Positions 1 through 64,000 of a stretch of 64,000 nucleotides of DNA are shown here, piece after piece; the first letter of the stretch is position 1; the number at the start of each line of letters is the position of its first letter. The notes below the pieces were generated by a model. That model ran no database searches, was not told the DNA's origin, and saw nothing but the letters and a program-made list of their open reading frames with translations. A program made the translations under genes and the position numbers. The stretch comes from an uncultured Methanomicrobiaceae archaeon (GTDB taxonomy: Archaea; Halobacteriota; Methanomicrobia; Methanomicrobiales; Methanoculleaceae), in contig CAWGXH010000003.1 in assembly GCA_963826525.1 (NCBI GenBank), positions 544,001-608,000 of the forward strand, given 5' to 3'.

Positions 1-129
1 CGTCACTATCAAGCGGCAGATGGGGGACACCGAGGAGGAGGCGCAGCGGATCATCGAATCGCTCGGCCGGCTGAAACCGCCCGGGGAGCGGCGCGAGTAG
101 GAACGGCCTGCCTGCGGTCGACCGATGGA

Positions 130-981
130 TTACGCGGCTGAATCCGCCTTCTCCCACCACACCTTCACCCGGGTCGAATGGCCGGGCACGATGATGGTAT
201 CCCCGTCCTGTTCGGCATAGCGGCTCAGGTACTGCCGGAGTATCTCTTTCTGCCCGGCTGTCTCGGCGAAGGATCGCGGAGCGAAGTGATCGACCGCCTC
301 GGCCAGGTCTGCAAACCGGTTGATGTGCCGGAGGGGAAATACCTCGATGTTCGGGTAGATGCCCATCGAATACAGTACATTGTAGAGGACGTCGCATTTC
401 GGGGAGGAAACGAACGACGAGCCGTGGAGGAGAGGCCAGAGTTCGCGTGACATCGCGTCCCACGACGTCTCTCCGGCAAACCAGTAGATGTATACGTACC
501 GGGAGGAGGCCTCCTCCAGTTTTCTGACGGCATCCCTGATATCGGGCACATCCAGGGAGTACGACGCAAAGACGATATCGTACGGCGGACTGAGATCCTC
601 CACCACGCCGACGTCCTCCCACCGTTTCCGGACAACGCCGATGTTGTCGATCCGCTCCCCTTCGACGTTCTCCTCGAGCACCGACCACATCCCCTCCGAG
701 GGTTCGACGGCCGTAACGTGCCCGACCTGTCTGGCAATGGGAATGGCAAGAGCTCCTGGGCCGGCTCCGACGTCGAGCACACGCGACGAGGGTGTTAAAG
801 GGAGGTCCCGGAGAGTTTTCCGGATCCGTTCTCCGTTGTTCTCCTGCGCCATTCTATAGAACCTGCGTGCCACCTCTTTCGTGTCCCAGAACTGCGCGTC
901 CGTAGAGTTTCTGTTCGCCTCGTGGTGCCGTCTCCGCTGTTCTTTCCATACGTCGTTCCAGTCAATCGCGTGCGCTTTCAT
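130..981 (-). CDS. Class I SAM-dependent methyltransferase
   Basis: 283-aa ORF with motif I VLDVGAGPG, VTAVEPS and YDIVFAS. Confidence 0.9.
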   Translation of the reverse strand: MKAHAIDWNDVWKEQRRRHHEANRNSTDAQFWDTKEVARRFYRMAQENNGERIRKTLRDLPLTPSSRVLDVGAGPGALAIPIARQVGHVTAVEPSEGMWSVLEENVEGERIDNIGVVRKRWEDVGVVEDLSPPYDIVFASYSLDVPDIRDAVRKLEEASSRYVYIYWFAGETSWDAMSRELWPLLHGSSFVSSPKCDVLYNVLYSMGIYPNIEVFPLRHINRFADLAEAVDHFAPRSFAETAGQKEILRQYLSRYAEQDGDTIIVPGHSTRVKVWWEKADSAA

Positions 982-1353
982 GGGTATCTTCCCGTTATGT
1001 GAATCTGATTATCGTGATGAATCGATCCGTCATCTGTTTCTCTTTGCTCCTGCCGATGCCGGAAAACCTCCGGATCTCCTGATGACCATCGCGGCGTGGG
1101 GCGCGAACCGCCCTGCATCGACGGGATAGGTGTAGCGAATCCCGTCGTTGCCGCAGATCATGCAGAGAGGCCGGGCGGATTCGAGGTCTATATCCCCCCT
1201 CCCCGGTGGCAGTTACATACTTCACACTAATATTCAATTTGTTATTACTTTTTTCATTTTACAACGCTCTTTTTTCATCCGCCTGCCTTCCTGACCGGAG
1301 GGAGATTTCGGGCAGGTGCAGAACGCATCGTGTCCCGGGGGGTTTGGTGTTAC

Positions 1354-1383
1354 ACTACTAGAGAAAATATTTTACTTAGTGGT
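1354..1383. promoter_or_regulatory. Imperfect palindrome, putative operator in divergent promoter region
   Basis: ACTACTA-gagAAAATATTTTact-TAGTGGT: 11 of 15 positions pair, 16-bp AT-rich spacer, in an AT-rich intergenic region between divergent genes. Confidence 0.4.
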
Positions 1384-1502
1384 ATTTATTGTCCTCTAAC
1401 AAACTATTCAATATGTATTAGGTGCATGTTTATGATATCGCCACCGCCCGGCAGTGGTTTGGGGTGCCGTTGCCGGGCGAAGGGATCCGGTGTTCGGGAG
1501 CC

Positions 1503-2459
1503 ATGTACGACAGTATCGTTCAGACGGTGACGCTGGCAGCCGGCCTGCTCGGCGAGATGGTTCCGATGATGGTCGTCGGCGTCTTTCTCGCCGAGCTGCT
1601 CGTCGCCCTGAAGGTCGCCGGGAGGATTGCGGCTCTCTCCCGCCCGCTCACCTCATTCGCCTGCCTCCGTGAGGAGTGCGGCACCAGTTTTCTCATGGCC
1701 TTCGTCTCTCCTCCTGCCGCCAACGCCATGCTGGTGGACTACCATGCGAAGCAGATCATTACCCGGAACGAACTCGTCATCGCTGCCGTCATGAACTCGT
1801 TTCCGACGGTCGTCATGCACTGGCGATACCTCCTCCCGGTCTATATTCCGCTCCTCGGCATCCCCGGCCTCATCTATTTCGGCCTGCTGATGCTGGTGGG
1901 CCTTGCAAAGACCGTGGTCGTCATGGTCACCGGGCGGGCCGTCCTCACACCCGCTCCCGCCGCTGCGGCCGGTTTCGTGGAGGAGCCGGCCGTCACGTTT
2001 CGCGAAGCCCTGAAAGCGGCATGCGTCTCTTCCCAAAAGACCCTGACACGCCTGCTCAAAGTCACCGTCCCCACCATCGTCATCGTGGCGTTCCTCATCA
2101 ACGCGGGTACGTTCGACCGGCTTGCCGGGATGATGCAGGGTGCAGGCGGGTTCTTCCCGGTTCCCCCGGAAGGCTTCGCCATCATTGCCGCCCAGTTCGG
2201 CAGTTTCGTTGCCGGAGCGAGCGTCGCGTCCGCCCTGCTCGCTGCCGGGGATATGACCTGGCAGCAGATCGTCCTTACCCTGCTCGTCGGCAACATTCTC
2301 ACCAGCGTGACGCGGAGCATCCGCTGGTTCGGTTCGTCGTATGCGGCAATATTCGGGATGCGGACCGGCACGGCGATCATGGTGATCTCGACCGCGCTTC
2401 GGAACGGCATCATGGCGGTACTGGTCGTCGTGCTGGCCTACGGCCTGGGCTGGGGATGA
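1503..2459 (+). CDS. Nucleoside-recognition (Gate) domain membrane protein
   Basis: Polytopic hydrophobic ORF, AFVSPPAANAML motif, two repeated halves; ATG at 1503 preferred over the upstream GTG. Confidence 0.75.
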   Translation: MYDSIVQTVTLAAGLLGEMVPMMVVGVFLAELLVALKVAGRIAALSRPLTSFACLREECGTSFLMAFVSPPAANAMLVDYHAKQIITRNELVIAAVMNSFPTVVMHWRYLLPVYIPLLGIPGLIYFGLLMLVGLAKTVVVMVTGRAVLTPAPAAAAGFVEEPAVTFREALKAACVSSQKTLTRLLKVTVPTIVIVAFLINAGTFDRLAGMMQGAGGFFPVPPEGFAIIAAQFGSFVAGASVASALLAAGDMTWQQIVLTLLVGNILTSVTRSIRWFGSSYAAIFGMRTGTAIMVISTALRNGIMAVLVVVLAYGLGWG

Positions 2460-2578
2460 GGGTTTGCCGGTGCAGCGTCAGGTCTTGTCTCTGAGGGTGT
2501 TCACCCTCCGCGACGCATAGTGCAACCTCATCTCTCGAATACAAAGGCAATTATGCCTGCCGACGAGAAAGGTACATA

Positions 2579-3890
2579 ATGCCTCCCGCACCCGTCCGCT
2601 ATCCGGCGCCCGCGTTCGACGTCTTCAACGTCTATTTCGAGCGGATCTACGATCCGACGATGCACATCCTCTTCGCATTCGACGGCGAGCTCGACGAGGC
2701 GGTCATGAAGGAGGCGACGCAGCGGCTGATCGCCTCGAACCCCTATCTCCGGTCACGGTTCGCGGTGGTGGACGGCCTTCCCGTCTGGGAGGAGACTCCT
2801 GAGGAGCAATGGGAGGGGGCGTTCTCCCTCGTCCCGGCCGGCGATTATGAGCGCGAGCCCCTCGCCGTGCCCCCGGCGCCGCTCGACGTCCGCTCAGGGC
2901 CGCAGATGCGGGTCACGCTCTACCGGCGAAGAGGCGGAGACCTGCTGGCCGTCACCTGCCATCACGGCTTCTGCGATGCCCACGGTGCCGCCACCCTTGC
3001 ACGGCAGACTCTTTGCAGTCTATAGGGGAATTCTGGAGGGCCCTGACTATAGGCCTGCCCTCACGGGTGCCTACGATCGGAGCACGGATGGAATCCTGGC
3101 GCTCTATTCCGAGAACGAGCGAAGACAGGAGCAGGGCGAGGAAGGGCCCTTCGTCGACCGGTGGCGCTTTCCGAACGAGCGGACCCGCCGGGGGACGCCC
3201 CGCATCGCCTACCGGACGCTCCCGCCCGAGCGCCTCCGGGCCGCAAAGGAGTTTTGCAGACAGCACGGGTCTACGGTGAACGATCTCCTCATCGGCGCGT
3301 ACTTCCTCGCCCTCATGCGGATCCGCGGCGACCCTTCCGACCCGGGAGCGTCCCGCTCGATCCTGACCTCGGCGGACCTCCGCAGCGGGTACCTCGATCA
3401 CCCGGAGGAGTGCCCGCCGATGAACCTCTCCGTCGCCTTCGAGGTCGCCCTCTCGCTCCCGGAGGGTGCAGATCTTGCGGATGTCATCGGCCGGGTGACG
3501 GCGGTAATGGCCCCCCGCAAGGCAGGGAACCTCGGCCTTGGATGTATTCTCTTCTACGAAGATGTCATGGTGGGCGGGATGCCGGCGGTGGATGCGTTCT
3601 TCGACGAGATGATGGAACGGTATCAAGCGTCCTGCCAGAAGAACCCGGTCTTCTCCAACCTCGGGATCATCGACCCCGACGACTACCTGCCCGTTCCCGG
3701 GAAGAGCGGCGCTCCCCTCGACCTTCGGGACGTCCGGTACCTCCCCTGCGTCTGCTGGCCGTACGGGTTTCTGATGACGGCCTCCACCTTCCGTGGCCGC
3801 ATGACGATCACGGTGGCATATGAGGAAGGGCCGTACGCGGCGGCCACCGTGGAGCGGTTCCTCGGGTACGTGGACGAGTACCTCCCGTGA
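2579..3890 (+). CDS. Stand-alone condensation-domain / CoA-dependent acyltransferase (frameshift near 3005)
   Basis: HHxxxD motif (TCHHGFCDAHG) in the first frame; STVNDLL and FSNLG motifs in the second frame (2847..3890 ORF). Confidence 0.8.
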
Positions 3891-4403
3891 TCCCGAACGG
3901 TGCCGACCGGAAATGTGGCGGATGCGGGCGAGGGGGAATTACCGCGGCCCTTCGATCGTATCCTTCGCCTCGCCGGAGCCTCCGGCCGACTCATATAGCC
4001 TTCCGTTTGGACGTCGGGTAGCCGCTCTCTTCCGTATATACCTGATAGGAAGGCGCACTCAGTTGTTCGGCCATCTCTTCTCCCGGGCTGCGGTCTTTGG
4101 TGATCCTGACGGTATGGTATGGTTCGCTCAGGGCAGCGTGCGGGGAGCACCGGTCAAAGCGTGGTTGAACACGATCCCGGAGGAAGTTCTGCAGTTTCCT
4201 CCCAAAGATGCCTCGCGGCGGACTCATGCGTGCGAGCAGCACCTCCCGGCCGGCTCGTCGTTCCGCGGCGGATCTGCCCCTTCGATACGGAAGCAAACGA
4301 TACGTCGAGTTACCGAAAAGACTATGATCCACGAGTGCTTTAATCGTCCACCCTCGGTTTGTCGGACGACGAGCAGCTGCGAGGGGTGGAGGAGGAGTAC
4401 ACC

Positions 4404-5087
4404 ATGGTGCTGTCAGACGAAGAGATAAAAAAACGAATTGTCGACGAGCTGTCCTGGGACACCAGTATCGATGCCTCGAAGGTCCAGGTAAAGGTTGATG
4501 ACGGGGGGGTAACGCTCTCCGGAGCAGTAACTTCCTATGCCGATCGGCGAAGGGCCGAGGATGCCGCGTGCAGGATAACGGATGTTTCATGGGTGGACGA
4601 TCAACTTTCCGTTAGGTTCCTGCCGACCGTGACCGTTCCCGACGATGCCGACATTCGGCAGACCGTATTGAACTACCTCTCCGACAATCCCGACCTGGAT
4701 ATGAGCGATATCCGGGTATCGGTGGGAATCGGCATCGTTACCCTGGAAGGTTCGGTGGACGAGTACTGGAAGAAGTATGAGGCGGAACGCCTCGTCTCCA
4801 GGGCACGAGGGGTCATCGACGTCATCAACGAGATCACCGTGGTCCCGACCATGAGCATTGCCGACAGGGCGATTGCGGATGACGTTCGGTCGGCACTAGA
4901 GCGCAATTTCAATGTGGATATCGAGGATGTGACTATCGAGGTGGAGGACGGCGTGGTGACCCTGTCCGGGACGGTCCCGAACTGGACTGCCCGGCGGGCG
5001 GCACGAACCGCGGCGGAGCTCACCAGGGGAGTCGTGGATGTCATCGATCAGTTGACCATCCGGACTGCTTCGGCGATACCGGCATAG
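4404..5087 (+). CDS. BON domain protein (three BON repeats)
   Basis: Three repeats of D..I...V...L...V.V..G.VTLxGxV......A...A....GVxxVxxxL; GGAGGAG upstream of the ATG. Confidence 0.9.
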   Translation: MVLSDEEIKKRIVDELSWDTSIDASKVQVKVDDGGVTLSGAVTSYADRRRAEDAACRITDVSWVDDQLSVRFLPTVTVPDDADIRQTVLNYLSDNPDLDMSDIRVSVGIGIVTLEGSVDEYWKKYEAERLVSRARGVIDVINEITVVPTMSIADRAIADDVRSALERNFNVDIEDVTIEVEDGVVTLSGTVPNWTARRAARTAAELTRGVVDVIDQLTIRTASAIPA

Positions 5088-5105
5088 GCATACCGTTCGT
5101 GAACT

Positions 5106-5140
5106 GCCCCGCGCCTCCCGGGCGGGGCTTCCTGCTTTTC
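5106..5140 (+). terminator. Hairpin plus pyrimidine tract after the BON gene
   Basis: GCCCCGC...GCGGGGC stem followed by TTCCTGCTTTTC. Confidence 0.45.
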
Positions 5141-5286
5141 TGACGATAGGTGCATCACCGGGGTGTGATGGAGAGGCATCGTCTCCGCAGGCTCAAGAGG
5201 ACTGCTGCAGGGTTTTTCCACCGGCAGTTCTCTCATGCTCCCTGCGATCCGGTTGCGGGTTACGGATTTTACCGGCAGCGATTTGA

Positions 5287-5640
5287 ATGTTTTTCGCCCC
5301 CATCCTCGCGCTCGTGGATGAAATGCTGACGGAAGAACCCTGGGAGGAGTTTTTAACGGTTTTTTCCGGCAGGTATGCCTTCTATGCACCTGATGACGAG
5401 CGGAAAACGCTGGAAGAGGCGGGGCTCACCCCCCTGCGGGTCGAGCTGATCCCGAAGGAGATGGTCTTTGAAGAACCGGACGACCTGGCTCCTGTACCTG
5501 GAGCGGCTGCCCGAACAGGCGCGGTCGGCTTTCATCGCCGGCGTGGTGGACCGCTACGTGAGCAGATACCCCCCGGCCGACGACTGCATTCATATCCCGA
5601 CGATTCTGCCGTATCTCCTGAATCTGAACGGTATCCTTCA
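5287..5640 (+). pseudogene. C-terminal relic of a SAM-dependent (trans-aconitate-type) methyltransferase
   Basis: YAFYAPDD..LEEAGLTPLRVELIPKEM, then in a shifted frame TTWLLYLERLPE..AFIAGVVDRYVSRYP; no SAM-binding N-terminus. Confidence 0.5.
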
Positions 5641-5680
5641 GGTTGTATCTCCGCCGGAACCCGCCCTCCGGTATCGGCGT

Positions 5681-5696
5681 TAAAACCGGAAAAGAG
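5681..5696. repeat. 16-bp element, copy 1 (TAAAACCGGAAAAGAG)
   Basis: Identical to 15253..15268; both lie just downstream of PAS-DHp-like genes. Confidence 0.7.
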
Positions 5697-5739
5697 ATGT
5701 AATTTGCCTATATTTCAGGACGGGGTGGGTTTTATCCCC

Positions 5740-6939
5740 TCATGCCAGATCGTTGCGCCGGAGGAACTCCCGGATTGCCCGGGACTCGACCCATCCCTCG
5801 TCGAGCTGCCTGACGATATCGTTGATCCGCCTCACCTGCTCCCGGATACTCACGGCGGTCTTCTCGTCGTCGAGCAGGTCTGCCCGGGCCAGGATCACCT
5901 GCAGGGGATGGCGGACGTGGTCGCCGAGGATGGCGAACTGTTCCATGTTCTGTTCGATCTGAGTATACGCCTGGCGCCGGATCGCTTCGTGGTGTTTCCG
6001 CTCGGTGACGTCGTGGGCGACGACCGTCGCACCGAGCGGCCTCCCCTGCTCGTCAGCGGTGAACGTTACGTCCAGGACCGCATTGATTGTCCGGTTATCC
6101 TTCGTTCTTATTGAATATTCGACATTCCTATCCGGTTCTTCCCCGCTCATCCATCCGGAGATTCTGGCCTGGAAACGAGTCCTGCCTTCCTCATCCGTAA
6201 TATCGAACGGATCCATCGCAAGCAGCTCTCCCCGGCTGTACCCGAGCATCTGGCACATGGCATCATTTACCGAGGTAAATCTCCTGGTCCTGAAATCAAT
6301 CTCATAGATCCCCGTCGGCGCAGATCGGACGAGTTCCCTGTATTTCCGTTCGGCCTCTTTGAGCGCTTCTTCTGCTCGTCTCCGCTCGGTGATATCCAGG
6401 AAGACGGCGACACCATACCGGATTGCCCCTCCCGGACACGTGATGGGCGCAGCGCTGACCGCCAGAAACCCGGTGGTGCCGTCCGCCCGGACGAATGCGA
6501 TCTCCTCGTTTGTGATCTGCTCTCCCCTGGCGATCGACCGGGAGAGCGGCCACTCGTCAGGCCTGTATGGGCGGCCGTCAGGGTGCAACCCGATCTCTCC
6601 GAACCGCTCCTGCAACTCGTCGGCGGGGAGGTGATGCTGCCGCAGGATGCGGTTGACCTGTTTATTGCCGAGGACGAGCCTTCCGGACGGTGCTTCTGCG
6701 ACGACCACGCCGGCCGGCATCTGGTCGATCACCGCCCGGAGCATGGCACGCTCGGTCTCGACCTCATCCGTGAGACGCTCGCACTCCTGCTCGGCTTCGC
6801 GGGCACGTTCTTCAAGTGCGCCGATCCGGTCTACAAGAGTATCGATGAGGCGGCGATCGGCGGGATCAGCCCGTTCCCGGAGTCTCTGCAGGGCGGCATG
6901 CCCCTGTTCGTCTGCGTGCGTCTTGGCGGATCCGCTCAT
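5740..6939 (-). CDS. PAS-PAS protein ending in an ATPase-less HisKA/DHp-like domain
   Basis: Coiled coil, two PAS/PAC domains (DITERRRAEE, HDVTERK), C-terminus EQFAILGDHVRHPLQV...LDEGWVESRAIREFLRR. Confidence 0.88.
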   Translation of the reverse strand: MSGSAKTHADEQGHAALQRLRERADPADRRLIDTLVDRIGALEERAREAEQECERLTDEVETERAMLRAVIDQMPAGVVVAEAPSGRLVLGNKQVNRILRQHHLPADELQERFGEIGLHPDGRPYRPDEWPLSRSIARGEQITNEEIAFVRADGTTGFLAVSAAPITCPGGAIRYGVAVFLDITERRRAEEALKEAERKYRELVRSAPTGIYEIDFRTRRFTSVNDAMCQMLGYSRGELLAMDPFDITDEEGRTRFQARISGWMSGEEPDRNVEYSIRTKDNRTINAVLDVTFTADEQGRPLGATVVAHDVTERKHHEAIRRQAYTQIEQNMEQFAILGDHVRHPLQVILARADLLDDEKTAVSIREQVRRINDIVRQLDEGWVESRAIREFLRRNDLA

Positions 6940-7016
6940 GCATACACCTCGTGTATCCCCTGATCTTCACCGCCAGCCTTCATGACCTTTCCGCTTCCGG
7001 GCACGATCCCCTTCGC

Positions 7017-8729
7017 TCAGGCACGATCCGCCTTCCGAAGCGTGAACCGGAACGCCGCTCCTCAGGGACCCGTACTCATCGACCCAGACCTTCCCGCCGC
7101 AGCGCTCGACGAGCGTCCGGACGATGAAGAGCCCGAGGCCTTCGCCGCTCCCCCTGGCCAAGCCCCGCTCGAACCGGGTGAAGAGTTTTTCCTTCACCTC
7201 GTCCGGGATACCCAGGCCGGTATCCTCGACGAGACCAGCACCTCGGTGTCCTGCCCCTTGACCAGGATGTCGATCTTGACACCGGGACCGCCGTGTTTCA
7301 CGGCGTTGCCGATGAGGTTCGTGAAGACAGTCGGGAGGAGACCGTCTGCCAGCACATCGACCGGCGAGCCGTCATAGCGGATCGATGCACCGGGGAAGGC
7401 TTCAATCTCACTTCGGATGACGGCATCGAGGTTCACCGGCACCAGGTTGCCGGTCTCCTCCGAAGCCCGCCGGATGGTGGCGACATTTCGGAGGATCTCG
7501 CTGCTCCGGTCGATGCTGTCGTGCAGTTTTCGGGCGTAGAGCCTACTGATCGCCCGCAAGCCAGTTCGACCAGGAGGTCGGCGTACATGCTCGAGACGTT
7601 GTTCGCATTCCGGACATCGTGCGTCATGATGTCGACGTACATGTTCGCCTCGTCGCGTGCCGCCTCAACCTCCTGACTCTTCCTGATAAGGTCGTCGGTG
7701 CGGCGCTGAAGTGCGTCTTCCGTACGTTTCCGGTCGGTGATATCGATAAAAACCCCTACCGCGCCAGTGGGACCTGCCGTTCTCATCCAGCAGCGGTACG
7801 GCATTGCCGAGCAGGTGGTTAACCGTCCCGTCATCAAAGGCCATATCGAGTTCGAACATCTCTACCGGCCGGCCGGTGGCGGCGGCTCTCTGAATCGGAA
7901 GTTCCTCCGGCGGAATCTCGACGCCGTCTTTCATCAGACGGAAATGCTCCGGCCGCTCTCCTTCGGGTGCTGATTTTGAGAGGTTGCTTCCCGGTGGCAT
8001 ACGGAGCAGATCGTAAGTGTATCTGCTGCCGAAGATGGATCGGCATTCGGGATCGAGTGCGATGAGGACCACGGCCGGCACCGCTTCCATGACCGCTTGC
8101 AGCTCCTGCGCCCGCCTCCGCTCCCGCTCTTCGCTCTCCCGGAGCGCCCTCTCCGCAGCCTGCACCTGGCGGGAGATATCGGTGACGGCAACCCGGAGCC
8201 GGGGCGTATCGCCGCCTGCGACGCTCTTCCCCTCGAGCAGCACCCAGGCGGGTTCGCCCTCCGCCCGCTTCAGCCGGACGTCGCAGGCCGTTTTCGTATC
8301 CGCATTCCTTGTCCGGGCAAGGAACTCGTTGAACGGCTGGATATGCTCCCGTTCGAGGAAGAACTGCAGCCGTGCTCCGATCAGCCGTGCCCGTTCCCTG
8401 CCGAGCAGCGACGCCCCGGCGAAGTTCGTCTCCAGGATCTCGCCCTTCAGATCCAGCGTGAAATACCCGATCGGCGCGAAGTCGTAGAGGTCGCGGTACT
8501 TCTCTTCGGAGATCTGCAGGTCGCGGTGCATCTCCTGCAGCGCCTCGTTCTGGAGCTCGAGTTCGACCTGGTGCACCTCGAGCTCGTGGCAGAGTCTTCG
8601 CACGTCCTGCTCCGGAAGGTCGCCGGCGTGTCCTTTCTCCCGCACTTCATCCTCGGCGCGTCGCCGGAGGTCTGGGTCTGACGATCTCTCCTGTATGGTG
8701 ATCAGTTCACTCGGGTGCGGTCTCCTCAT
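7017..8729 (-). CDS. PAS-PAS sensor histidine kinase (about 4 frameshifts)
   Basis: ELEVHQVELELQNEAL coil, two PAS domains, H-box DIMTHDVRN, N-box NLIGNAVKHGG, G2 GEGLGL and GAAFRFTL, spread over four frames. Confidence 0.8.
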
Positions 8730-9039
8730 CCGTTTCACCGCCCTCTGCTTCCGGACGGCCGGTGATGTCCTCGATGGCGAGCAGGATCAGGTTGGGCCGG
8801 TTGCGAAGGGGATCCGCCGGCATATGCGTGAAGAACTGTTCGAGCGCCTGCAGCCCTCCCGACGATGCCCCGATCCCGACGATGCCCCGATCCCGACGAT
8901 GCCCCGATCCCGACGATGCCCCGATCCCGACGATGGCGCGAGGTACTTCGCTCGATCGACCCCGGATTCGTGTGTGTTCCTGGTCTCTGTATTCTGCGTC
9001 ATGGGTCGTTTCCCGAAAAATTTTGCCGAAGGTTTCCAT
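8707..9039 (-). pseudogene. Internally deleted CheB/CheR fusion relic
   Basis: CheB N-terminal motif IVGIGASSGGLQALEQFFTHMP joined almost directly to the PAC-type tail LILLAIEDIT; overlaps the start of the downstream kinase. Confidence 0.75.
8858..8935. repeat. 17-bp tandem repeat, 4 perfect copies plus partial flanks
   Basis: GATGCCCCGATCCCGAC at 8864, 8881, 8898 and 8915. Confidence 0.97.
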
Positions 9040-9760
9040 CTCCCCTTGCCGTGCACCACCGCCGGTGGAAGGGAGGTGCCGGGTTGCTATATTAATATAG
9101 AGTGGGTGGGCGATGCTGCTTTAACTCTTCGTTCGCACCACACCTCTCCTCTGAGATGCGTTCTCTGGGAGAAAAACCCTGCAGGGCGGCCTGCGTAGGC
9201 GAACAGAGCGTTTCGAGGGACAGGTTTGCGTTTCCCCCGACGCTTTCGCTGCACACGGAAAATGCGCCCCTCGTGGGGGCGGCAAAAGAATGTTCGCAGA
9301 ATAGCCCTCTTCCAGGACGGAAGAGAGGGGGCGACCCCTCTCACCCGAGCGCCGGCATGCCGTCCGCCGGAGGCGCTCTGACCGTGGTGCGGATAGCGTC
9401 GTCCTGCTAGGCTCGTGATCCGGACCGCATCACGGGAGAACGTGATGTAGTAGATCTCGCCGGACGGGTCGTGGCAGTGTTGGACCATCTGTTAGGAGAT
9501 GATTCGCTATCCGGCAGTATAGGCAACTTCGATATCTTTCTGATTGCAGATCAACTACCCCGCCGATCCCGCGTCCGCCCGGAGCATCGCATCGCGCGCG
9601 AGATGCCCGGTTTACGTCTGAAAACGCTAAAGTTATGCACGTGCACGCATTTCCGGCCGAAAGGGGGTGTCCCCTCCTCTCCCGGCCCCGGAGGACACTT
9701 CCCCAATTTCGACACCCTCAACGCCGATACCGCGCAGTCATGCGCAGTCATGTACTGCGT

Positions 9761-9976
9761 TCAGAACTCTTCATTGATGCCGAATCCGTACGCTCGCAGA
9801 ATCGCGCTGCCTCGCTGTTCGGGATACGCCGTCAGTACGAGCCCCCGATCTTCGAGAAAGCGTTCGGCAGTCGCGATAGAGATGATCTCCAGGCTTTCGT
9901 CTTCACCGGGGTAATTCGACCATTCATACAGGTAGTAGAGATCCGGCATGCCCCCCCTGTTCGTGGAGATCAGCAC
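9761..9976 (-). CDS. Small hypothetical protein or 5'-truncated gene
   Basis: Protein-like composition; the frame stays open about 17 codons further upstream to a TAA next to the adh leader. Confidence 0.35.
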   Translation of the reverse strand: MLISTNRGGMPDLYYLYEWSNYPGEDESLEIISIATAERFLEDRGLVLTAYPEQRGSAILRAYGFGINEEF

Positions 9977-10070
9977 CTCGCCGTCCCGGAAGTGCGAAGT
10001 GCTCAGGATCGCTCCGACCCTGTCTTTTTATAGCAGTCCGTCTTCACTGCCGGGGTGAAGGGGGGAGAAG

Positions 10071-11144
10071 ATGAAAGGCCTGGCAATGGTACGGATCGGG
10101 GAGATAGGATGGATAGAGAAAGACCGGCCCGCGTGCGGTCCCAGGGACGCTATTGTGAAACCGCTGGCGCTGGCGCCGTGCACTTCCGATATCCACACCG
10201 TCTGGGAAGGAGCGATCGGCGATCGGCATAATCTCATCCTGGGGCACGAAGCGCTCGGGATTGTAGACGAAGTGGGAAGCGACGTTAAGGATTTCAAACC
10301 CGGCGACCGGGTCATCGTACCGGCTATCACGCCCGATTGGGACTCGGAAGCCGCACAGCGCGGGTTCCCGTCGCAGACCGGCGGGCCCCTTGGGGGCTGG
10401 AAGTTTTCGAACTTTAAAGACGGCGTCTTCGCCGAATTTTTCCACGTGAACCTGGCAGACAGCAACCTCGCCCATCTGCCGGACGGCATGTCCCTGGAAG
10501 CAGGGGTTATGCTCCCGGATATGCTCAGTACCGGCTTTGCGGGCGCTGAAAACGCATCCATCGAGTTCGGGGCTACGGTAGCGGTCATAGGAATCGGGCC
10601 GGTCGGGCTCTGTGGTGTCGCCGGTGCGAGACTCCGGGGTGCCGGCAGAATATTCGCCGTCGGTACGAGGCCGGCCGCGATTGAAGTAGCGAAAGCGTAC
10701 GGTGCGACGGATATCATCAACTACAAGAAAGGAAATACTGCAGAACAGATTCTTGATGCAACCGGCGGAGCAGGCGTCGATGCCGTCATTATCGCCGGTG
10801 GCGGCCCTGACGTTATCATGGACGCAGTCACCATGGCGAAAGCCGGATCGGTGATCTCGAACGTGAACTACTTCGGGAAGGGAATCGGTGACAAAGATAT
10901 CCTCCCGGTTCCCCGTGTCGGGTGGGGATTCGGCATGGCGGACAAAGATATCGCGACCGGACTCTGTCCCGGCGGAAGGGTGAGAATGGAGAGGCTCGCC
11001 GAAGTCGTGATGCATGGACGCATGGACCCGTCACTCATGGCGACGCATGTCTTCAAGGGTTTCGACACGTTGGAAGAGGCGCTTCTCCTGATGAAAGAGA
11101 AGCCCCGGGACTTGATTAAACCGGTCGTTCTTCTGGACCGGTAA
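10071..11144 (+). CDS. adh: Zn-dependent, NADP-type secondary alcohol (isopropanol) dehydrogenase
   Basis: PCTSDIHTV, LGHEA, PDMLSTGF, GIGPVG, CPGGRVRMERL and KPRDLIKPVV match the Thermoanaerobacter/Clostridium beijerinckii ADH family. Confidence 0.92.
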   Translation: MKGLAMVRIGEIGWIEKDRPACGPRDAIVKPLALAPCTSDIHTVWEGAIGDRHNLILGHEALGIVDEVGSDVKDFKPGDRVIVPAITPDWDSEAAQRGFPSQTGGPLGGWKFSNFKDGVFAEFFHVNLADSNLAHLPDGMSLEAGVMLPDMLSTGFAGAENASIEFGATVAVIGIGPVGLCGVAGARLRGAGRIFAVGTRPAAIEVAKAYGATDIINYKKGNTAEQILDATGGAGVDAVIIAGGGPDVIMDAVTMAKAGSVISNVNYFGKGIGDKDILPVPRVGWGFGMADKDIATGLCPGGRVRMERLAEVVMHGRMDPSLMATHVFKGFDTLEEALLLMKEKPRDLIKPVVLLDR

Positions 11145-11231
11145 CTCACCGAACCTTTTTTCTTTCTGCAGAGATTCGCCGACCGCGTCCATCCCGCTGC
11201 CCCGGTATCGGAACAGCACCCGCCGTCTTTT

Positions 11232-11380
11232 CGCCACTCCTCCTCCGTCAGCCCGTAGAGTTCGTAGACCAGCCGGTCGGTTGCGTCGATCATCCCGGCG
11301 AGCACCTCCTTCTCATGCGGAGCCTTCGCCGCCTGGAGACGTCTGTTCAGGTCGAGCATTTCCCGGGTAATTTCTCTCAT
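11232..11380 (-). pseudogene. C-terminal remnant of a type IIG-like restriction-modification protein
   Basis: MLDLNRRLQAAK.PHEKE.L...IDATDRLVYELYGLTEEE is the typical tail of fused RM enzymes; the rest of the gene is absent. Confidence 0.65.
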
Positions 11381-11905
11381 GATCTGCTCCTGTGCGGGTG
11401 GACCAAAACGATCGCTCCCGAGGCGGCGACGCCTCAGTTCGGGCATCAGGCCGTCGGCGGGTTCCCGTAGGTAAAAGAGATGGGCGAGCGGGGTTATATG
11501 CGAACCGCGCTCAGTGAATGTGACTTATTGGGAACGGTTCCGAGGAATGCTTTATTTCGCCGCTGCCGGTGACAGCTCTCCGGCAGGATGGCCTTGATCG
11601 CCGGGAGAGTCCGGGCATCGGGGGCTGCATTCGTGAGTGCGGGTGTTTCGGAGGATATGCGTGGACGGATGTGATATCCCAGAATACCTCTGCATCCATG
11701 AGGGACCTGCCGATGGAGGGCGGACGTTCCCCGCTGCGAGAATAAACGGAGGAGATGCCACGCCTTTGCGGCACCGGCGGACTCTGCTGCGATAGCCCCT
11801 CACCTCCCCGCCTTCCTGCGGTAAGAGCACCGCCGGTACGATTCGCATGGTTTAACCCGCACCCGGAGAAACCTCCTGCTGTCACATAGTTCAGAGGCTA
11901 TTCCC

Positions 11906-13108
11906 ATGCACACCGATACCATTCCACGCACACTATCGATCCTTGTTGCGGCACTCATGCTGGTCACGCTCTGCGTTCCGGCTGCCGCCGCCCCGGCTGC
12001 CTCCTGGAACATTACCCGGCTCTCGCCGGACGCCGATGACTGTGTCATCCCGCAGATCTCGGGCGATTACGCCGTCTGGGCGGCGTATTTCAGGACCCTT
12101 GAGACAGAGAACGATACTCCCACGGGCATCGTCCTGCACGCGATCGCGACGGGCGAGAGCCGGACGCTTGCATCCTCGGAGAACGGAACGAAACCCTGGG
12201 GTCCGGACATCTCCGGCGACTCGGTGGTCTGGGTCGACGAGACGGAAGGGGACATGAAGATCCACCACTACGCGATCGGCACCGGCGCAGATACCGTACT
12301 GGCGGAGAGCGAAGACTCGCTCGGGTGGCCGTCGGTCTCCGGCGATGCCGTGATCTGGACCGAGAGCCCCGGCGGGAACCGGACCGATATCCGTCTCCAC
12401 GACCTTTCCACCGGCGAGGCAACCACCCCGGTCTCGGTCGGTGCAGAGTTTGTGCTGGCCGAGATCGACGGTGACCGGATCTGCTACCTGAACCTGGATG
12501 ACGGCATCCTGTCCGTCTATAACATCACGTCCGGGGAGACCGCCCGCATCTCGGGAGAGGGCGTAAGTCCGCTCGAATTTGCGATATCCGGAGACCGTGT
12601 CCTCTGGATGGACGAATCCGACGGTCGGAGCGATGCCGGGTTTTTCATGAACACTACCCTGTACCTCTCCTCCCTTGACACCGGGACGAACGAGGTGCTC
12701 GACCGGTCCGTCAATTTCCTGGCATCCGGCAACATGAGCGCCGACGTGAACACCTATACCATCGGCTATCCCGCTCTCGGCGGGGATACTGCCGCATGGA
12801 CCCGGAAGAGCACGGTTGCGGGAAATGATACCGCCGTCATCCAGGTCTGCGATCTTGCCGACGGCACGCAGTCGTCCCTGCTGCGGGGACGGCAGACCAG
12901 CCGCCTCGCGACGGATGACGGGAAGCTCATCTGGGAAGAGGACACCGGCGACGTGCTGAAAAACGCCATTATGCTCGCCGAAACAGGGTCGTCACCCGTC
13001 TCCGGCACACCGGCAGCACCCCCCGCCGAGGAGGCACCGGGGTTCGGCATCCTGATCTCGGCAGCCGCGCTCCTTCTCGCTTGCGTTCTCGTGAGGATGC
13101 GCAGATAA
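11906..13108 (+). CDS. Secreted beta-propeller repeat protein with PGF-CTERM sorting signal
   Basis: Signal peptide, repeated PxISGDxxVW units, C-terminal APGFG + transmembrane helix + RMRR. Confidence 0.88.
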   Translation: MHTDTIPRTLSILVAALMLVTLCVPAAAAPAASWNITRLSPDADDCVIPQISGDYAVWAAYFRTLETENDTPTGIVLHAIATGESRTLASSENGTKPWGPDISGDSVVWVDETEGDMKIHHYAIGTGADTVLAESEDSLGWPSVSGDAVIWTESPGGNRTDIRLHDLSTGEATTPVSVGAEFVLAEIDGDRICYLNLDDGILSVYNITSGETARISGEGVSPLEFAISGDRVLWMDESDGRSDAGFFMNTTLYLSSLDTGTNEVLDRSVNFLASGNMSADVNTYTIGYPALGGDTAAWTRKSTVAGNDTAVIQVCDLADGTQSSLLRGRQTSRLATDDGKLIWEEDTGDVLKNAIMLAETGSSPVSGTPAAPPAEEAPGFGILISAAALLLACVLVRMRR

Positions 13109-13384
13109 CTCCGGTCACTTTTTTTCTGCCCTGCATAAACCGTTCCATTTCAATCTCTACCACCACGGCGTGAAGGAAGGTCGACCGTGCGGCCGCGATG
13201 CATCTGCGGGCCGGCGAGGGATGGCGGATCTGCGTTGGGTGGACGTGGTGCTGCCCGACCGTTCCTCTCAGTGGAATTGGTCTTAACCTCATTATTCCGG
13301 CAGAATAACCTTATCCAGCCATCCCCTGCGAGGCGAAAACCGGCACCCATATCATCCCGCTCTCCGATCTCTTCCCGGAGCAGC

Positions 13385-14536
13385 ATGGATCTCGCCGAAT
13401 ACCGAAAGATCAATACCATCATCGAGCGGGATAGTGCCGACGCGACCTACAAGTACGCCCTCCTCCGGGGCGTCATCGAGGTCTGCCAGCAGTACCCGCA
13501 CCTCCGGGAGGACGACGGCGATGCGGTCTCGTTCCCGCTCGGGCTGCTCGTCGAGAAGTGGCTGCTCTACTACTACCCGATCTTCGCGGCAGCGACGTTC
13601 ATCCCGCAGAAGAACGGGGAGACGCCGGATCAGAACGCCGGGAAGGTGGTCTCGTTCCGGAAGTCCTTCATGCCGGTCATCGACTACTACCGCGACCGGG
13701 GCGGGGTATCGGTCTTCTACAATGACTATACCCGCGGCTCGGTCCCGGAGGAGATCCAGCCGGCGCTCCGGACGCTGGTGAAGGAGATCCGGAGCACCAT
13801 CACCACAATGCCGATGAAGCACCTCGGCTACTCGCAGTCGAAGGAGCACTACTCGGTCTTCGACTGCCCCCGGCCGCTGTACCGGCTGCCGAAGGGCCGC
13901 CCGGTCGACCGGCTCTACCTGATCGAGAACGCCGGCCGGTTCTCCCTCTCCCGCGACCTCTGCACGATCTTCGAGTACTTCGGGAGCTTCATCTCCGGGG
14001 AAGAGTGCCTGCTGAAGAAGTGGGCGGCGTTCACCGCGGCGGCGGACAAGACCGGGACCGTCACCGAGGAGTGCATGCTCTCCCTGCTCGCGAGGACGCC
14101 GACGACCGAACGGGCGATCGCGGATGCACGCGGCATCTACCGCTCGGTCTTCGCGGAGGAGGGGCGGCTGACCTGCGTCTGGTCGGGGAGATCAATACAG
14201 TCGCCGGACGCGATGCATATCGACCACGTCCTCCCCTTCTCGGTCTGGAAGAACAACGACCTCTGGAACCTGCTCCCCGCCCTCGGGCCGGTCAACGCCG
14301 AGAAGCGTGACCGGATCCCCGGCCGTTCGCTCCTGGAGTCCCGCCGGGAATGTATTACCGACTACTGGGACCTGCTCCACGACCACGCACCCCGCCCGTT
14401 CGAGCGGGAGATTGCGGTCTCGCTCCTCGGCATGCAGGGGCTGCAGAGCGGCTGGCAGGATCCGGCGTTCGAGCGCCTCGCCGAGACCTGCGCCTACTTA
14501 ATCGACGTCCGGGGGTACGCGGCATGGGCGATCTGA
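13385..14536 (+). CDS. HNH endonuclease domain protein
   Basis: N-terminal ATYKYALLR; C-terminal CVWSG, HIDHVLPFS, NDLWNLLP and N..KRD motifs; ATG at 13385 after GGAG. Confidence 0.88.
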   Translation: MDLAEYRKINTIIERDSADATYKYALLRGVIEVCQQYPHLREDDGDAVSFPLGLLVEKWLLYYYPIFAAATFIPQKNGETPDQNAGKVVSFRKSFMPVIDYYRDRGGVSVFYNDYTRGSVPEEIQPALRTLVKEIRSTITTMPMKHLGYSQSKEHYSVFDCPRPLYRLPKGRPVDRLYLIENAGRFSLSRDLCTIFEYFGSFISGEECLLKKWAAFTAAADKTGTVTEECMLSLLARTPTTERAIADARGIYRSVFAEEGRLTCVWSGRSIQSPDAMHIDHVLPFSVWKNNDLWNLLPALGPVNAEKRDRIPGRSLLESRRECITDYWDLLHDHAPRPFEREIAVSLLGMQGLQSGWQDPAFERLAETCAYLIDVRGYAAWAI

Positions 14537-14902
14537 CCTGTCCGTTCTGCAATCCGTCCCCCGAGGAGATCGCGCTCGCGAACGATCTCTGCTACGCCCG
14601 CTACGACAAGTATCCGGTGAACCCCGGCCACCTGCTGGTCATCCCCTTCCGGCACGTCGCCGGCTTCTTCGACGCGACGGACGAGGAGCAGGCCGCACTG
14701 CTGGCGCTCGTCCGGGAGGCGAAACGACTTCCTCGACGAGCGCTTCCGTCCCGACGGCTACAATATCGGCGTGAACGTCGGCGAGGCCGCCGGGCAGACG
14801 GTGATGCACCTGCACGTGCACGTCATCCCGCGGTATGCCGGGGATATGGAGGAGCCGCGGGGCGGGGTGCGAGGGGTGATTCCGGAGAAGAGGGGGTATT
14901 GA
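14524..14902 (+). CDS. HIT family protein (1-bp frameshift near 14725)
   Basis: CPFC and PVNPGHLLVIP, then in a shifted frame DGYNIGVNVGEAAGQTVMHLHVHVIPRY; start overlaps the HNH stop. Confidence 0.9.
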
Positions 14903-15252
14903 GGGGGGATCCGGTCCCGCCGGTTTACGAGAACCAGTGACAGTTCGCTCTGATCCTACGTGAGGTGATTATCGGGGGCGTTCGGGTCCGTACACTGCCG
15001 GGCATCCCCGCAGTTGCCGTTCCGGTAAAGCAACCCTTATAAACCCGCAATCCGAGCGGAATCCGCCGAAAAAAACGACCCCCACAGAAGCCCGCAGACG
15101 GCCGATCTCACGGCGAGACAGGGTATCCATCCTCCAGAAATTACTGCCGCTCATATGGCCATTATAACCCTGCGATCCTGCCGCTTTTCGGGAATCCGGC
15201 CGAGATCTGCAGGGTATCCTGGGCGGCGAAATCCGGCATCCGAAAGCGGCGG

Positions 15253-15268
15253 TAAAACCGGAAAAGAG
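15253..15268. repeat. 16-bp element, copy 2
   Basis: Identical to 5681..5696. Confidence 0.7.
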
Positions 15269-15368
15269 CGATAATTCAGGCTTATTTTTGGGCGGGAAGA
15301 GGGCGGTTCCACCCCCCCACGCCGGCACCCTCTCTTTCGAGGTCGTCGAGGGTCGCCGGCCGCATGCC

Positions 15369-18300
15369 CTACGCCATCTCATTCCGCCGCAGAAACTCCC
15401 GGATCTTCCGGGACTCAATCCAGCCCTGGTCGAGGTCATTGATATACCCGTTGATCCGCCGGACCTGCTCGCGGACCTTCTCTGCAGTCTCCGGATCGTC
15501 CATCAGATCGGCCCGGGCAAGCAGGACCTGGAGCGGGTGGCGGACATGGTCGCCGAGGATCGCGAACTGCTCCATGTTCCGCTCGATCCGGTCGTAGGCC
15601 TCCCGCCGGATCTTCTCGACCTGCTTCTGGTCGGTGACGTCGGAAGAGATGACCGCGAGCCGCTTGACCTGTCCGTCTGCGCTCCGAACCGGGAAGAGGA
15701 TGGTATCGAAGATCCTCCCCGCATACTCGTCGGTCAGCCTGGCCGGCCTGCCCGAGGCAAAGGCCTCGTCAACCTGCCTCTTCCGGGCTGCGGCGAGATC
15801 GGGCGGGAAGAGGTCGTACACGCATGTTCCGCGAAGATCTTCCGTACTCTTCCCGAACCGTGCGGCCATCGCCTCGTTCAGGGCAAGGATGGTACCGTCC
15901 CGGTCGATGAGTCTCGCGTCGTCGGGCGTCGCGTTCAGGAGCGCCCGGAACTGCTCTTCACTCTCCTGCAGGGCAAGCTCGGTCCGTTTCCGCTCGGTGA
16001 TATCGATCGCAACCTCGAGCCGCACGTCGCGCCCGTCGGGCCACCGGATGATCCGGTCGACGATGTCCACGTAGATATCGAGAATTGGGTTATAGTACTC
16101 CCACCGGTAGGGCTGCGGCTTCTGGCTGAGGATCACCTCGTTGGTGCAGAACGGGCACGGCGCCTCAAAGCCCTGGAACTCGCGGTAACATAGCCCGCCG
16201 ACAACGCTCTTCCCGAGCGCTTTTGTAAAGAAGGGGTTTGCATACAGGATCTCATAGGTCACGGGATCCGTGACGTAGACGATCTCCTCGAGGCCGTCGA
16301 AGATCGAGAGGAGCTGATCGCGCTCGAACTGCAGCATCTCCTCCACCTCCGTCTCTCCGGGGGTGGGCCGGATGGTGACCACGTGGATGCCGGGTGCTGT
16401 CCGTGCCACGGCGTTGCATTCCACTCTGACCGTGGTGCCGTCCTTCCGGAGAAGCTCGCATTCGCCCTGCAGTATGCCTCTTTCCAGGAACTCCTCCCAG
16501 AACTCGCGCCCTGCCTCCCGATCTCTGCAGATAGCAAAGACCGACCGCTGCAGCAGTTCCTCCCGGGTATACCCGAGCAGGGCAGAGGCCGCAGGATTGG
16601 TCTCCCGAAGGTCTCCGGCATCGTCCACGACGAGAACGGCATCCCTCACGAGTTCGACGATCGAGCGGAGATGTCCGCATTCCGTGTCATGGCTCCCTGC
16701 CGGGTTCTCCTCTCCCGGTGAGGGGTCCGTCCGCACCGCTGCCGCCTCGTCCTGCGGGGCTCTGGCCAGGGTGAACCGGAACGCCGCTCCTTCTCCGGGG
16801 ATGCCCGGCACCCGGTCCTCGACCCAGACCCTGCCGCCATAGTGTTCCACCAGCTTCCGGACGATATAGAGACCGAGGCCTTCGCCTCTGCCATGCCCGA
16901 GCCCCCGCTCGAACCGGCGGAAGAGCACTCCCTTCACCTCGTCCGGGATACCGGGGCCGGTGTCTTCGACCGAGACCAGCACCTCGCCGTTCAGTTCCTC
17001 CACCCGGATGGTGATCCGGACATCCGGGCCGCCGAACTTGACGGCGTTCCCTATCAGGTTCGTAAAGACCATCGAGAGAAGGCCGTCCGCGCGGACCTCG
17101 AGCGGCGGGCCGTCATAGCGGATCGACGCCGCCGGAAAAGTCCCGATCTCTTCCCGTATGACGGCGTCGAGATCTACCGGCGATAGACCGGCCGATTCCT
17201 GGTGGATCCGGCGGATGGCTCGCGACGTTCTTCAGGATCTCGGTGCTCCGCCAGATACTGTCGTGCAGCTTCTGTGCGTAGGTCTTCAGCTCGCCTTCCA
17301 GCAGCTCGAGCAGAAGATCGGCATACATCATGGAGACGTTGTTTGCGTTCCGAACATCGTGGGTGAGGATATCCAGGTACAGGTTCGCCTCCCGGTGCGC
17401 CTCGTCCAGTTCCCGGTTAACCCGGGTGAGCTCGTCGGTCTGCTCCCGGAGAGTGCCTCCGCCTGTCTGCGCTCGGTGATGTCCCGTGCCGCCGCAAAGA
17501 CGCCGGCCACCCGTCCCTGTGCGTCCCGGTACACGGTGGCGTTGAAAAGGGCGGGTGTGGTCTTTCCGTCACGGTGCCGGATCTCCATCGGGTAGTCGCG
17601 GATCTCGCCGTCAACGAGGACCTTCCGGACTCCCGCAAGCGTCTGGTCCGGGTCGGTGCTGTACCTGGAAAAATCCGTGCCGATCAGTTCGTCGCGTGTA
17701 TACCCGGTCACCTTCTCGGTAGCGGCGTTCACGTCGGTGATCTTCCCATCGGGGCTGATGGTGGCGAGCGGATCGATGCTCGCCTCGATAAGGACCCGGT
17801 TGTACGCGTTTGCATTAATCAAGGCCTCTTCTGCCTGTTTGCGCTCGGTGATGTCCCGGAAAACCACCATAATAGAAGGCCGGCCCTGGTAGAGGACGGG
17901 GGTCGCCGTGATGTCGACCCAGATTGTCCGGCCGTCAAGGGTCTGGAGTTCCTGTTCGAAGAGCGGGGTAGCCGTGCCTTCCTGCTGCCTCCGACGGATC
18001 TGCCCGACGACGAGATCGCGGTGCTCGCGGAGAGACGAAGAGATCCAGCGGTCTGCCCACGAAGTCTTCTTGCCTCTTCCCGCCTGCAATCCGGACGCAG
18101 GCAGGATTCACGTAAGCGATGACGCCGTTCCGGTGCACGACGACGGCATCCGGCATGACTTCGATCAGGGAACGGTAGCGCTCCTCGCTCTCCCGGAGGG
18201 CGTCCTCCATCCTTTTTCGGTCGGAGATATCCTCGATCATGCCGATCATGGACTGCGGACTCCCCTCGGCGTCCCGGATGAGGGACGCCGTCAGCATTCC

Positions 18301-19695
18301 CCAGAGGATCTGCCCGTCTTCCGTCACGTAGCGCTTCTCCAGCTGGTAGGTGTCGATCTCTCCGGCACCGAGGGACGCCGCGAGCGTCATGTCTTCCGAT
18401 AGGTCGCCCGGGTAGGTGATATAGGCAAGATGTCTGCCGCGGAGCGTATCCGGACGGTACCCGAGCATCTCCTGGAAGGCCGGGTTGCTATCGATGATGC
18501 ATCCGTCCAGCCCCACGAGAACAATACCGATCCCGGACCTCTCGTAGATGCCGCGGAACCGTTCCTCACTCTCCCGGAGCGCCCTCTCTCCTGCCGTACG
18601 CTCCCGGATATCGATGCCGATCCCCACCCGGGTATCGTCGGAGAGACGGATGTTTGCCCAGGAACTCTCGACGAGGGAACCGTCCTTTGCGGTCAATGCA
18701 AAGTCCCGCCACCCCGGTTCCAGTGACTGCATGAACCGGCCGACCATCGCCCGGTACCCGGGGTCGGGATAGCATAACGCCATGATATCGCCGCCGCTTG
18801 CGTCTTCCTCCGTCCAGCCCAGTGTCTCGCGCAACGCGCGATTGAACCGGCACGTTTTCAGGTTCGGATCAGGAGATCGCGATCATCACCGGGATCGTAT
18901 CGACGATCGTCTGCAACAGCTCGTGCTTGTGCGCCAGTTCCCGCTCCGCCCTTTTGCGGTCGGTGATGTCGCGAGAGACCGTCAGGACCCGCTCGACCCT
19001 GCCCGAAGGGCCGGGAATCGGGACTGAGATGTACTCGCTGTACTCGATATCCCGTACTACGGCATGGCGAACCTCTCCCCGCACCCCTCTTCCGGTGGCG
19101 AAGACCTCCCGGACCTTCTCGAAGTACGGGCCTGCCCCTCCATCGAAAACCCGAGTTCCTCCCAGGTCTTTCCCACCATCTCGCGCGGTTCCCGTCCGAG
19201 TTTACGGGCGAACTCCCTATCGACGTGGACATACCGGAGGTCCCGATCCAGGATATTCACCGTCTCCGGCAGGTATGAAAGGATGGTTGCCAGCACCTCC
19301 TGCTCGCCGCCGGGCCCGGGAAGATCCTGCAGGCGGACGAGGTGCATGCGATCATCCTCTCCGGTCCTGCTGGAGTATTGGATCCGCCGCTCTCTGCCGT
19401 CTGAGGCCCTGATGGTGCAGGCAAGGGCGGGGAGTTCGACCCGGTCCTGCAGCGACGCCGAGATCGCCCATCGGCACTCCTCTTCGACGATCCGGGGCAG
19501 AAGAAACCGGTTTACGAACTCCCCGGCGTCGCTGCCGATGAGGGTGTCCCGGTCGACCTCGAGACAGTGCTGTAGTGCTCTGTTGATCCAGACGATACGG
19601 TTCTTTGGACCTACCAGCAGCACGCCCTCATCAAGCAGGTCGAGGATCTGCGGGGCCAGCCCGGGTTTGGCGGAAACGCCAGGGAATGGTGTCAT
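15369..19695 (-). CDS. Large multi-PAS histidine kinase fused to PAS x3 and a DHp-like tail (about 5 frameshifts)
   Basis: Series of PAS domains across ORFs 19057-19695, 18869-19084, 17935-18834 and 17328-18089; H-box DILTHDVRN near 17360; HATPase continues in frame into PAS domains and GDHVRHPLQV...GWIESRKIREFLRR. Confidence 0.8.
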
Positions 19696-19897
19696 CGGCA
19701 GGGCTCCACGTGCACGTAAATTACCTTTCGTTATTGTTTATTTATAGTTGTGGAAATCCGTTACCCGGGAAGGATCTGCCCCCGCTAGTGCCTTCAATCA
19801 TCAGTCGCAGAGATTCGGCACGTACACAGCGTCATGCTCCTCACCGCGGGGAGATTCACTTCACCCGGCGGGCAGGGGGGCAGAACCGCCCCTGCAT

Positions 19898-20150
19898 TCA
19901 CCCCGTCAGCCCCGCTCTCCTCTTCTTGATCCCCTCTCCCAGGATTATCGCCGTGACGGCGGATATGGTGAGGAGCAGGACCCTCGTCCGCGACCAGGAG
20001 AATGGCGGTCAGGGGCGCACCCATGGCAAGGGCGAGAGCGGAGGTCTCGATGCAGAGGACGCCGATCGAGACCGGCAGGAACGGTAAGAGCAGGTTCGCG
20101 GCAGGCCCGATCAGTGTTGCGGAGAAGAAGATGGGGAGGAGGGACCGTCG
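19898..20150 (-). pseudogene. Membrane protein fragment, possibly a ClC chloride-channel C-terminus
   Basis: LLPIFFSATLIG.AANLLLPFLP..GVLC.....MGAPLTAILLV, then shifted LLTISAVTAIILG. Confidence 0.4.
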
Positions 20151-20316
20151 ATAAACCCGCTCCGGAACGCGAGCGCGAACAGGATTCACAGAAATGGTAT
20201 CGATCTGCTGAAGACCGGGCCGGGACGTCGCCGGTCTCATCGCGTACCGGACCATGCCCGCATGATGCCGCACGAACTGGAAAAAGTGGATAATCCGCAC
20301 CTGCAGTGCCCGGCCG

Positions 20317-21723
20317 TTACGAACCGCCGCTCGTTCTCTCTTTCAACAGATGCCGCCGCACAAGGTAGAGAGCGAGAATGACCGCAACGATGACCAGCCC
20401 TTCCGAGACGAGCAGCGCGGTCCGGAACCCCGCGACGACGGCAGCGGGGCTGGAACCGAGGGACAACACCACCGTTACCGCTATCACGCTTGCGACGCTC
20501 ACCCCGATCGCCGCACCGATCTGCTGGGACGTCGTGAGCAGACCGGCCGCAAGGCCCTGGCGTCCCGGCTCCACGCCGGTCGTTCCGGCAATATTCAGGG
20601 AGACGACCGCCGAGACAAGACCCAGCGCAGCGACGTAGTACGAGAGCATCAGCAGCACCAGCGAACTATCCGTACTGATGGCTGCAAGACCGGAGACGCC
20701 GATGCCGAAGAGGGCGAGCCCGATCGCCAGCATGGCCCGGAAACCGATCCGCCCGATGATGCGGGGAGCGACGGTTGCGCCGGTGAGGCCTCCGAGACCC
20801 GCAGGCAGGAAGATCAGACCGGTCTCAAGGGCGGAAAACCCTCGCACCTCCTGGAGGTAGAGGGTGATGATGAATACCAGAGCGGCGTTCGCCGCGAAGG
20901 TCAGGAACATGACCAGATCGGCGACGAAGATCGTCCGCCGCCGGAAGATATCCAGGGGGACGAGGGGGATGCAGACCTTCTGCTCCACGTAGAGGAAACT
21001 GGCCCCGAGGATCACCGATAGGATGAGGAGTCCCGCCACCTCCAGGTACGGTTCGCCGGGGACCAGATCCGGGTGATCGCGTAGATGACGGTGATGACGG
21101 ATGCGGTCACCAGCGCCGCACCCGTCACATCGAACCCCCCCTTCTGCTGGTTCTTCGGAAGGACGGGGATCATGAGATAGCCGCCGACGAAGACCAGCAG
21201 ACCGATGGGGACATTGACGAAGAAGACCCAGTGCCACGAGAGGGTGCTCGTAAGAATCCCTCCCAGAATCACGCCGGTGGTGAAACCGATCGCGGCCATC
21301 GAGTCTGAAGATGCCGAGCGCCCAGTTTCGCTCGCTCCCCTCCGCAAACGTCGTGGTGACGAGGGAGAGTGCGGAGGGGGCGAGCATGGCCGCCCCGATG
21401 CCCTGTGCTGCACGGGAGATGAAGATCACGACCGCGGAGGGGGCGAAGCCTCCGACCAGCGACGCTGCGGAAAAAACGATCAGACCCGCCAGGAACACCC
21501 TTTTTCTGCCGAAAATGTCGGAGCCCCTCCCCATCAGAAGCAGAAAACCGCCGAACGTCAGGGCATAGGCACTCACCACCCACTGCAGCGAGGTAGGGGC
21601 CAGCTGGAACTGGGACTGGATCGAGGGAAGTGCGACGTTGACGATAGAGAAGTCGAGGACGATCATGAGCTGGGCAAGGGAGAGCAGAATGAGAATTACA
21701 GTCGAGGTCTGCGATCGGCCCAT
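20317..21723 (-). CDS. MFS drug:H+ antiporter (DHA2, 14-TM), copy 1, with two compensating frameshifts
   Basis: LDFSIVNVALPSI, YALTFGGFLLL and GRxSDxFGRKR; about 80 codons out of frame between about 21303 and 21062 relative to copy 2. Confidence 0.88.
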   Translation of the reverse strand: MGRSQTSTVILILLSLAQLMIVLDFSIVNVALPSIQSQFQLAPTSLQWVVSAYALTFGGFLLLMGRGSDIFGRKRVFLAGLIVFSAASLVGGFAPSAVVIFISRAAQGIGAAMLAPSALSLVTTTFAEGSERNWALGIFRLDGRDRFHHRRDSGRDSYEHPLVALGLLRQCPHRSAGLRRRLSHDPRPSEEPAEGGVRCDGCGAGDRIRHHRHLRDHPDLVPGEPYLEVAGLLILSVILGASFLYVEQKVCIPLVPLDIFRRRTIFVADLVMFLTFAANAALVFIITLYLQEVRGFSALETGLIFLPAGLGGLTGATVAPRIIGRIGFRAMLAIGLALFGIGVSGLAAISTDSSLVLLMLSYYVAALGLVSAVVSLNIAGTTGVEPGRQGLAAGLLTTSQQIGAAIGVSVASVIAVTVVLSLGSSPAAVVAGFRTALLVSEGLVIVAVILALYLVRRHLLKERTSGGS

Positions 21724-21904
21724 CTTCCCACCATCCCCGGGACGGCAACCATGAATGGGTGGGAGGTATATATGGGTGATGCACGGGATGCGTCTCTTCC
21801 GGGAGCAGCCCCCGGAAACGTCACGCCTGTGCGGAGGCCGGGACTCTTCCGCATCTCCGCACCCGTCGACCCGCCGGTATATACCCTCGCGATCATCTCC
21901 GGGT

Positions 21905-22504
21905 ATGACGCTTCCGCGGGAGTTCTACGAACGGGATGCGGTGACGGTCGCGAAAGACCTGCTCGGAAAGACGCTCGTGCATGAAACGCCGGAAGGAACC
22001 GCGAGCGGCAGGCTCGTCGAGACCGAGGCATACAAAGGCCCGGAGGACAGAGCGCCGCATGCCTTCGGCAATCGCCGGACGGAACGAACGGAGGTTCTGT
22101 TCGGGCCTAAAGGGCATGCCTACGTCTACCGGATCCACGGAACGTACTTCTGCTTCGACGTCACCAGCGGAAGCGTCCCCGGAAAACCGGAAGCCGTTCT
22201 GGTGAGGGCGATAGAACCCGTCACGGGCGTGGCGCTCATGGCGGAGCGCCGGGGAATGCGCGGAGCACCGGCACCCGGTCTCGCCAGCGGTCCGGGCAGG
22301 GTCTGCATGGCTCTGGGTATTTCGAAGCGGCAGAACGGCGCCGATGTCTGCACGTCGTCTCTGCAGATCGCTCCCGGGACCGCCGTGGACGAACGGGAGA
22401 TCGTGCAGGCACAGCGGATCAATATCGACTATGCCGGCAGGTGGAAAGACTGCCCGTGGCGATTCCTGATCGGGGCGAGCGGGTATGTCTCGAGGAAGGC
22501 CTGA
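21905..22504 (+). CDS. mpg: DNA-3-methyladenine glycosylase (Mpg/AAG family), copy 1
   Basis: GRLVETEAY, GHAYVY, AVLVRAIEP, SGPGRVC and PWRF motifs. Confidence 0.92.
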   Translation: MTLPREFYERDAVTVAKDLLGKTLVHETPEGTASGRLVETEAYKGPEDRAPHAFGNRRTERTEVLFGPKGHAYVYRIHGTYFCFDVTSGSVPGKPEAVLVRAIEPVTGVALMAERRGMRGAPAPGLASGPGRVCMALGISKRQNGADVCTSSLQIAPGTAVDEREIVQAQRINIDYAGRWKDCPWRFLIGASGYVSRKA

Positions 22505-22845
22505 TGCGGCTCCGCGAATCCCGGCCTGCAGCAGAAACGAGAGTCGTCGGTTTGCCTGGTTGAGAACGCAGGAGAGGCATTCCGGGCAGGTGACCGCATG
22601 GCCGGCGACTCGACCGGGACCCGGAGACGATCGTTCTCCCGAATTCGGGCGTATCCGTCCATGAGAGATTGCAGCCTTGTGGGCGATGAGTGTTGTTATT
22701 TGGGTTTCATCGGTTGCAGGTTCGGGAGCGGAAGAGATCTTCCCGGAATTATCGTCGGAGATGGCCTGCCAGCCCAGCCGGGCGAGCATTTCCCCGTCGC
22801 CGCCTACCAATACCTTTTAACCGTTCTCACGAGAACATTTCACCA

Positions 22846-24264
22846 ATGGATGACCGATCCGACCCTCTATCCCGCCGCATCTTCAGAAAGAAATCCATCC
22901 GGCAGCTGATGGAGAGTGCGGAAGGAGAGCATGCTCTGAAGCGGGTACTGAACCCGTTCGAACTCATTCTCTTCGGCATCGGAGCCGTTGTCGGGACGGG
23001 TATCTTCGTGATCACGGGGGTTGCCGCGGCGGACTACGCGGGGCCTGCGCTCGTCGTCTCGTTTATCATCTCGGGTATCGTCTGCCTCTTCGCCGCCCTC
23101 TGCTATGCGGAGTTCGCAGCGATGGTGCCGGTTGCAGGGAGCGCCTACACCTACAGTTACGCATCCCTCGGGGAGATCTGGGCCTGGATCATCGGGTGGG
23201 ACCTCTTCCTCGAATACTCGGTTGCCGTTGCCGCCGTCGCCATCGGCTGGTCGGGCTACGTCGTCAACCTCTTCCGGGAGCTCGGGATAACGCTCCCTGC
23301 CGCCCTGGTGAACCCCCCGGGGGTCGAGGGCGGGCTCGTAAACCTCCCCGCGATCCTGATCATCGCCGCGGTCACCGGCCTGCTCATCCTCGGAGTGAAG
23401 GAGAGCGCCCGGGTAAATACCGTCATCGTCATGATCAAAGTAGCGGTCATCCTCCTGTTCCTGTACCTGGGGTTCAGCCACATCGACCCGGCGAACTGGA
23501 ACCCATTTCTGCCCTTCGGGTGGGGCGGCGTCGTCACCGGGGCGGCCATCATCTTCTTCGCCTATATCGGATTCGATGCGGTCTCCACCACGGCCGAGGA
23601 GGTCAGAAACCCCCAGCGGGATCTCCCGATCGGGCTTTTGGGCTCGCTGCTCATCGCCACGGTACTCTACGTCGCGGTCGCCCTGGTGCTCACCGGCATC
23701 GTTCCCTACTCCACGTTGAACGTCCCCGCACCGGTCTCCTTCGCCCTCGACCAGATCGGCATCCCCTGGGGAGGAGCGCTCGTCTCCGTCGGGGCGCTCC
23801 TCGGGATCACCTCGGTGCTGCTCGTGCTCCTCTTCGGCCAGACCCGGATCTTCTTCGCCATGTCCCGCGACGGACTGCTTCCCCGGGCTTTCCGGAAGGT
23901 GCACCCGGTCTATCGGACGCCGGTGAACGTCACCCTGCTCGTCGGGCTGATCACCGCCGTCATCAGCAGTCTCCTCCCCCTGGAATCGGTTGCGGAACTG
24001 GTCAACATCGGAACACTCGCCGCGTTCATCATCGTCTCGGCCGGCGTCATCGTGCTGCGGCATACCAATCCCGACACGCCCCGGCCCTTCCGCGTCCCGC
24101 TCGTCCCGCTCATCCCGCTCCTGACCATCGTCTTCTGCGGCTACCTCATCCTCGCCCTGCCGACCGTCACGCATCTCCGGTTCGTGATATGGCTCCTGAT
24201 CGGACTGGTCGTCTATTTCGCCTACGCACATCGCAGGAGTGTCCTGGCGGAAGGTGCTGCATGA
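22846..24264 (+). CDS. APC-family amino acid permease
   Basis: GIGAVVGTGIF, LCYAEFA, GSAYTY, FAYIGFD and EEVRNPQRDLP. Confidence 0.93.
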   Translation: MDDRSDPLSRRIFRKKSIRQLMESAEGEHALKRVLNPFELILFGIGAVVGTGIFVITGVAAADYAGPALVVSFIISGIVCLFAALCYAEFAAMVPVAGSAYTYSYASLGEIWAWIIGWDLFLEYSVAVAAVAIGWSGYVVNLFRELGITLPAALVNPPGVEGGLVNLPAILIIAAVTGLLILGVKESARVNTVIVMIKVAVILLFLYLGFSHIDPANWNPFLPFGWGGVVTGAAIIFFAYIGFDAVSTTAEEVRNPQRDLPIGLLGSLLIATVLYVAVALVLTGIVPYSTLNVPAPVSFALDQIGIPWGGALVSVGALLGITSVLLVLLFGQTRIFFAMSRDGLLPRAFRKVHPVYRTPVNVTLLVGLITAVISSLLPLESVAELVNIGTLAAFIIVSAGVIVLRHTNPDTPRPFRVPLVPLIPLLTIVFCGYLILALPTVTHLRFVIWLLIGLVVYFAYAHRRSVLAEGAA

Positions 24265-24348
24265 GAGGGCGGAAGAGCGGTATGTATCATTGGTTCATGC
24301 CCCTTTTTGACGATAGGATGAGACCTGTAATGCAGTGATACTCTTAGA

Positions 24349-24969
24349 ATGACAGAAGATATGCGAAAAACATGTGCCCGGGAACTGCGGAGTTTCTCCC
24401 GCCTCTCCGTCGCAAACATCGTCTTCGCCGCAATGGCGATGGCCTTCGGCGTGAGCGGGGCCGTCACCGGCATCACCGCCATGGTCGGTGCCGGAGAAAT
24501 CATCCCCGTTTCGTTCGTCTCTCTCCTGCTCGGGGGAGCTGCGTTCGTCGTCGGGATCCGCTGGATCCGGGAGAGCGCCCGGGTCCTGCACGATAGCAGC
24601 GATCTCCGGAGAGAGGCCAGGACGCTGGACGCGAGCAGCGACGAGGACGTCCTGCGGATCATGATCGGGATGATGGGGGTCTACCGCGACCGGAGGGTAA
24701 CCGTGGAGCGGATGATCCTGATCGCGAAGGTCGGCGGGGCCGTATTCCTGGGTCTCGGCGTATCGGACCTGGTCACCGCTCTCGGCGGCGCTCACGACCC
24801 CGTCGTCCTGTACGGGGGTTTCGTCGCCGCGGTGCTGAACATCGTCATCGGCGTCGCAGCGCTCCGCGTGTCCCTCCTCGTCGGGAGATACCGTGCCGCG
24901 TGGGAAGCGCGCCTCCGAGAGAGTGCGAAGGCAGAGGCCGCATTGACCGCGACGATGGAGCAGGATTGA
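24349..24969 (+). CDS. Hypothetical 4-TM membrane protein
   Basis: Four hydrophobic segments; stop codon is 1 nt from the next gene's start. Confidence 0.7.
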   Translation: MTEDMRKTCARELRSFSRLSVANIVFAAMAMAFGVSGAVTGITAMVGAGEIIPVSFVSLLLGGAAFVVGIRWIRESARVLHDSSDLRREARTLDASSDEDVLRIMIGMMGVYRDRRVTVERMILIAKVGGAVFLGLGVSDLVTALGGAHDPVVLYGGFVAAVLNIVIGVAALRVSLLVGRYRAAWEARLRESAKAEAALTATMEQD

Positions 24970-24970
24970 G

Positions 24971-25246
24971 ATGCGGGGCAGAAGGACACCCTACGAGATC
25001 TACTGGGAGATCCTCGTCTTCTGCAGGACGCCGCGGCTCTTTACGACGATCATCAATCGCTGCGACCTCAACTCCCGGCTGGGGCAGGAGTACCTCGCTT
25101 TCCTGACCGGGAAAGGCTACCTTGCGGTCGTCCGGGATGGCGAGAAGACCCTCTACAGGGCCACGGATCGGGCAGAGGAGTATCTCACCCAGTTCTCCAC
25201 GCTGTATAAGACGTTATTCGACGAGAATCCGGGGTTCAAACTGTAG
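24971..25246 (+). CDS. Archaeal winged helix-turn-helix regulator
   Basis: RRT.YEI..EIL..C......T.I...CDLNS......YL..L...G.L......Y..T pattern. Confidence 0.8.
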   Translation: MRGRRTPYEIYWEILVFCRTPRLFTTIINRCDLNSRLGQEYLAFLTGKGYLAVVRDGEKTLYRATDRAEEYLTQFSTLYKTLFDENPGFKL

Positions 25247-25339
25247 GCCGTTCTCTTTTTCTTCGTCTCCCGGAAAGGCGAAGACATGATCCGGGATCTG
25301 CGGTGCCGGTCCGGCGGGAAAAAATTGAGTTGGGATCGG

Positions 25340-26104
25340 TCACATTATGGGTGTAGCGTTCGGCGGCACGACGTACCAGGTGCCGTTGAACTGGAATAAA
25401 GCCTGCCCGACCGTTTCGCCCGGTTTCGTATCGCCGATGTAGGTATAGAGGGGCATCCCGTTATACGCGGTCTGCATCGCTCCGTCCGACCGCGTGAACG
25501 ACGTGAAGTTGTCCGGAGAGAGGTCCGACGGCGCGACGATCGACTGGGCGTAGAACGGTGGCCACAGCGCGAGACATCCACCCGTGCAGTTGCTCATGTC
25601 CTTGGATCGATGGTGAAATTATACAGGGTTGTTCCGTTGCTCATGGCGAGATAAGGTCCGAGCGTGCCGTTGTCCATGATCATCACGGTATAGTTCGGCT
25701 TCATCACGTACCAGATGCCCAGGAACCCGTTACCATTGGTCTCGCCGGCCTGAGTGTCGTTGTTGAAGGTGTATAGCGGCCAGCCCTGGTAGGCCGTCTG
25801 CGCACCGTTTGACGTGTTGATCGTGGCGAAATCGGATGCATTCAGGGGAGGACTGACATTGATCTGCCCTGCGTTGAACGGCGTCCACAGCCCGAGACAC
25901 TGCGGGGACGTGCAGGCGCTCGAATTGTTGCCCGGGACGTCCCGTGCGAAATACGTACAGCGTCATCCCGCTCTCATTGACCAGGTATGAACCCAGCGTG
26001 GTATTCGACGACACCTGCACGGTCGCCGCCGATGCCGACGCAGCCAGACTCAGGACAAAGAGCGCCGCGACGACGGCACAGATAATAATCCGTATGTTCT
26101 TCAT
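25340..26104 (-). CDS. Secreted Yx(FWY)xxD-repeat protein (COG4315-like), frameshifted
   Basis: Signal peptide; GMTLY, C...WPPF and QTAYNGMPLYTYIGD..PG...GQ.....WYV repeats over three frames. Confidence 0.8.
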
Positions 26105-26255
26105 ACTGCTCCACCTCCTTAGGGGCGAGGGGCACCATACCGATATGGGTATAAATACTTTTATATCGATTCAAAAATACTCCCTGATCGGCCGGAATAC
26201 GGCGATATCCTGGTGTTCCTTGAGTTTTCTGTCGGGGGCCATGAAATGCGGCCAC

Positions 26256-27662
26256 TCACGAGCCGCTGCTCGTTCTCTCTTTCACCAGGTGCCGCCGAAC
26301 AAGGTAGAGAGCGAGGATGACGGCAACGACGATCAGCCCCTCCGAGACGAGCAGCGCAGTCCGATACGCCGCGACCGTCGCCGCGGGGCTTCTGCCGAGG
26401 GAGAGCACCACGGTCACCGCCACCACGCTTGCGACGCTCACCCCGATTGCCGCGCCGATCTGCTGGGATGTCGTCAGCAGGCCGGCCGCAAGCCCCTGGC
26501 GCCCCGGCTCCACGCCGGTCGTCCCGGCAAGATTCAGGGAGACAACCGCCGAGACGAGACCCAGTGCAGCGACGTAGTAGGAGATCATCAGTACCACCAG
26601 CGAACTATCGAGACCGATGGTGGTAAGGCCGACGATGCCGATGCCGAAGAGGGCGAGCCCGATCGCCAGCATGGCCCTAAAACCGATCTTCCCGATGATG
26701 CGGGGAGCGATGGTTGCACCGGTGAGGCCTCCGAGACCCGCGGGCAGGAAGATCAGGCCGGTCACGATGGCGGAAAACCCTCTCACCTCCTGGAGGTAGA
26801 GGGTGATGATGAATACCAGGGCGGCGTTCGCCGCGAAGGTCAGGAACATGACCAGATCGGCGACGAAGATCGTCCGCCGCCGAAAGATATCCAGGGGGAC
26901 GAGGGGGATGCAGACCCTCCGCTCCACGTAGAGGAAACTGGCCCCGAGGATTACCGAAAGGATGAGGAGTCCCGCCACCTCCGGATACGGTTCGCCGGGG
27001 ACCGTGATCCGGGTGATCGCGTAGATGACGGTGATCACGGATGCGGTCACCAGCGCCGCACCCGTCACGTCGAAGCCTCCCTTCTGCCGGTTCTTCGGGG
27101 GGACGGGGATCATGAGATACCCGCCGACGAAGACCAGCAGACCGATGGGGACATTGACGAAGAAGACCCAGTGCCACGAGAGGAGACTGGTCAGAATTCC
27201 TCCCAGGATCACGCCGGTGGTAAAGCCGATCGCGGCCATCGAACTGAAGATGCCGAGCGCCCAGTTCCGCTCGCTCCCCTCCGCAAACGTCGTGGTAACG
27301 AGGGAGAGTGCGGAGGGAGCGAGCATGGCCGCCCCGATGCCCTGTGCTGCACGGGAGCTGAATATCACGACTGCCGAGGGAGCGAAGCCTCCGATCAGCG
27401 ACGCTGCGGAAAAAACGATCAGGCCGGCCAGAAATATTCTTTTTCTGCCGAAGAGATCGGAGCCCCGCCCCATCAGAAGCAGAAAACCGCCGAAGGTCAG
27501 GGCATACGCGCTCACCACCCACTGCAGCGCGGTAGGGGCCAGCTGGAACTGGGACTGGATCGAGGGAAGTGCGACGTTGACGACAGAGAAGTCGAGGACG
27601 ATCATGAGCTGGGCCAGGGAGAGCAGGATGAGGATCAGAAGCGATGTCTGTGATCGGGCCAT
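26256..27662 (-). CDS. MFS drug:H+ antiporter (DHA2), copy 2, intact
   Basis: 468 aa from ATG 27662; same motifs as copy 1 plus WHWVFFVNVPIG. Confidence 0.92.
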   Translation of the reverse strand: MARSQTSLLILILLSLAQLMIVLDFSVVNVALPSIQSQFQLAPTALQWVVSAYALTFGGFLLLMGRGSDLFGRKRIFLAGLIVFSAASLIGGFAPSAVVIFSSRAAQGIGAAMLAPSALSLVTTTFAEGSERNWALGIFSSMAAIGFTTGVILGGILTSLLSWHWVFFVNVPIGLLVFVGGYLMIPVPPKNRQKGGFDVTGAALVTASVITVIYAITRITVPGEPYPEVAGLLILSVILGASFLYVERRVCIPLVPLDIFRRRTIFVADLVMFLTFAANAALVFIITLYLQEVRGFSAIVTGLIFLPAGLGGLTGATIAPRIIGKIGFRAMLAIGLALFGIGIVGLTTIGLDSSLVVLMISYYVAALGLVSAVVSLNLAGTTGVEPGRQGLAAGLLTTSQQIGAAIGVSVASVVAVTVVLSLGRSPAATVAAYRTALLVSEGLIVVAVILALYLVRRHLVKERTSSGS

Positions 27663-27785
27663 CTTCCCACCGTCCGCGAGACGGCAACCATGAACGGTCG
27701 GTGGGTATATAAGAATGATGCACGGGGTGCACCTCTCTTCGTAGCAGGCGGTGAATCCCGGCCGTATTCTTCGCGGTGATACGAT

Positions 27786-28010
27786 GGCGGGGTCGGGTTC
27801 GGCGCCACGTTTCAGGGAGCGGTCTCCATCATCAACAGGATCGCCCCTTCCGAGCGCAGGGGCGATACGACGTCGTCGTTCTACGCCGTCTCCTACCTGG
27901 CCATCGGGGTTCCGATCATCGTTCTCGGCCTGCTGGCACAGTCCTTCAATCTTCCTGCCGCCGATATCGTCTGGATCGCCCGTATGCGTTCGGCGTTCGA
28001 GGAGGGATGA
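27786..28010 (+). pseudogene. C-terminal fragment of an unrelated MFS transporter
   Basis: Start-less frame GGVGFGATFQGAVSIINRIAPSERRGDTTSSFYAVSYLAIGVPIIVLGLLA...TGA; not present in the ORF track. Confidence 0.65.
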
Positions 28011-28069
28011 TGCCGGCGACGGCCGGGAGATCGGCCCGCCATTATATAGCCGTGCGACCATCTCCGGGT

Positions 28070-28670
28070 ATGACGCTTCCGAGGGAGTTCTACGAACGGG
28101 ATGTCGTGAAGGTCGCGAAGGAGCTGCTGGGAAAGATGCTCGTGCACGAGACGCCCGAAGGAACCGCAGGCGGCAGAATCGTCGAGACGGAGGCATACGC
28201 TGGTCCCGATGACCGGGCATCGCACGCCTTCGGCAATCGCCGGACAGAACGAACGGAGGTTCTGTTCGGGCCGAAAGGGCATGCCTACGTCTACCGGATC
28301 CACGGAAAGTACTTCTGTTTCGATGTCACGAGCGGAAGCGTTCCCGGAAAACCGGAAGCCGTTCTGGTGAGGGCGATAGAACCCGTAACGGGCGTGGAAC
28401 TCATGGCGGAACGCCGGGGAATGCATGGAGCGCCGGCACCCGGGCTTGCCAACGGTCCGGGAAAGGTCTGCATGGCCCTGGGTATCTCGGGGAGGCAGAA
28501 CGGCGCCGACGTCTGCACGTCGTCTCTGCACGTCGATACCGGGACCGCCGTGGACGAAAGCGTTATCGTGCAGGCAAGACGGGTCAATGTCGACTATGCC
28601 GGCAGGTGGAAAGACTGCCCCTGGCGGTTCCTGATCGGCACCAGCGAGTACAGTCTCGAGGAAGGCCTGA
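28070..28670 (+). CDS. mpg: DNA-3-methyladenine glycosylase, copy 2 (extra A near 28652 extends the ORF to 28720)
   Basis: Same motifs as copy 1; homologous stop TGA at 28668-28670. Confidence 0.9.
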
Positions 28671-28765
28671 TGCCCCCCGAATCATTGTTCTCCGGCGGCA
28701 GCCGTGAGAAACCGGTGTAAGGTGTGAGAGCCCGCATGAGAAGCGATCGAGTGCAGAAGGGACCG

Positions 28766-31330
28766 ATGAAGGAGGATGAGGAATCCCCGGAGTTCCACGC
28801 AATTCCTATCGAAACCCTGCTCGCAGATCTCAAAACGTCGGCCGGCGGGCTCACGTCGGAGGATGCACGGCAGCGGCACGAGGTCTACGGCTACAACGAC
28901 ATCTCCCGGATCGAGCGGCAGCCGATTGTTATCCAGTACCTCGCACACTTCAAAAACCTCCTCGTGGTGATCCTCCTCATCGCCGCACTCGTCTCCGCCT
29001 TCGTCGGGCAGATCATGAGCGCGGCTATTATCGGGGTCATCATCGTCGCGAGCGTCACGCTGGATTTCTTCCAGCAGTACAAAGCGGAAAACGCCGCAGA
29101 CCTGCTCAGGCAGAAGATTTCGACCCTGGCAACGGTCACGAGAGACGGAAAACGGCAGGACGTCCGGATCTCCGAGCTGGTACCGGGGGATATCATCTCC
29201 CTCAGCGCGGGCGACATCGTGCCTGCGGATGCCCGGGTGCTCGAAGCCCGGGATCTGTTTGTGAACCAGTCCGTGCTGACCGGCGAGCCGTATCCCGTTG
29301 AAAAGGCTGCCGTACCGGAAGGGACCGAAGCGCCGGTTATCGAAGCTGCTGATTACATCTTTCTGGGCACGTCGGTCGTCAGCGGGACCGCCGCTGCGGT
29401 TGTCACCAGGATCGGTTCCGGAACCGAGTTCGGCAGGATTGCCCGGACCCTGGTTCAGCGTCCGCCCGAAACGGAGTTCGAACGGGGTCTGAAGCAGTTC
29501 AGCTACCTGATGACGCGGTTTGTGTTCTTTCTCGTGATCTTCGTCTTCTTTATCAACGCGCTCTTCAAACACAACGTCCTCGAAGCGCTTCTGTTTTCCA
29601 TCGCCCTTGCCGTGGGCATGACCCCGGAACTCCTCCCGATGATCCTCTCGCTGAACCTCTCTCAGGGCTCGATCGCGATGTCGAAGAAAGGAGCGATCGT
29701 CAAGCATCCGGAATCGATCCAGAACATCGGGAGTATGGACGTGCTCTGCACCGATAAGACCGGAACCCTCACCGAAAACACGATTGCGCTCGTCAAGCAT
29801 CTCGATCTCGAAGGGAACGACAGCGAAAAGGTCCTGGTGTATTCGTACCTGAACAGCGCCTTCCAGACCGGGCTCAAAAGCCCTCTCGACGAAGCAATCA
29901 TCAGGTACCGGCAGGTCGAGATCGCAGGCTACCGTAAAATCGACGAGATTCCCTTCGATTTTATCCGGAAACGATTGTCGATCGCCGTGACGGACGAATC
30001 CCGGACGATGCTCATAGCCAAGGGTGCGCCCGAGGAGATTCTTCAGGTCTGTTCGTCGGCCGAGCAGCACGGCGGCAGAACCGAGCCGCTGGACGACGAT
30101 GCGCGAGAGCGGGTAAACCGCCTGTACCATGCGCTCAGTGCGGACGGGTTCCGGACCCTCGCCGTCGGGTACCGTCCTCTTCCGAAGGAGGTCGCCGCCG
30201 TCTCCGTCGGCGACGAAACCGATATGGTCCTCCTCGGACTCATCGCTTTCATCGATCCGCCCAAGGAAAGTGCCCGCGAGTCCGTTCAGATGCTGATAGC
30301 GGCCGGAATCGAACCGAAGATCCTCACCGGGGACAACGAACTCGTAACCCGAAAGATCTGCGAATATATCGGGCTCGACGTGAAAGGCGTTCTCACGGGC
30401 GGCGGGATCGCTCACATGGATGACGAGGCTCTGGCACGGGTGGTGGAAGATGCGACCATCTTCGCCCGTACAAATCCCATCCAGAAAGACCGGGTAATGA
30501 ACGCTCTTCGGAGGAACGGCCATGTCGTCGGTTTCATCGGCGACGGGATCAACGACGCTCCGTCCATCCGATCGGCGGACGTCGGCATCTCGGTCGATAC
30601 CGCCGTCGATATCGCCAAAGAGTCGGCGGATATCATCCTGCTCGAACAGGACCTGCGCGTGCTCCACGACGGCGTGCTGGAGGGCAGGAAGACCTTCGGG
30701 AATACGACGAAGTACATCCTGATGGGAACCAGCTCGAACTTCGGCAACATGTTCAGTGTTGCCGGAGCATCGCTGTTTCTCCCGTTTCTCCCCATGCTGC
30801 CGATCCAGATCCTGCTCAACAACCTTCTCTACTCATCATCGCAGTTTGCAATCCCCACCGACAATGTCGACGCCGAGTACATCGCGACGCCAAAGACGTG
30901 GAATATGCGGTTCATTCAAAAATTTATCCTGGTATTCGGCCCTATCAGTTCGGTCTTCGATTTCATCACGTTCTTCATCCTCCTCTACCTCTTCAATGCC
31001 GACGCATCGCTCTTTCAGACCGCATGGTTCATCGAATCGATCTGCACCCAGACACTCGTCGTATTCGTGATCCGAACGAGGATAACGCCATTCTATGCAA
31101 GCAGACCCAGCCGTCTCCTGCTGGGGAGCATGGCGCTGATCGTCGTCGTCGCCTGTATCCTCCCCTTCACCGTCATCGGAAGCATCTTCGGGTTTGTCCA
31201 TCCGCCGATCTCGTTCTTCGCCGTCCTGGCCGGGCTCGTCGTCGGATACCTTATCGTTACGGACGTTGCGAAACGGTGGTTCTACCGGCGGTATACGCAC
31301 CTCTTCGAAAAAGGCGTATCACGGCGCTGA
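28766..31330 (+). CDS. mgtA: Mg2+-translocating P-type ATPase
   Basis: LTGEP, AVGMTPELLP, MDVLCTDKTGTLT, TGDN, GDGIND and SSNFGNMFSV. Confidence 0.92.
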   Translation: MKEDEESPEFHAIPIETLLADLKTSAGGLTSEDARQRHEVYGYNDISRIERQPIVIQYLAHFKNLLVVILLIAALVSAFVGQIMSAAIIGVIIVASVTLDFFQQYKAENAADLLRQKISTLATVTRDGKRQDVRISELVPGDIISLSAGDIVPADARVLEARDLFVNQSVLTGEPYPVEKAAVPEGTEAPVIEAADYIFLGTSVVSGTAAAVVTRIGSGTEFGRIARTLVQRPPETEFERGLKQFSYLMTRFVFFLVIFVFFINALFKHNVLEALLFSIALAVGMTPELLPMILSLNLSQGSIAMSKKGAIVKHPESIQNIGSMDVLCTDKTGTLTENTIALVKHLDLEGNDSEKVLVYSYLNSAFQTGLKSPLDEAIIRYRQVEIAGYRKIDEIPFDFIRKRLSIAVTDESRTMLIAKGAPEEILQVCSSAEQHGGRTEPLDDDARERVNRLYHALSADGFRTLAVGYRPLPKEVAAVSVGDETDMVLLGLIAFIDPPKESARESVQMLIAAGIEPKILTGDNELVTRKICEYIGLDVKGVLTGGGIAHMDDEALARVVEDATIFARTNPIQKDRVMNALRRNGHVVGFIGDGINDAPSIRSADVGISVDTAVDIAKESADIILLEQDLRVLHDGVLEGRKTFGNTTKYILMGTSSNFGNMFSVAGASLFLPFLPMLPIQILLNNLLYSSSQFAIPTDNVDAEYIATPKTWNMRFIQKFILVFGPISSVFDFITFFILLYLFNADASLFQTAWFIESICTQTLVVFVIRTRITPFYASRPSRLLLGSMALIVVVACILPFTVIGSIFGFVHPPISFFAVLAGLVVGYLIVTDVAKRWFYRRYTHLFEKGVSRR

Positions 31331-31506
31331 ACGACGGCAGGAACTGCCGTGCTGCACAATCCCCCAGGGATTCCCCACGGTTTTTCCTGCGGCGCAGCAA
31401 CCAGCATATTGCAGCAGTTTATTTTTGCGGTCGGCCGACCAGGATCGTCCAACACGGCAGTGCACCCACAATGCATATATACCAGGATAGCAGTCCATTC
31501 GTCCAT

Positions 31507-33815
31507 ATGTATAAAAGTATGCATATACTGGTCTGTCTTATTCTTCTGGCATTTCTGCTCCCGGTGGGAGTACTTGCCCAGACCAATGAGACAGGGGGGA
31601 ATGCAGACTGTTCCTCCCGAAGTTGTACAGTATGCCCAGGACTGGCCCCTGCCGAACCATGACTACAACAACTCGCGGGCCACCCTGGATTCGAACATCT
31701 CTTCGGCAACGGTTAAGGACCTTGGTGTATCGTGGGTCCACACCGTCCCCAGCGGCGCCAGCACCTTCGGGTCAATCTCCTGCACGCCGATCATCATGGG
31801 CGATACCGTCTACATGACCGACCTCGGGAACAACTTCCTGGCTCTGAACCGGACCACTGGCGACCTGCAGTGGCAGACCGTTGAGAACCTGGCCAACCTG
31901 GGTCCGAACGGCCCCTCCGTCGGTTACGGCAAGGTCTTCGGAAGCGCCTCCCCCTACGAGGTGGTGGCACTGGATCAGCAGACCGGCAAGGAGCTGTGGC
32001 GAACCGATCTGGCGAACCTGAGCGGCGATAACCCCGGCATCATCGGCATCGACATGCAGGGTACAGCTCTATGACGGTCTCTACTACATCTCCACCGTGC
32101 CCGGCAACGCCGGTGTCTTCTACGCCGGCGGAGCCGAAGGCGTCATCTTCGCCCTGAACCAGAGCACGGGCGAAGTGGTCTGGAACTTCTCGACCCTGAA
32201 TACTACCGATTACTGGGGCAACGCTTCGATCAATAGCGGAGGCGGGTGCTGGTTCCCGCCGGGCATCGACACCGCGACCGGCCTCGCCTTCTTCGGGATC
32301 GCCAACCCCGCACCCTTCCCCGGCCAGCCGAAGGGACCCGGCATTTCCCAGGACTATCCCAACGGGATCAGCCGGCCCGGGCCGAACCTCTACACGAACA
32401 GCATGATGGCCCTGGATTCCGCGAACGGCACGATGGCATGGTACAATCAGGTCTTGCCGCACGATATCTCCGACTACGATCTCCAGCAGGCGCCGATCCT
32501 GACCACCGCCACGATCAACGGCTCGGACCAGGCGATCGTCCTGGGCGCCGGCAAGATGGGGCGGGTCTACGCCTTCAACAGGACGGACGGCACCCTCCTC
32601 TGGGAAACAGCCGTCGGTGAGCACCAGAACGACACCTTAAAGGCCTTCCCGCTGAACGGGACCATTACCGTGATCCCCGGCGTCCTGGGCGGCGTGGAGT
32701 CCCCAATGGCCTATGCCGACGGCGTGGTCTACGCGGCTGCCAACAACCTGGCGGTCGACATGACCAACGGGCTGACTTTCACGCTCCATCCCCTCGCTGA
32801 AGCCACCGGCGACTTTGTGGCCATCGATGTGACTAATGGCAGCATCCTCTGGGATGCGAAGCTTGACTCCGGCCTCTTCGGCGGCGCCACCGTGGTGAAC
32901 GACCTGGTCTTCACCGGCACCTTCGACGGCACGCTCTACGCCTTCAACCGGACGACCGGCGAGGAGGTCTGGACCTACACCGCCCCCGCAGCAGTGAACG
33001 CCTGGCCGGCGGTCACCGGCGATACCGTCGTCTGGCCGATCGCCGGGCCGGGAGGACCGACGTCGATCCTCGGGTTTGCGCTCGGAGCGACCGAGCCGAC
33101 TGTCACCATCATCAGTCCCGATGATAACGCATCGCTGCCGGCAGGAGCGATCACCGTGGATACAGTGGTGACCAACTTCAACGTGAGCGACCCGTCCGGC
33201 CAGGCGAACGCCACCGGTGCCGGGCATCTCGTCTACTACCTCGATATCACACCGCCCACCACCCCGGGCCAGTCGGCCATTCCATCCAACGGCACCACCT
33301 GGACGGCGACCAACGCCACCACGTATACGTTCGCCAACGTGACGTCCGGGACGCATACCCTCGCGGTCCAGCTGGTGACCGGTGACAATGCCACCCTGAG
33401 CACGCCGGCGGTGGAGACCGTCACCTTCAGCACGGACACCAACCCGCGGATCAACATCAGCCAGCCCACCAACGGGAAGATCGTCCGAACCGGCAACATC
33501 ACCGTCGACACCGAGGTGACCAACTTCAACCTGACCGACAAACTGGGTCAGCCGAACGTTCCCGGCGAGGGGCACATCCACTACTACATGGACTACCCGC
33601 CGCCGACAACACCGGGCGTCCCCGCTATTCCGCCTAACGGCACCGTCTGGGCCGCCACAGCGAACACCTCATATACCTTCACCGACGTCCCGGTGGGTAT
33701 CCACAACTTCTCTGTCGAACTGGTGAACAACGACCACACCCCGCTCGAACCTCCGGCGACCTCCAGCGTCCAGACGTTCGTGATCACCTACACGGGCGGC
33801 CTTGGAGGACAGTAG
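31507..33815 (+). CDS. Secreted PQQ-binding-like beta-propeller protein with two C-terminal Ig-like repeats (frameshifts near 31600 and 32060)
   Basis: Signal peptide, repeated A(L/F)(N/D)..TG...W units, HDISDYD and GKMGRVYAFNR; tandem GHL/GHIHYY repeats. Confidence 0.82.
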
Positions 33816-34146
33816 CGGGAACCTCAAACCCACCACAACCTCTCTTTTTCTTTCGCTATTGCAGGCACCGGCGCGGGGGTACGTGTGCTTTCCCGGTTCC
33901 GGGAAGGCTGACCGCAGGTTATGAACGGCTCTTCCGCCCATCAGGTCGTGAAACTTCGGCTGCTCTTGAAGAACCGTTACACTCCGCTTACCTGGAGGGC
34001 AAGCATCGCACTAGGAAGTCCTCCGGGGGATATCGGGGGTGCCATAGCGGCGGGGGGGTCGGCGGCCCCTACTACCCCCTCTCCTTTGTTCGGGAACAGG
34101 CGCGGACACGAGTTGAGGAGGGAGGCGAAGAGGTCCCGCCCGCCCT

Positions 34147-35685
34147 CTAGAACTCGGGAATGAGGTAGTTCTTCGTGTCGGCCGCGTAATCCCTCGGGGC
34201 ATTTCCATCCCGCAGCGTCCCGGCGAACTTCTCGGTGTTCCCGATAAGCCTGCCCGACGCATAGGAGCCCACCAGTTTGATCAGCGGATTTCCGGAGACG
34301 ATTGTGTCCTGCATTGTACGGGCAAGGCGGACGTCGTGTTCCATGCAGGTGCCGATCAGGCGCCAGTGGAGCGGCGTCATCTTCTCCACCGTGAACGACT
34401 TCTCGCGGGAGAGGCTGGACTCGCCCATGGCCACGAAGTTCATCGGCACGATGAAGACCAGCATATCTTTCAGGTCGTCGACGAGGTCAAGCGTCTGGAG
34501 CACGTCGTCTTCGGTCTCTCCGGGCAGCCCCGTCACCAGCGTGCAGGCGAGGACCCACTTGTGGTCGGAGAGGTGACCGATGCTCTCCATCACCAGTTCG
34601 CGCCATTGATCGGGCTTTGCCGGGAGTGTCTTTCCGTGCATATACTGCTCCATGAGCCTGGAGCTCGCCGTCTCAATCCCCGTCTGGGCTCCGATGAACT
34701 GCTGCCCGGGAAGGGTCATGAGGAACTCGGAGAGCTGGTCGACGGGCTCGGGGTGGTGGTATGCCGTGGCCAGGGCGATATGGCTGCATGCCACTTCCGT
34801 CACCCCGTCGACGGCGCCGACCCGGGTGAAGAGCTTCATGACCTTCTCGGGATCGGCTCTGATGGTTTTCGAGCCGTACCGGAGTACATCCTCGGAATGC
34901 AGCAATACCGCCGTGTTTCCGGCCTGGACGTTCACCTGCACGTCGCCGACAATCTGGTCGATGGGCTTGTGGAGGACCTTCAGCATGCCGGGCGTGCAGA
35001 ACGCACATCCCCGCCCGCAGCCGCGTGATATCTCGACGAGCCCGTGGATGCTCGGCCTCCGGATAGGGGGGATGCGCTCGAGGGGAACGTCCTCGCCCTG
35101 AATGATGCGGGGAACCTCCTCGCCGTTGATGATCGCCCTGCATGCCCTGGGCATCGAGATCTCGCCCATCCCCAGGTGCACGTGGTCGATGCCCAGCCGC
35201 TCCATGACTCCCGGGTCGGAGACCTGCCACGCGCCCTTGCCGCCGACGATCGTGGTAACCTTCTTCAGGGCGGGATTCCGCATCAGTTCCAGGAACTTCA
35301 GCCGGTTATAGGGAGGGCCGGTCCGCGCGATGTCCACGAACGTGGAGGTTGGCGGATTGATCCCGAGGAGGTCGTGACCGCCTATCGCTACGATCTTCGT
35401 CTCCCTGCCGACCATCCGCCGCAGATCCCGCGGATGGACGACCGCTACCTCGTCTTCGGTAAACCCGTCGGCGAGGAGGGCTGCTTCCAGCGTCCGCAAA
35501 CCCAGGTCGGCAAACACCGCTCTCCCCTGCTTCCGCGGGACAGGAGGGGCAAATGCCAGAAAGAAGAGCCAGTCGGGAAGAATGCCGCGGGGGGCACAGG
35601 TGGCGAACCCGAGGAACATGCCGCCCCGGTAGTTGCTCATCATCGTCTCATCGGCGGTAAGGATGATCGTCGGCGATCGCGTCAT
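34147..35685 (-). CDS. Radical SAM protein (B12-binding-domain class)
   Basis: EISRGCGRGCAFC, GIETAS and GLPGETEDD. Confidence 0.9.
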   Translation of the reverse strand: MTRSPTIILTADETMMSNYRGGMFLGFATCAPRGILPDWLFFLAFAPPVPRKQGRAVFADLGLRTLEAALLADGFTEDEVAVVHPRDLRRMVGRETKIVAIGGHDLLGINPPTSTFVDIARTGPPYNRLKFLELMRNPALKKVTTIVGGKGAWQVSDPGVMERLGIDHVHLGMGEISMPRACRAIINGEEVPRIIQGEDVPLERIPPIRRPSIHGLVEISRGCGRGCAFCTPGMLKVLHKPIDQIVGDVQVNVQAGNTAVLLHSEDVLRYGSKTIRADPEKVMKLFTRVGAVDGVTEVACSHIALATAYHHPEPVDQLSEFLMTLPGQQFIGAQTGIETASSRLMEQYMHGKTLPAKPDQWRELVMESIGHLSDHKWVLACTLVTGLPGETEDDVLQTLDLVDDLKDMLVFIVPMNFVAMGESSLSREKSFTVEKMTPLHWRLIGTCMEHDVRLARTMQDTIVSGNPLIKLVGSYASGRLIGNTEKFAGTLRDGNAPRDYAADTKNYLIPEF

Positions 35686-35840
35686 TCATTGCACCGGGCG
35701 GAATAATATGACGGGCACTTATTAACTTTTGCACCGGATAGATCCTCCGGTGCGCACTCGAAGATCCGGAGCCGGCTGGCCGAATCGCCGTCACCCGGAA
35801 GAGGGCGGTGCGATTGGAACGGCCCATGCAGCAGGAGATG

Positions 35841-36173
35841 CTACTCCTGCTCCAGGACTTCTTTGATCACCGCCGCATTGTTGTGCTCCTCATCCTTCGC
35901 CGCATACACGAGCGTCACCGGTCCCCTGCCCGCCCGTGTGCGGATCCTGCCGATCAGGTCGCTCTTCTCCCCGAGTTCCTCCCGGTACCGCTCCCGGAAC
36001 GCATCCCACCGCTCCGGGTCGTGGCCGAACCACTTCCGCAGGCCGTTGCTCGGGGCGATCTCCCTGCACCAGAAGTCGATCTTCGCCCGCTCTCGCGAGA
36101 CCCCGTGGGGCCAGAGCCGGTCGACGAGGATCCGGTAGCCGTCGTAGGCACGTTTGAGGTGGATCATTGCCAT
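35841..36173 (-). CDS. DUF488/YeaO family protein
   Basis: [31 protein letters not shown] and [14 protein letters not shown]. Confidence 0.88.
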
Positions 36174-36291
36174 CCCTGCCGGTGTCGGGTCTCTGCACGG
36201 TGATACAAGATTTGGCCGCGCGGGAGCGAGACTTCGAAAAGAATCGTCGTTAACACTGGCTATAACTATGCGGTATGCCATACAGCAGACC

Positions 36292-37584
36292 ATGAACCGA
36301 AAACTGATCGGCATGCTGGTCCTGGCATCGTTCGTCGCACTCGGCAGTATCGCTGCCGGGTGCACCGATACGCCGGGCACGACGTCTGCAGACGCTGCTC
36401 CTCCTGCCGGGCAGGAGAACGGGTCGGCGGCGGACGGCATCGCCGGTGTCGCTATGGGAAACAGTCTGTTTGCCTGTGACCTCTACCGGCACCTCGCGAA
36501 CGATTCGGCATCAGAGAACCTCTTCTTCTCGCCGTACAGCATCTCGTCGGCTCTCGCGATCACCTACGAGGGCGCCCGCGGCACGACCGCCGACGAGATA
36601 GGGTCGGTGCTGCACCTCCCGGAGAACGATACCCTCCGGCGTGAGGGGTTTGCCGGGATCAACGCAGGGCTAAACAGCGGCGATGCGAATTATACCCTGC
36701 GGACGGCGAACGCACTCTGGGCGGAGGAGACGTATCCGTTCCTGCCGGAATACATTGATACGGCAGAGCGCTACTACGCCGCGAACGCGACGAACCTCGA
36801 CTTCGTGGGCGCTCCCGAGGAGTCGCGCCGGACGATCAACCGGTGGGTCGAGGAGCAGACCGAGGATAAGATCCGTGACCTGCTGCCGACCGGCTCGATC
36901 ACTCCGCTGACCCGGCTCGTCATCACGAACGCGATCTACTTCAAGGGAACGTGGGTCACACAGTTCGACGCGAATGAAACGACGGAGGATGATTTCGACG
37001 TTTCACAGAACGAGACTGTCCGCGTCCCGATGATGCAGCGGACCGACGAGGACGCCGTCTACCCGTATACGGAGACCGATACGCTCCAGGTGCTCGCAAT
37101 GCCGTATGCGCACGAGAGCGGACGAGAACTCTCGATGCTGGTCATCCTCCCGAAGGACGGGAACCTGACGGTCGCCGAAGAGGCTCTCGACGCGGAGAGG
37201 ATCTCAGGAATGCGCCTATCGCTGGCCTCGCAGCGTGTCGACGTCTACTTCCCGAAGTTCACCCTCGAGACGGAGTACAGCCTCCCGGAGACCCTCGCGG
37301 CGATGGGAATGCCGACGGCGTTTACCGGTGCGGCCGATCTCTCGGGGATGGACGGCACGAAGAACCTGTTCGTCAGCGATGTCGTCCATAAGGCGTTCGT
37401 CGACGTGAACGAGGAGGGCACCGAGGCCGCGGCGGCGACCGGGGTCGTCATCAGCCTGACCTCCGTCCGGGAAGACGCTACCCCCGTCTTTAAGGCCGAC
37501 CATCCGTTCGTCTTCCTCATTCAGGAGAACGAGACTGGAAACATTCTCTTCATGGGGCGGGTTATACGGCCGGTAACGGCCTGA
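36292..37584 (+). CDS. Serpin, predicted lipoprotein
   Basis: Lipobox-like IAAGC; [18 protein letters not shown], hinge [13 protein letters not shown] and [11 protein letters not shown]. Confidence 0.95.
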
Positions 37585-37978
37585 TCGCCCCCTTCTCCTC
37601 CGGGCAGGCAGCCTGTCGGCGTCGCGATTCCTGCCGTGGGTGAACTGTACCGTGAAGCATTCCGTACCCGGAACCGATCCGAATGCCTGCGACCAGCACA
37701 GTCAGGTATATATACTCTCTCCTCTATCACGCCGCGGCGTGGGAACCTCGATGCCGTGGCCCCTCTCGCCCGACACCGCCTACAGGCAGCTCGTCCCTTT
37801 TCAGTACGGTCGACGAGCGATCTGCGCATCCGGCGCAGCGGAGCTCTCCGGGAAGCGGGCATTCACACTATTCATCTGTCTGCCAGGGACTGCACATGCG
37901 ATCGTGGTCGCATGCAGAGGGCTCTCCTTCCGGCGGAGAGACGGAAAACCGGCCAACAGTTGAGTGAAGGTGAAACGT

Positions 37979-39168
37979 ATGAAAACCGTATCTTTCAGCG
38001 CGATGACCGCCGCCATCATCGTCATCGCCGTTATCTGCGCGACGGGACTCGCTTCGGCACAACCGTTCCCGACGCAGGAGGTCGGACCTCAGCAAAACCA
38101 GACCCCGCAGAACGACTCGGCAGGTGCCGGGATGCAGGTATCGAGCGGCCCGGGGGATAAGTTGTACCCGGCGATATCCGGGAACGGTATCGTCTGGATG
38201 GACAACGAGTCATTCTCGGTGCAGCTCTACAACAGTTCCTCGGGGAACGCCTCGACCATATCCGATGCTGCGTCGGTACCTCTTCCCATGCCCTACCAGC
38301 TTGCCGTCGACGGAAATAAGGTCGTGTGGCCGGGAATAAGCCAACAGACGGGAGATATACACCTCTTCCTCTACGATGCCGCTTCGGGCAGGCTGCAGCA
38401 GGTGACGAATGAATCCGGTATGTACGCGTACCCGGGCGTGTCGGGAGAGTACGTCATCTGGACGAATCTTACGAACGGGTCGAGCGACGTATACCTCTAC
38501 AATAGTGCAAGCGGGAGCATCGAGCCCGTGGTCACCGATCCGTATCTGCAGCTCTGGACCGACATCGGTGGAAACACGATGGCCTGGGCGGATAACGAGA
38601 CCGAGGGCGGGGATACCGATATCGCAATAGCATTCCTCGATCAGCCGGAGATAAGTCTCTGGGGCAGTTCGGGTGACGACCTCGTTCCCGACGTCTCGAG
38701 CGACGGTGAGCGTGTCGCCTGGATAAGCGTCTTCGATAACCGGACCGCCGTCTACCTCTATGACGTGGCGACGGACAACGCAACCCGAATAACCGGAGTA
38801 TCCGCACTCCCTGATGCCGTTGCGGTCGATGGGAACCTCGTGGTCTACTCGGATTGGCGGAACGGAAACTCCGACATCTATGCGTACGATTCAGTACCGG
38901 AACGGAGACGCCGGTCACCCGGGATGCGTACGACCAGGCCTACCCGGACGTCTCCAATGGCGAGATTGTCTGGATGGGCAACAACACCGGGCAGTGGGAG
39001 ATCTACCGCACCTCCGTCGGCGGCGGCCAGCAGGCACCGCAGGGGCAGAATCAGAGCGGGACGCCCGGTACGACCCCGTCGCCGACGGCGACATTCCCGG
39101 GCCCCACCCTTCCCAAACCGCTCCCGACCGGGACGATGCCGGGCAATGCCTCTCAGACGGGGGGATGA
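37979..39168 (+). CDS. Secreted beta-propeller repeat protein (frameshift near 38895)
   Basis: Signal peptide; PAISGNGIVW and DWRNGNSDIYAYD repeats; Pro/Thr-rich tail in the second frame. Confidence 0.82.
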
Positions 39169-39203
39169 ACCGGTAACCGGACGTATCCCGGGGGAGTCTG
39201 TCT

Positions 39204-40350
39204 ATGCGGGAGATGGGGTATCGAGCCTGTAAAGCGCTGTCCGTGAGTATCCTCGTCCTGCTGGTACTTGCCGCACCCGCGAGCGGCGTTGCCGGCACCG
39301 GGGAGCCGGAGCCCGTGGCGGTTGCCGCTAACGTAACCTACCTGGCGGCATGCCCGCTTGCGTTCTACAACACCCTCGTCAGCAGAGAGTGCCCCATGAT
39401 CACGTTCAATCTCTCGAACAACGGGAGTACTCCCCGGAACGTACGGGTCTTTTCGGAGTACCAGGGACTCAGTTACCAATCCGTCAACACCGGCACCGTC
39501 GATCCGGGTTCTTACGCGCTCGTCAACCAGACCCCGTCGCTGATCCGGAGCGCAGCGCACAATGTCTCGACCATTACGACGACGAGCCTCCACTACGGCG
39601 TCGAGGTCTCCGACACAAGTGGGTGGCGACTGCTCGAGGAGCAGACGGTGCCGGTCGACGTCTTCCCTGAAGATATCATGATCTGGGAGGCGATGGACTC
39701 CGAAGGCAACCGCATTCCCCTGTACGAGTTTATCGGCGTCTTTGTGACGCCAAACACCCCGGCCGTCCGCGAACTGCTCTCCACGGCAGGACGCTACGCC
39801 GACCCGGCGTACCGACCCCCGGTATGGCACCTACCTGCCGGAACACTCGCTCGAAGGCTACCAGTACCCGGGCGGCTCGGCCGAGGAGTACCGGAACTAC
39901 ACGGCGCTCCAGGTGAAGGCCGTCTATAATGCGCTGAAGTACGGCTACAACATCTCGTATGTCAGCACCGCAACCGCCGTCGGAGGGCCTGACGGGTACT
40001 ACCTCCAGCGGATAAATCCGCCCGACGAATCGATACACCTCGAGACGGCAAACTGCGCCGACGGGGCAGTCCTCATCGCCTCGGCGCTCGAGGCCATCGG
40101 CATCAGGCCCTATATCGTCACTTTTCCGGATCACGTCTTCGTGGCATGGAGCACCGACGACAGCGGGACGTATATCGATGCTCTCGAGACGACCCTGATC
40201 GGAACCGCTGAGTTTGAGGATGCGTACACGGTAGGAAATCAGGAGCTCCGGGAGAACTGGGAAGCGATCAACAACACCGCATTTGAGGACGGCTATCTCA
40301 TCGTCGATATAGGGGAGGTGCGGGAGCTCGGAGTCCTGCCGCTCCGGTAA
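39204..40350 (+). CDS. Secreted protein with a transglutaminase-like domain (frameshift near 39830)
   Basis: Signal peptide; ANCADGAVLIASALEAIG, PDHVFVAW and LETT (Cys-His-Glu arrangement). Confidence 0.78.
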
Positions 40351-40439
40351 GCCCGAAGATGCTGCCCGCACCGGTGCCGGTGATACGGATCTTGTATCGA
40401 GCAGATCCCGGACGTATCGGGAACGTCGTCGCAGAAGAC

Positions 40440-40663
40440 CAATCCCGACCCGGATGATCTCCGAGGAGCATGGTCCCTCCCTGCAGCAATGCATGCCGAT
40501 GATCTTCTCCCGGAGATCCTCGCGACTGACCGATCGGGAGTCCCGGATGAGGTCTCTCCATACGCAGAATGCTCATCAAGCGGTATCCGGAGGTCGAATC
40601 TGCGTGAAGGGGCATCCCGGGCAGGGCGCGGCGTTCAGGATCACGCGGCAGCGGGGCGCCTGA
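40440..40663 (+). pseudogene. Heavily decayed histidine-kinase ATPase relic
   Basis: Fragments ADDLLPEI and GGRICV..GHPGQGAAFR match the kinases elsewhere in this window. Confidence 0.55.
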
Positions 40664-40711
40664 TAGTGAACCGGCATTCTCCCTCCGGGAGTTCCTGTTT
40701 TTTACTCATTT

Positions 40712-40766
40712 CCGGCAATATCGGCTCAGTACTTCAAAACTGTTTTATTACTGGCAGTATTGCCGG
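40712..40766. repeat. Nested imperfect inverted repeat
   Basis: CCGGCAATA..CAGTA..AAAAC-T-GTTTT..TACTG..TATTGCCGG. Confidence 0.7.
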
Positions 40767-41008
40767 TACCGGGGAGATACTCAGGTATTTTGCGGGATGA
40801 ACCTGTCTTATCGGTGATTCATTTCTGGGGCTTATTTATGGAATTACGCCTTATAATTGTCGTATATTCCGATTTATGCTCATAAACGTCAGTAAATCAG
40901 AATGGAAAAGGATATGTACGAAAAAGAATTTAGAATAATAATATTCATATTCCCGGAATGTCCACGCATTCATAAGAACTTTTGAAATTTCAGATGAGGT
41001 GGCATTTA

Positions 41009-41350
41009 ATGGGATCGTTAAAACAGGAAATTTACAACTTTATTGCATCTTCGGGCGACGTCTCCTTCGTAGAACTCCGTGACACCTTCGGGGAGCGGTT
41101 CGCCGGAGAATACACGATGTTCTCTTCTCCCACTTCCAAGATCGTCCTCTGGGACGAGATATCCGGGGAGTTCATCGGAGCGATCGGCGAACTCCTGGTC
41201 GAAGGGAAGATCGGGATCCAGTACGACTCCGAGATCTACTCGCTCTATGCGGAGCGTGGCGCATCGTTGCCCTACCCGCTCGCAAAAAATCCCACCCGCG
41301 ATGTGTATGCCGGTTTTCACTGGCTGCCGGTGATCATGAGCGCACGGTAG
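41009..41350 (+). CDS. 113-aa protein resembling SaPI Ppi / pathogenicity-island proteins
   Basis: GAGGTG RBS; motifs SFVEL, IVLW, LPYPLA and HWLPV; family resemblance is recalled, not computed. Confidence 0.6.
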   Translation: MGSLKQEIYNFIASSGDVSFVELRDTFGERFAGEYTMFSSPTSKIVLWDEISGEFIGAIGELLVEGKIGIQYDSEIYSLYAERGASLPYPLAKNPTRDVYAGFHWLPVIMSAR

Positions 41351-41431
41351 ACCCGGCCGGCGGTACCAGTTCTCGCATTCTCGATACTGTCTTCTTCCGC
41401 ACCTCATCTCTTTTCAGGGAACGCCACCGCC

Positions 41432-43031
41432 TCACCGCCGTACCATATGAAAGATCGCCTCGGCATACGGCTGGCGGTCGCGTTCGGTGCGGTTGAGCAC
41501 GGGACGCCTGAACTCGTTGACGATCCTAAGCCCGCTCGCTTCGGCTATCGCCGGGTAGAGGTTGAATCTGTCGTTCGCGACGATGAAGAAGGTGCCGTCG
41601 TCCTTAACATACCGGCTGACATTCGCGAGAACCCGACCGACCCCGTCCACGTACTGCTGCCGCGCCGCACTCCCGGTGCCGGACGAGAGCGGCCCTATCT
41701 CCTCGGCGTCCCGGCGCCGAATCCCGAAGAGCTCGTAGGCGTAGGCGTGCTGCTCGTGGTAATCGATCTGGCCGACGTAGGGCGGCGAGGTGAAGACGCC
41801 GTCGATCTTTCCTTCCGCGATACGATCGGCAAAGGCAGGGTTCTCTGTACGGACCGCATCCGGGATATCGATCGTGCGTGAGTCGCCGTGCAGAACCGCG
41901 ACCTGCACGTCCTGTTTCAGCGCGGCAAACGCTTCGAGGCGGGCTATCGCGTCACGGGTGTTCTTTTTGAGGTGTTTGAGGATACTGCTTACCGGCGTGC
42001 AGAGCTTCTTGTGCTTATAGCAGTAGTAAGGCCCGCCCTGCCGCTCTTTCAGGGTTCCAAGGTCGTAATGGGTCGTCGCCCGGCACGACCGGGCGGTGCG
42101 GCTCAGGACGATCCGCATCAGCGTCCTGGCATCCTCGTCCGGGACTTCGTCTATCAGCCGGAGGTAGCAGGCCATCTCCTGCCGGATCCTCGTATTGAAC
42201 CACTCCGCGAGAAATCCCGTCATCCCGCCGTCGTCGATGAGGCGGGCGCCATCCCGCGTCCCGCTCTCCGCAAAGAACGAAGCGTTCTCGCGGAAGAACT
42301 CAAGCAGCCGCTCCTCTCCGTACGCCCGCTCCTCCTCCGGCTGTCCGTGAAATCTCCGTTTGAATGCAGGGCTCGGGAAGTGGGCTTTGTTGAATGCAGC
42401 AAGTCTCACCGTCGAGCTGCCGGTCATGCTCGTCGTCGAAGTTCCTGCGGGAGAAAGCCGTCGTCCCGGCAAGCGCCTTCTCGAGCGAGCGGTTGATCCG
42501 GGCGAGGTCGCCGTGCGTGAACTTCGAGCGGACGATCATGCAGTTGAATGCGGAGATATCGATCCCGACGGCATGCATCCCCATCTCCGCCGCCTGTATC
42601 AGGGTCGTCCCGCTCCCCATGAACGGGTCGAGGACGGTATCCCCCGTGCGGAAGAAGACGCCGGTCTTGAACGCATCCGTGTGGTCGTCGAGGAAGTACT
42701 CCACGAGCTGCGGGATGAACTTGCCCTTGTAGGGGTGCAGGCGGTGGACGTGTTTCGTGGTCTCGGACTCGCTGCAGCGGTCGAAGGATAGGTTCCAGTT
42801 CAGGTCGTGCCCGAGTCTCTCCCGCCACGCGTTCTCCCGCACCCGTTGCTGTTCGTAGTAGGCGGCAAGCTCGTCGAGGTCGATACGGGTGCCGCCTGTG
42901 GCGGCGTCCGTATGCTTCCGCACGTTGCCGTACTGGATCAGATAACCGATATTGGATCTGGTGATCGTCTTCTCCATATACGCGGAAGCCCACGCTGCAG
43001 CTTCCCCGAGGGTGACCAGGTGTTTTTGCAT
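41432..43031 (-). CDS. Amino-DNA methyltransferase (SPPY, probably N4-C; M.MjaII-like), frameshift near 42410
   Basis: N-terminal HTH-like segment, HRLHPYKGKFIPQL, DPFMGSGTT and TSPPY; about 530 aa when joined. Confidence 0.88.
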
Positions 43032-43235
43032 GACGTTGCGGGCGACCTCCGGCACGGACGGTTGTCCTGAAGAGTATTCGGCGCTCTGCAGGGTTTATGA
43101 TTACGGTATGGTGCGGCCGCCGGAACCGGGGGGTGTATGCCCTCCTCGCCGGGTGACGGTCGCCGGTTCGCCTCCGGGAAAGGAACGTTATTTATACGCC
43201 GAAGGATATCGAGCCATACACCTGGAAGGAGGGTG

Positions 43236-45641
43236 ATGATTCGTATGCTTGAGCCGTTGCCTCTTGAACGTTACCGGAACGCATTCCGTCTCGATGATCT
43301 GGAGTGTGTCAGCACAGAAGAGATACGACCTCTTGAGAAGATTATCGGTCAGGACAGGGCGCTTCGGGCGCTCGGGTTCGGCCTTGAGATCCCGCAGAAG
43401 GGGTTCAACGTCTATGCTGCAGGGTTTCAGGGAACCGGGCGGCTCAAGGCCGTTCAGGGCTTCCTCGACGACCTTCGGAAAGAGAAGCCACGGGCGCCCG
43501 ACTGGATCTACGTCAACAACTTCGAAAACCCGTACGAGCCGAACGCGATCCGCATGTCCGCGGGGACGGGCAACCGGTTTAAGAAGGATATGGCAGACTT
43601 CATCAGCGGTGCACAGCGGGTTCTTCCCCAGGCCTTCCAGAGCGATGAGTACGCTTCCCGGAGAGAGAAGACGCTCGGATCCCTGCAGGAGAACCGGAAT
43701 GAACTCATCGACCGGATCAACCGGACTGCTCAGGAGAAGGGTTTCGTCATACAGCCGACCCCGGCCGGCGTCCTGCCCGTCCCGGCGGTGAACGGACAGC
43801 CGCTCTCCGAGGAGGCGTTCACCGCCCTCCCGGCCGAGAAGAGGGAGGAGATCCGGCAGCGGGGGGAGGAGCTTGATGCCGACGTCCGTGATCTCCTGCG
43901 GAAGATCCGGGATGTCGAGCGGCAGGGCGGCGAGGCGGTGGAGAACCTGAACCGGCAGGTTGCGCTCTACGCAATCGAACCCCTCGTGGCGGATCTCAAG
44001 GAGCGATATGGCGAGATAGACGAGATCTCGGCGTTTATCGATGCGGTGGAGAAGGACATCCTGGACAATTTCCAGTTGTTCATCGCCGGCCCGCAGCAGC
44101 AGCAGCAGCTCCGCCCCGAGCTGCAGGCCTTCATGCGAGAGGTTCCGTTACGGCGGTACGAGGTGAATGTGCTCGTGGACAACGGCGATGGAGAAGGGGC
44201 TCCGGTGATCTTCGAGCAGAACCCCTCCTACCAGAACCTCTTCGGAATAGTGGAGAGGGAGGTCCAGTTCGGCGCGTTAACAACCGATTTCACCATGATC
44301 CGGCCGGGCTCGATGCATAAGGCCAACGGCGGGTACCTCGTCCTCATGGTCGAAGACCTCTTCAAGGTTCCCTTCGCCTGGGACGGGCTGAAGACGGCTC
44401 TCAAGACGGGGGAGATCCGCATCGAAGAGCCCGGCGAGCGGATGGGCTTCATCACTGCAAAGACCGTCAAACCGGAGCCTATCCGGCTCGACGTAAAAGT
44501 GGCGCTGATCGGGAACCCGCAGATCTACCAGGCCCTGTATACCATGGACCCGGACTTCCGGGAGCTCTTCAAGGTGAAGGCCGACTTCGACACCGTCATG
44601 GACAGAAGCGACGAGAACGCAAAAAAATACGTGGAGTTCGTCTGCAGTCTGGTCGGAAACGACGGCCTCGGGCACCTGGACCGCGAAGCGCTCGCGAAAG
44701 TCATCGAGTACCGGCTCGCGGCTTGCCGAAGACCAGCAGAAACTCTCCACGCAGTTCGCCTCGGTAGCGGACCTCATCAGGGAGGCGAACTTCTATGCCG
44801 GAGAGGACGGGTCGGAGAGGATAACCGCAGGGCACATCAGAAAGGCAATTGAGGAGAAGATCTACCGCTCGAACCTCATCCAGGAGAAGATCCAGGAGTA
44901 CATGCGACGGGGCATCTTCATCATCGATACCGAGGGGAGCAGGGTAGGCCAGGTGAACGGCCTCTCGGTTCTGAGCACCGGCGATTTCGCCTTCGGCCGC
45001 CCGTCCCGCGTCACTGCGAGTATCGGCGTCGGCCGGGAGGGCATCGTGGATATCGAGCGCGAGGCGGCTCTTGGCGGCCCCATCCACACCAAAGGTGTCC
45101 TCATCTTAAGCGGCTACCTCAACGCCAAGTACGCTCCGGACAAGCCCCTGAGCCTCTCGGCACGGCTCGTCTTCGAGCAGAGTTACGATGGCGTGGACGG
45201 CGACTCCGCCTCGAGCACGGAGTCTACGCCCTGCTCTCCGCTCTTGCGGGGCTGCCCCTGAAGCAGTCCATCGCCGTCACCGGTTCGGTCGACCAGCGGG
45301 GAGAGGTCCAGGCCATCGGCGGGGTCAACGAGAAACTGGAAGGCTTCTTTGAGGTCTGCAAGGCAAAAGGCCTCACCGGCGACCAGGGCGCAATGATACC
45401 GGCGAGCAACGTCCAGAACCTGATGCTCAAAGAAGAGGTCGTGGAGGCTGCAAAGAAGGGGATGTTCCGGATCTACCCGGTTCGGACTATCGACGAGGGC
45501 ATCGAGTTCCTCACCGGCGTCCCCGCCGGAGAACAGAGATCGGACGGGACCTACGAGGAGGGGACGGTGAACTACCTGGTGAATCAGCGGCTCGCCGAGA
45601 TGGCGGAGAGGATGCGGGAGTACCAGATGCCCGTGCGGTGA
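43236..45641 (+). CDS. Lon-like protease (LonC-type; frameshifts near 44712 and 45222)
   Basis: IIGQDRA, degenerate P-loop GFQGTGR, ANGGYL, FEQSY..VDGDSAS (Ser) and IGGVNEK (Lys). Confidence 0.9.
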
Positions 45642-45976
45642 GCGTCCGGCAGAGGAATCCCCCCTCCGTCACCGGGAATGCGGAAGAGAGCAGACGCTCT
45701 TCAGCCTCCAAAGCCCGCGCAGGGGGGATTCCCCCTCACCCGGGGAGATTTTGCCCGACCGCGGGACAAACCCGGGGATTTTCTTTCACGGCATCTCCTG
45801 TTGGCTCCGTCCTGCCCGTACGCCGCACTCCCGGCCGGGAAGGATCGCAGACTGACCGGCACTCCTGTCCGGGATCAATTTATATAGGTTCTCCCTGCTT
45901 GAGTCTCCCAAGAGGGTATACGTGAGGATCTCGAGAGCATCGATCGTCACGATACGAACGGAGCGACAACGGAGAG

Positions 45977-48457
45977 ATGCACGTCAGTGAAGTAAGTGCG
46001 GAAACACGAGACGAACTATTCGCTATACTGAGCAGCGCGGAGGAGGGGACATGCATCGCCACTCCGGAGATGGAGGTGCTCTGGATCAATCCGGCCATGG
46101 AACGCCTCGCGGGCATCTCCGCTCAGGATGCCAGGGGAGACGACGTGCTGCAGTTCGTCGCTGCCCGGGTGCTGCCCGGGGCGGATGAAGCATGCACCGC
46201 CGCAATCCTCTCGTCGATCCGGAGCCGCACCGAAGAGCACGGGATCGAGTGCCGGATCGCCGGCCCGGCAGGCGAGGAGTGGTATGCCTACACGAGCAGG
46301 CAGATCGGAAGGGGCACTCTGGCAGGCGCCTGGCTCCTCCGGTTCGGTGAGATCACCCTGCAGAAAAAAGCGGAGAGAGAGCACGACCGGTGCTCCGGCG
46401 AGCTGGCGTTCCTCTCCGGAGCCGCGACCGGGCTTGCCGGACTGCCGCCGGATGCGGATATCTTCGCCGTCATCGGCAGGTACCTCCACGAGGTTATGCC
46501 CGGGGCTATCGTCATCGTCAGCGCCGCAGACGTCGGCGCCGACACCCTGATCCCGCGGGCGATCTTCGGGGACGAATCCCTCATGGTGGAGGCGTCGAAG
46601 CTGCTCGGCCGTGACATTACCGGCCTTGCGCTCTCCATCCCCCCGCACATCCACGACATCATGCAGCGGGGCAGGATCGAGGAGATCGAAGGGGGGCTCG
46701 AGGCGGTTGCACTGTGGCAACTCCCCGGGGGCATCTGCCGGCAACTCGAGGAGTTCGGCGGGCTCGGGCCGATGTACTGCATCCCGTTCACCTGGAAAGG
46801 AGAGATCTTCGGCACCGCCGTCATCCTGACCCGGCGGGGGAGCGAACCGATCGACCTCGCTGCGATCGAGACCTTCAAGAACCTGGCATCGATCGCTCTG
46901 CAGCGCCACCAGGCCGAGGCCGCGCTGCGCCGAAGCGAAGGGAGGTTCCGTGCACTCATCGAGAAGACCTCCGACTTCATCCTCATCATCGACAGCCGGA
47001 TGAAGATCCGGTTCGCAAGCCCGCCCATCGAGCGGATCGACGGAATACCGCCGGAAATGCTGGTGGGAAGGAGTGCATTCGATATGATGCTGCCCGAGGA
47101 GGTGCCCCGGGCACAGGAACTCATGGCGGGTCTTGCGGGGAAACCGGGGAGCAGTGCACCGCTCGAAGTCCGGTTCCAGGGGCCGCGGGGTCTGCACGTC
47201 GTCGAAGCGGTGATCACGAACCTCCTCGACGATCCGCAGGTCAGGGGCTTGGTGGTCAATGCCCGGGACATCACCGATCGGAAGCGGGCGGAAGAGGCGA
47301 TCCGGCACCGGAATACCCAGCTTGCCATGCTGAACCGGCTGATCAGCGTCTCGGCATCGGCGCTTACCCTCGACGACCTCCTTGAATCCGCGCTTACCAC
47401 CTCCCTTGCCCTCTTCAGCTTCGATGCAGGTGCCGTCTACCTGCTGGACCGGGAACTGGGCCGCGCAACGCTCGCGAGCCACCAGGGTATGGAGCAACTG
47501 CCCGGCCTCGAGACCATCGATGTACGCCACCCTCCCTTCAGGGATGTCTTCGGTGCCGGCAGGCCGCGGAGCATCTCTGCCGGGCCTGATACCGGTGCAG
47601 CGGAGACGGAGATCCTGGCTGCTTTTCATGTCTCCTCCCTCACATGGATTCCGCTCATGGCCGAGTCCAGGGTCATGGGAGCGCTGGCTCTCGGGAGCTT
47701 TACCGGCAGGGAGGTGCCCCCGGACGTCCAATGGCTCACGGAGGCGATCAGCAGGGAGATCGGGGCCGGCGTTCTGCGCGGGATGCTCTACAAAAGGCTG
47801 GAGGCCGCAAACCAGGAGGCAAACCTGTACCTGGACATTCTCACGCACGACATCCGGAACGTCAACAGCGTCGCCATCCTGTATACCGACCTGCTGGCGG
47901 ATGTCCTGGAGGGCGAACCCGGTACCTACGTCCGGAAGATGAAGAGCAGCATCGATAAAAGCACGGAGATCCTGGCGAATGTTGCAACGATCCGTAAGAT
48001 TCATGTGGAACATGCGCCGTTGAAACCGATCGACCTTCACGGCGTGATCATCGGTGAGTGGAAGAACTTCCCCGAAACGGCGATACGGTACGCGGGGTTT
48101 CCCCGCACGGTCTGGGCGGACGACCTGCTCCCCGAAGTCTTCAACAACCTCATCGGGAATGCCGTCAAGTTCGGAGGACCTGATGTCGTCGTTACCATAT
48201 CGGTCGAGCACCACGAGGACAGCGTCGTCGTCACCGTGGCCGACACCGGCCCCGGCGTCCCCGATGACCTGAAGGAGGCGATCTTCCACCGGTTCGAGCG
48301 AGGGCAGACCCGGGCGCAGGGGGAGGGGCTCGGCCTCTACATCTGCCGCAAACTCCTGGAGCGTTACGGTGGAAGCATCTGGGTCGAGGACCGGGTGCCC
48401 GGCCGCCCGGAGCAGGGCGCGGCGTTCCGGTTTACGCTCAAAGAGGTCGGAGAGTAA
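45977..48457 (+). CDS. PAS-GAF-PAS-GAF sensor histidine kinase
   Basis: Intact 826 aa; DILTHDIRN, NLIGNAVKFGG, DTGPGVP and GEGLGL. Confidence 0.93.
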   Translation: MHVSEVSAETRDELFAILSSAEEGTCIATPEMEVLWINPAMERLAGISAQDARGDDVLQFVAARVLPGADEACTAAILSSIRSRTEEHGIECRIAGPAGEEWYAYTSRQIGRGTLAGAWLLRFGEITLQKKAEREHDRCSGELAFLSGAATGLAGLPPDADIFAVIGRYLHEVMPGAIVIVSAADVGADTLIPRAIFGDESLMVEASKLLGRDITGLALSIPPHIHDIMQRGRIEEIEGGLEAVALWQLPGGICRQLEEFGGLGPMYCIPFTWKGEIFGTAVILTRRGSEPIDLAAIETFKNLASIALQRHQAEAALRRSEGRFRALIEKTSDFILIIDSRMKIRFASPPIERIDGIPPEMLVGRSAFDMMLPEEVPRAQELMAGLAGKPGSSAPLEVRFQGPRGLHVVEAVITNLLDDPQVRGLVVNARDITDRKRAEEAIRHRNTQLAMLNRLISVSASALTLDDLLESALTTSLALFSFDAGAVYLLDRELGRATLASHQGMEQLPGLETIDVRHPPFRDVFGAGRPRSISAGPDTGAAETEILAAFHVSSLTWIPLMAESRVMGALALGSFTGREVPPDVQWLTEAISREIGAGVLRGMLYKRLEAANQEANLYLDILTHDIRNVNSVAILYTDLLADVLEGEPGTYVRKMKSSIDKSTEILANVATIRKIHVEHAPLKPIDLHGVIIGEWKNFPETAIRYAGFPRTVWADDLLPEVFNNLIGNAVKFGGPDVVVTISVEHHEDSVVVTVADTGPGVPDDLKEAIFHRFERGQTRAQGEGLGLYICRKLLERYGGSIWVEDRVPGRPEQGAAFRFTLKEVGE

Positions 48458-48518
48458 TCGACAGCAGTCGATCGGAGATGAGCATGTACAGCAATCTGAC
48501 TCACAGTTACACGAAACA

Positions 48519-51059
48519 ATGACTTCCATACAACAGATCGAAGAACAGCGTATGTTCACGGCCCTTGACGGGGAAGCCGACGGGATCCTCGTGCTGGACG
48601 GGGACCGAAGGGTGGTCTGGCTCAACAGGACGCTTCGCGAGCTCCTGGACGTGCGTCCGGAGGATGTCGGAGGAGAGAGCGTTTCGGCCTTCATCCAGAG
48701 GCACGTGGCGCCGCTGTCGCCGGATCCTGCATCCGTGCAGGAGGTCGCTGTAGGACTGCAGGGCGACAGGAGTGTCCGTCGGTTTTCGGTGCCGGTTCGG
48801 GCACGCACCGGGAATCTTCGCTGGTTCTCGATCGCGGATGACCGGAGTGCGATATATACGGGGACCGACCGTACGATCCTCCGTTTCCACGACAGCACCG
48901 GAGATGTAACCGCCCGGTTCTTCCGGGTAGCCATCGACCACTCGCCGGTCGTCGTCTTCGCCCAGGACAGGGATCTGCGGTACCTCTGGTCGTACAATCA
49001 GCAGTCCGGGATATCCGATGCAGAGATCGTCGGAAAGACGGACAACGACCTCTATTCGCCCGCCGACGCCGCCCGACTGACGTCGCTGAAGGCCCGGGTG
49101 CTCGCGGCCGGCGACGTGGTCCGGGAGGAGGTGGCTGTCACCGTCGACGGAACGGAGCATGTCAGGGACATGACGCTGGAACCCCTCCGGGATGCCGGGG
49201 GGAGGATCGTCGGGGTCTCGGGCACGTCGTTCGATATCACCGGCAGGGTGCGGGCCGAGGAGCGGTACCGGTCGAGCACGGAGAAACTGAACCTCCTGCT
49301 GCGCAATGCCCGCGACATCATCTACCGCATCGACCTCGTCCCGGAACGTCGGTACTCCTACGTCAGCCCTGCCGTAGCGGCAATCACCGGCTACACCCCC
49401 GAAGAGCACTACAGAGATCCCGATCTCGGCATGAAGATCGTCCACCCCGACGACCGGCTGCTCCTGGAAGCGGTTAACAGGGGAGAGATCCCGCTGGACC
49501 AGCCGCTCGCCCTCCGGTGGATCCGCAAAGACGGGACGATGATCTGGATGGAGTTGAAGAACGTCCCCGTCTACGATGAGGACGGGACGCTGATTGCCAT
49601 CGAAGGCATTGCCCGGGATGTCACGGAGCGGAAACGGATGGAGGAGGCGCTGCGGGAGAGCGAGGAGCGGTACCGTCTCTTCCTTCAGAACTTCCAGGGG
49701 ATCGCGTTCCGTGCCGACCTTGACTTCGTCCCCATTTTTTTCTACGGTGCGGTGGAGTCCATCACCGGGTATGCGGAGGAGGATTTCCTCCGGGACCGCC
49801 GGCTCTGGTTCCGGATGATCCACCCCGACGATCGCCCACAGATCGCCGAGACCTCGAAGACCGTGTGCGCCACTCCCGGTTATGCGACCGAGCGGGAGTA
49901 CCGGATCATCAGGAAGGACGGGGAGGTCCGCTGGGTCCGCGAGATGATCCAGAACGTACCCGAAAACCAGGGAATCCCGGCTCACGTGCAGGGGGCGATC
50001 TACGATATCACCGGGCAGAAGCGGGTGGAGCAGGAACTCCGCGAGAGCGAGGAGCGGTTCCGGCGCATCTTCGAAGAGTCGGGGATCGGCATACTGCTCG
50101 TCGACCAAAGCGGCCGGATCGCCAGGAGCAATCCGGCCTTCCAGCGGATGCTGGGGTACAGTGAGGACGAGCTTGACGGCATGAACATCCGCGATATCAC
50201 CTACCCGGAAGATCTGCCGGCGACCCTTGCGCTCTACGAGAAGATGGCCGAGGGAGGAACCGGCAGCGGGAAGCTGGAGAAACGATATATCACGAAGGAC
50301 GGCCGGATCATCTGGGGCAGAAAGACCGTCACCCACCTTCGAGACCAGAAAGGAAAACCCCTGCGCGCCATCAGCCTCGTGGAGGATATCACCGGACGAA
50401 AGCTGATTGAAGAGGCGTTGCAGGAGAGCGAGGAGCGCTTTCGGAGTATCTTTGAGGAATCTCCCATCGGCATCGAGTACTATGATCCCGATGGACGCCT
50501 GATCGACGTCAACCCCGCCGCGCTTCGCATCTTCGGCGTGCAGGACATCCAGGATGTCAGGGGATTCGATCTCTTTGCCGACCCCAATCTTCCCGAAGAA
50601 GAACGTCGTAAACTGAGGCAGGGAGAGGCAGTGCACTTCACAACGCAGTTTGACTTCGATCTGGTCAAAACGCACGGTCTCTACGAGACATCGCGAACCG
50701 GTCGGCGGTACCTGGACATCCTCGTCACCGGAATACCGCGGGCAGGTGAGAACCGCCTGGGCGGGTATATCGTGCTGGTTTCGGACACCACCGACCGGAT
50801 GCTGGCCGAGAACCTGCGGAAGAAAGCGTATGACCAGATCGAGCAGAACATCGAGCAGTTCGCAATTCTGGGAGACCACGTCCGCCAGCCCCTGCAGGTG
50901 ATCCTCGGCATGGTCGACCTGGAGAGCAATGGAAAAAAGGAGATGGAGATCATCCGCAGTCAGGTCAACCGGATCAACGCTATCGTCCGGCAGCTCGACG
51001 AGGGTTGGATCGAGTCGAGGAAGATCAGGGAATTCCTCCGCCGGCACGAACTGACATGA
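48519..51059 (+). CDS. Six-PAS protein ending in an ATPase-less DHp-like domain
   Basis: Repeated PAS/PAC domains; C-terminus EQFAILGDHVRQPLQV...LDEGWIESRKIREFLRR; start codon uncertain. Confidence 0.9.
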   Translation: MTSIQQIEEQRMFTALDGEADGILVLDGDRRVVWLNRTLRELLDVRPEDVGGESVSAFIQRHVAPLSPDPASVQEVAVGLQGDRSVRRFSVPVRARTGNLRWFSIADDRSAIYTGTDRTILRFHDSTGDVTARFFRVAIDHSPVVVFAQDRDLRYLWSYNQQSGISDAEIVGKTDNDLYSPADAARLTSLKARVLAAGDVVREEVAVTVDGTEHVRDMTLEPLRDAGGRIVGVSGTSFDITGRVRAEERYRSSTEKLNLLLRNARDIIYRIDLVPERRYSYVSPAVAAITGYTPEEHYRDPDLGMKIVHPDDRLLLEAVNRGEIPLDQPLALRWIRKDGTMIWMELKNVPVYDEDGTLIAIEGIARDVTERKRMEEALRESEERYRLFLQNFQGIAFRADLDFVPIFFYGAVESITGYAEEDFLRDRRLWFRMIHPDDRPQIAETSKTVCATPGYATEREYRIIRKDGEVRWVREMIQNVPENQGIPAHVQGAIYDITGQKRVEQELRESEERFRRIFEESGIGILLVDQSGRIARSNPAFQRMLGYSEDELDGMNIRDITYPEDLPATLALYEKMAEGGTGSGKLEKRYITKDGRIIWGRKTVTHLRDQKGKPLRAISLVEDITGRKLIEEALQESEERFRSIFEESPIGIEYYDPDGRLIDVNPAALRIFGVQDIQDVRGFDLFADPNLPEEERRKLRQGEAVHFTTQFDFDLVKTHGLYETSRTGRRYLDILVTGIPRAGENRLGGYIVLVSDTTDRMLAENLRKKAYDQIEQNIEQFAILGDHVRQPLQVILGMVDLESNGKKEMEIIRSQVNRINAIVRQLDEGWIESRKIREFLRRHELT

Positions 51060-51113
51060 GCCCATAGCCCGGCTAACATGTCAGCACCACCGGTGCGGAT
51101 GATCGGCGGCTCG

Positions 51114-52911
51114 CTATCTCCGGCCGATCCCCTTCCCGGCAGCGTGCTTCTCGATGGCGTCGAGGAACTTCTGCCCGTACCGCTGCAGTTTCCCCTCGGA
51201 GACGCCGTATATCTTCAGGAACTCCGCGTCCGTGCGGGGATGGGACGCCGCCATCTCCCGGAGGCTCTTATCCTGAAAGACGACGTAGGGCGGCACCCGC
51301 TCGAGGTCGGCGAGCATCTTCCGGAGTTGCCGGAGCTTGAAGAAGAGCTCGGCATCGTGAGCCTTCTCGCCCCCGGCGATCCCCTCCTCTCTCGGCTCGG
51401 TGAGCGGGACGGCCGTTTTACCACCGAGAACCTTCCTGCTCGTCCCGTTCAGGGTGAGCACCGGATAGCGGCCGCCGGTGGAGGTGACGATCCCCTTCCT
51501 CACCATCTCCTGCAGAAAGGTCTGCCACTGGTCCCGGGTATACCCGGCTCCCGACCCGTATGCAGGCAGGGCATCGTGTCCGTTCTCGATGATTCGTGCG
51601 CTCTTCGAGCCGCAGATCACGTCTGCGACGTACGAGGCTCCGAACCGCTCGCCGGTCTGCCGGATGCATTCGATGATCGTCTTTGAAGCCTCGGTGCCGT
51701 CGAAATCCTGCACGGGCTTCTCGCAGCGGTCGCAGTTGCCGCAGCGCTCCTCCGGGTAGGCCTCGCCGAAGTAGCCGAGGAGGAACTTTCTCCGGCACTC
51801 GGTGGTCTCGCAGTAGTCGAGCATCTTCCCGGCCTTCCGGTAGGCCACGTCTTTCTGCGCCGGATCGCCGCACTCCTTCTCGATGAGGTACTTGATCGTC
51901 CGGTAGTCGCCCCGGCTGTAGAAGAGGATGCAGTCGCTCGCTTCGCCGTCTCTCCCTGCCCTGCCGGTTTCCTGGTAGTAGGACTCGATATCCTTCGGCA
52001 GGTCGGCGTGGATCACGAACCGCACGTCGGGTTTGTCGATCCCCATCCCGAAGGCGACGGTGGCGCAGACGATCGCGACATCGCCCCGGGTGAACTGCTC
52101 CTGGTGCTTGGCCCTGAGGCTATCCGGGAGCCCGGCATGGTAGGGCACCGCCCGGTAGCCCTTTGCCTGCAGTCTCTCCGCGAGTTCTTCCGTCGATCGC
52201 TGGGAGAAGCAGTAGATGATCCCGGCGTCCTCGCGGTGACTCTGCGAGGTACTTCTGCAGGGTGGGAAAGAAATTCGTCTTCGGGAGGATGCGGTAGTGG
52301 AGGTTTTTCCGGTTGAAACTCCCGGTGAACTCGGCGGGGGCGGATAGCCGGAGCTGCTTTACGATATCCTCTGCAACGGTGGGCGTGGCGGTCGCGGTGA
52401 GCGCGACGACGGGGATGCGCGGAAACTGCTCGCGAAGTGTCCGAAGCTTTCGATACTCGGGACGGAAGTTATGCCCCCACATCGATATGCAGTGCGCCTC
52501 GTCGACGGCGATGAGCCGGAGGTCGGAGCGCTTCAGCAGCGAGAGGAACCCGGGCGTCACCGCCCGCTCGGGGGAGACGTAGAGCAGCCGGAGTTTGCCG
52601 CCGAAGATCGCCCGTTCGGCGGCGGTCCGTTCGGCGTAGGTCAGGGTGCTGTTTAACGTGGCGGCGGGAATGCCGTTCGCCGTAAGGGCGTCCACCTGGT
52701 CTTTCATCAGGGCGATGAGGGGCGATACCACGACCGTCAGGCCGCCGAGCAGCAGGGCGGGGAGCTGGTAGCAGAGCGACTTTCCTCCCCCGGTCGCCAT
52801 GACGGCGACGACGTCCTTCCCGGCGAGGACGGCGTCGATGATCTCCTCCTGGAGGGGGCGAAACGTCGTGTAGCCAAAATATCTCTCGAGCATCTCGGTT
52901 TTTGTATTCAT
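51114..52911 (-). CDS. recQ: ATP-dependent DNA helicase RecQ with RQC and HRDC (frameshift near 52235)
   Basis: TGGGKSLCYQLP, DEAHCIS.WGHNFRPEY, ATVAFGMGIDK, QETGRAGRDG, Zn-binding cysteines and PPYVVF. Confidence 0.95.
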
Positions 52912-53031
52912 CGCAGGTTCCCGCTCCGGGCAATCGTGAATTGAAGGGTTGCACCGACGGACTGAAAGCATTTGCTTTTCTTGGCGGGGGGGATCGACAG
53001 GCATATCCGACATGGGGTCCCTGCACTGGGT

Positions 53032-53214
53032 ATGAAGAACATCGAGATGTCGGTCGAGGGGAACGTTCTTAGCATCCGCGTCGATCTTGCAAAGGAGTTC
53101 GGCATTTCAAAGAGCGGCAAGTCGATCACGATAGCGTCCACGGAAGGCAACATATCGGTTCCCGATCATGAAGAGATCAAGATCGGGCTGAATATCTACC
53201 GGAAGAAGGAGTGA
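53032..53214 (+). CDS. Conserved-looking small hypothetical protein (60 aa)
   Basis: L.I.VDL.KEFG.SKSGKS..IASTEGN...IGLNIY pattern; divergent from recQ. Confidence 0.75.
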   Translation: MKNIEMSVEGNVLSIRVDLAKEFGISKSGKSITIASTEGNISVPDHEEIKIGLNIYRKKE

Positions 53215-53544
53215 TCGTCCTCCTCCTCGAGGTCCTCGTGCAGCGCCCGGTGAGATCTCGCCTTCCGCATACCACCGTTCTATCAGATTTCGGGCTTCTT
53301 CCCGTGACCCGGCCCCGCCGCGCCGCTCCGTCCGGCGGACGACCCGGCACGGGAAGAAGAACAGAAATCCGATCATCGGGATGGCGACGGGGAAGAACCA
53401 GTAGAACCCTCGCATTCCCCGTGCGTTCGCATCGCGGCAGACCAGCATCCCGAGGACCAGGAGCACCGCCCACCCGGCGAGGAGCACCGTCGACGCGAAC
53501 GAAAGGATCTCAGGGCTGCCGAACGTGGCGCCTGGCATGGTCAC
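53196..53544 (-). CDS. Small membrane protein with a degenerate SHOCT-like tail
   Basis: Two TM segments, DANARGM and IERWYAEGEIS; 3' end uncertain because of an indel. Confidence 0.5.
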
Positions 53545-53583
53545 GAGTGAGGGGGTGCCGGTACTAATTCCTTTCCGTCCGGC

Positions 53584-55231
53584 TCACCACTCGCCCCGTG
53601 CGATCGGCATCCTCCAGCCGGTCCCGAATGCACGGTCGGTCACCTTCAGCCCCGGCGGAGCCTGCTTCCGCTTGAACTCGGCAGTCCTGACCATGCGGAG
53701 CACCGTGCGGACGAGGGCTTCCGGAAACCCCGCTTCGATGATCTCGGCCGCCGACTCGTGAAGGTCGATGTGGCGGAAGAGGATGGCGTCGAGGATCTCG
53801 TAGGGCGGCAGGGTATCCCGGTCGGTCTGGCCGGGGCGGAGCTCCGCCGAGGGCTCCTTTTCGATGATCGCCTCGGGGATGACGGGGCGGCCTTCGCGCT
53901 CGCTTAGCCAGCAGGCGATACGGTAGACCATCCCCTTCGGCACGTCGGCTATCACCGCAAGGCCGCCGGCCATATCGCCGTAGATGGTGGTGTACCCCAC
54001 CGAGATCTCGGATTTGTTCCCGGTGGAGAGGAGCAGGGAGCCGAATTTGTTGGCGATGCCCATCAGGATCACCGCCCGGATCCGTGCCTGCATATTCTCC
54101 TCGGTGATGTCCGGGGGAAGACCGGCGAAGACATCCGCCAGAATATCGTCGAACGCCACCATCGGCTCCCGGATGGGGAGGAGGGCGGTGCGGATCCCGA
54201 GGTTCGCCGCCAGCGCCTTCGCATCCTCGATGCTCCCGCCGCTCGAGTAGGGCGAGGGCATCATGACGCCGAGGACGTTCTCCGCCCCCACCGCTTCGGC
54301 GGCGACGGCGGCCACCAGGGACGAGTCGATGCCGCCCGAGAGCCCGAGGTGGACGGAGGTAAACCCGGTCTTCCTGGCATAGTCCCGGGTGCCGAGCACC
54401 AGCGCCCGCCAGATCTCCGATTCGGGTGCGAAATCGTCGGCGGCGATAGCGCCCGGGGCAGGACGGGCGAGATCGACCGTCGCCAGATCCTCGGCGAACC
54501 CCGCCGCCCGTGCGATCAGCCTTCCGGAGGCGTCGAATGCGGAGTCTCCTGCCGTCGAAGACCAGATCGTCGTTGCCGCCGACCTGGTTGACGTACACCA
54601 GGGGGATGCTGTTTTCCCTCGCGATACGGGAGAGCATCCTCTCCCTGACCGCCTGCTTTCCAGCGGTGAACGGCGAGGCGGATATGTTGACGATACACTC
54701 CGCCCCGGCGGTGGCGAGCTCGGCGATGGGGTCGGTATGGTAGCGCCGCCGGTTCCTGAAGTCACGGTTGTTCCAGATATCCTCGCAGATCGAGATACCG
54801 AGCCGCCGGTCGCCGAGCCTGAGGATCTGCGCTCCCCGGGCGGGCTCGAAGTAGCGGTCTTCGTCGAAGACGTCGTAGGTCGGAAGCAGCGTCTTGTGAA
54901 ATGTCTCGCGGACCCTGCCGCCGTGCAGGAGGGCAGCCGCATTAAATAAAGGACGGCCGGCGGCCTCCGGGTTCTGCTCCGGGAAGCCGACCAGGACCGG
55001 CGGAGCGTCGGCGAGCCGCTCGGCAAGCCCGTCCAGCACCTCGCAGGCCCGTGCCACGAACCGGTCTACCAGGAGGAGGTCGCGGGGGGGATACCCGGAG
55101 AGCGCGAGCTCCGGGGTGACGATGAGATCGGGTCTCTGCACGCACGCTTTCCGGACGGCCGCTTCGATCCTCTCGGCGTTGCCGTCGAGATCGCCGACGG
55201 TCGTGTTGATCTGGAGAAGTGTCAGTCTCAT
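53584..55231 (-). CDS. nadE: Glutamine-dependent NAD+ synthetase (frameshift near 54548)
   Basis: Nitrilase domain (TPEL, K.LLPTYDVFDE.RYF, ICEDIW) plus GLSGGIDS, ENMQARIR, TGNKSE and PSAEL. Confidence 0.95.
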
Positions 55232-55526
55232 GGAGGCTCTGGCTCCCGTGAGGATACCGGAGACGGGGTATCCTCGCTGTACTGATCGATGTCTCGGGGA
55301 GACTGCTTATGCCTTTGCATCTCTCGGGCGGGAGCGTCCGGCCGTTCCTCTCTGCGCGGGATGGTGCCCGCGCCTGAGGTGGAGCCGTGCCGGGACGCGA
55401 TAGTGGCCCAAAGTCGCTCTGGTGCCGTGAATTTGGTTTTCCCGCCGGTGATATGACTATATACGAGCCACACCGAGATCGTACGCGAGAAGGCGAAGAG
55501 CAGTTGTTTAGCCCGGAGTCACGACT

Positions 55527-57514
55527 ATGGATCTTGATATTCTCACCCTCGTAACGGCCATCCTCTTAGTATCCATCTCCGTACTCTTCGTCTGCCAGCG
55601 GTTCAACATCCCGAGCATCGTCGGTTTTCTCCTCATCGGAATGGTGTCGGGACCTTTCGGGCTCGGCCTGATCAGCGATATCGAACAGGTCCAGGTGCTG
55701 GCGGAAGGCGGCATCATCCTCCTGCTCTTCACCATCGGCCTTGAGTTCTCCTTTGAAAAGCTCCTCAAAAGCCAGACGGACGATTGTGGTCGGCGGCCTC
55801 CTCCAGGTCCTGATCACCATCGGCGTCGTTGCGGTCGGCTCGTCGGTTCTGGGCCTCTCCTCGGGTGAATCGGTCTTCCTCGGGTTCCTCGTCGCACTCT
55901 CGAGCACCGCCATCGTCATGAAGGTCTTCCAGGAGCGGGGCGAGCTCGAGAGCCTTCCCGGGCAGGGCGGCCCTCGGGATTCTGATCTTCCAGGACCTCG
56001 TCATCATCCCGATGATGCTCGTAACCCCGTTCCTCGCAGGAGCCGGAGCCGCCGACTCCGGAGGGCTTCTGCAGATGGCGGTCTACGGCGTGCTCGTCCT
56101 TCTGGTGATCTTCGTCGGCGCCCGCCGGTTCGTCCCGAAGGTTCTCTTCCATGCCGCCCGCCGGTCGAGCCGCGAGCTCTTCCTCTTTACCGTGGCGGCG
56201 ACGGTCTTCTCGATCGCCTGGCTCACCTCGAGCGCCGGCCTCTCGCTCGCCCTCGGTGCGTTCTTCGCAGGACTGATCGTCGGCGAGTCGGAGTACCACA
56301 TCGAGGCGCTGAGCAGCATCGTCCCGTTCCGCGACGTGCTGACGGGGCTCTTCTTCATCTCAATCGGAATGCTGCTCAATACCGTTCAGGTGCTCACCCA
56401 TCCTGTCGAGGTGCTGCTCGTCGTCGCGGCCATCTTCGGCGTCAAAGCACTCTGCACCTCGCTCTCGGCGATCGTCCTCGGCCTTCCGATGCGGGCGGTG
56501 GTCGTGGTGGGCCTTGCACTCAGCCAGATCGGGGAGTTCTCGTTCATCCTCGCCGAGACCGGTATTCAGGCCGGCGTCATCGGCAGCCGGATCCACCAGG
56601 TCTTCCTTGCTGCTGCCATCATCACCATGACGGCGACACCGTTCCTGATCGGCGCCGCCCCGTGGGTAGGGGACATGCTGCAGGAGCGGGTTCCCGGTGC
56701 ACTCCGCGCCGGGAAACCGCATGCCGAACCGGAGCAGAAACGGCGGTCCGACCACCTGGTCCTCGTGGGCTTCGGCCTGACCGGGCGGAGCGTCGCCCAG
56801 GCGGCGAGTGTTGCCGGTATACCCTACACCGTCATCGAGTGCAATCCGGCCACGGTTCGGGAGGAGAAACTCCGTAATGTCGATATCCTCTACGGCGACG
56901 CTACGAGCCGCGAGGTTCTCGAGCATGCCGATCTCGGGCAGGCACGCGTGCTGGTCGTGGCCGTCTCCGACCGGTCGGCGATCGGCAGGGTGATCCGCAC
57001 CGCACGGGTGCTGAACCCGTCGATCTACGTCATCGCCAGGACCCGGTTCATGGCCGAGGTGACGCCGCTGATCGATCTCGGTGCCGATGAGGTGATCAGC
57101 GAGGAGTACGAGACCTCCATCGAGATCTTCGCCCGGGTGCTCGCCAAGTACTTCATCCCCCACGACGAGATCGAGCATCTCGTCGCAGAACTCCGGGGGA
57201 GCGGATACAAGATGCTTCGCCGCCCGTCCTCCTTCGAGCGGTCGCTCGACGACCTGAAGATCTGCGCTCCCGAACTCGCCATCTACACCGTCCGGGTCGC
57301 GCCGGGTTCCGTGATGGCGGGAAAGACCCTCGCCGAACTGAACCTGCGGCGAAACTACGGCGTGACCGTTCTTGTCATTCGCAGGGAGAGCAATGTGGTC
57401 GCCATACCCGGAGGAGAGGTTCCCATTGGCGAGGGCGACCTGCTCGTCATTCTTGCATCGGCAGGCGCCATGGACGCGATCGTCCCGCTCTTCAGGCCGT
57501 CTCCGGGGACGTGA
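55527..57514 (+). CDS. CPA2/Kef-type cation:proton antiporter with TrkA-N and TrkA-C domains (2 frameshifts)
   Basis: LLFTIGLEFS, LSSTAIV, FQDL, LSQIGEFSF, GFGLTG and YGDAT. Confidence 0.9.
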
Positions 57515-57841
57515 CCGATAAGACTCCGCCCGCCCGTTCTCGCCGTTGACCGCACTCTGTTTGAGGATGACGCGGAAAGAACTGCTTTAAACCTCGCATT
57601 CTGCCGGGATCGGGTTTTCCCACCTCATTTTTTGGTATCGTCAGATAATTATATATGTTTCTGATACCACGCTGTGGGCGGTCACCGGTTTGACCAAAGG
57701 GGGGGTACTATACCGCAGATTCATTCTTCGAAGCTGGTTGAAATGCCGGGCATCCGCGGCATCGATACGAAAGATAGGCACTACCGCATCCGGTGCAGGT
57801 TCCGCTCCTGCAGGCAACCGTCTCCGGCAGCATGATGGGTT

Positions 57842-59291
57842 ATGCTTGGCGATATCCTGCCTGCTCCCGATCTCCTCCGCCTTCGCGATGCCGTCGACCG
57901 CGGTTTTACCGAGCACCTTCTGCAGCACCGCGACCCAAGGCTTGCCAATTACCGGGCATGCAACTCCTGCGGTGCCTGCACGCCTTTCTGTCCCGCCCTG
58001 TATAACAGCCGTGCAGAACCCGGAAAACCCCTCTTTCTCCCGAGGATGGTGCCGAAAGCACTTCAGGCCGGAAAGAATCCCGACCTCGATCTGCACGACT
58101 GCATCCAGTGCTCTACCTGCGAGGTTCTCTGCCCGAACGGGATCAGCGTCGGGGGTATCGTCAATGCGTTCTACGAAGAGCGGCAGGAGCGGTCGTTCTT
58201 TCGGAGTATGCTCCGCACATGGGGTCAGCTGCCCGCATGGGCGTTCCTCCCGATCTATATGGAGCGGGGAAAGATCGGGCCGTTTGTCAGAAAGACCATG
58301 ACCAACCAGCACTCGGTGCATCCCCGGGCAATAGGGGAGGTAAGCGAGCTCCTCGGCAAGCCTTGCTCAACATCGTCGTTCTCTCCGAACATGTCGGCGG
58401 TGAGCGCAGCCTCCCGCAGGCAGGATCGATACGGTCTTCCACCTCAGATCCTGCTGCGCGTTCAACTTCCCGGGCGCCGATCGCGCTCAAAAGGGCATCT
58501 TCGAGGCGCTCGGCATCGGGTACGTCACCTCGGACGAGCAGACCTGCTGCGGCGGCGCGCCCTACTACATGGGCGGGGTGAGCTACGCCGCAAAAGCGCT
58601 CCTGACCGCACGGAACCTCACGGTCATCCACGACGCCCTGGAGGGCGGTGCCGAGGCGTATATCACCGGCATCTGCCCGACCTGCAGCGACTCGTACACC
58701 GGATGCCTCGATATCCTCGCCGATCGCGGCAACCGGGAGGTCATGAACGGTTCTCTCCGTGATATCGACCGGAGGATCGACCCCGGGATGCAGTTCCGGG
58801 TTGCGAACATCCTCGATCTCCTGCCGCCGTACCAGAGCGACCTGTCATCGCTGATCGAGGTGCCCTTCTCCGGTCTCTCCGCCGGCGTGCACGTCAGCTG
58901 CCACTATAAGAAACTCTCCGGCAGTATCCGGCAGTCCGGGAAGCTCTCCGATCTGGTCGGGATAACCGGTGCGAAGGTTGTGCGGAGCGATATGGAGAAC
59001 TACTGCTGCGGCGGCGTCAAGAACCTCTTCGACCGGTACCTCGGCGGTGAGAAGAGTATCCTCCCGGAGCTGAACCGGGCGGTCAAACGCGATGTGGGCG
59101 AGCGGGGGATCGACCTCATGATCGTCGACTGCCCCGGCTGCGAACTCGTCTACGATCATATGGGCGTGCCGGTTCTGCACCTTGCCGAATTCCTCGCGCT
59201 CGCGATGGGTGCCGACCCGGAAGAGACGGTCTGTCTGCAGCATCATATCACGCCGGTACTGCCGGTGCTGCAGAAGGCCGATATCCTGTAG
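57842..59291 (+). CDS. Heterodisulfide reductase-like HdrC + HdrB (fused or adjacent; indels near 58360-58420)
   Basis: Two CxxCxxCxxxCP ferredoxin motifs, then CCG domains (RSCC, QTCCGG, CPTC, HVSCHY, YCCGG, CPGC). Confidence 0.8.
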
Positions 59292-59455
59292 ACGGATTTT
59301 TCCTTCCGTTTCGGCGATTTTTACCGACAGAGCCGAATCCGGTCAGACGGCCCTGCTGCCTGAAGAGAATCCCGGTTGCGCAGCCCGTGGCAATAACCAC
59401 AGCACTTTTTAGCAATGAGGATTATGCCTCTTCCCGAGGAAGCCCTGGTATCCCT

Positions 59456-61630
59456 ATGGCGCCGGAGATGACAGACCGAGACGAGACGGAGATCCCGACG
59501 TTCGGGATGTTCAAAGGCGTGCTGGTACCCACGCTCCTGACGATCCTCGGGGTTATCATGTACCTGCGCCTCGGCTGGGTCGTCGGAAACGTCGGCCTGC
59601 TCGGCGCCTGGTCGATCATCCTCATCGCGTTCGGGATCACAACCGCCACGGCGCTCTCGATGTCGTCGATCGTCAGCAACGTCCGGATCGGTGCGGGAGG
59701 AGCGTATGCGATCATCTCGCGGTCGCTCGGGCTTGAGATCGGCGGCAGCGTCGGGGTGCCGCTCTACCTCTCGCTCGCCCTCTCGATGGCGCTGTATATC
59801 TTCGGGTTCCGGGAGGGGCTGCAGTATCTCTTTCCGCAGACATCGGCGCTCGTCATCGATTTTGCCGTTTTTGCGATCCTCTTCGTCATCGTCTTCGTCA
59901 GCACCGACGTTGCGTTCCGCATCCAGTACGTGATCCTCGCCGTCATCATCGCCTCGCTCATCTCGGTCTTCGCCGCCGGGCTGCTTGCGCCGCCGCCGCT
60001 GACGTTCACCGAGCCCGCCCCTCCCCTCTCCTACTGGGTCGTCTTTGCCGTCTTCTTCCCGGCGGCGACAGGGATCATGGCAGGCGTGAACATCTCGGGA
60101 GAGCTGAAAGATCCGCGGCGGAGCATCCCGGTGGGAACGCTCGCGGCGATCGCCGTCAGCCTCGCCGTGTACCTCGGGCTTGCCTTCTGGCTGGCCGGTT
60201 CCGCGACACCGGAAGCCCTGGTATCCGACTTCACCATCCTGATCCAGACGTCGGCGTTCGGCCTGCTCGTCCTGGCCGGGCTCCTCGCCGCGACCTTCTC
60301 CTCCGCCTTAAACTCGCTCGTCGGGGCTTCCCGCGTCCTCCAGGCCATGGGAGAGCACAACATCCTTCCCGGGAGCAGATGGATCACCCGGCGCTCTGCC
60401 GGCGGGGTTCCGAGAAATGCCCTCCTGCTGACCGGGCTGATCGTGGTTCTGGGGCTCCTGCTCCGCGACCTCAACGCGATCGCCCCGCTGATCACGCTGT
60501 TCTTCCTGATCACCTACGCTATGATCAATATCGTCATCCTGGTGGAGCAGAACCTGGGCCTGGTGAGTTTCCGCCCGCGCCTTACCATCCCGCGTGCCGT
60601 TCCGCTCGCCGGAACAGCCGGCTGCCTCTTTGCTATGTTCATCATCAACCCGCTCTTCAGCCTCTTTGCGATCATCCTGGTAGGAGCCTTTTACTACATC
60701 CTGATGCAGCGCCATCTGAACGGCACGACGCCATATGGCGACGTCAGGAGCAGCCTCTTCGTGGCACTGGCGGAATGGGCGGCAAAAAAGGCACAGACGC
60801 TCCCCGCATCCCAGGAACGGGCGTGGATGCCGAACCTGCTCGTCCCGGTCGACAATTCGGCGGAACTACGGGGAACCTCGGAGTTTATCCGCGACATAGC
60901 CTATCCCGGCGGCTCGGTCGGTATCCTCGGGGTGGACCATGGGCGCCAGGAGCTGCGCCTCGAGATGCATATCCCGTACCTTGCAGAAGACTTCCGGAGG
61001 GACGGCATCTTTACGACCTGGACGGTCGTCCGGGCTCCGACGTTTGCCGACGGGGTGGTGATCAGCATGCAGGCGCTCAAAAGGACAATATTCCCGCCGA
61101 ACATCGTCTTCCTCCGGATGCCGGGATCACCGGAGCGGGAGGGGGAGACCGCGACGATCATCCGGAGAGCCGCCGAGAGCCGGATGGGTGCCGTCCTCTA
61201 CGCCGCCCATCCGAAGGCCGGGCTCGGGCGCCGCAGGAGGATCAACCTCTGGATGCCGGAGGCGTGCATGGAGTGGACGCCCGGAACGGTACTGCCGAAC
61301 TGCGACCTTGCCATCCTGCTCGCCTACAAACTCGTGATCAACTGGAACGCAGCCGTCACCATCATCGCGGCGGTCGAAGACCCCGGGAGAGTCTCCGCCG
61401 TGCGTGAGAGCCTTTCGGCGCTTCTGGAGCAGGCACGCATCCCGCACGCCGAACTGCTGGTGGTGAACGACCGGTTTGACGACTACCTCGGCAGCGAACC
61501 GCAGGCGGATCTGAATATCTTCAGCCTCTCACCGGAGCCTGATTTTACAGCGATCCGGACGATCGTGGAGAGGACCCGTTCCACCTGCCTTTTCTGCCGC
61601 GATTCGACGAGCGAGAGCGCGTTGGTATGA
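59456..61630 (+). CDS. Cation-chloride cotransporter (SLC12-like) / APC permease
   Basis: GVLVPTLLTILGVIMYLRLGWVVG, GGAYAIISRSLG.EIGG and FFPAATGIMAG; large soluble C-terminal domain. Confidence 0.88.
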   Translation: MAPEMTDRDETEIPTFGMFKGVLVPTLLTILGVIMYLRLGWVVGNVGLLGAWSIILIAFGITTATALSMSSIVSNVRIGAGGAYAIISRSLGLEIGGSVGVPLYLSLALSMALYIFGFREGLQYLFPQTSALVIDFAVFAILFVIVFVSTDVAFRIQYVILAVIIASLISVFAAGLLAPPPLTFTEPAPPLSYWVVFAVFFPAATGIMAGVNISGELKDPRRSIPVGTLAAIAVSLAVYLGLAFWLAGSATPEALVSDFTILIQTSAFGLLVLAGLLAATFSSALNSLVGASRVLQAMGEHNILPGSRWITRRSAGGVPRNALLLTGLIVVLGLLLRDLNAIAPLITLFFLITYAMINIVILVEQNLGLVSFRPRLTIPRAVPLAGTAGCLFAMFIINPLFSLFAIILVGAFYYILMQRHLNGTTPYGDVRSSLFVALAEWAAKKAQTLPASQERAWMPNLLVPVDNSAELRGTSEFIRDIAYPGGSVGILGVDHGRQELRLEMHIPYLAEDFRRDGIFTTWTVVRAPTFADGVVISMQALKRTIFPPNIVFLRMPGSPEREGETATIIRRAAESRMGAVLYAAHPKAGLGRRRRINLWMPEACMEWTPGTVLPNCDLAILLAYKLVINWNAAVTIIAAVEDPGRVSAVRESLSALLEQARIPHAELLVVNDRFDDYLGSEPQADLNIFSLSPEPDFTAIRTIVERTRSTCLFCRDSTSESALV

Positions 61631-61641
61631 CGCCGCCCGGC

Positions 61642-61827
61642 TCACAGCAGGAAAGCCCAGGCAGAGTAGGAGACGATCACCATCACGACGATGACCACGA
61701 CGAAGACCTTGTACAGACAGCGGGTGCAGATACCGAGTACTCCGCTGCATTCCTCGCAGCAGGGTTCCGAACAGATCTTGCAGGTCGATGAAGCTTCGTT
61801 ATCGGGGTGACGCGAGCATGATGCCAT
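61642..61827 (-). CDS. Small B-box-like zinc-finger membrane protein
   Basis: CxxH...CxxC...CxxC...CxxC followed by a C-terminal TM helix. Confidence 0.72.
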   Translation of the reverse strand: MASCSRHPDNEASSTCKICSEPCCEECSGVLGICTRCLYKVFVVVIVVMVIVSYSAWAFLL

Positions 61828-62153
61828 TGCTGATTGTTGGACCGGGGGATGCTATGAATCTATTGAATGAACCGCGCATCTCCACCTCCTGCACTGCAAA
61901 CTGCTCGCAAACGGGAACGAACGGTCATCCGCCGGTACATGAGTGCCGGAGAAGTGTATCGCGGATCTCTCCCGGGAGGCAGTAGATCCCGGAAAAGGCG
62001 TGACAGCCCCGGAGATTCCCTGCAGGAACTGCAATTATTCCGGTAAACACCCTGCGCGCCTGATAACCATAATTCTCTTATCGGATGCAATATTATTTAA
62101 TTACAGCAATATAACTAGGTGAATAATTGAAATACGGGGGGTTAGCCGATACC

Positions 62154-64000
62154 GTGAACAATACTGATAATCTTGCTTTCGATCCTCTGCAGGCCTTCTC
62201 CATCCCTGGTGAGCCGAGCATCGGCATCCTCGTGCTGGACCGTGACCGGAACGTGCTCTGGTGCAACGATGCCGTGCAGGAGATCATCGGAATTCCTCCC
62301 GATGCCGCCGTCGGCATGAATGCCGTGCAGATCATCGACACCTACCTGCTGCCGCGATTGCAGGACCCTTCATGTGCTCACTGCCTGCGAAACCTTCTCC
62401 ACGCCGAGACGGCGCCCCCGCCGTGCGGGTGCCTGATCCGTACGGATTCCGGCGAAACCTGCCTCCTCTCGTGCTCCTGCCAGTACATCGCGACCGGACC
62501 GTTTCAGGATATGATCGTCATCCGGTTCCGGGATATATGCCGGCCGGAGAGACTTGCCGGGGCTTATGCTCAGCAGAGCCATCTCACGCTTCTCGCCGAG
62601 ATGTCCCAACTCTTCGAGACCGCCGGCCTCTCTCCGGGCGAGATATTCACGGCGATCGCCGGGCTGCTGCCGCTCGCTCTCCACTATCCCGACCAGGCAT
62701 ACGCCAGAGTGGTGATCGACGATACGGTGTACAGGCCGGGACGTTCCTGAAACACCCTCTCGACTGACGGCCGATCTCATCATTCACGGCAGCCGGCATG
62801 GGATGGTCGAGGTAGGCTACACCACGCGACCTTCCGAAAGGGAGGGTGAGGCATTCAGCCGGGAAGAGTCGGTCTTCCTGCACCTGGTTGCCGGGATGAT
62901 CGGGCGGGCGCTCGGTCGGCTGCAGGCCGAAGAGGCGCTCGAACGGCAGGCTGCCCTGCTCGATCTCACGCACGATGCCGTTACCGTCTGGGGCATGGAT
63001 GGGCGTATCACCTTCTGGAACCGGGCTGCCGAAGAGGAGTATGGCTGGAGCGGCGACGAAGCACTGGGGCAGGTGACGCACGATCTCCTACAGACGCATT
63101 TTCCGGCCTCGCTTGAATCCAGTATCGCCGAACTCGTCCGTACGGGACACTGGGAGGGTGAACTGGTAAAGTTCCGCCGCGACGGATCACGCGCCGTCGT
63201 TGCGAGCAGATGGGCGCTCCAGCGAGGGAGCGATGGAAAACCGGTCTCAATCCTCGAGATCAATAGCGACATCACCGGAAGAAAGTGTGCAGAAGCGGAG
63301 ATACGGATGCGGAATAGCCATCTCGCCGTACTCAATCAGATCATCACGGTCTCAGCCTCGGCACTCTCGTTCGACGAGCTTATGGAGGCGTCGCTCTCAA
63401 AGACCATGGAACTCCTGGACTTCGATCTCGGCGTTGTGTACCTGCTCGACAGCGATCGCACCCGGGCGCTCCCAAAATATCGCCGGGGAACGCCTGCATC
63501 CCTGCACCATCGCCAGCGCTTTGTCAGTATCCACAACTGGCCGTATAACTTCGTCTTCATCGCCGGCCAGGCACGATACTTCGAGCAGGAGGAGAATCCG
63601 GGCTTGATGGAGGCGGAGCTCCTCCACGATTACGGCGTCAGTGCTCTTGCCGCCATCCCGCTCGTTGCCGAGTCGGTCGTCGTCGGGGCGATCTTTGTCG
63701 GGAGCAGAGAGAAGACATCGCTCTCACTCTCCGAAAAGAGCCTGCTCGAAGCGATAGGCAAGGAGATTGGTGCCGGTGTACTGCGGAGCATGCTGCACAG
63801 AAAACTTGAGGTCGCAAACCGCGAGGCGAATCTCTATCTTGATATTCTGACCCACGACATCAGGAACGCCGAGAACGTCGCCAGCCTGTACTCCGATCTC
63901 CTCTTCGAGATGCTCGACGGTGTCGCTGCCGAGTACGTCGACAAGGTGCGGGCGAGCATCATGAAGGGAACCGAGATGATCAAGTTTGTCTCGACGATCA
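62154..64000 (+). CDS. PAS/GAF sensor histidine kinase, frameshift near 62740, truncated by the window end
   Basis: PAS, GAF-like, PAS (ITFWNRAAEEEYGW) and GAF domains; H-box DILTHDIRNAENV near 63850. Confidence 0.85.

What the first reader, a model, noticed from the sequence alone, without database searches (positions are those of the whole stretch)
41009..41350. Archaeal ORF resembling SaPI Ppi (phage packaging interference) proteins
Seen: a 113-aa ORF with a good RBS, behind a ~300-bp AT-rich leader, converging on a DNA methylase. Its motif order (LK..I..F......SFVEL...F, G, IVLW, EL..EG.I, Y...G..L..PLA, HWLPV) matches my recollection of the ~120-aa staphylococcal pathogenicity-island proteins assigned to Ppi. 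Established: Ppi blocks helper-phage packaging by binding the small terminase subunit. Inference: a stand-alone, domesticated anti-viral packaging inhibitor or a satellite relic in a methanogen. No integrase, primase or terminase is nearby.
Basis: inference. Interest (0 to 1): 0.7.

Follow-up and report, generated by a model that had tools for sequence, protein, structure and literature searches.

The report
Archaeal homologue of satellite protein Ppi
A small, well-conserved gene in a methanogen is a true relative of Ppi, the protein that staphylococcal phage satellites use to block their helper phage's DNA packaging, but here it sits alone in the chromosome and its role is untested.

Summary
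The ORF is real: ATG 41009 to stop 41350, 113 aa, GAGGTGG ribosome-binding site, AT-rich leader, converging on a type II DNA methylase.

The recalled resemblance to SaPI Ppi is true homology.
- A profile of the ORF's relatives hits 10 of 86 Staphylococcus genomes full-length (E 1e-15 to 4e-32).
- In a bona fide SaPI the hit is the first gene after pri-rep, the published ppi position.
- One such protein is named "Helper phage encapsidation inhibitor Ppi" by UniRef.
- BLASTP gives 29-30% identity over 110-113 aa (E 1e-12, 7e-11); hhalign gives 99.5%.

The family is large, with no Pfam model (phrog_7134). It lies mostly in satellite-like or mobile elements beside primase-helicases.

In the methanogen the gene stands alone. 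No integrase, primase, terminase or capsid gene was found nearby. It is syntenic with the methylase in all three genomes of its genus, with dN/dS about 0.15.

The anti-viral, TerS-binding role is inferred only, because no target was found. This is a new member of a known kind in an unusual host and setting.

The parts
40660..41008 (+). AT-rich leader upstream of the ORF
   Evidence: GC is 0.387 against 0.597 for the genome and shows as a dip in the composition profile. There are no Rfam matches and no iteron-like repeat families beyond short two-copy matches.
40900..41008 (+). Conserved upstream block, a presumed promoter or 5' UTR, containing the short palindrome GAATAATAATATTC
   Evidence: It is almost identical between the window and G196, while the rest of the intergenic region is much more diverged. 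It is partly kept in G252. The palindrome is I4. The function is inferred.
40996..41002 (+). Ribosome-binding site GAGGTGG, 6 nt before the ATG
   Evidence: Read. It is conserved in G196, and GGTGG is conserved in G252.
41009..41350 (+). Ppi-family gene, 113 aa (P0001): an N-terminal winged-helix domain plus a C-terminal extension ending in the HWLPV strand
   Evidence: dN/dS is 0.14-0.16.
41432..43055 (-). Convergent neighbour: a type II N6/N4 DNA methyltransferase, read here as two overlapping frames. It is context, not shown to be functionally linked.
   Evidence: Pfam N6_N4_Mtase on both pieces. The intact 540-aa orthologue in G196 matches PADLOC MTase_II at E 5e-195. One frameshift relative to that orthologue. 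The linkage with the Ppi-like gene is kept in G196 and G252.

Best explanation
The ORF encodes a genuine member of the Ppi protein family. This family includes the 'phage packaging interference' proteins of staphylococcal pathogenicity islands (SaPIs). The protein has one compact domain: a winged-helix core whose sheet is completed by the conserved C-terminal HWLPV strand. It is acidic (pI about 4.6).

The family circulates on phage satellites and other integrative elements, usually beside their primase-helicase genes. A few copies have reached methanogens. In this genus one copy has been kept as a single chromosomal gene, next to an orphan-looking type II methylase, with its own conserved promoter region and under purifying selection.

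By homology, its most likely action is protein binding, not catalysis or DNA binding. It would bind the small terminase (or an equivalent packaging protein) of an invading head-tailed virus and so block packaging of the viral genome.

Shown: the homology, the fold class, the stand-alone setting and the selection. Inferred: the binding partner, the anti-viral outcome and expression.
For: Homology
- phrog_7134 at E 4.4e-9, full length.
- 300 representatives at E<=1e-3, nearly all 103-185 aa and matched end to end.
- The A1 profile finds 13 places in 10 of 86 Staphylococcus genomes at E 1.2e-15 to 3.8e-32.
- In L097 the hit follows PriCT_1 primase and VapE-like Rep after a gap of about 250 nt. 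It precedes PF16560 SAPI, PF16722 CpmB and PF03592 TerS, with an integrase and an HTH repressor upstream.
- Papers place ppi just downstream of the SaPI ori (passages seen in PMC5052747, and PMC11846896).
- Source names: 'pathogenicity island protein', and UniRef 'Helper phage encapsidation inhibitor Ppi'.
- BLASTP of P0001: 29% over 113 aa, E 1e-12; 30% over 110 aa, E 7e-11; 22% over 93 aa, E 2e-5 to the second class.
- hhalign, archaeal against staphylococcal profiles: 99.5%, E 2.5e-22, 106 columns.

Function of SaPI Ppi
- It binds the phage TerS and blocks phage packaging (passages in PMC5052747, PMC6532042 and PMC6739421).

Fold and charge
- The AF2 model has pLDDT 95.5.
- The N-terminal 60-67 residues align to winged-helix domains at Z 6.0-6.6.
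- Net charge is -6, pI 4.64. The staphylococcal proteins are also acidic, at -3 to -9.

Retention
- The gene is present in 3 of 3 genomes of its genus, syntenic with the methylase.
- dN/dS is 0.14-0.16, with dS up to 1.67.
- The upstream 110 nt are conserved.

Stand-alone setting
- The neighbours are cellular genes.
- There are no hits in the window to SaPI or cf-PICI integrase, primase, portal, capsid, protease or TerS seeds.
Against: - No target is known. TerL_ATPase and HK97-capsid Pfam models found nothing in this genome, which is 87.6% complete. Terminase_2 was found in 0 of 55 genomes of the family.
- TerS binding is documented only for SaPI proteins that are 22-30% identical to this one. 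Ppi classes are phage-specific, so the partner may differ.
- I could not read the primary paper (Ram et al. 2012; not held). Its supplements were not seen either.
- Across the family the gene most often sits beside primase-helicases. This would also fit a replication-linked role.
- Net charge across the family is not uniformly acidic: the median is 0 over 120 members.
- Expression is unshown.
- A later review passage says that the way Ppi works 'remains to be deciphered'.
Confidence: 0.4

Rival explanations
1. The protein belongs to the Ppi family, but the family's general job is in the replication module of mobile elements, for example as a winged-helix adaptor acting with the element's primase-helicase or origin. 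Packaging interference would then be a staphylococcal specialisation. On this view the methanogen copy is a leftover of an integrated element that has been kept for some unrelated cellular role.
For: - Neighbour survey of 135 ORFs from 38 non-redundant loci: Prim-Pol 5, AAA_25 4, DUF5906 4, D5_N 4, NrS1-1 HBD 4, DUF927 3, Pox_D5 2, PriCT_1 2. One ORF can count under several families.
- Seeded local search: primase-helicase relatives in 19 of 49 loci.
- In L019 the gene directly precedes an 842-aa primase/helicase.
- In SaPIs it directly follows rep-ori.
- A weak profile match to the DnaA N-terminal domain, 2wp0_C, E 0.003.
Against: - Adjacency to replication genes is also what the SaPI layout gives for a protein known to act on packaging.
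- In a set of cf-PICI-like contigs the gene lies between the portal and the prohead protease.
- The methanogen has no linked primase or origin-like repeats.
- The DnaA match is weak, and the fold searches favour an ordinary winged helix.
Confidence: 0.25
2. It is a small winged-helix transcription factor that regulates itself or the neighbouring methylase.
For: - The N-terminal domain aligns with MarR/ArsR/PadR-type regulators (Z 6.0-6.6; Foldseek TM about 0.45).
- A conserved upstream block holds a short palindrome.
- The linkage with the methylase is kept in three genomes.
Against: - The protein is acidic: net charge -6, pI 4.6.
- No HTH or regulator Pfam family matches it, and none matches more than 2 of 104 relatives.
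- Z values below 8 are common for unrelated small folds, as the notes say.
- The idea of an R-M controller protein fails. The extra 447-aa ORF that lies between the two genes in G252 is an orphan with only low-complexity matches, not a recognisable endonuclease.
Confidence: 0.1
3. The gene and the methylase together are a two-gene remnant or module of a mobile element, either defence or anti-defence. The Ppi-like protein would act with or on the methylase rather than on a terminase.
For: - The convergent pair is conserved in G196 and G252 while the flanks vary. The Lon-like gene is absent in G196, and the left flank differs in G252.
- DNA methylases recur near family members elsewhere: N6_N4_Mtase 2 and C5 DNA_methylase 1 of 135 neighbour ORFs.
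- In another methanogen the gene sits among RelE/ParE, SIR2 (PADLOC PDC-S65, E 6e-164) and HNH genes.
Against: - Methylase adjacency is rare in the survey (3 of 135 ORFs).
- P0001 has no PADLOC model.
- The Methanogenium copy lies between FmdE and a hydrogenase operon with no methylase.
- Nothing in the SaPI passages I read links Ppi to methylation.
Confidence: 0.1
4. It is a chance ORF or a decaying pseudogene of no function.
For: Four neighbouring genes carry frameshifts in this assembly. One related methanogen, G177, has a frameshifted copy.
Against: - The frame is intact in three genomes, with dN/dS 0.14-0.16.
- It has a strong RBS and a conserved promoter block.
- The fold prediction is confident, pLDDT 95.5.
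- It has hundreds of full-length relatives.
Confidence: 0.02

Closest known systems
SaPI Ppi (phage packaging interference protein; 'Helper phage encapsidation inhibitor Ppi' in UniRef), main 120-aa class
   Same: - Homologous over the full length: 29-30% identity, E 1e-12 and 7e-11; hhalign 99.5%.
- Same size (113 aa against 120 aa).
- Same motif order, ending in DHWLPV/FHWLPV.
- Both are acidic.
   Different: - The host is an archaeon, not Staphylococcus.
- It is not inside a satellite: there is no int, stl, pri-rep, cpm or terS nearby.
- It is next to a type II methylase.
- The binding partner is unknown.
SaPI Ppi, second class (126 aa; 'Orf12', Q9F0K6-type). That this is SaPIbov1 ppi is recalled, not shown by any search.
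   Same: It occupies the same position after rep in a SaPI of the same genome (L099) and is homologous (E 2e-5, 22% over 93 aa).
   Different: It is more distant. The C-terminal motif is PSWVPMV rather than HWLPV.
phrog_7134 and unnamed relatives in satellite-like elements (cf-PICI-like contigs, integrative elements of many bacterial phyla)
   Same: Same family. The archaeal sequences sit in the tree half that holds Acidobacteriota, Actinomycetota, Verrucomicrobiota, Chloroflexota, Pseudomonadota and viral-contig members.
   Different: Those copies usually lie beside primase-helicase, integrase or capsid-module genes. The window's copy does not.
Rpp of Gram-negative cos PICIs
   Same: A functional analogue: a small satellite protein that binds the helper TerS (passage in PMC6739421).
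   Different: It redirects TerS to the satellite's cos site rather than only blocking it. No sequence relationship was tested or seen here.

Membership tests
Ppi family (SaPI phage packaging interference proteins) | Full-length sequence homology to proteins encoded at the ppi locus of bona fide SaPIs | tested here: met
   - Profile hits in 10 of 86 Staphylococcus genomes.
- BLASTP E 1e-12, 7e-11 and 2e-5.
- hhalign 99.5%, 106 columns.
- The SaPI identity of the locus was checked with Pfam and against the published gene order.
Ppi family (SaPI phage packaging interference proteins) | Small single-domain protein of about 113-126 aa with the conserved motif order ending in (H/S)W(L/V)P(V/M) | tested here: met
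   Only 2 longer forms (271 and 305 aa, with no added Pfam domain) were found in the search for fusions.
Ppi family (SaPI phage packaging interference proteins) | Same three-dimensional fold as SaPI Ppi | tested here: inconclusive
   The P0001 model is confident (pLDDT 95.5). The SaPI Ppi model, built from an 11-sequence alignment, is poor (pLDDT 64.4). No solved Ppi structure turned up in the PDB searches.
Ppi family (SaPI phage packaging interference proteins) | Binds the helper phage small terminase and blocks phage DNA packaging | not testable with these tools
   No candidate TerS was found in this genome or its family. No co-fold was run for lack of a partner.
SaPI/PICI satellite (the system, not the protein family) | The gene lies in an island with integrase, repressor, primase-replicase and origin, and a packaging or capsid-remodelling module | tested here: not met
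   - Pfam on 15 ORFs between 28.7 and 51 kb shows cellular genes only.
- Seeded phmmer found no integrase, primase, portal, capsid, protease or TerS in the 64-kb window.
- There are no tRNA genes in the window.
- The genome's integrases are on contigs C4 and C9.
phrog_7134 (PHROGs, unknown function) | Significant full-length match to the family profile | tested here: met
   E 4.4e-9, residues 3-111 on profile positions 5-111 of 119. It is the only match in the genome.
Winged-helix transcription regulators (MarR/ArsR/PadR-like) | Sequence membership in a regulator family, and a basic DNA-reading surface | tested here: not met
   There is no Pfam or NCBIfam match and net charge is -6. Only fold-level likeness of 60-67 residues at Z 6.0-6.6, which does not show function.
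Restriction-modification controller (C) protein | A small HTH gene preceding a restriction endonuclease gene and paired with the methylase | tested here: not met
   No ORF lies between the gene and the methylase in the window or G196. In G252 the intervening 447-aa ORF has only its own record and low-complexity matches, and it has no PADLOC hit.

The most novel reading that the evidence does not exclude
A lineage of methanogenic archaea has domesticated a phage-satellite interference protein as a single-gene defence against head-tailed archaeal viruses. More broadly, Ppi is not a staphylococcal curiosity. It would be the founding member of a family spread across many bacterial phyla and into Archaea that marks PICI-like hijacker elements or their relics, including in phyla and a domain where no such satellites have been described.
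Probability: 0.3. Interest if true: 0.8.

Novelty: new member of a known kind. Interest (0 to 1): 0.6.

Why it matters
In the papers I could read, Ppi is treated as a SaPI-specific protein. Two of them state that no homologue was found in other elements (PMC3675006, PMC11921389). A 2019 paper (PMC6739421) says its mechanism is undeciphered.

This work shows three things:
- The family has hundreds of diverged clusters.
- It lies in satellite-like and integrative elements of at least eight bacterial phyla by record title and in sporadic archaea.
- It has a confidently predicted winged-helix-based fold.

That gives three practical uses:
- A sequence marker for finding satellite-like elements outside Bacillota and Proteobacteria.
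- A deep alignment for working out the TerS-binding surface.
- A concrete candidate for a virus-packaging inhibitor in methanogens, where antiviral mechanisms are little explored.

If the archaeal copy proves unrelated to packaging, it would instead show that the family's core function is something else.

Tried and rejected
- **Direct searches with P0001 that gave nothing useful.** tblastn against 50,697 phage records found 4 records, all at E>=2. The word-based protein search found only the protein itself and one orthologue. phmmer against the PDB gave one irrelevant hit at E 0.031. NCBIfam and PADLOC gave none.
- **Locus search with the full alignment.** I made the 21-sequence subset A2, which shares YKxPHWLPV, and used that. 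Those 56 loci are therefore biased towards members carrying that motif.
- **DnaA domain I likeness.** The match to 2wp0_C is E 0.003. I did not pursue it, because the fold searches point to an ordinary winged helix.
- **R-M controller idea.** Rejected.
- **Origin relic in the leader.** There is no repeat family beyond short two-copy matches and no Rfam match.
- **Expression.** No RNA holder was listed.
- **Single origin of the archaeal copies.** The tree is poorly resolved, with 51 of 88 inner branches open. The AU test did not finish in two 288-s runs and was dropped.
- **SaPI Ppi structure prediction.** It came out at low confidence (pLDDT 64.4), so no fold-to-fold comparison was possible.
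- **Co-folding.** Not run, because no archaeal TerS candidate was found.
- **Fusions.** Only 2 longer proteins were found, without extra Pfam domains.
- **Cultured phages.** The staphylococcal protein and a consensus-like member hit only 3 and 2 records, all labelled Staphylococcus phage. One is the 15.6-kb PT1028. The family therefore looks rare in bona fide cultured phages.
- **Unavailable sources.** Earlier findings of this scan were not open. Ram et al. 2012 and 2014 are not held, and supplements are closed. The primary binding data and the class definitions of Ppi were therefore seen only through citing papers.

Full report
**1. The observation**

The ORF is present as described. The longest open frame runs 40982-41350 from a TTG (122 aa). 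The ATG at 41009 gives the 113-aa protein P0001. It is preceded by GAGGTGG at 40996-41002 with a 6-nt spacer. Both orthologues in the same genus start at the equivalent ATG.

The leader is AT-rich: GC 0.387 over 40660-41008 against 0.597 for the genome. The gene converges on a DNA methylase whose frame ends about 84 nt downstream.

**2. First searches**

Standard libraries do not name the protein.
- Pfam gives no match at E<=1.
- NCBIfam and PADLOC give none at E<=10.
- PHROGs gives one full-length match, phrog_7134, of unknown function, at E 4.4e-9.
- The word-indexed protein search found only one orthologue, 87% identical, named by its source as a Methanoculleus taiwanensis hypothetical protein.
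- An exhaustive HMMER scan of 1.84 billion cluster representatives found 300 proteins at E<=1e-3. Nearly all of the 150 listed are 103-185 aa and match end to end.

W105 is invariant and seven further positions are at least 90% conserved. None of the 104 members has a convincing Pfam family; at most 2 members share any hit at E<=0.01. So this is a real, large, unnamed family.

**3. Fold**

With A1 as input, AlphaFold2 gives a confident model (pLDDT 95.5, pTM 0.87). Its elements run helix, helix, hairpin, helix, strand, helix, then a long conserved loop and a final strand made by HWLPV.
- Foldseek against the PDB finds nothing at E<=1e-3.
- The search that does not lean on Foldseek aligns the first 60-67 residues to winged-helix domains (QsrR, MarR, Rpa2-WH, ScpB) at Z 6.0-6.6. 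No chain reaches Z 8.
- Among predicted viral structures, the only matches at E<=1.2e-3 are uncharacterised proteins of Bodo saltans virus, Gordonia phage Phendrix and a pithovirus.

The protein is acidic (net charge -6, pI 4.64). That fits a protein-binding winged helix better than a DNA-binding one.

**4. Is it related to SaPI Ppi?**

I needed real staphylococcal sequences rather than memory. I fetched phage 80alpha and used its TerS to reach Staphylococcus genomes. I then searched the 86 genomes of that genus with the A1 profile.
- Ten genomes have 13 full-length matches at E 1.2e-15 to 3.8e-32. An eleventh has a weak, probably spurious one.
- One genome has three copies. In each, the hit is the first ORF after a primase of about 290 aa and a replicase of 489-569 aa.
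- For L097, Pfam confirms the island: Phage_integrase, an HTH repressor, PriCT_1 primase, VapE-like Rep, then the hit, a 97-aa ORF, PF16560 'SAPI', PF16722 CpmB and a Terminase_2 TerS.

Passages in two papers place ppi between the SaPI origin and the packaging module, with the origin immediately upstream of ppi (PMC5052747; PMC11846896).

The exact proteins are in public collections as 'pathogenicity island protein [Staphylococcus aureus]'. One 120-aa member carries the UniRef name 'Helper phage encapsidation inhibitor Ppi'. The 126-aa second type is 'Orf12, Q9F0K6'.

Direct comparison of P0001:
- 29% identity over 113 aa, E 1e-12.
- 30% over 110 aa, E 7e-11, to the protein named Ppi.
- 22% over 93 aa, E 2e-5, to the Orf12 type.
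- A profile of five archaeal sequences against a profile of eleven staphylococcal ones gives hhalign probability 99.5%, E 2.5e-22, over 106 columns.

The recalled resemblance is therefore true homology.

**5. Where the family lives**

A motif-anchored scan gave 20 loci in genomes labelled as Acidobacteriota, Actinomycetota, Verrucomicrobiota, Chloroflexota, Planctomycetota, Pseudomonadota, Bacillota and one Methanogenium MAG. It also gave 36 IMG/VR contigs. The scan is biased towards members carrying YKxPHWLP.

Pfam on 135 neighbouring ORFs from 38 non-redundant loci is dominated by primase-helicase families: Prim-Pol 5, AAA_25 4, DUF5906 4, D5_N 4, NrS1-1 HBD 4, DUF927 3. Next come the capsid-module families: portal 3, S78 protease 3, capsid 2.

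A seeded local search found relatives of the following in 49 loci (lower bounds):
- SaPI or cf-PICI primase-helicases in 19.
- Integrase in 8.
- Portal in 15.

In about a dozen contigs the order is primase-helicase, two small ORFs, portal, this gene, prohead protease, major capsid protein, adaptor, HNH. A Staphylococcus genome has integrase, primase-helicase, this gene, portal, protease, capsid, with very strong matches to those contigs. This resembles the capsid-forming PICIs described for Staphylococcus, Bacillus and Clostridium (passages in bioRxiv 10.1101/2022.09.08.507074).

Cultured phage records almost never carry the gene: 3 and 2 records, all staphylococcal. The family thus looks like a satellite or integrative-element gene rather than an ordinary phage gene.

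**6. The archaeal setting**

In the order, the profile finds the gene in 6 of 201 genomes, counting the window's own.
- All 3 genomes of its genus have it.
- None of the 37 searched genomes of the large sister genus has it.
- It is also in one Methanogenium-like MAG and in two genomes of another genus, one copy being frameshifted.

In the phylum, 7 of 401 genomes have it, with some overlap with the order sample.

In the window, the neighbours are a P-type ATPase, a PQQ propeller protein, a radical-SAM protein, DUF488, a serpin, an unknown secreted protein, a transglutaminase-like protein, then this gene, the type II methylase, a LonB/LonC-like protein and PAS histidine kinases.
- There is no integrase, primase, portal, capsid or terminase in the window, and no tRNA gene.
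- The genome, 87.6% complete, has no TerL_ATPase or HK97-capsid match.
- Its two integrases are on other contigs.
- Terminase_2 is found in 0 of 55 genomes of the family.

The gene-methylase pair is syntenic in both sister genomes, while the surroundings vary. The Lon-like gene is missing in one. In the other, the left flank is different and an orphan 447-aa ORF is inserted.

The gene is under purifying selection: dN/dS 0.14-0.16 with dS 0.48-1.67. The 110 nt before the start codon are almost unchanged between two species, while the rest of the spacer has diverged. GC3 (0.72) is close to that of the neighbours (0.76-0.81), so the acquisition is not recent.

Other archaeal copies hint at how the gene arrives.
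- In G282 it lies 1.1 kb from a tRNA-Arg gene, after a RelE/ParE pair. It is flanked by a 56-nt direct repeat that occurs nowhere else in that genome, and is followed by a SIR2 protein (PADLOC PDC-S65) and an HNH protein.
- In G177 the broken copy follows an ORF whose sequence looks like a tyrosine-recombinase fragment. This is my reading, and it was not tested against a profile.
- The Methanogenium copy is wedged between FmdE and a hydrogenase operon.
- Five further archaeal genomes with the gene have no capsid or TerL match. The nearest integrase is about 31 kb away in one and distant or on another contig in the rest.

The tree is poorly resolved. It shows the Methanoculleus-type trio as one well-supported clade on a long stem, and the other two archaeal sequences placed separately among bacterial and viral-contig sequences.

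**7. How it most likely works**

*Shown.* It is a Ppi-family protein. It is a small acidic winged-helix-based domain. It is retained and constrained. It is not part of a recognisable satellite.

*Established elsewhere.* I saw this in citing papers only. SaPI Ppi binds the helper phage's small terminase but not the satellite's own TerS, and so blocks phage DNA packaging. Two sequence classes differ in phage specificity, and the structural mechanism is unknown.

*Inferred.* The methanogen protein binds a packaging protein of an infecting head-tailed virus and lowers its yield, as a single-gene defence left behind by a mobile element. I put this at about 0.4.

The main rival, at about 0.25, is that the family's general role is tied to element replication, given its usual neighbours. 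Smaller rivals are a transcription regulator, a functional pairing with the methylase, and a non-functional ORF. The last is contradicted.

**8. Comparison with what is known, and novelty**

As a protein it meets the sequence-based criteria for the Ppi family. As a system it fails the criteria for a SaPI or PICI. So it is 'a Ppi-family member outside a satellite', not 'a satellite'.

I searched the full-text library for the phrase 'phage packaging interference' (12 papers) and for Ppi with SaPI or TerS terms. I read passages in seven of those papers. None reports homologues outside staphylococci, and two report finding none in other elements. Subscription papers and supplements were not searchable, so this is not proof that it is unpublished.

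I file the finding as a new member of a known kind. Its setting is unusual (Archaea, stand-alone), and there is a useful by-product: the family's breadth and a confident fold model.

**9. Caveats**

- The staphylococcal identification rests on gene position, Pfam-verified island context and database names, not on the primary paper.
- The locus survey is motif-biased, and its gene calls are simple ORF calls.
- The assembly around the gene has five frameshifts in four genes relative to intact orthologues. This suggests indel errors. The ORF itself is intact and matches its orthologues throughout.

Noticed in passing
window 37964-45641: Four genes flanking the ORF are broken relative to intact orthologues in sister genomes, five frameshifts in about 8 kb. 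The methylase has 1 frameshift near 42351-42406. The LonB/LonC-like gene has 2, near 44700 and 45222. A 438-aa secreted protein has 1 near 38890. The transglutaminase-like gene has 1 near 39800. This looks like assembly indel error rather than biology.
   Followed up: partly
window 43137-45641: The LonB/LonC-like gene (AAA_32 and LonC_helical) next to the methylase is present in G252 but absent from G196, at an otherwise syntenic site. It has no PADLOC match.
   Followed up: partly
L113 (G282) 8765-13585: The Ppi-like gene of another methanogen is flanked by a 56-nt direct repeat, 80% identical and 509 nt apart, whose core occurs only at these two places in that genome. It lies 1.1 kb from tRNA-Arg(CCG) and after a RelE/ParE pair. 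A SIR2 protein (PADLOC PDC-S65, E 6e-164) and an HNH protein follow. This looks like a cassette in a defence-island-like spot.
   Followed up: partly
L114 (G177) 9900-10640: A frameshifted Ppi-like copy lies directly downstream of an ORF whose sequence looks like a tyrosine-recombinase fragment. I read this by eye; it was not profile-tested.
   Followed up: no
L038, L027, L040, L044-L051, L053 (IMG/VR) and L100 (a Staphylococcus genome): These are compact elements with the order primase-helicase, portal, Ppi-like gene, prohead protease, major capsid, adaptor, HNH. The staphylococcal locus has integrase, primase-helicase, Ppi-like gene, portal, protease, capsid. They resemble capsid-forming PICIs.
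   Followed up: partly
window 40900-41008: The 110 nt before the start codon are nearly identical between two species whose coding sequence is 86% identical. The block includes a short AT palindrome. It may be a promoter or operator.
   Followed up: partly
window 36154-37584: A full-length serpin gene (Pfam Serpin, E 1.9e-121) lies in a 6.4-kb stretch (31331-37704) that is replaced by about 450 nt in G196.
   Followed up: no
phage records OL690335.1, ON856257.1, AY954948.1: These are the only cultured 'phage' records holding the family. Two are long Staphylococcus phage records with a copy 96-97% identical to the island protein. The third is the 15.6-kb PT1028 record. They may be satellite DNA filed as phage.
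   Followed up: no
L111 (G252) 8149-9492: A 447-aa orphan ORF is inserted between the Ppi-like gene and the methylase in one sister genome. Its only matches are low-complexity, mucin- or PKD-like.
   Followed up: partly
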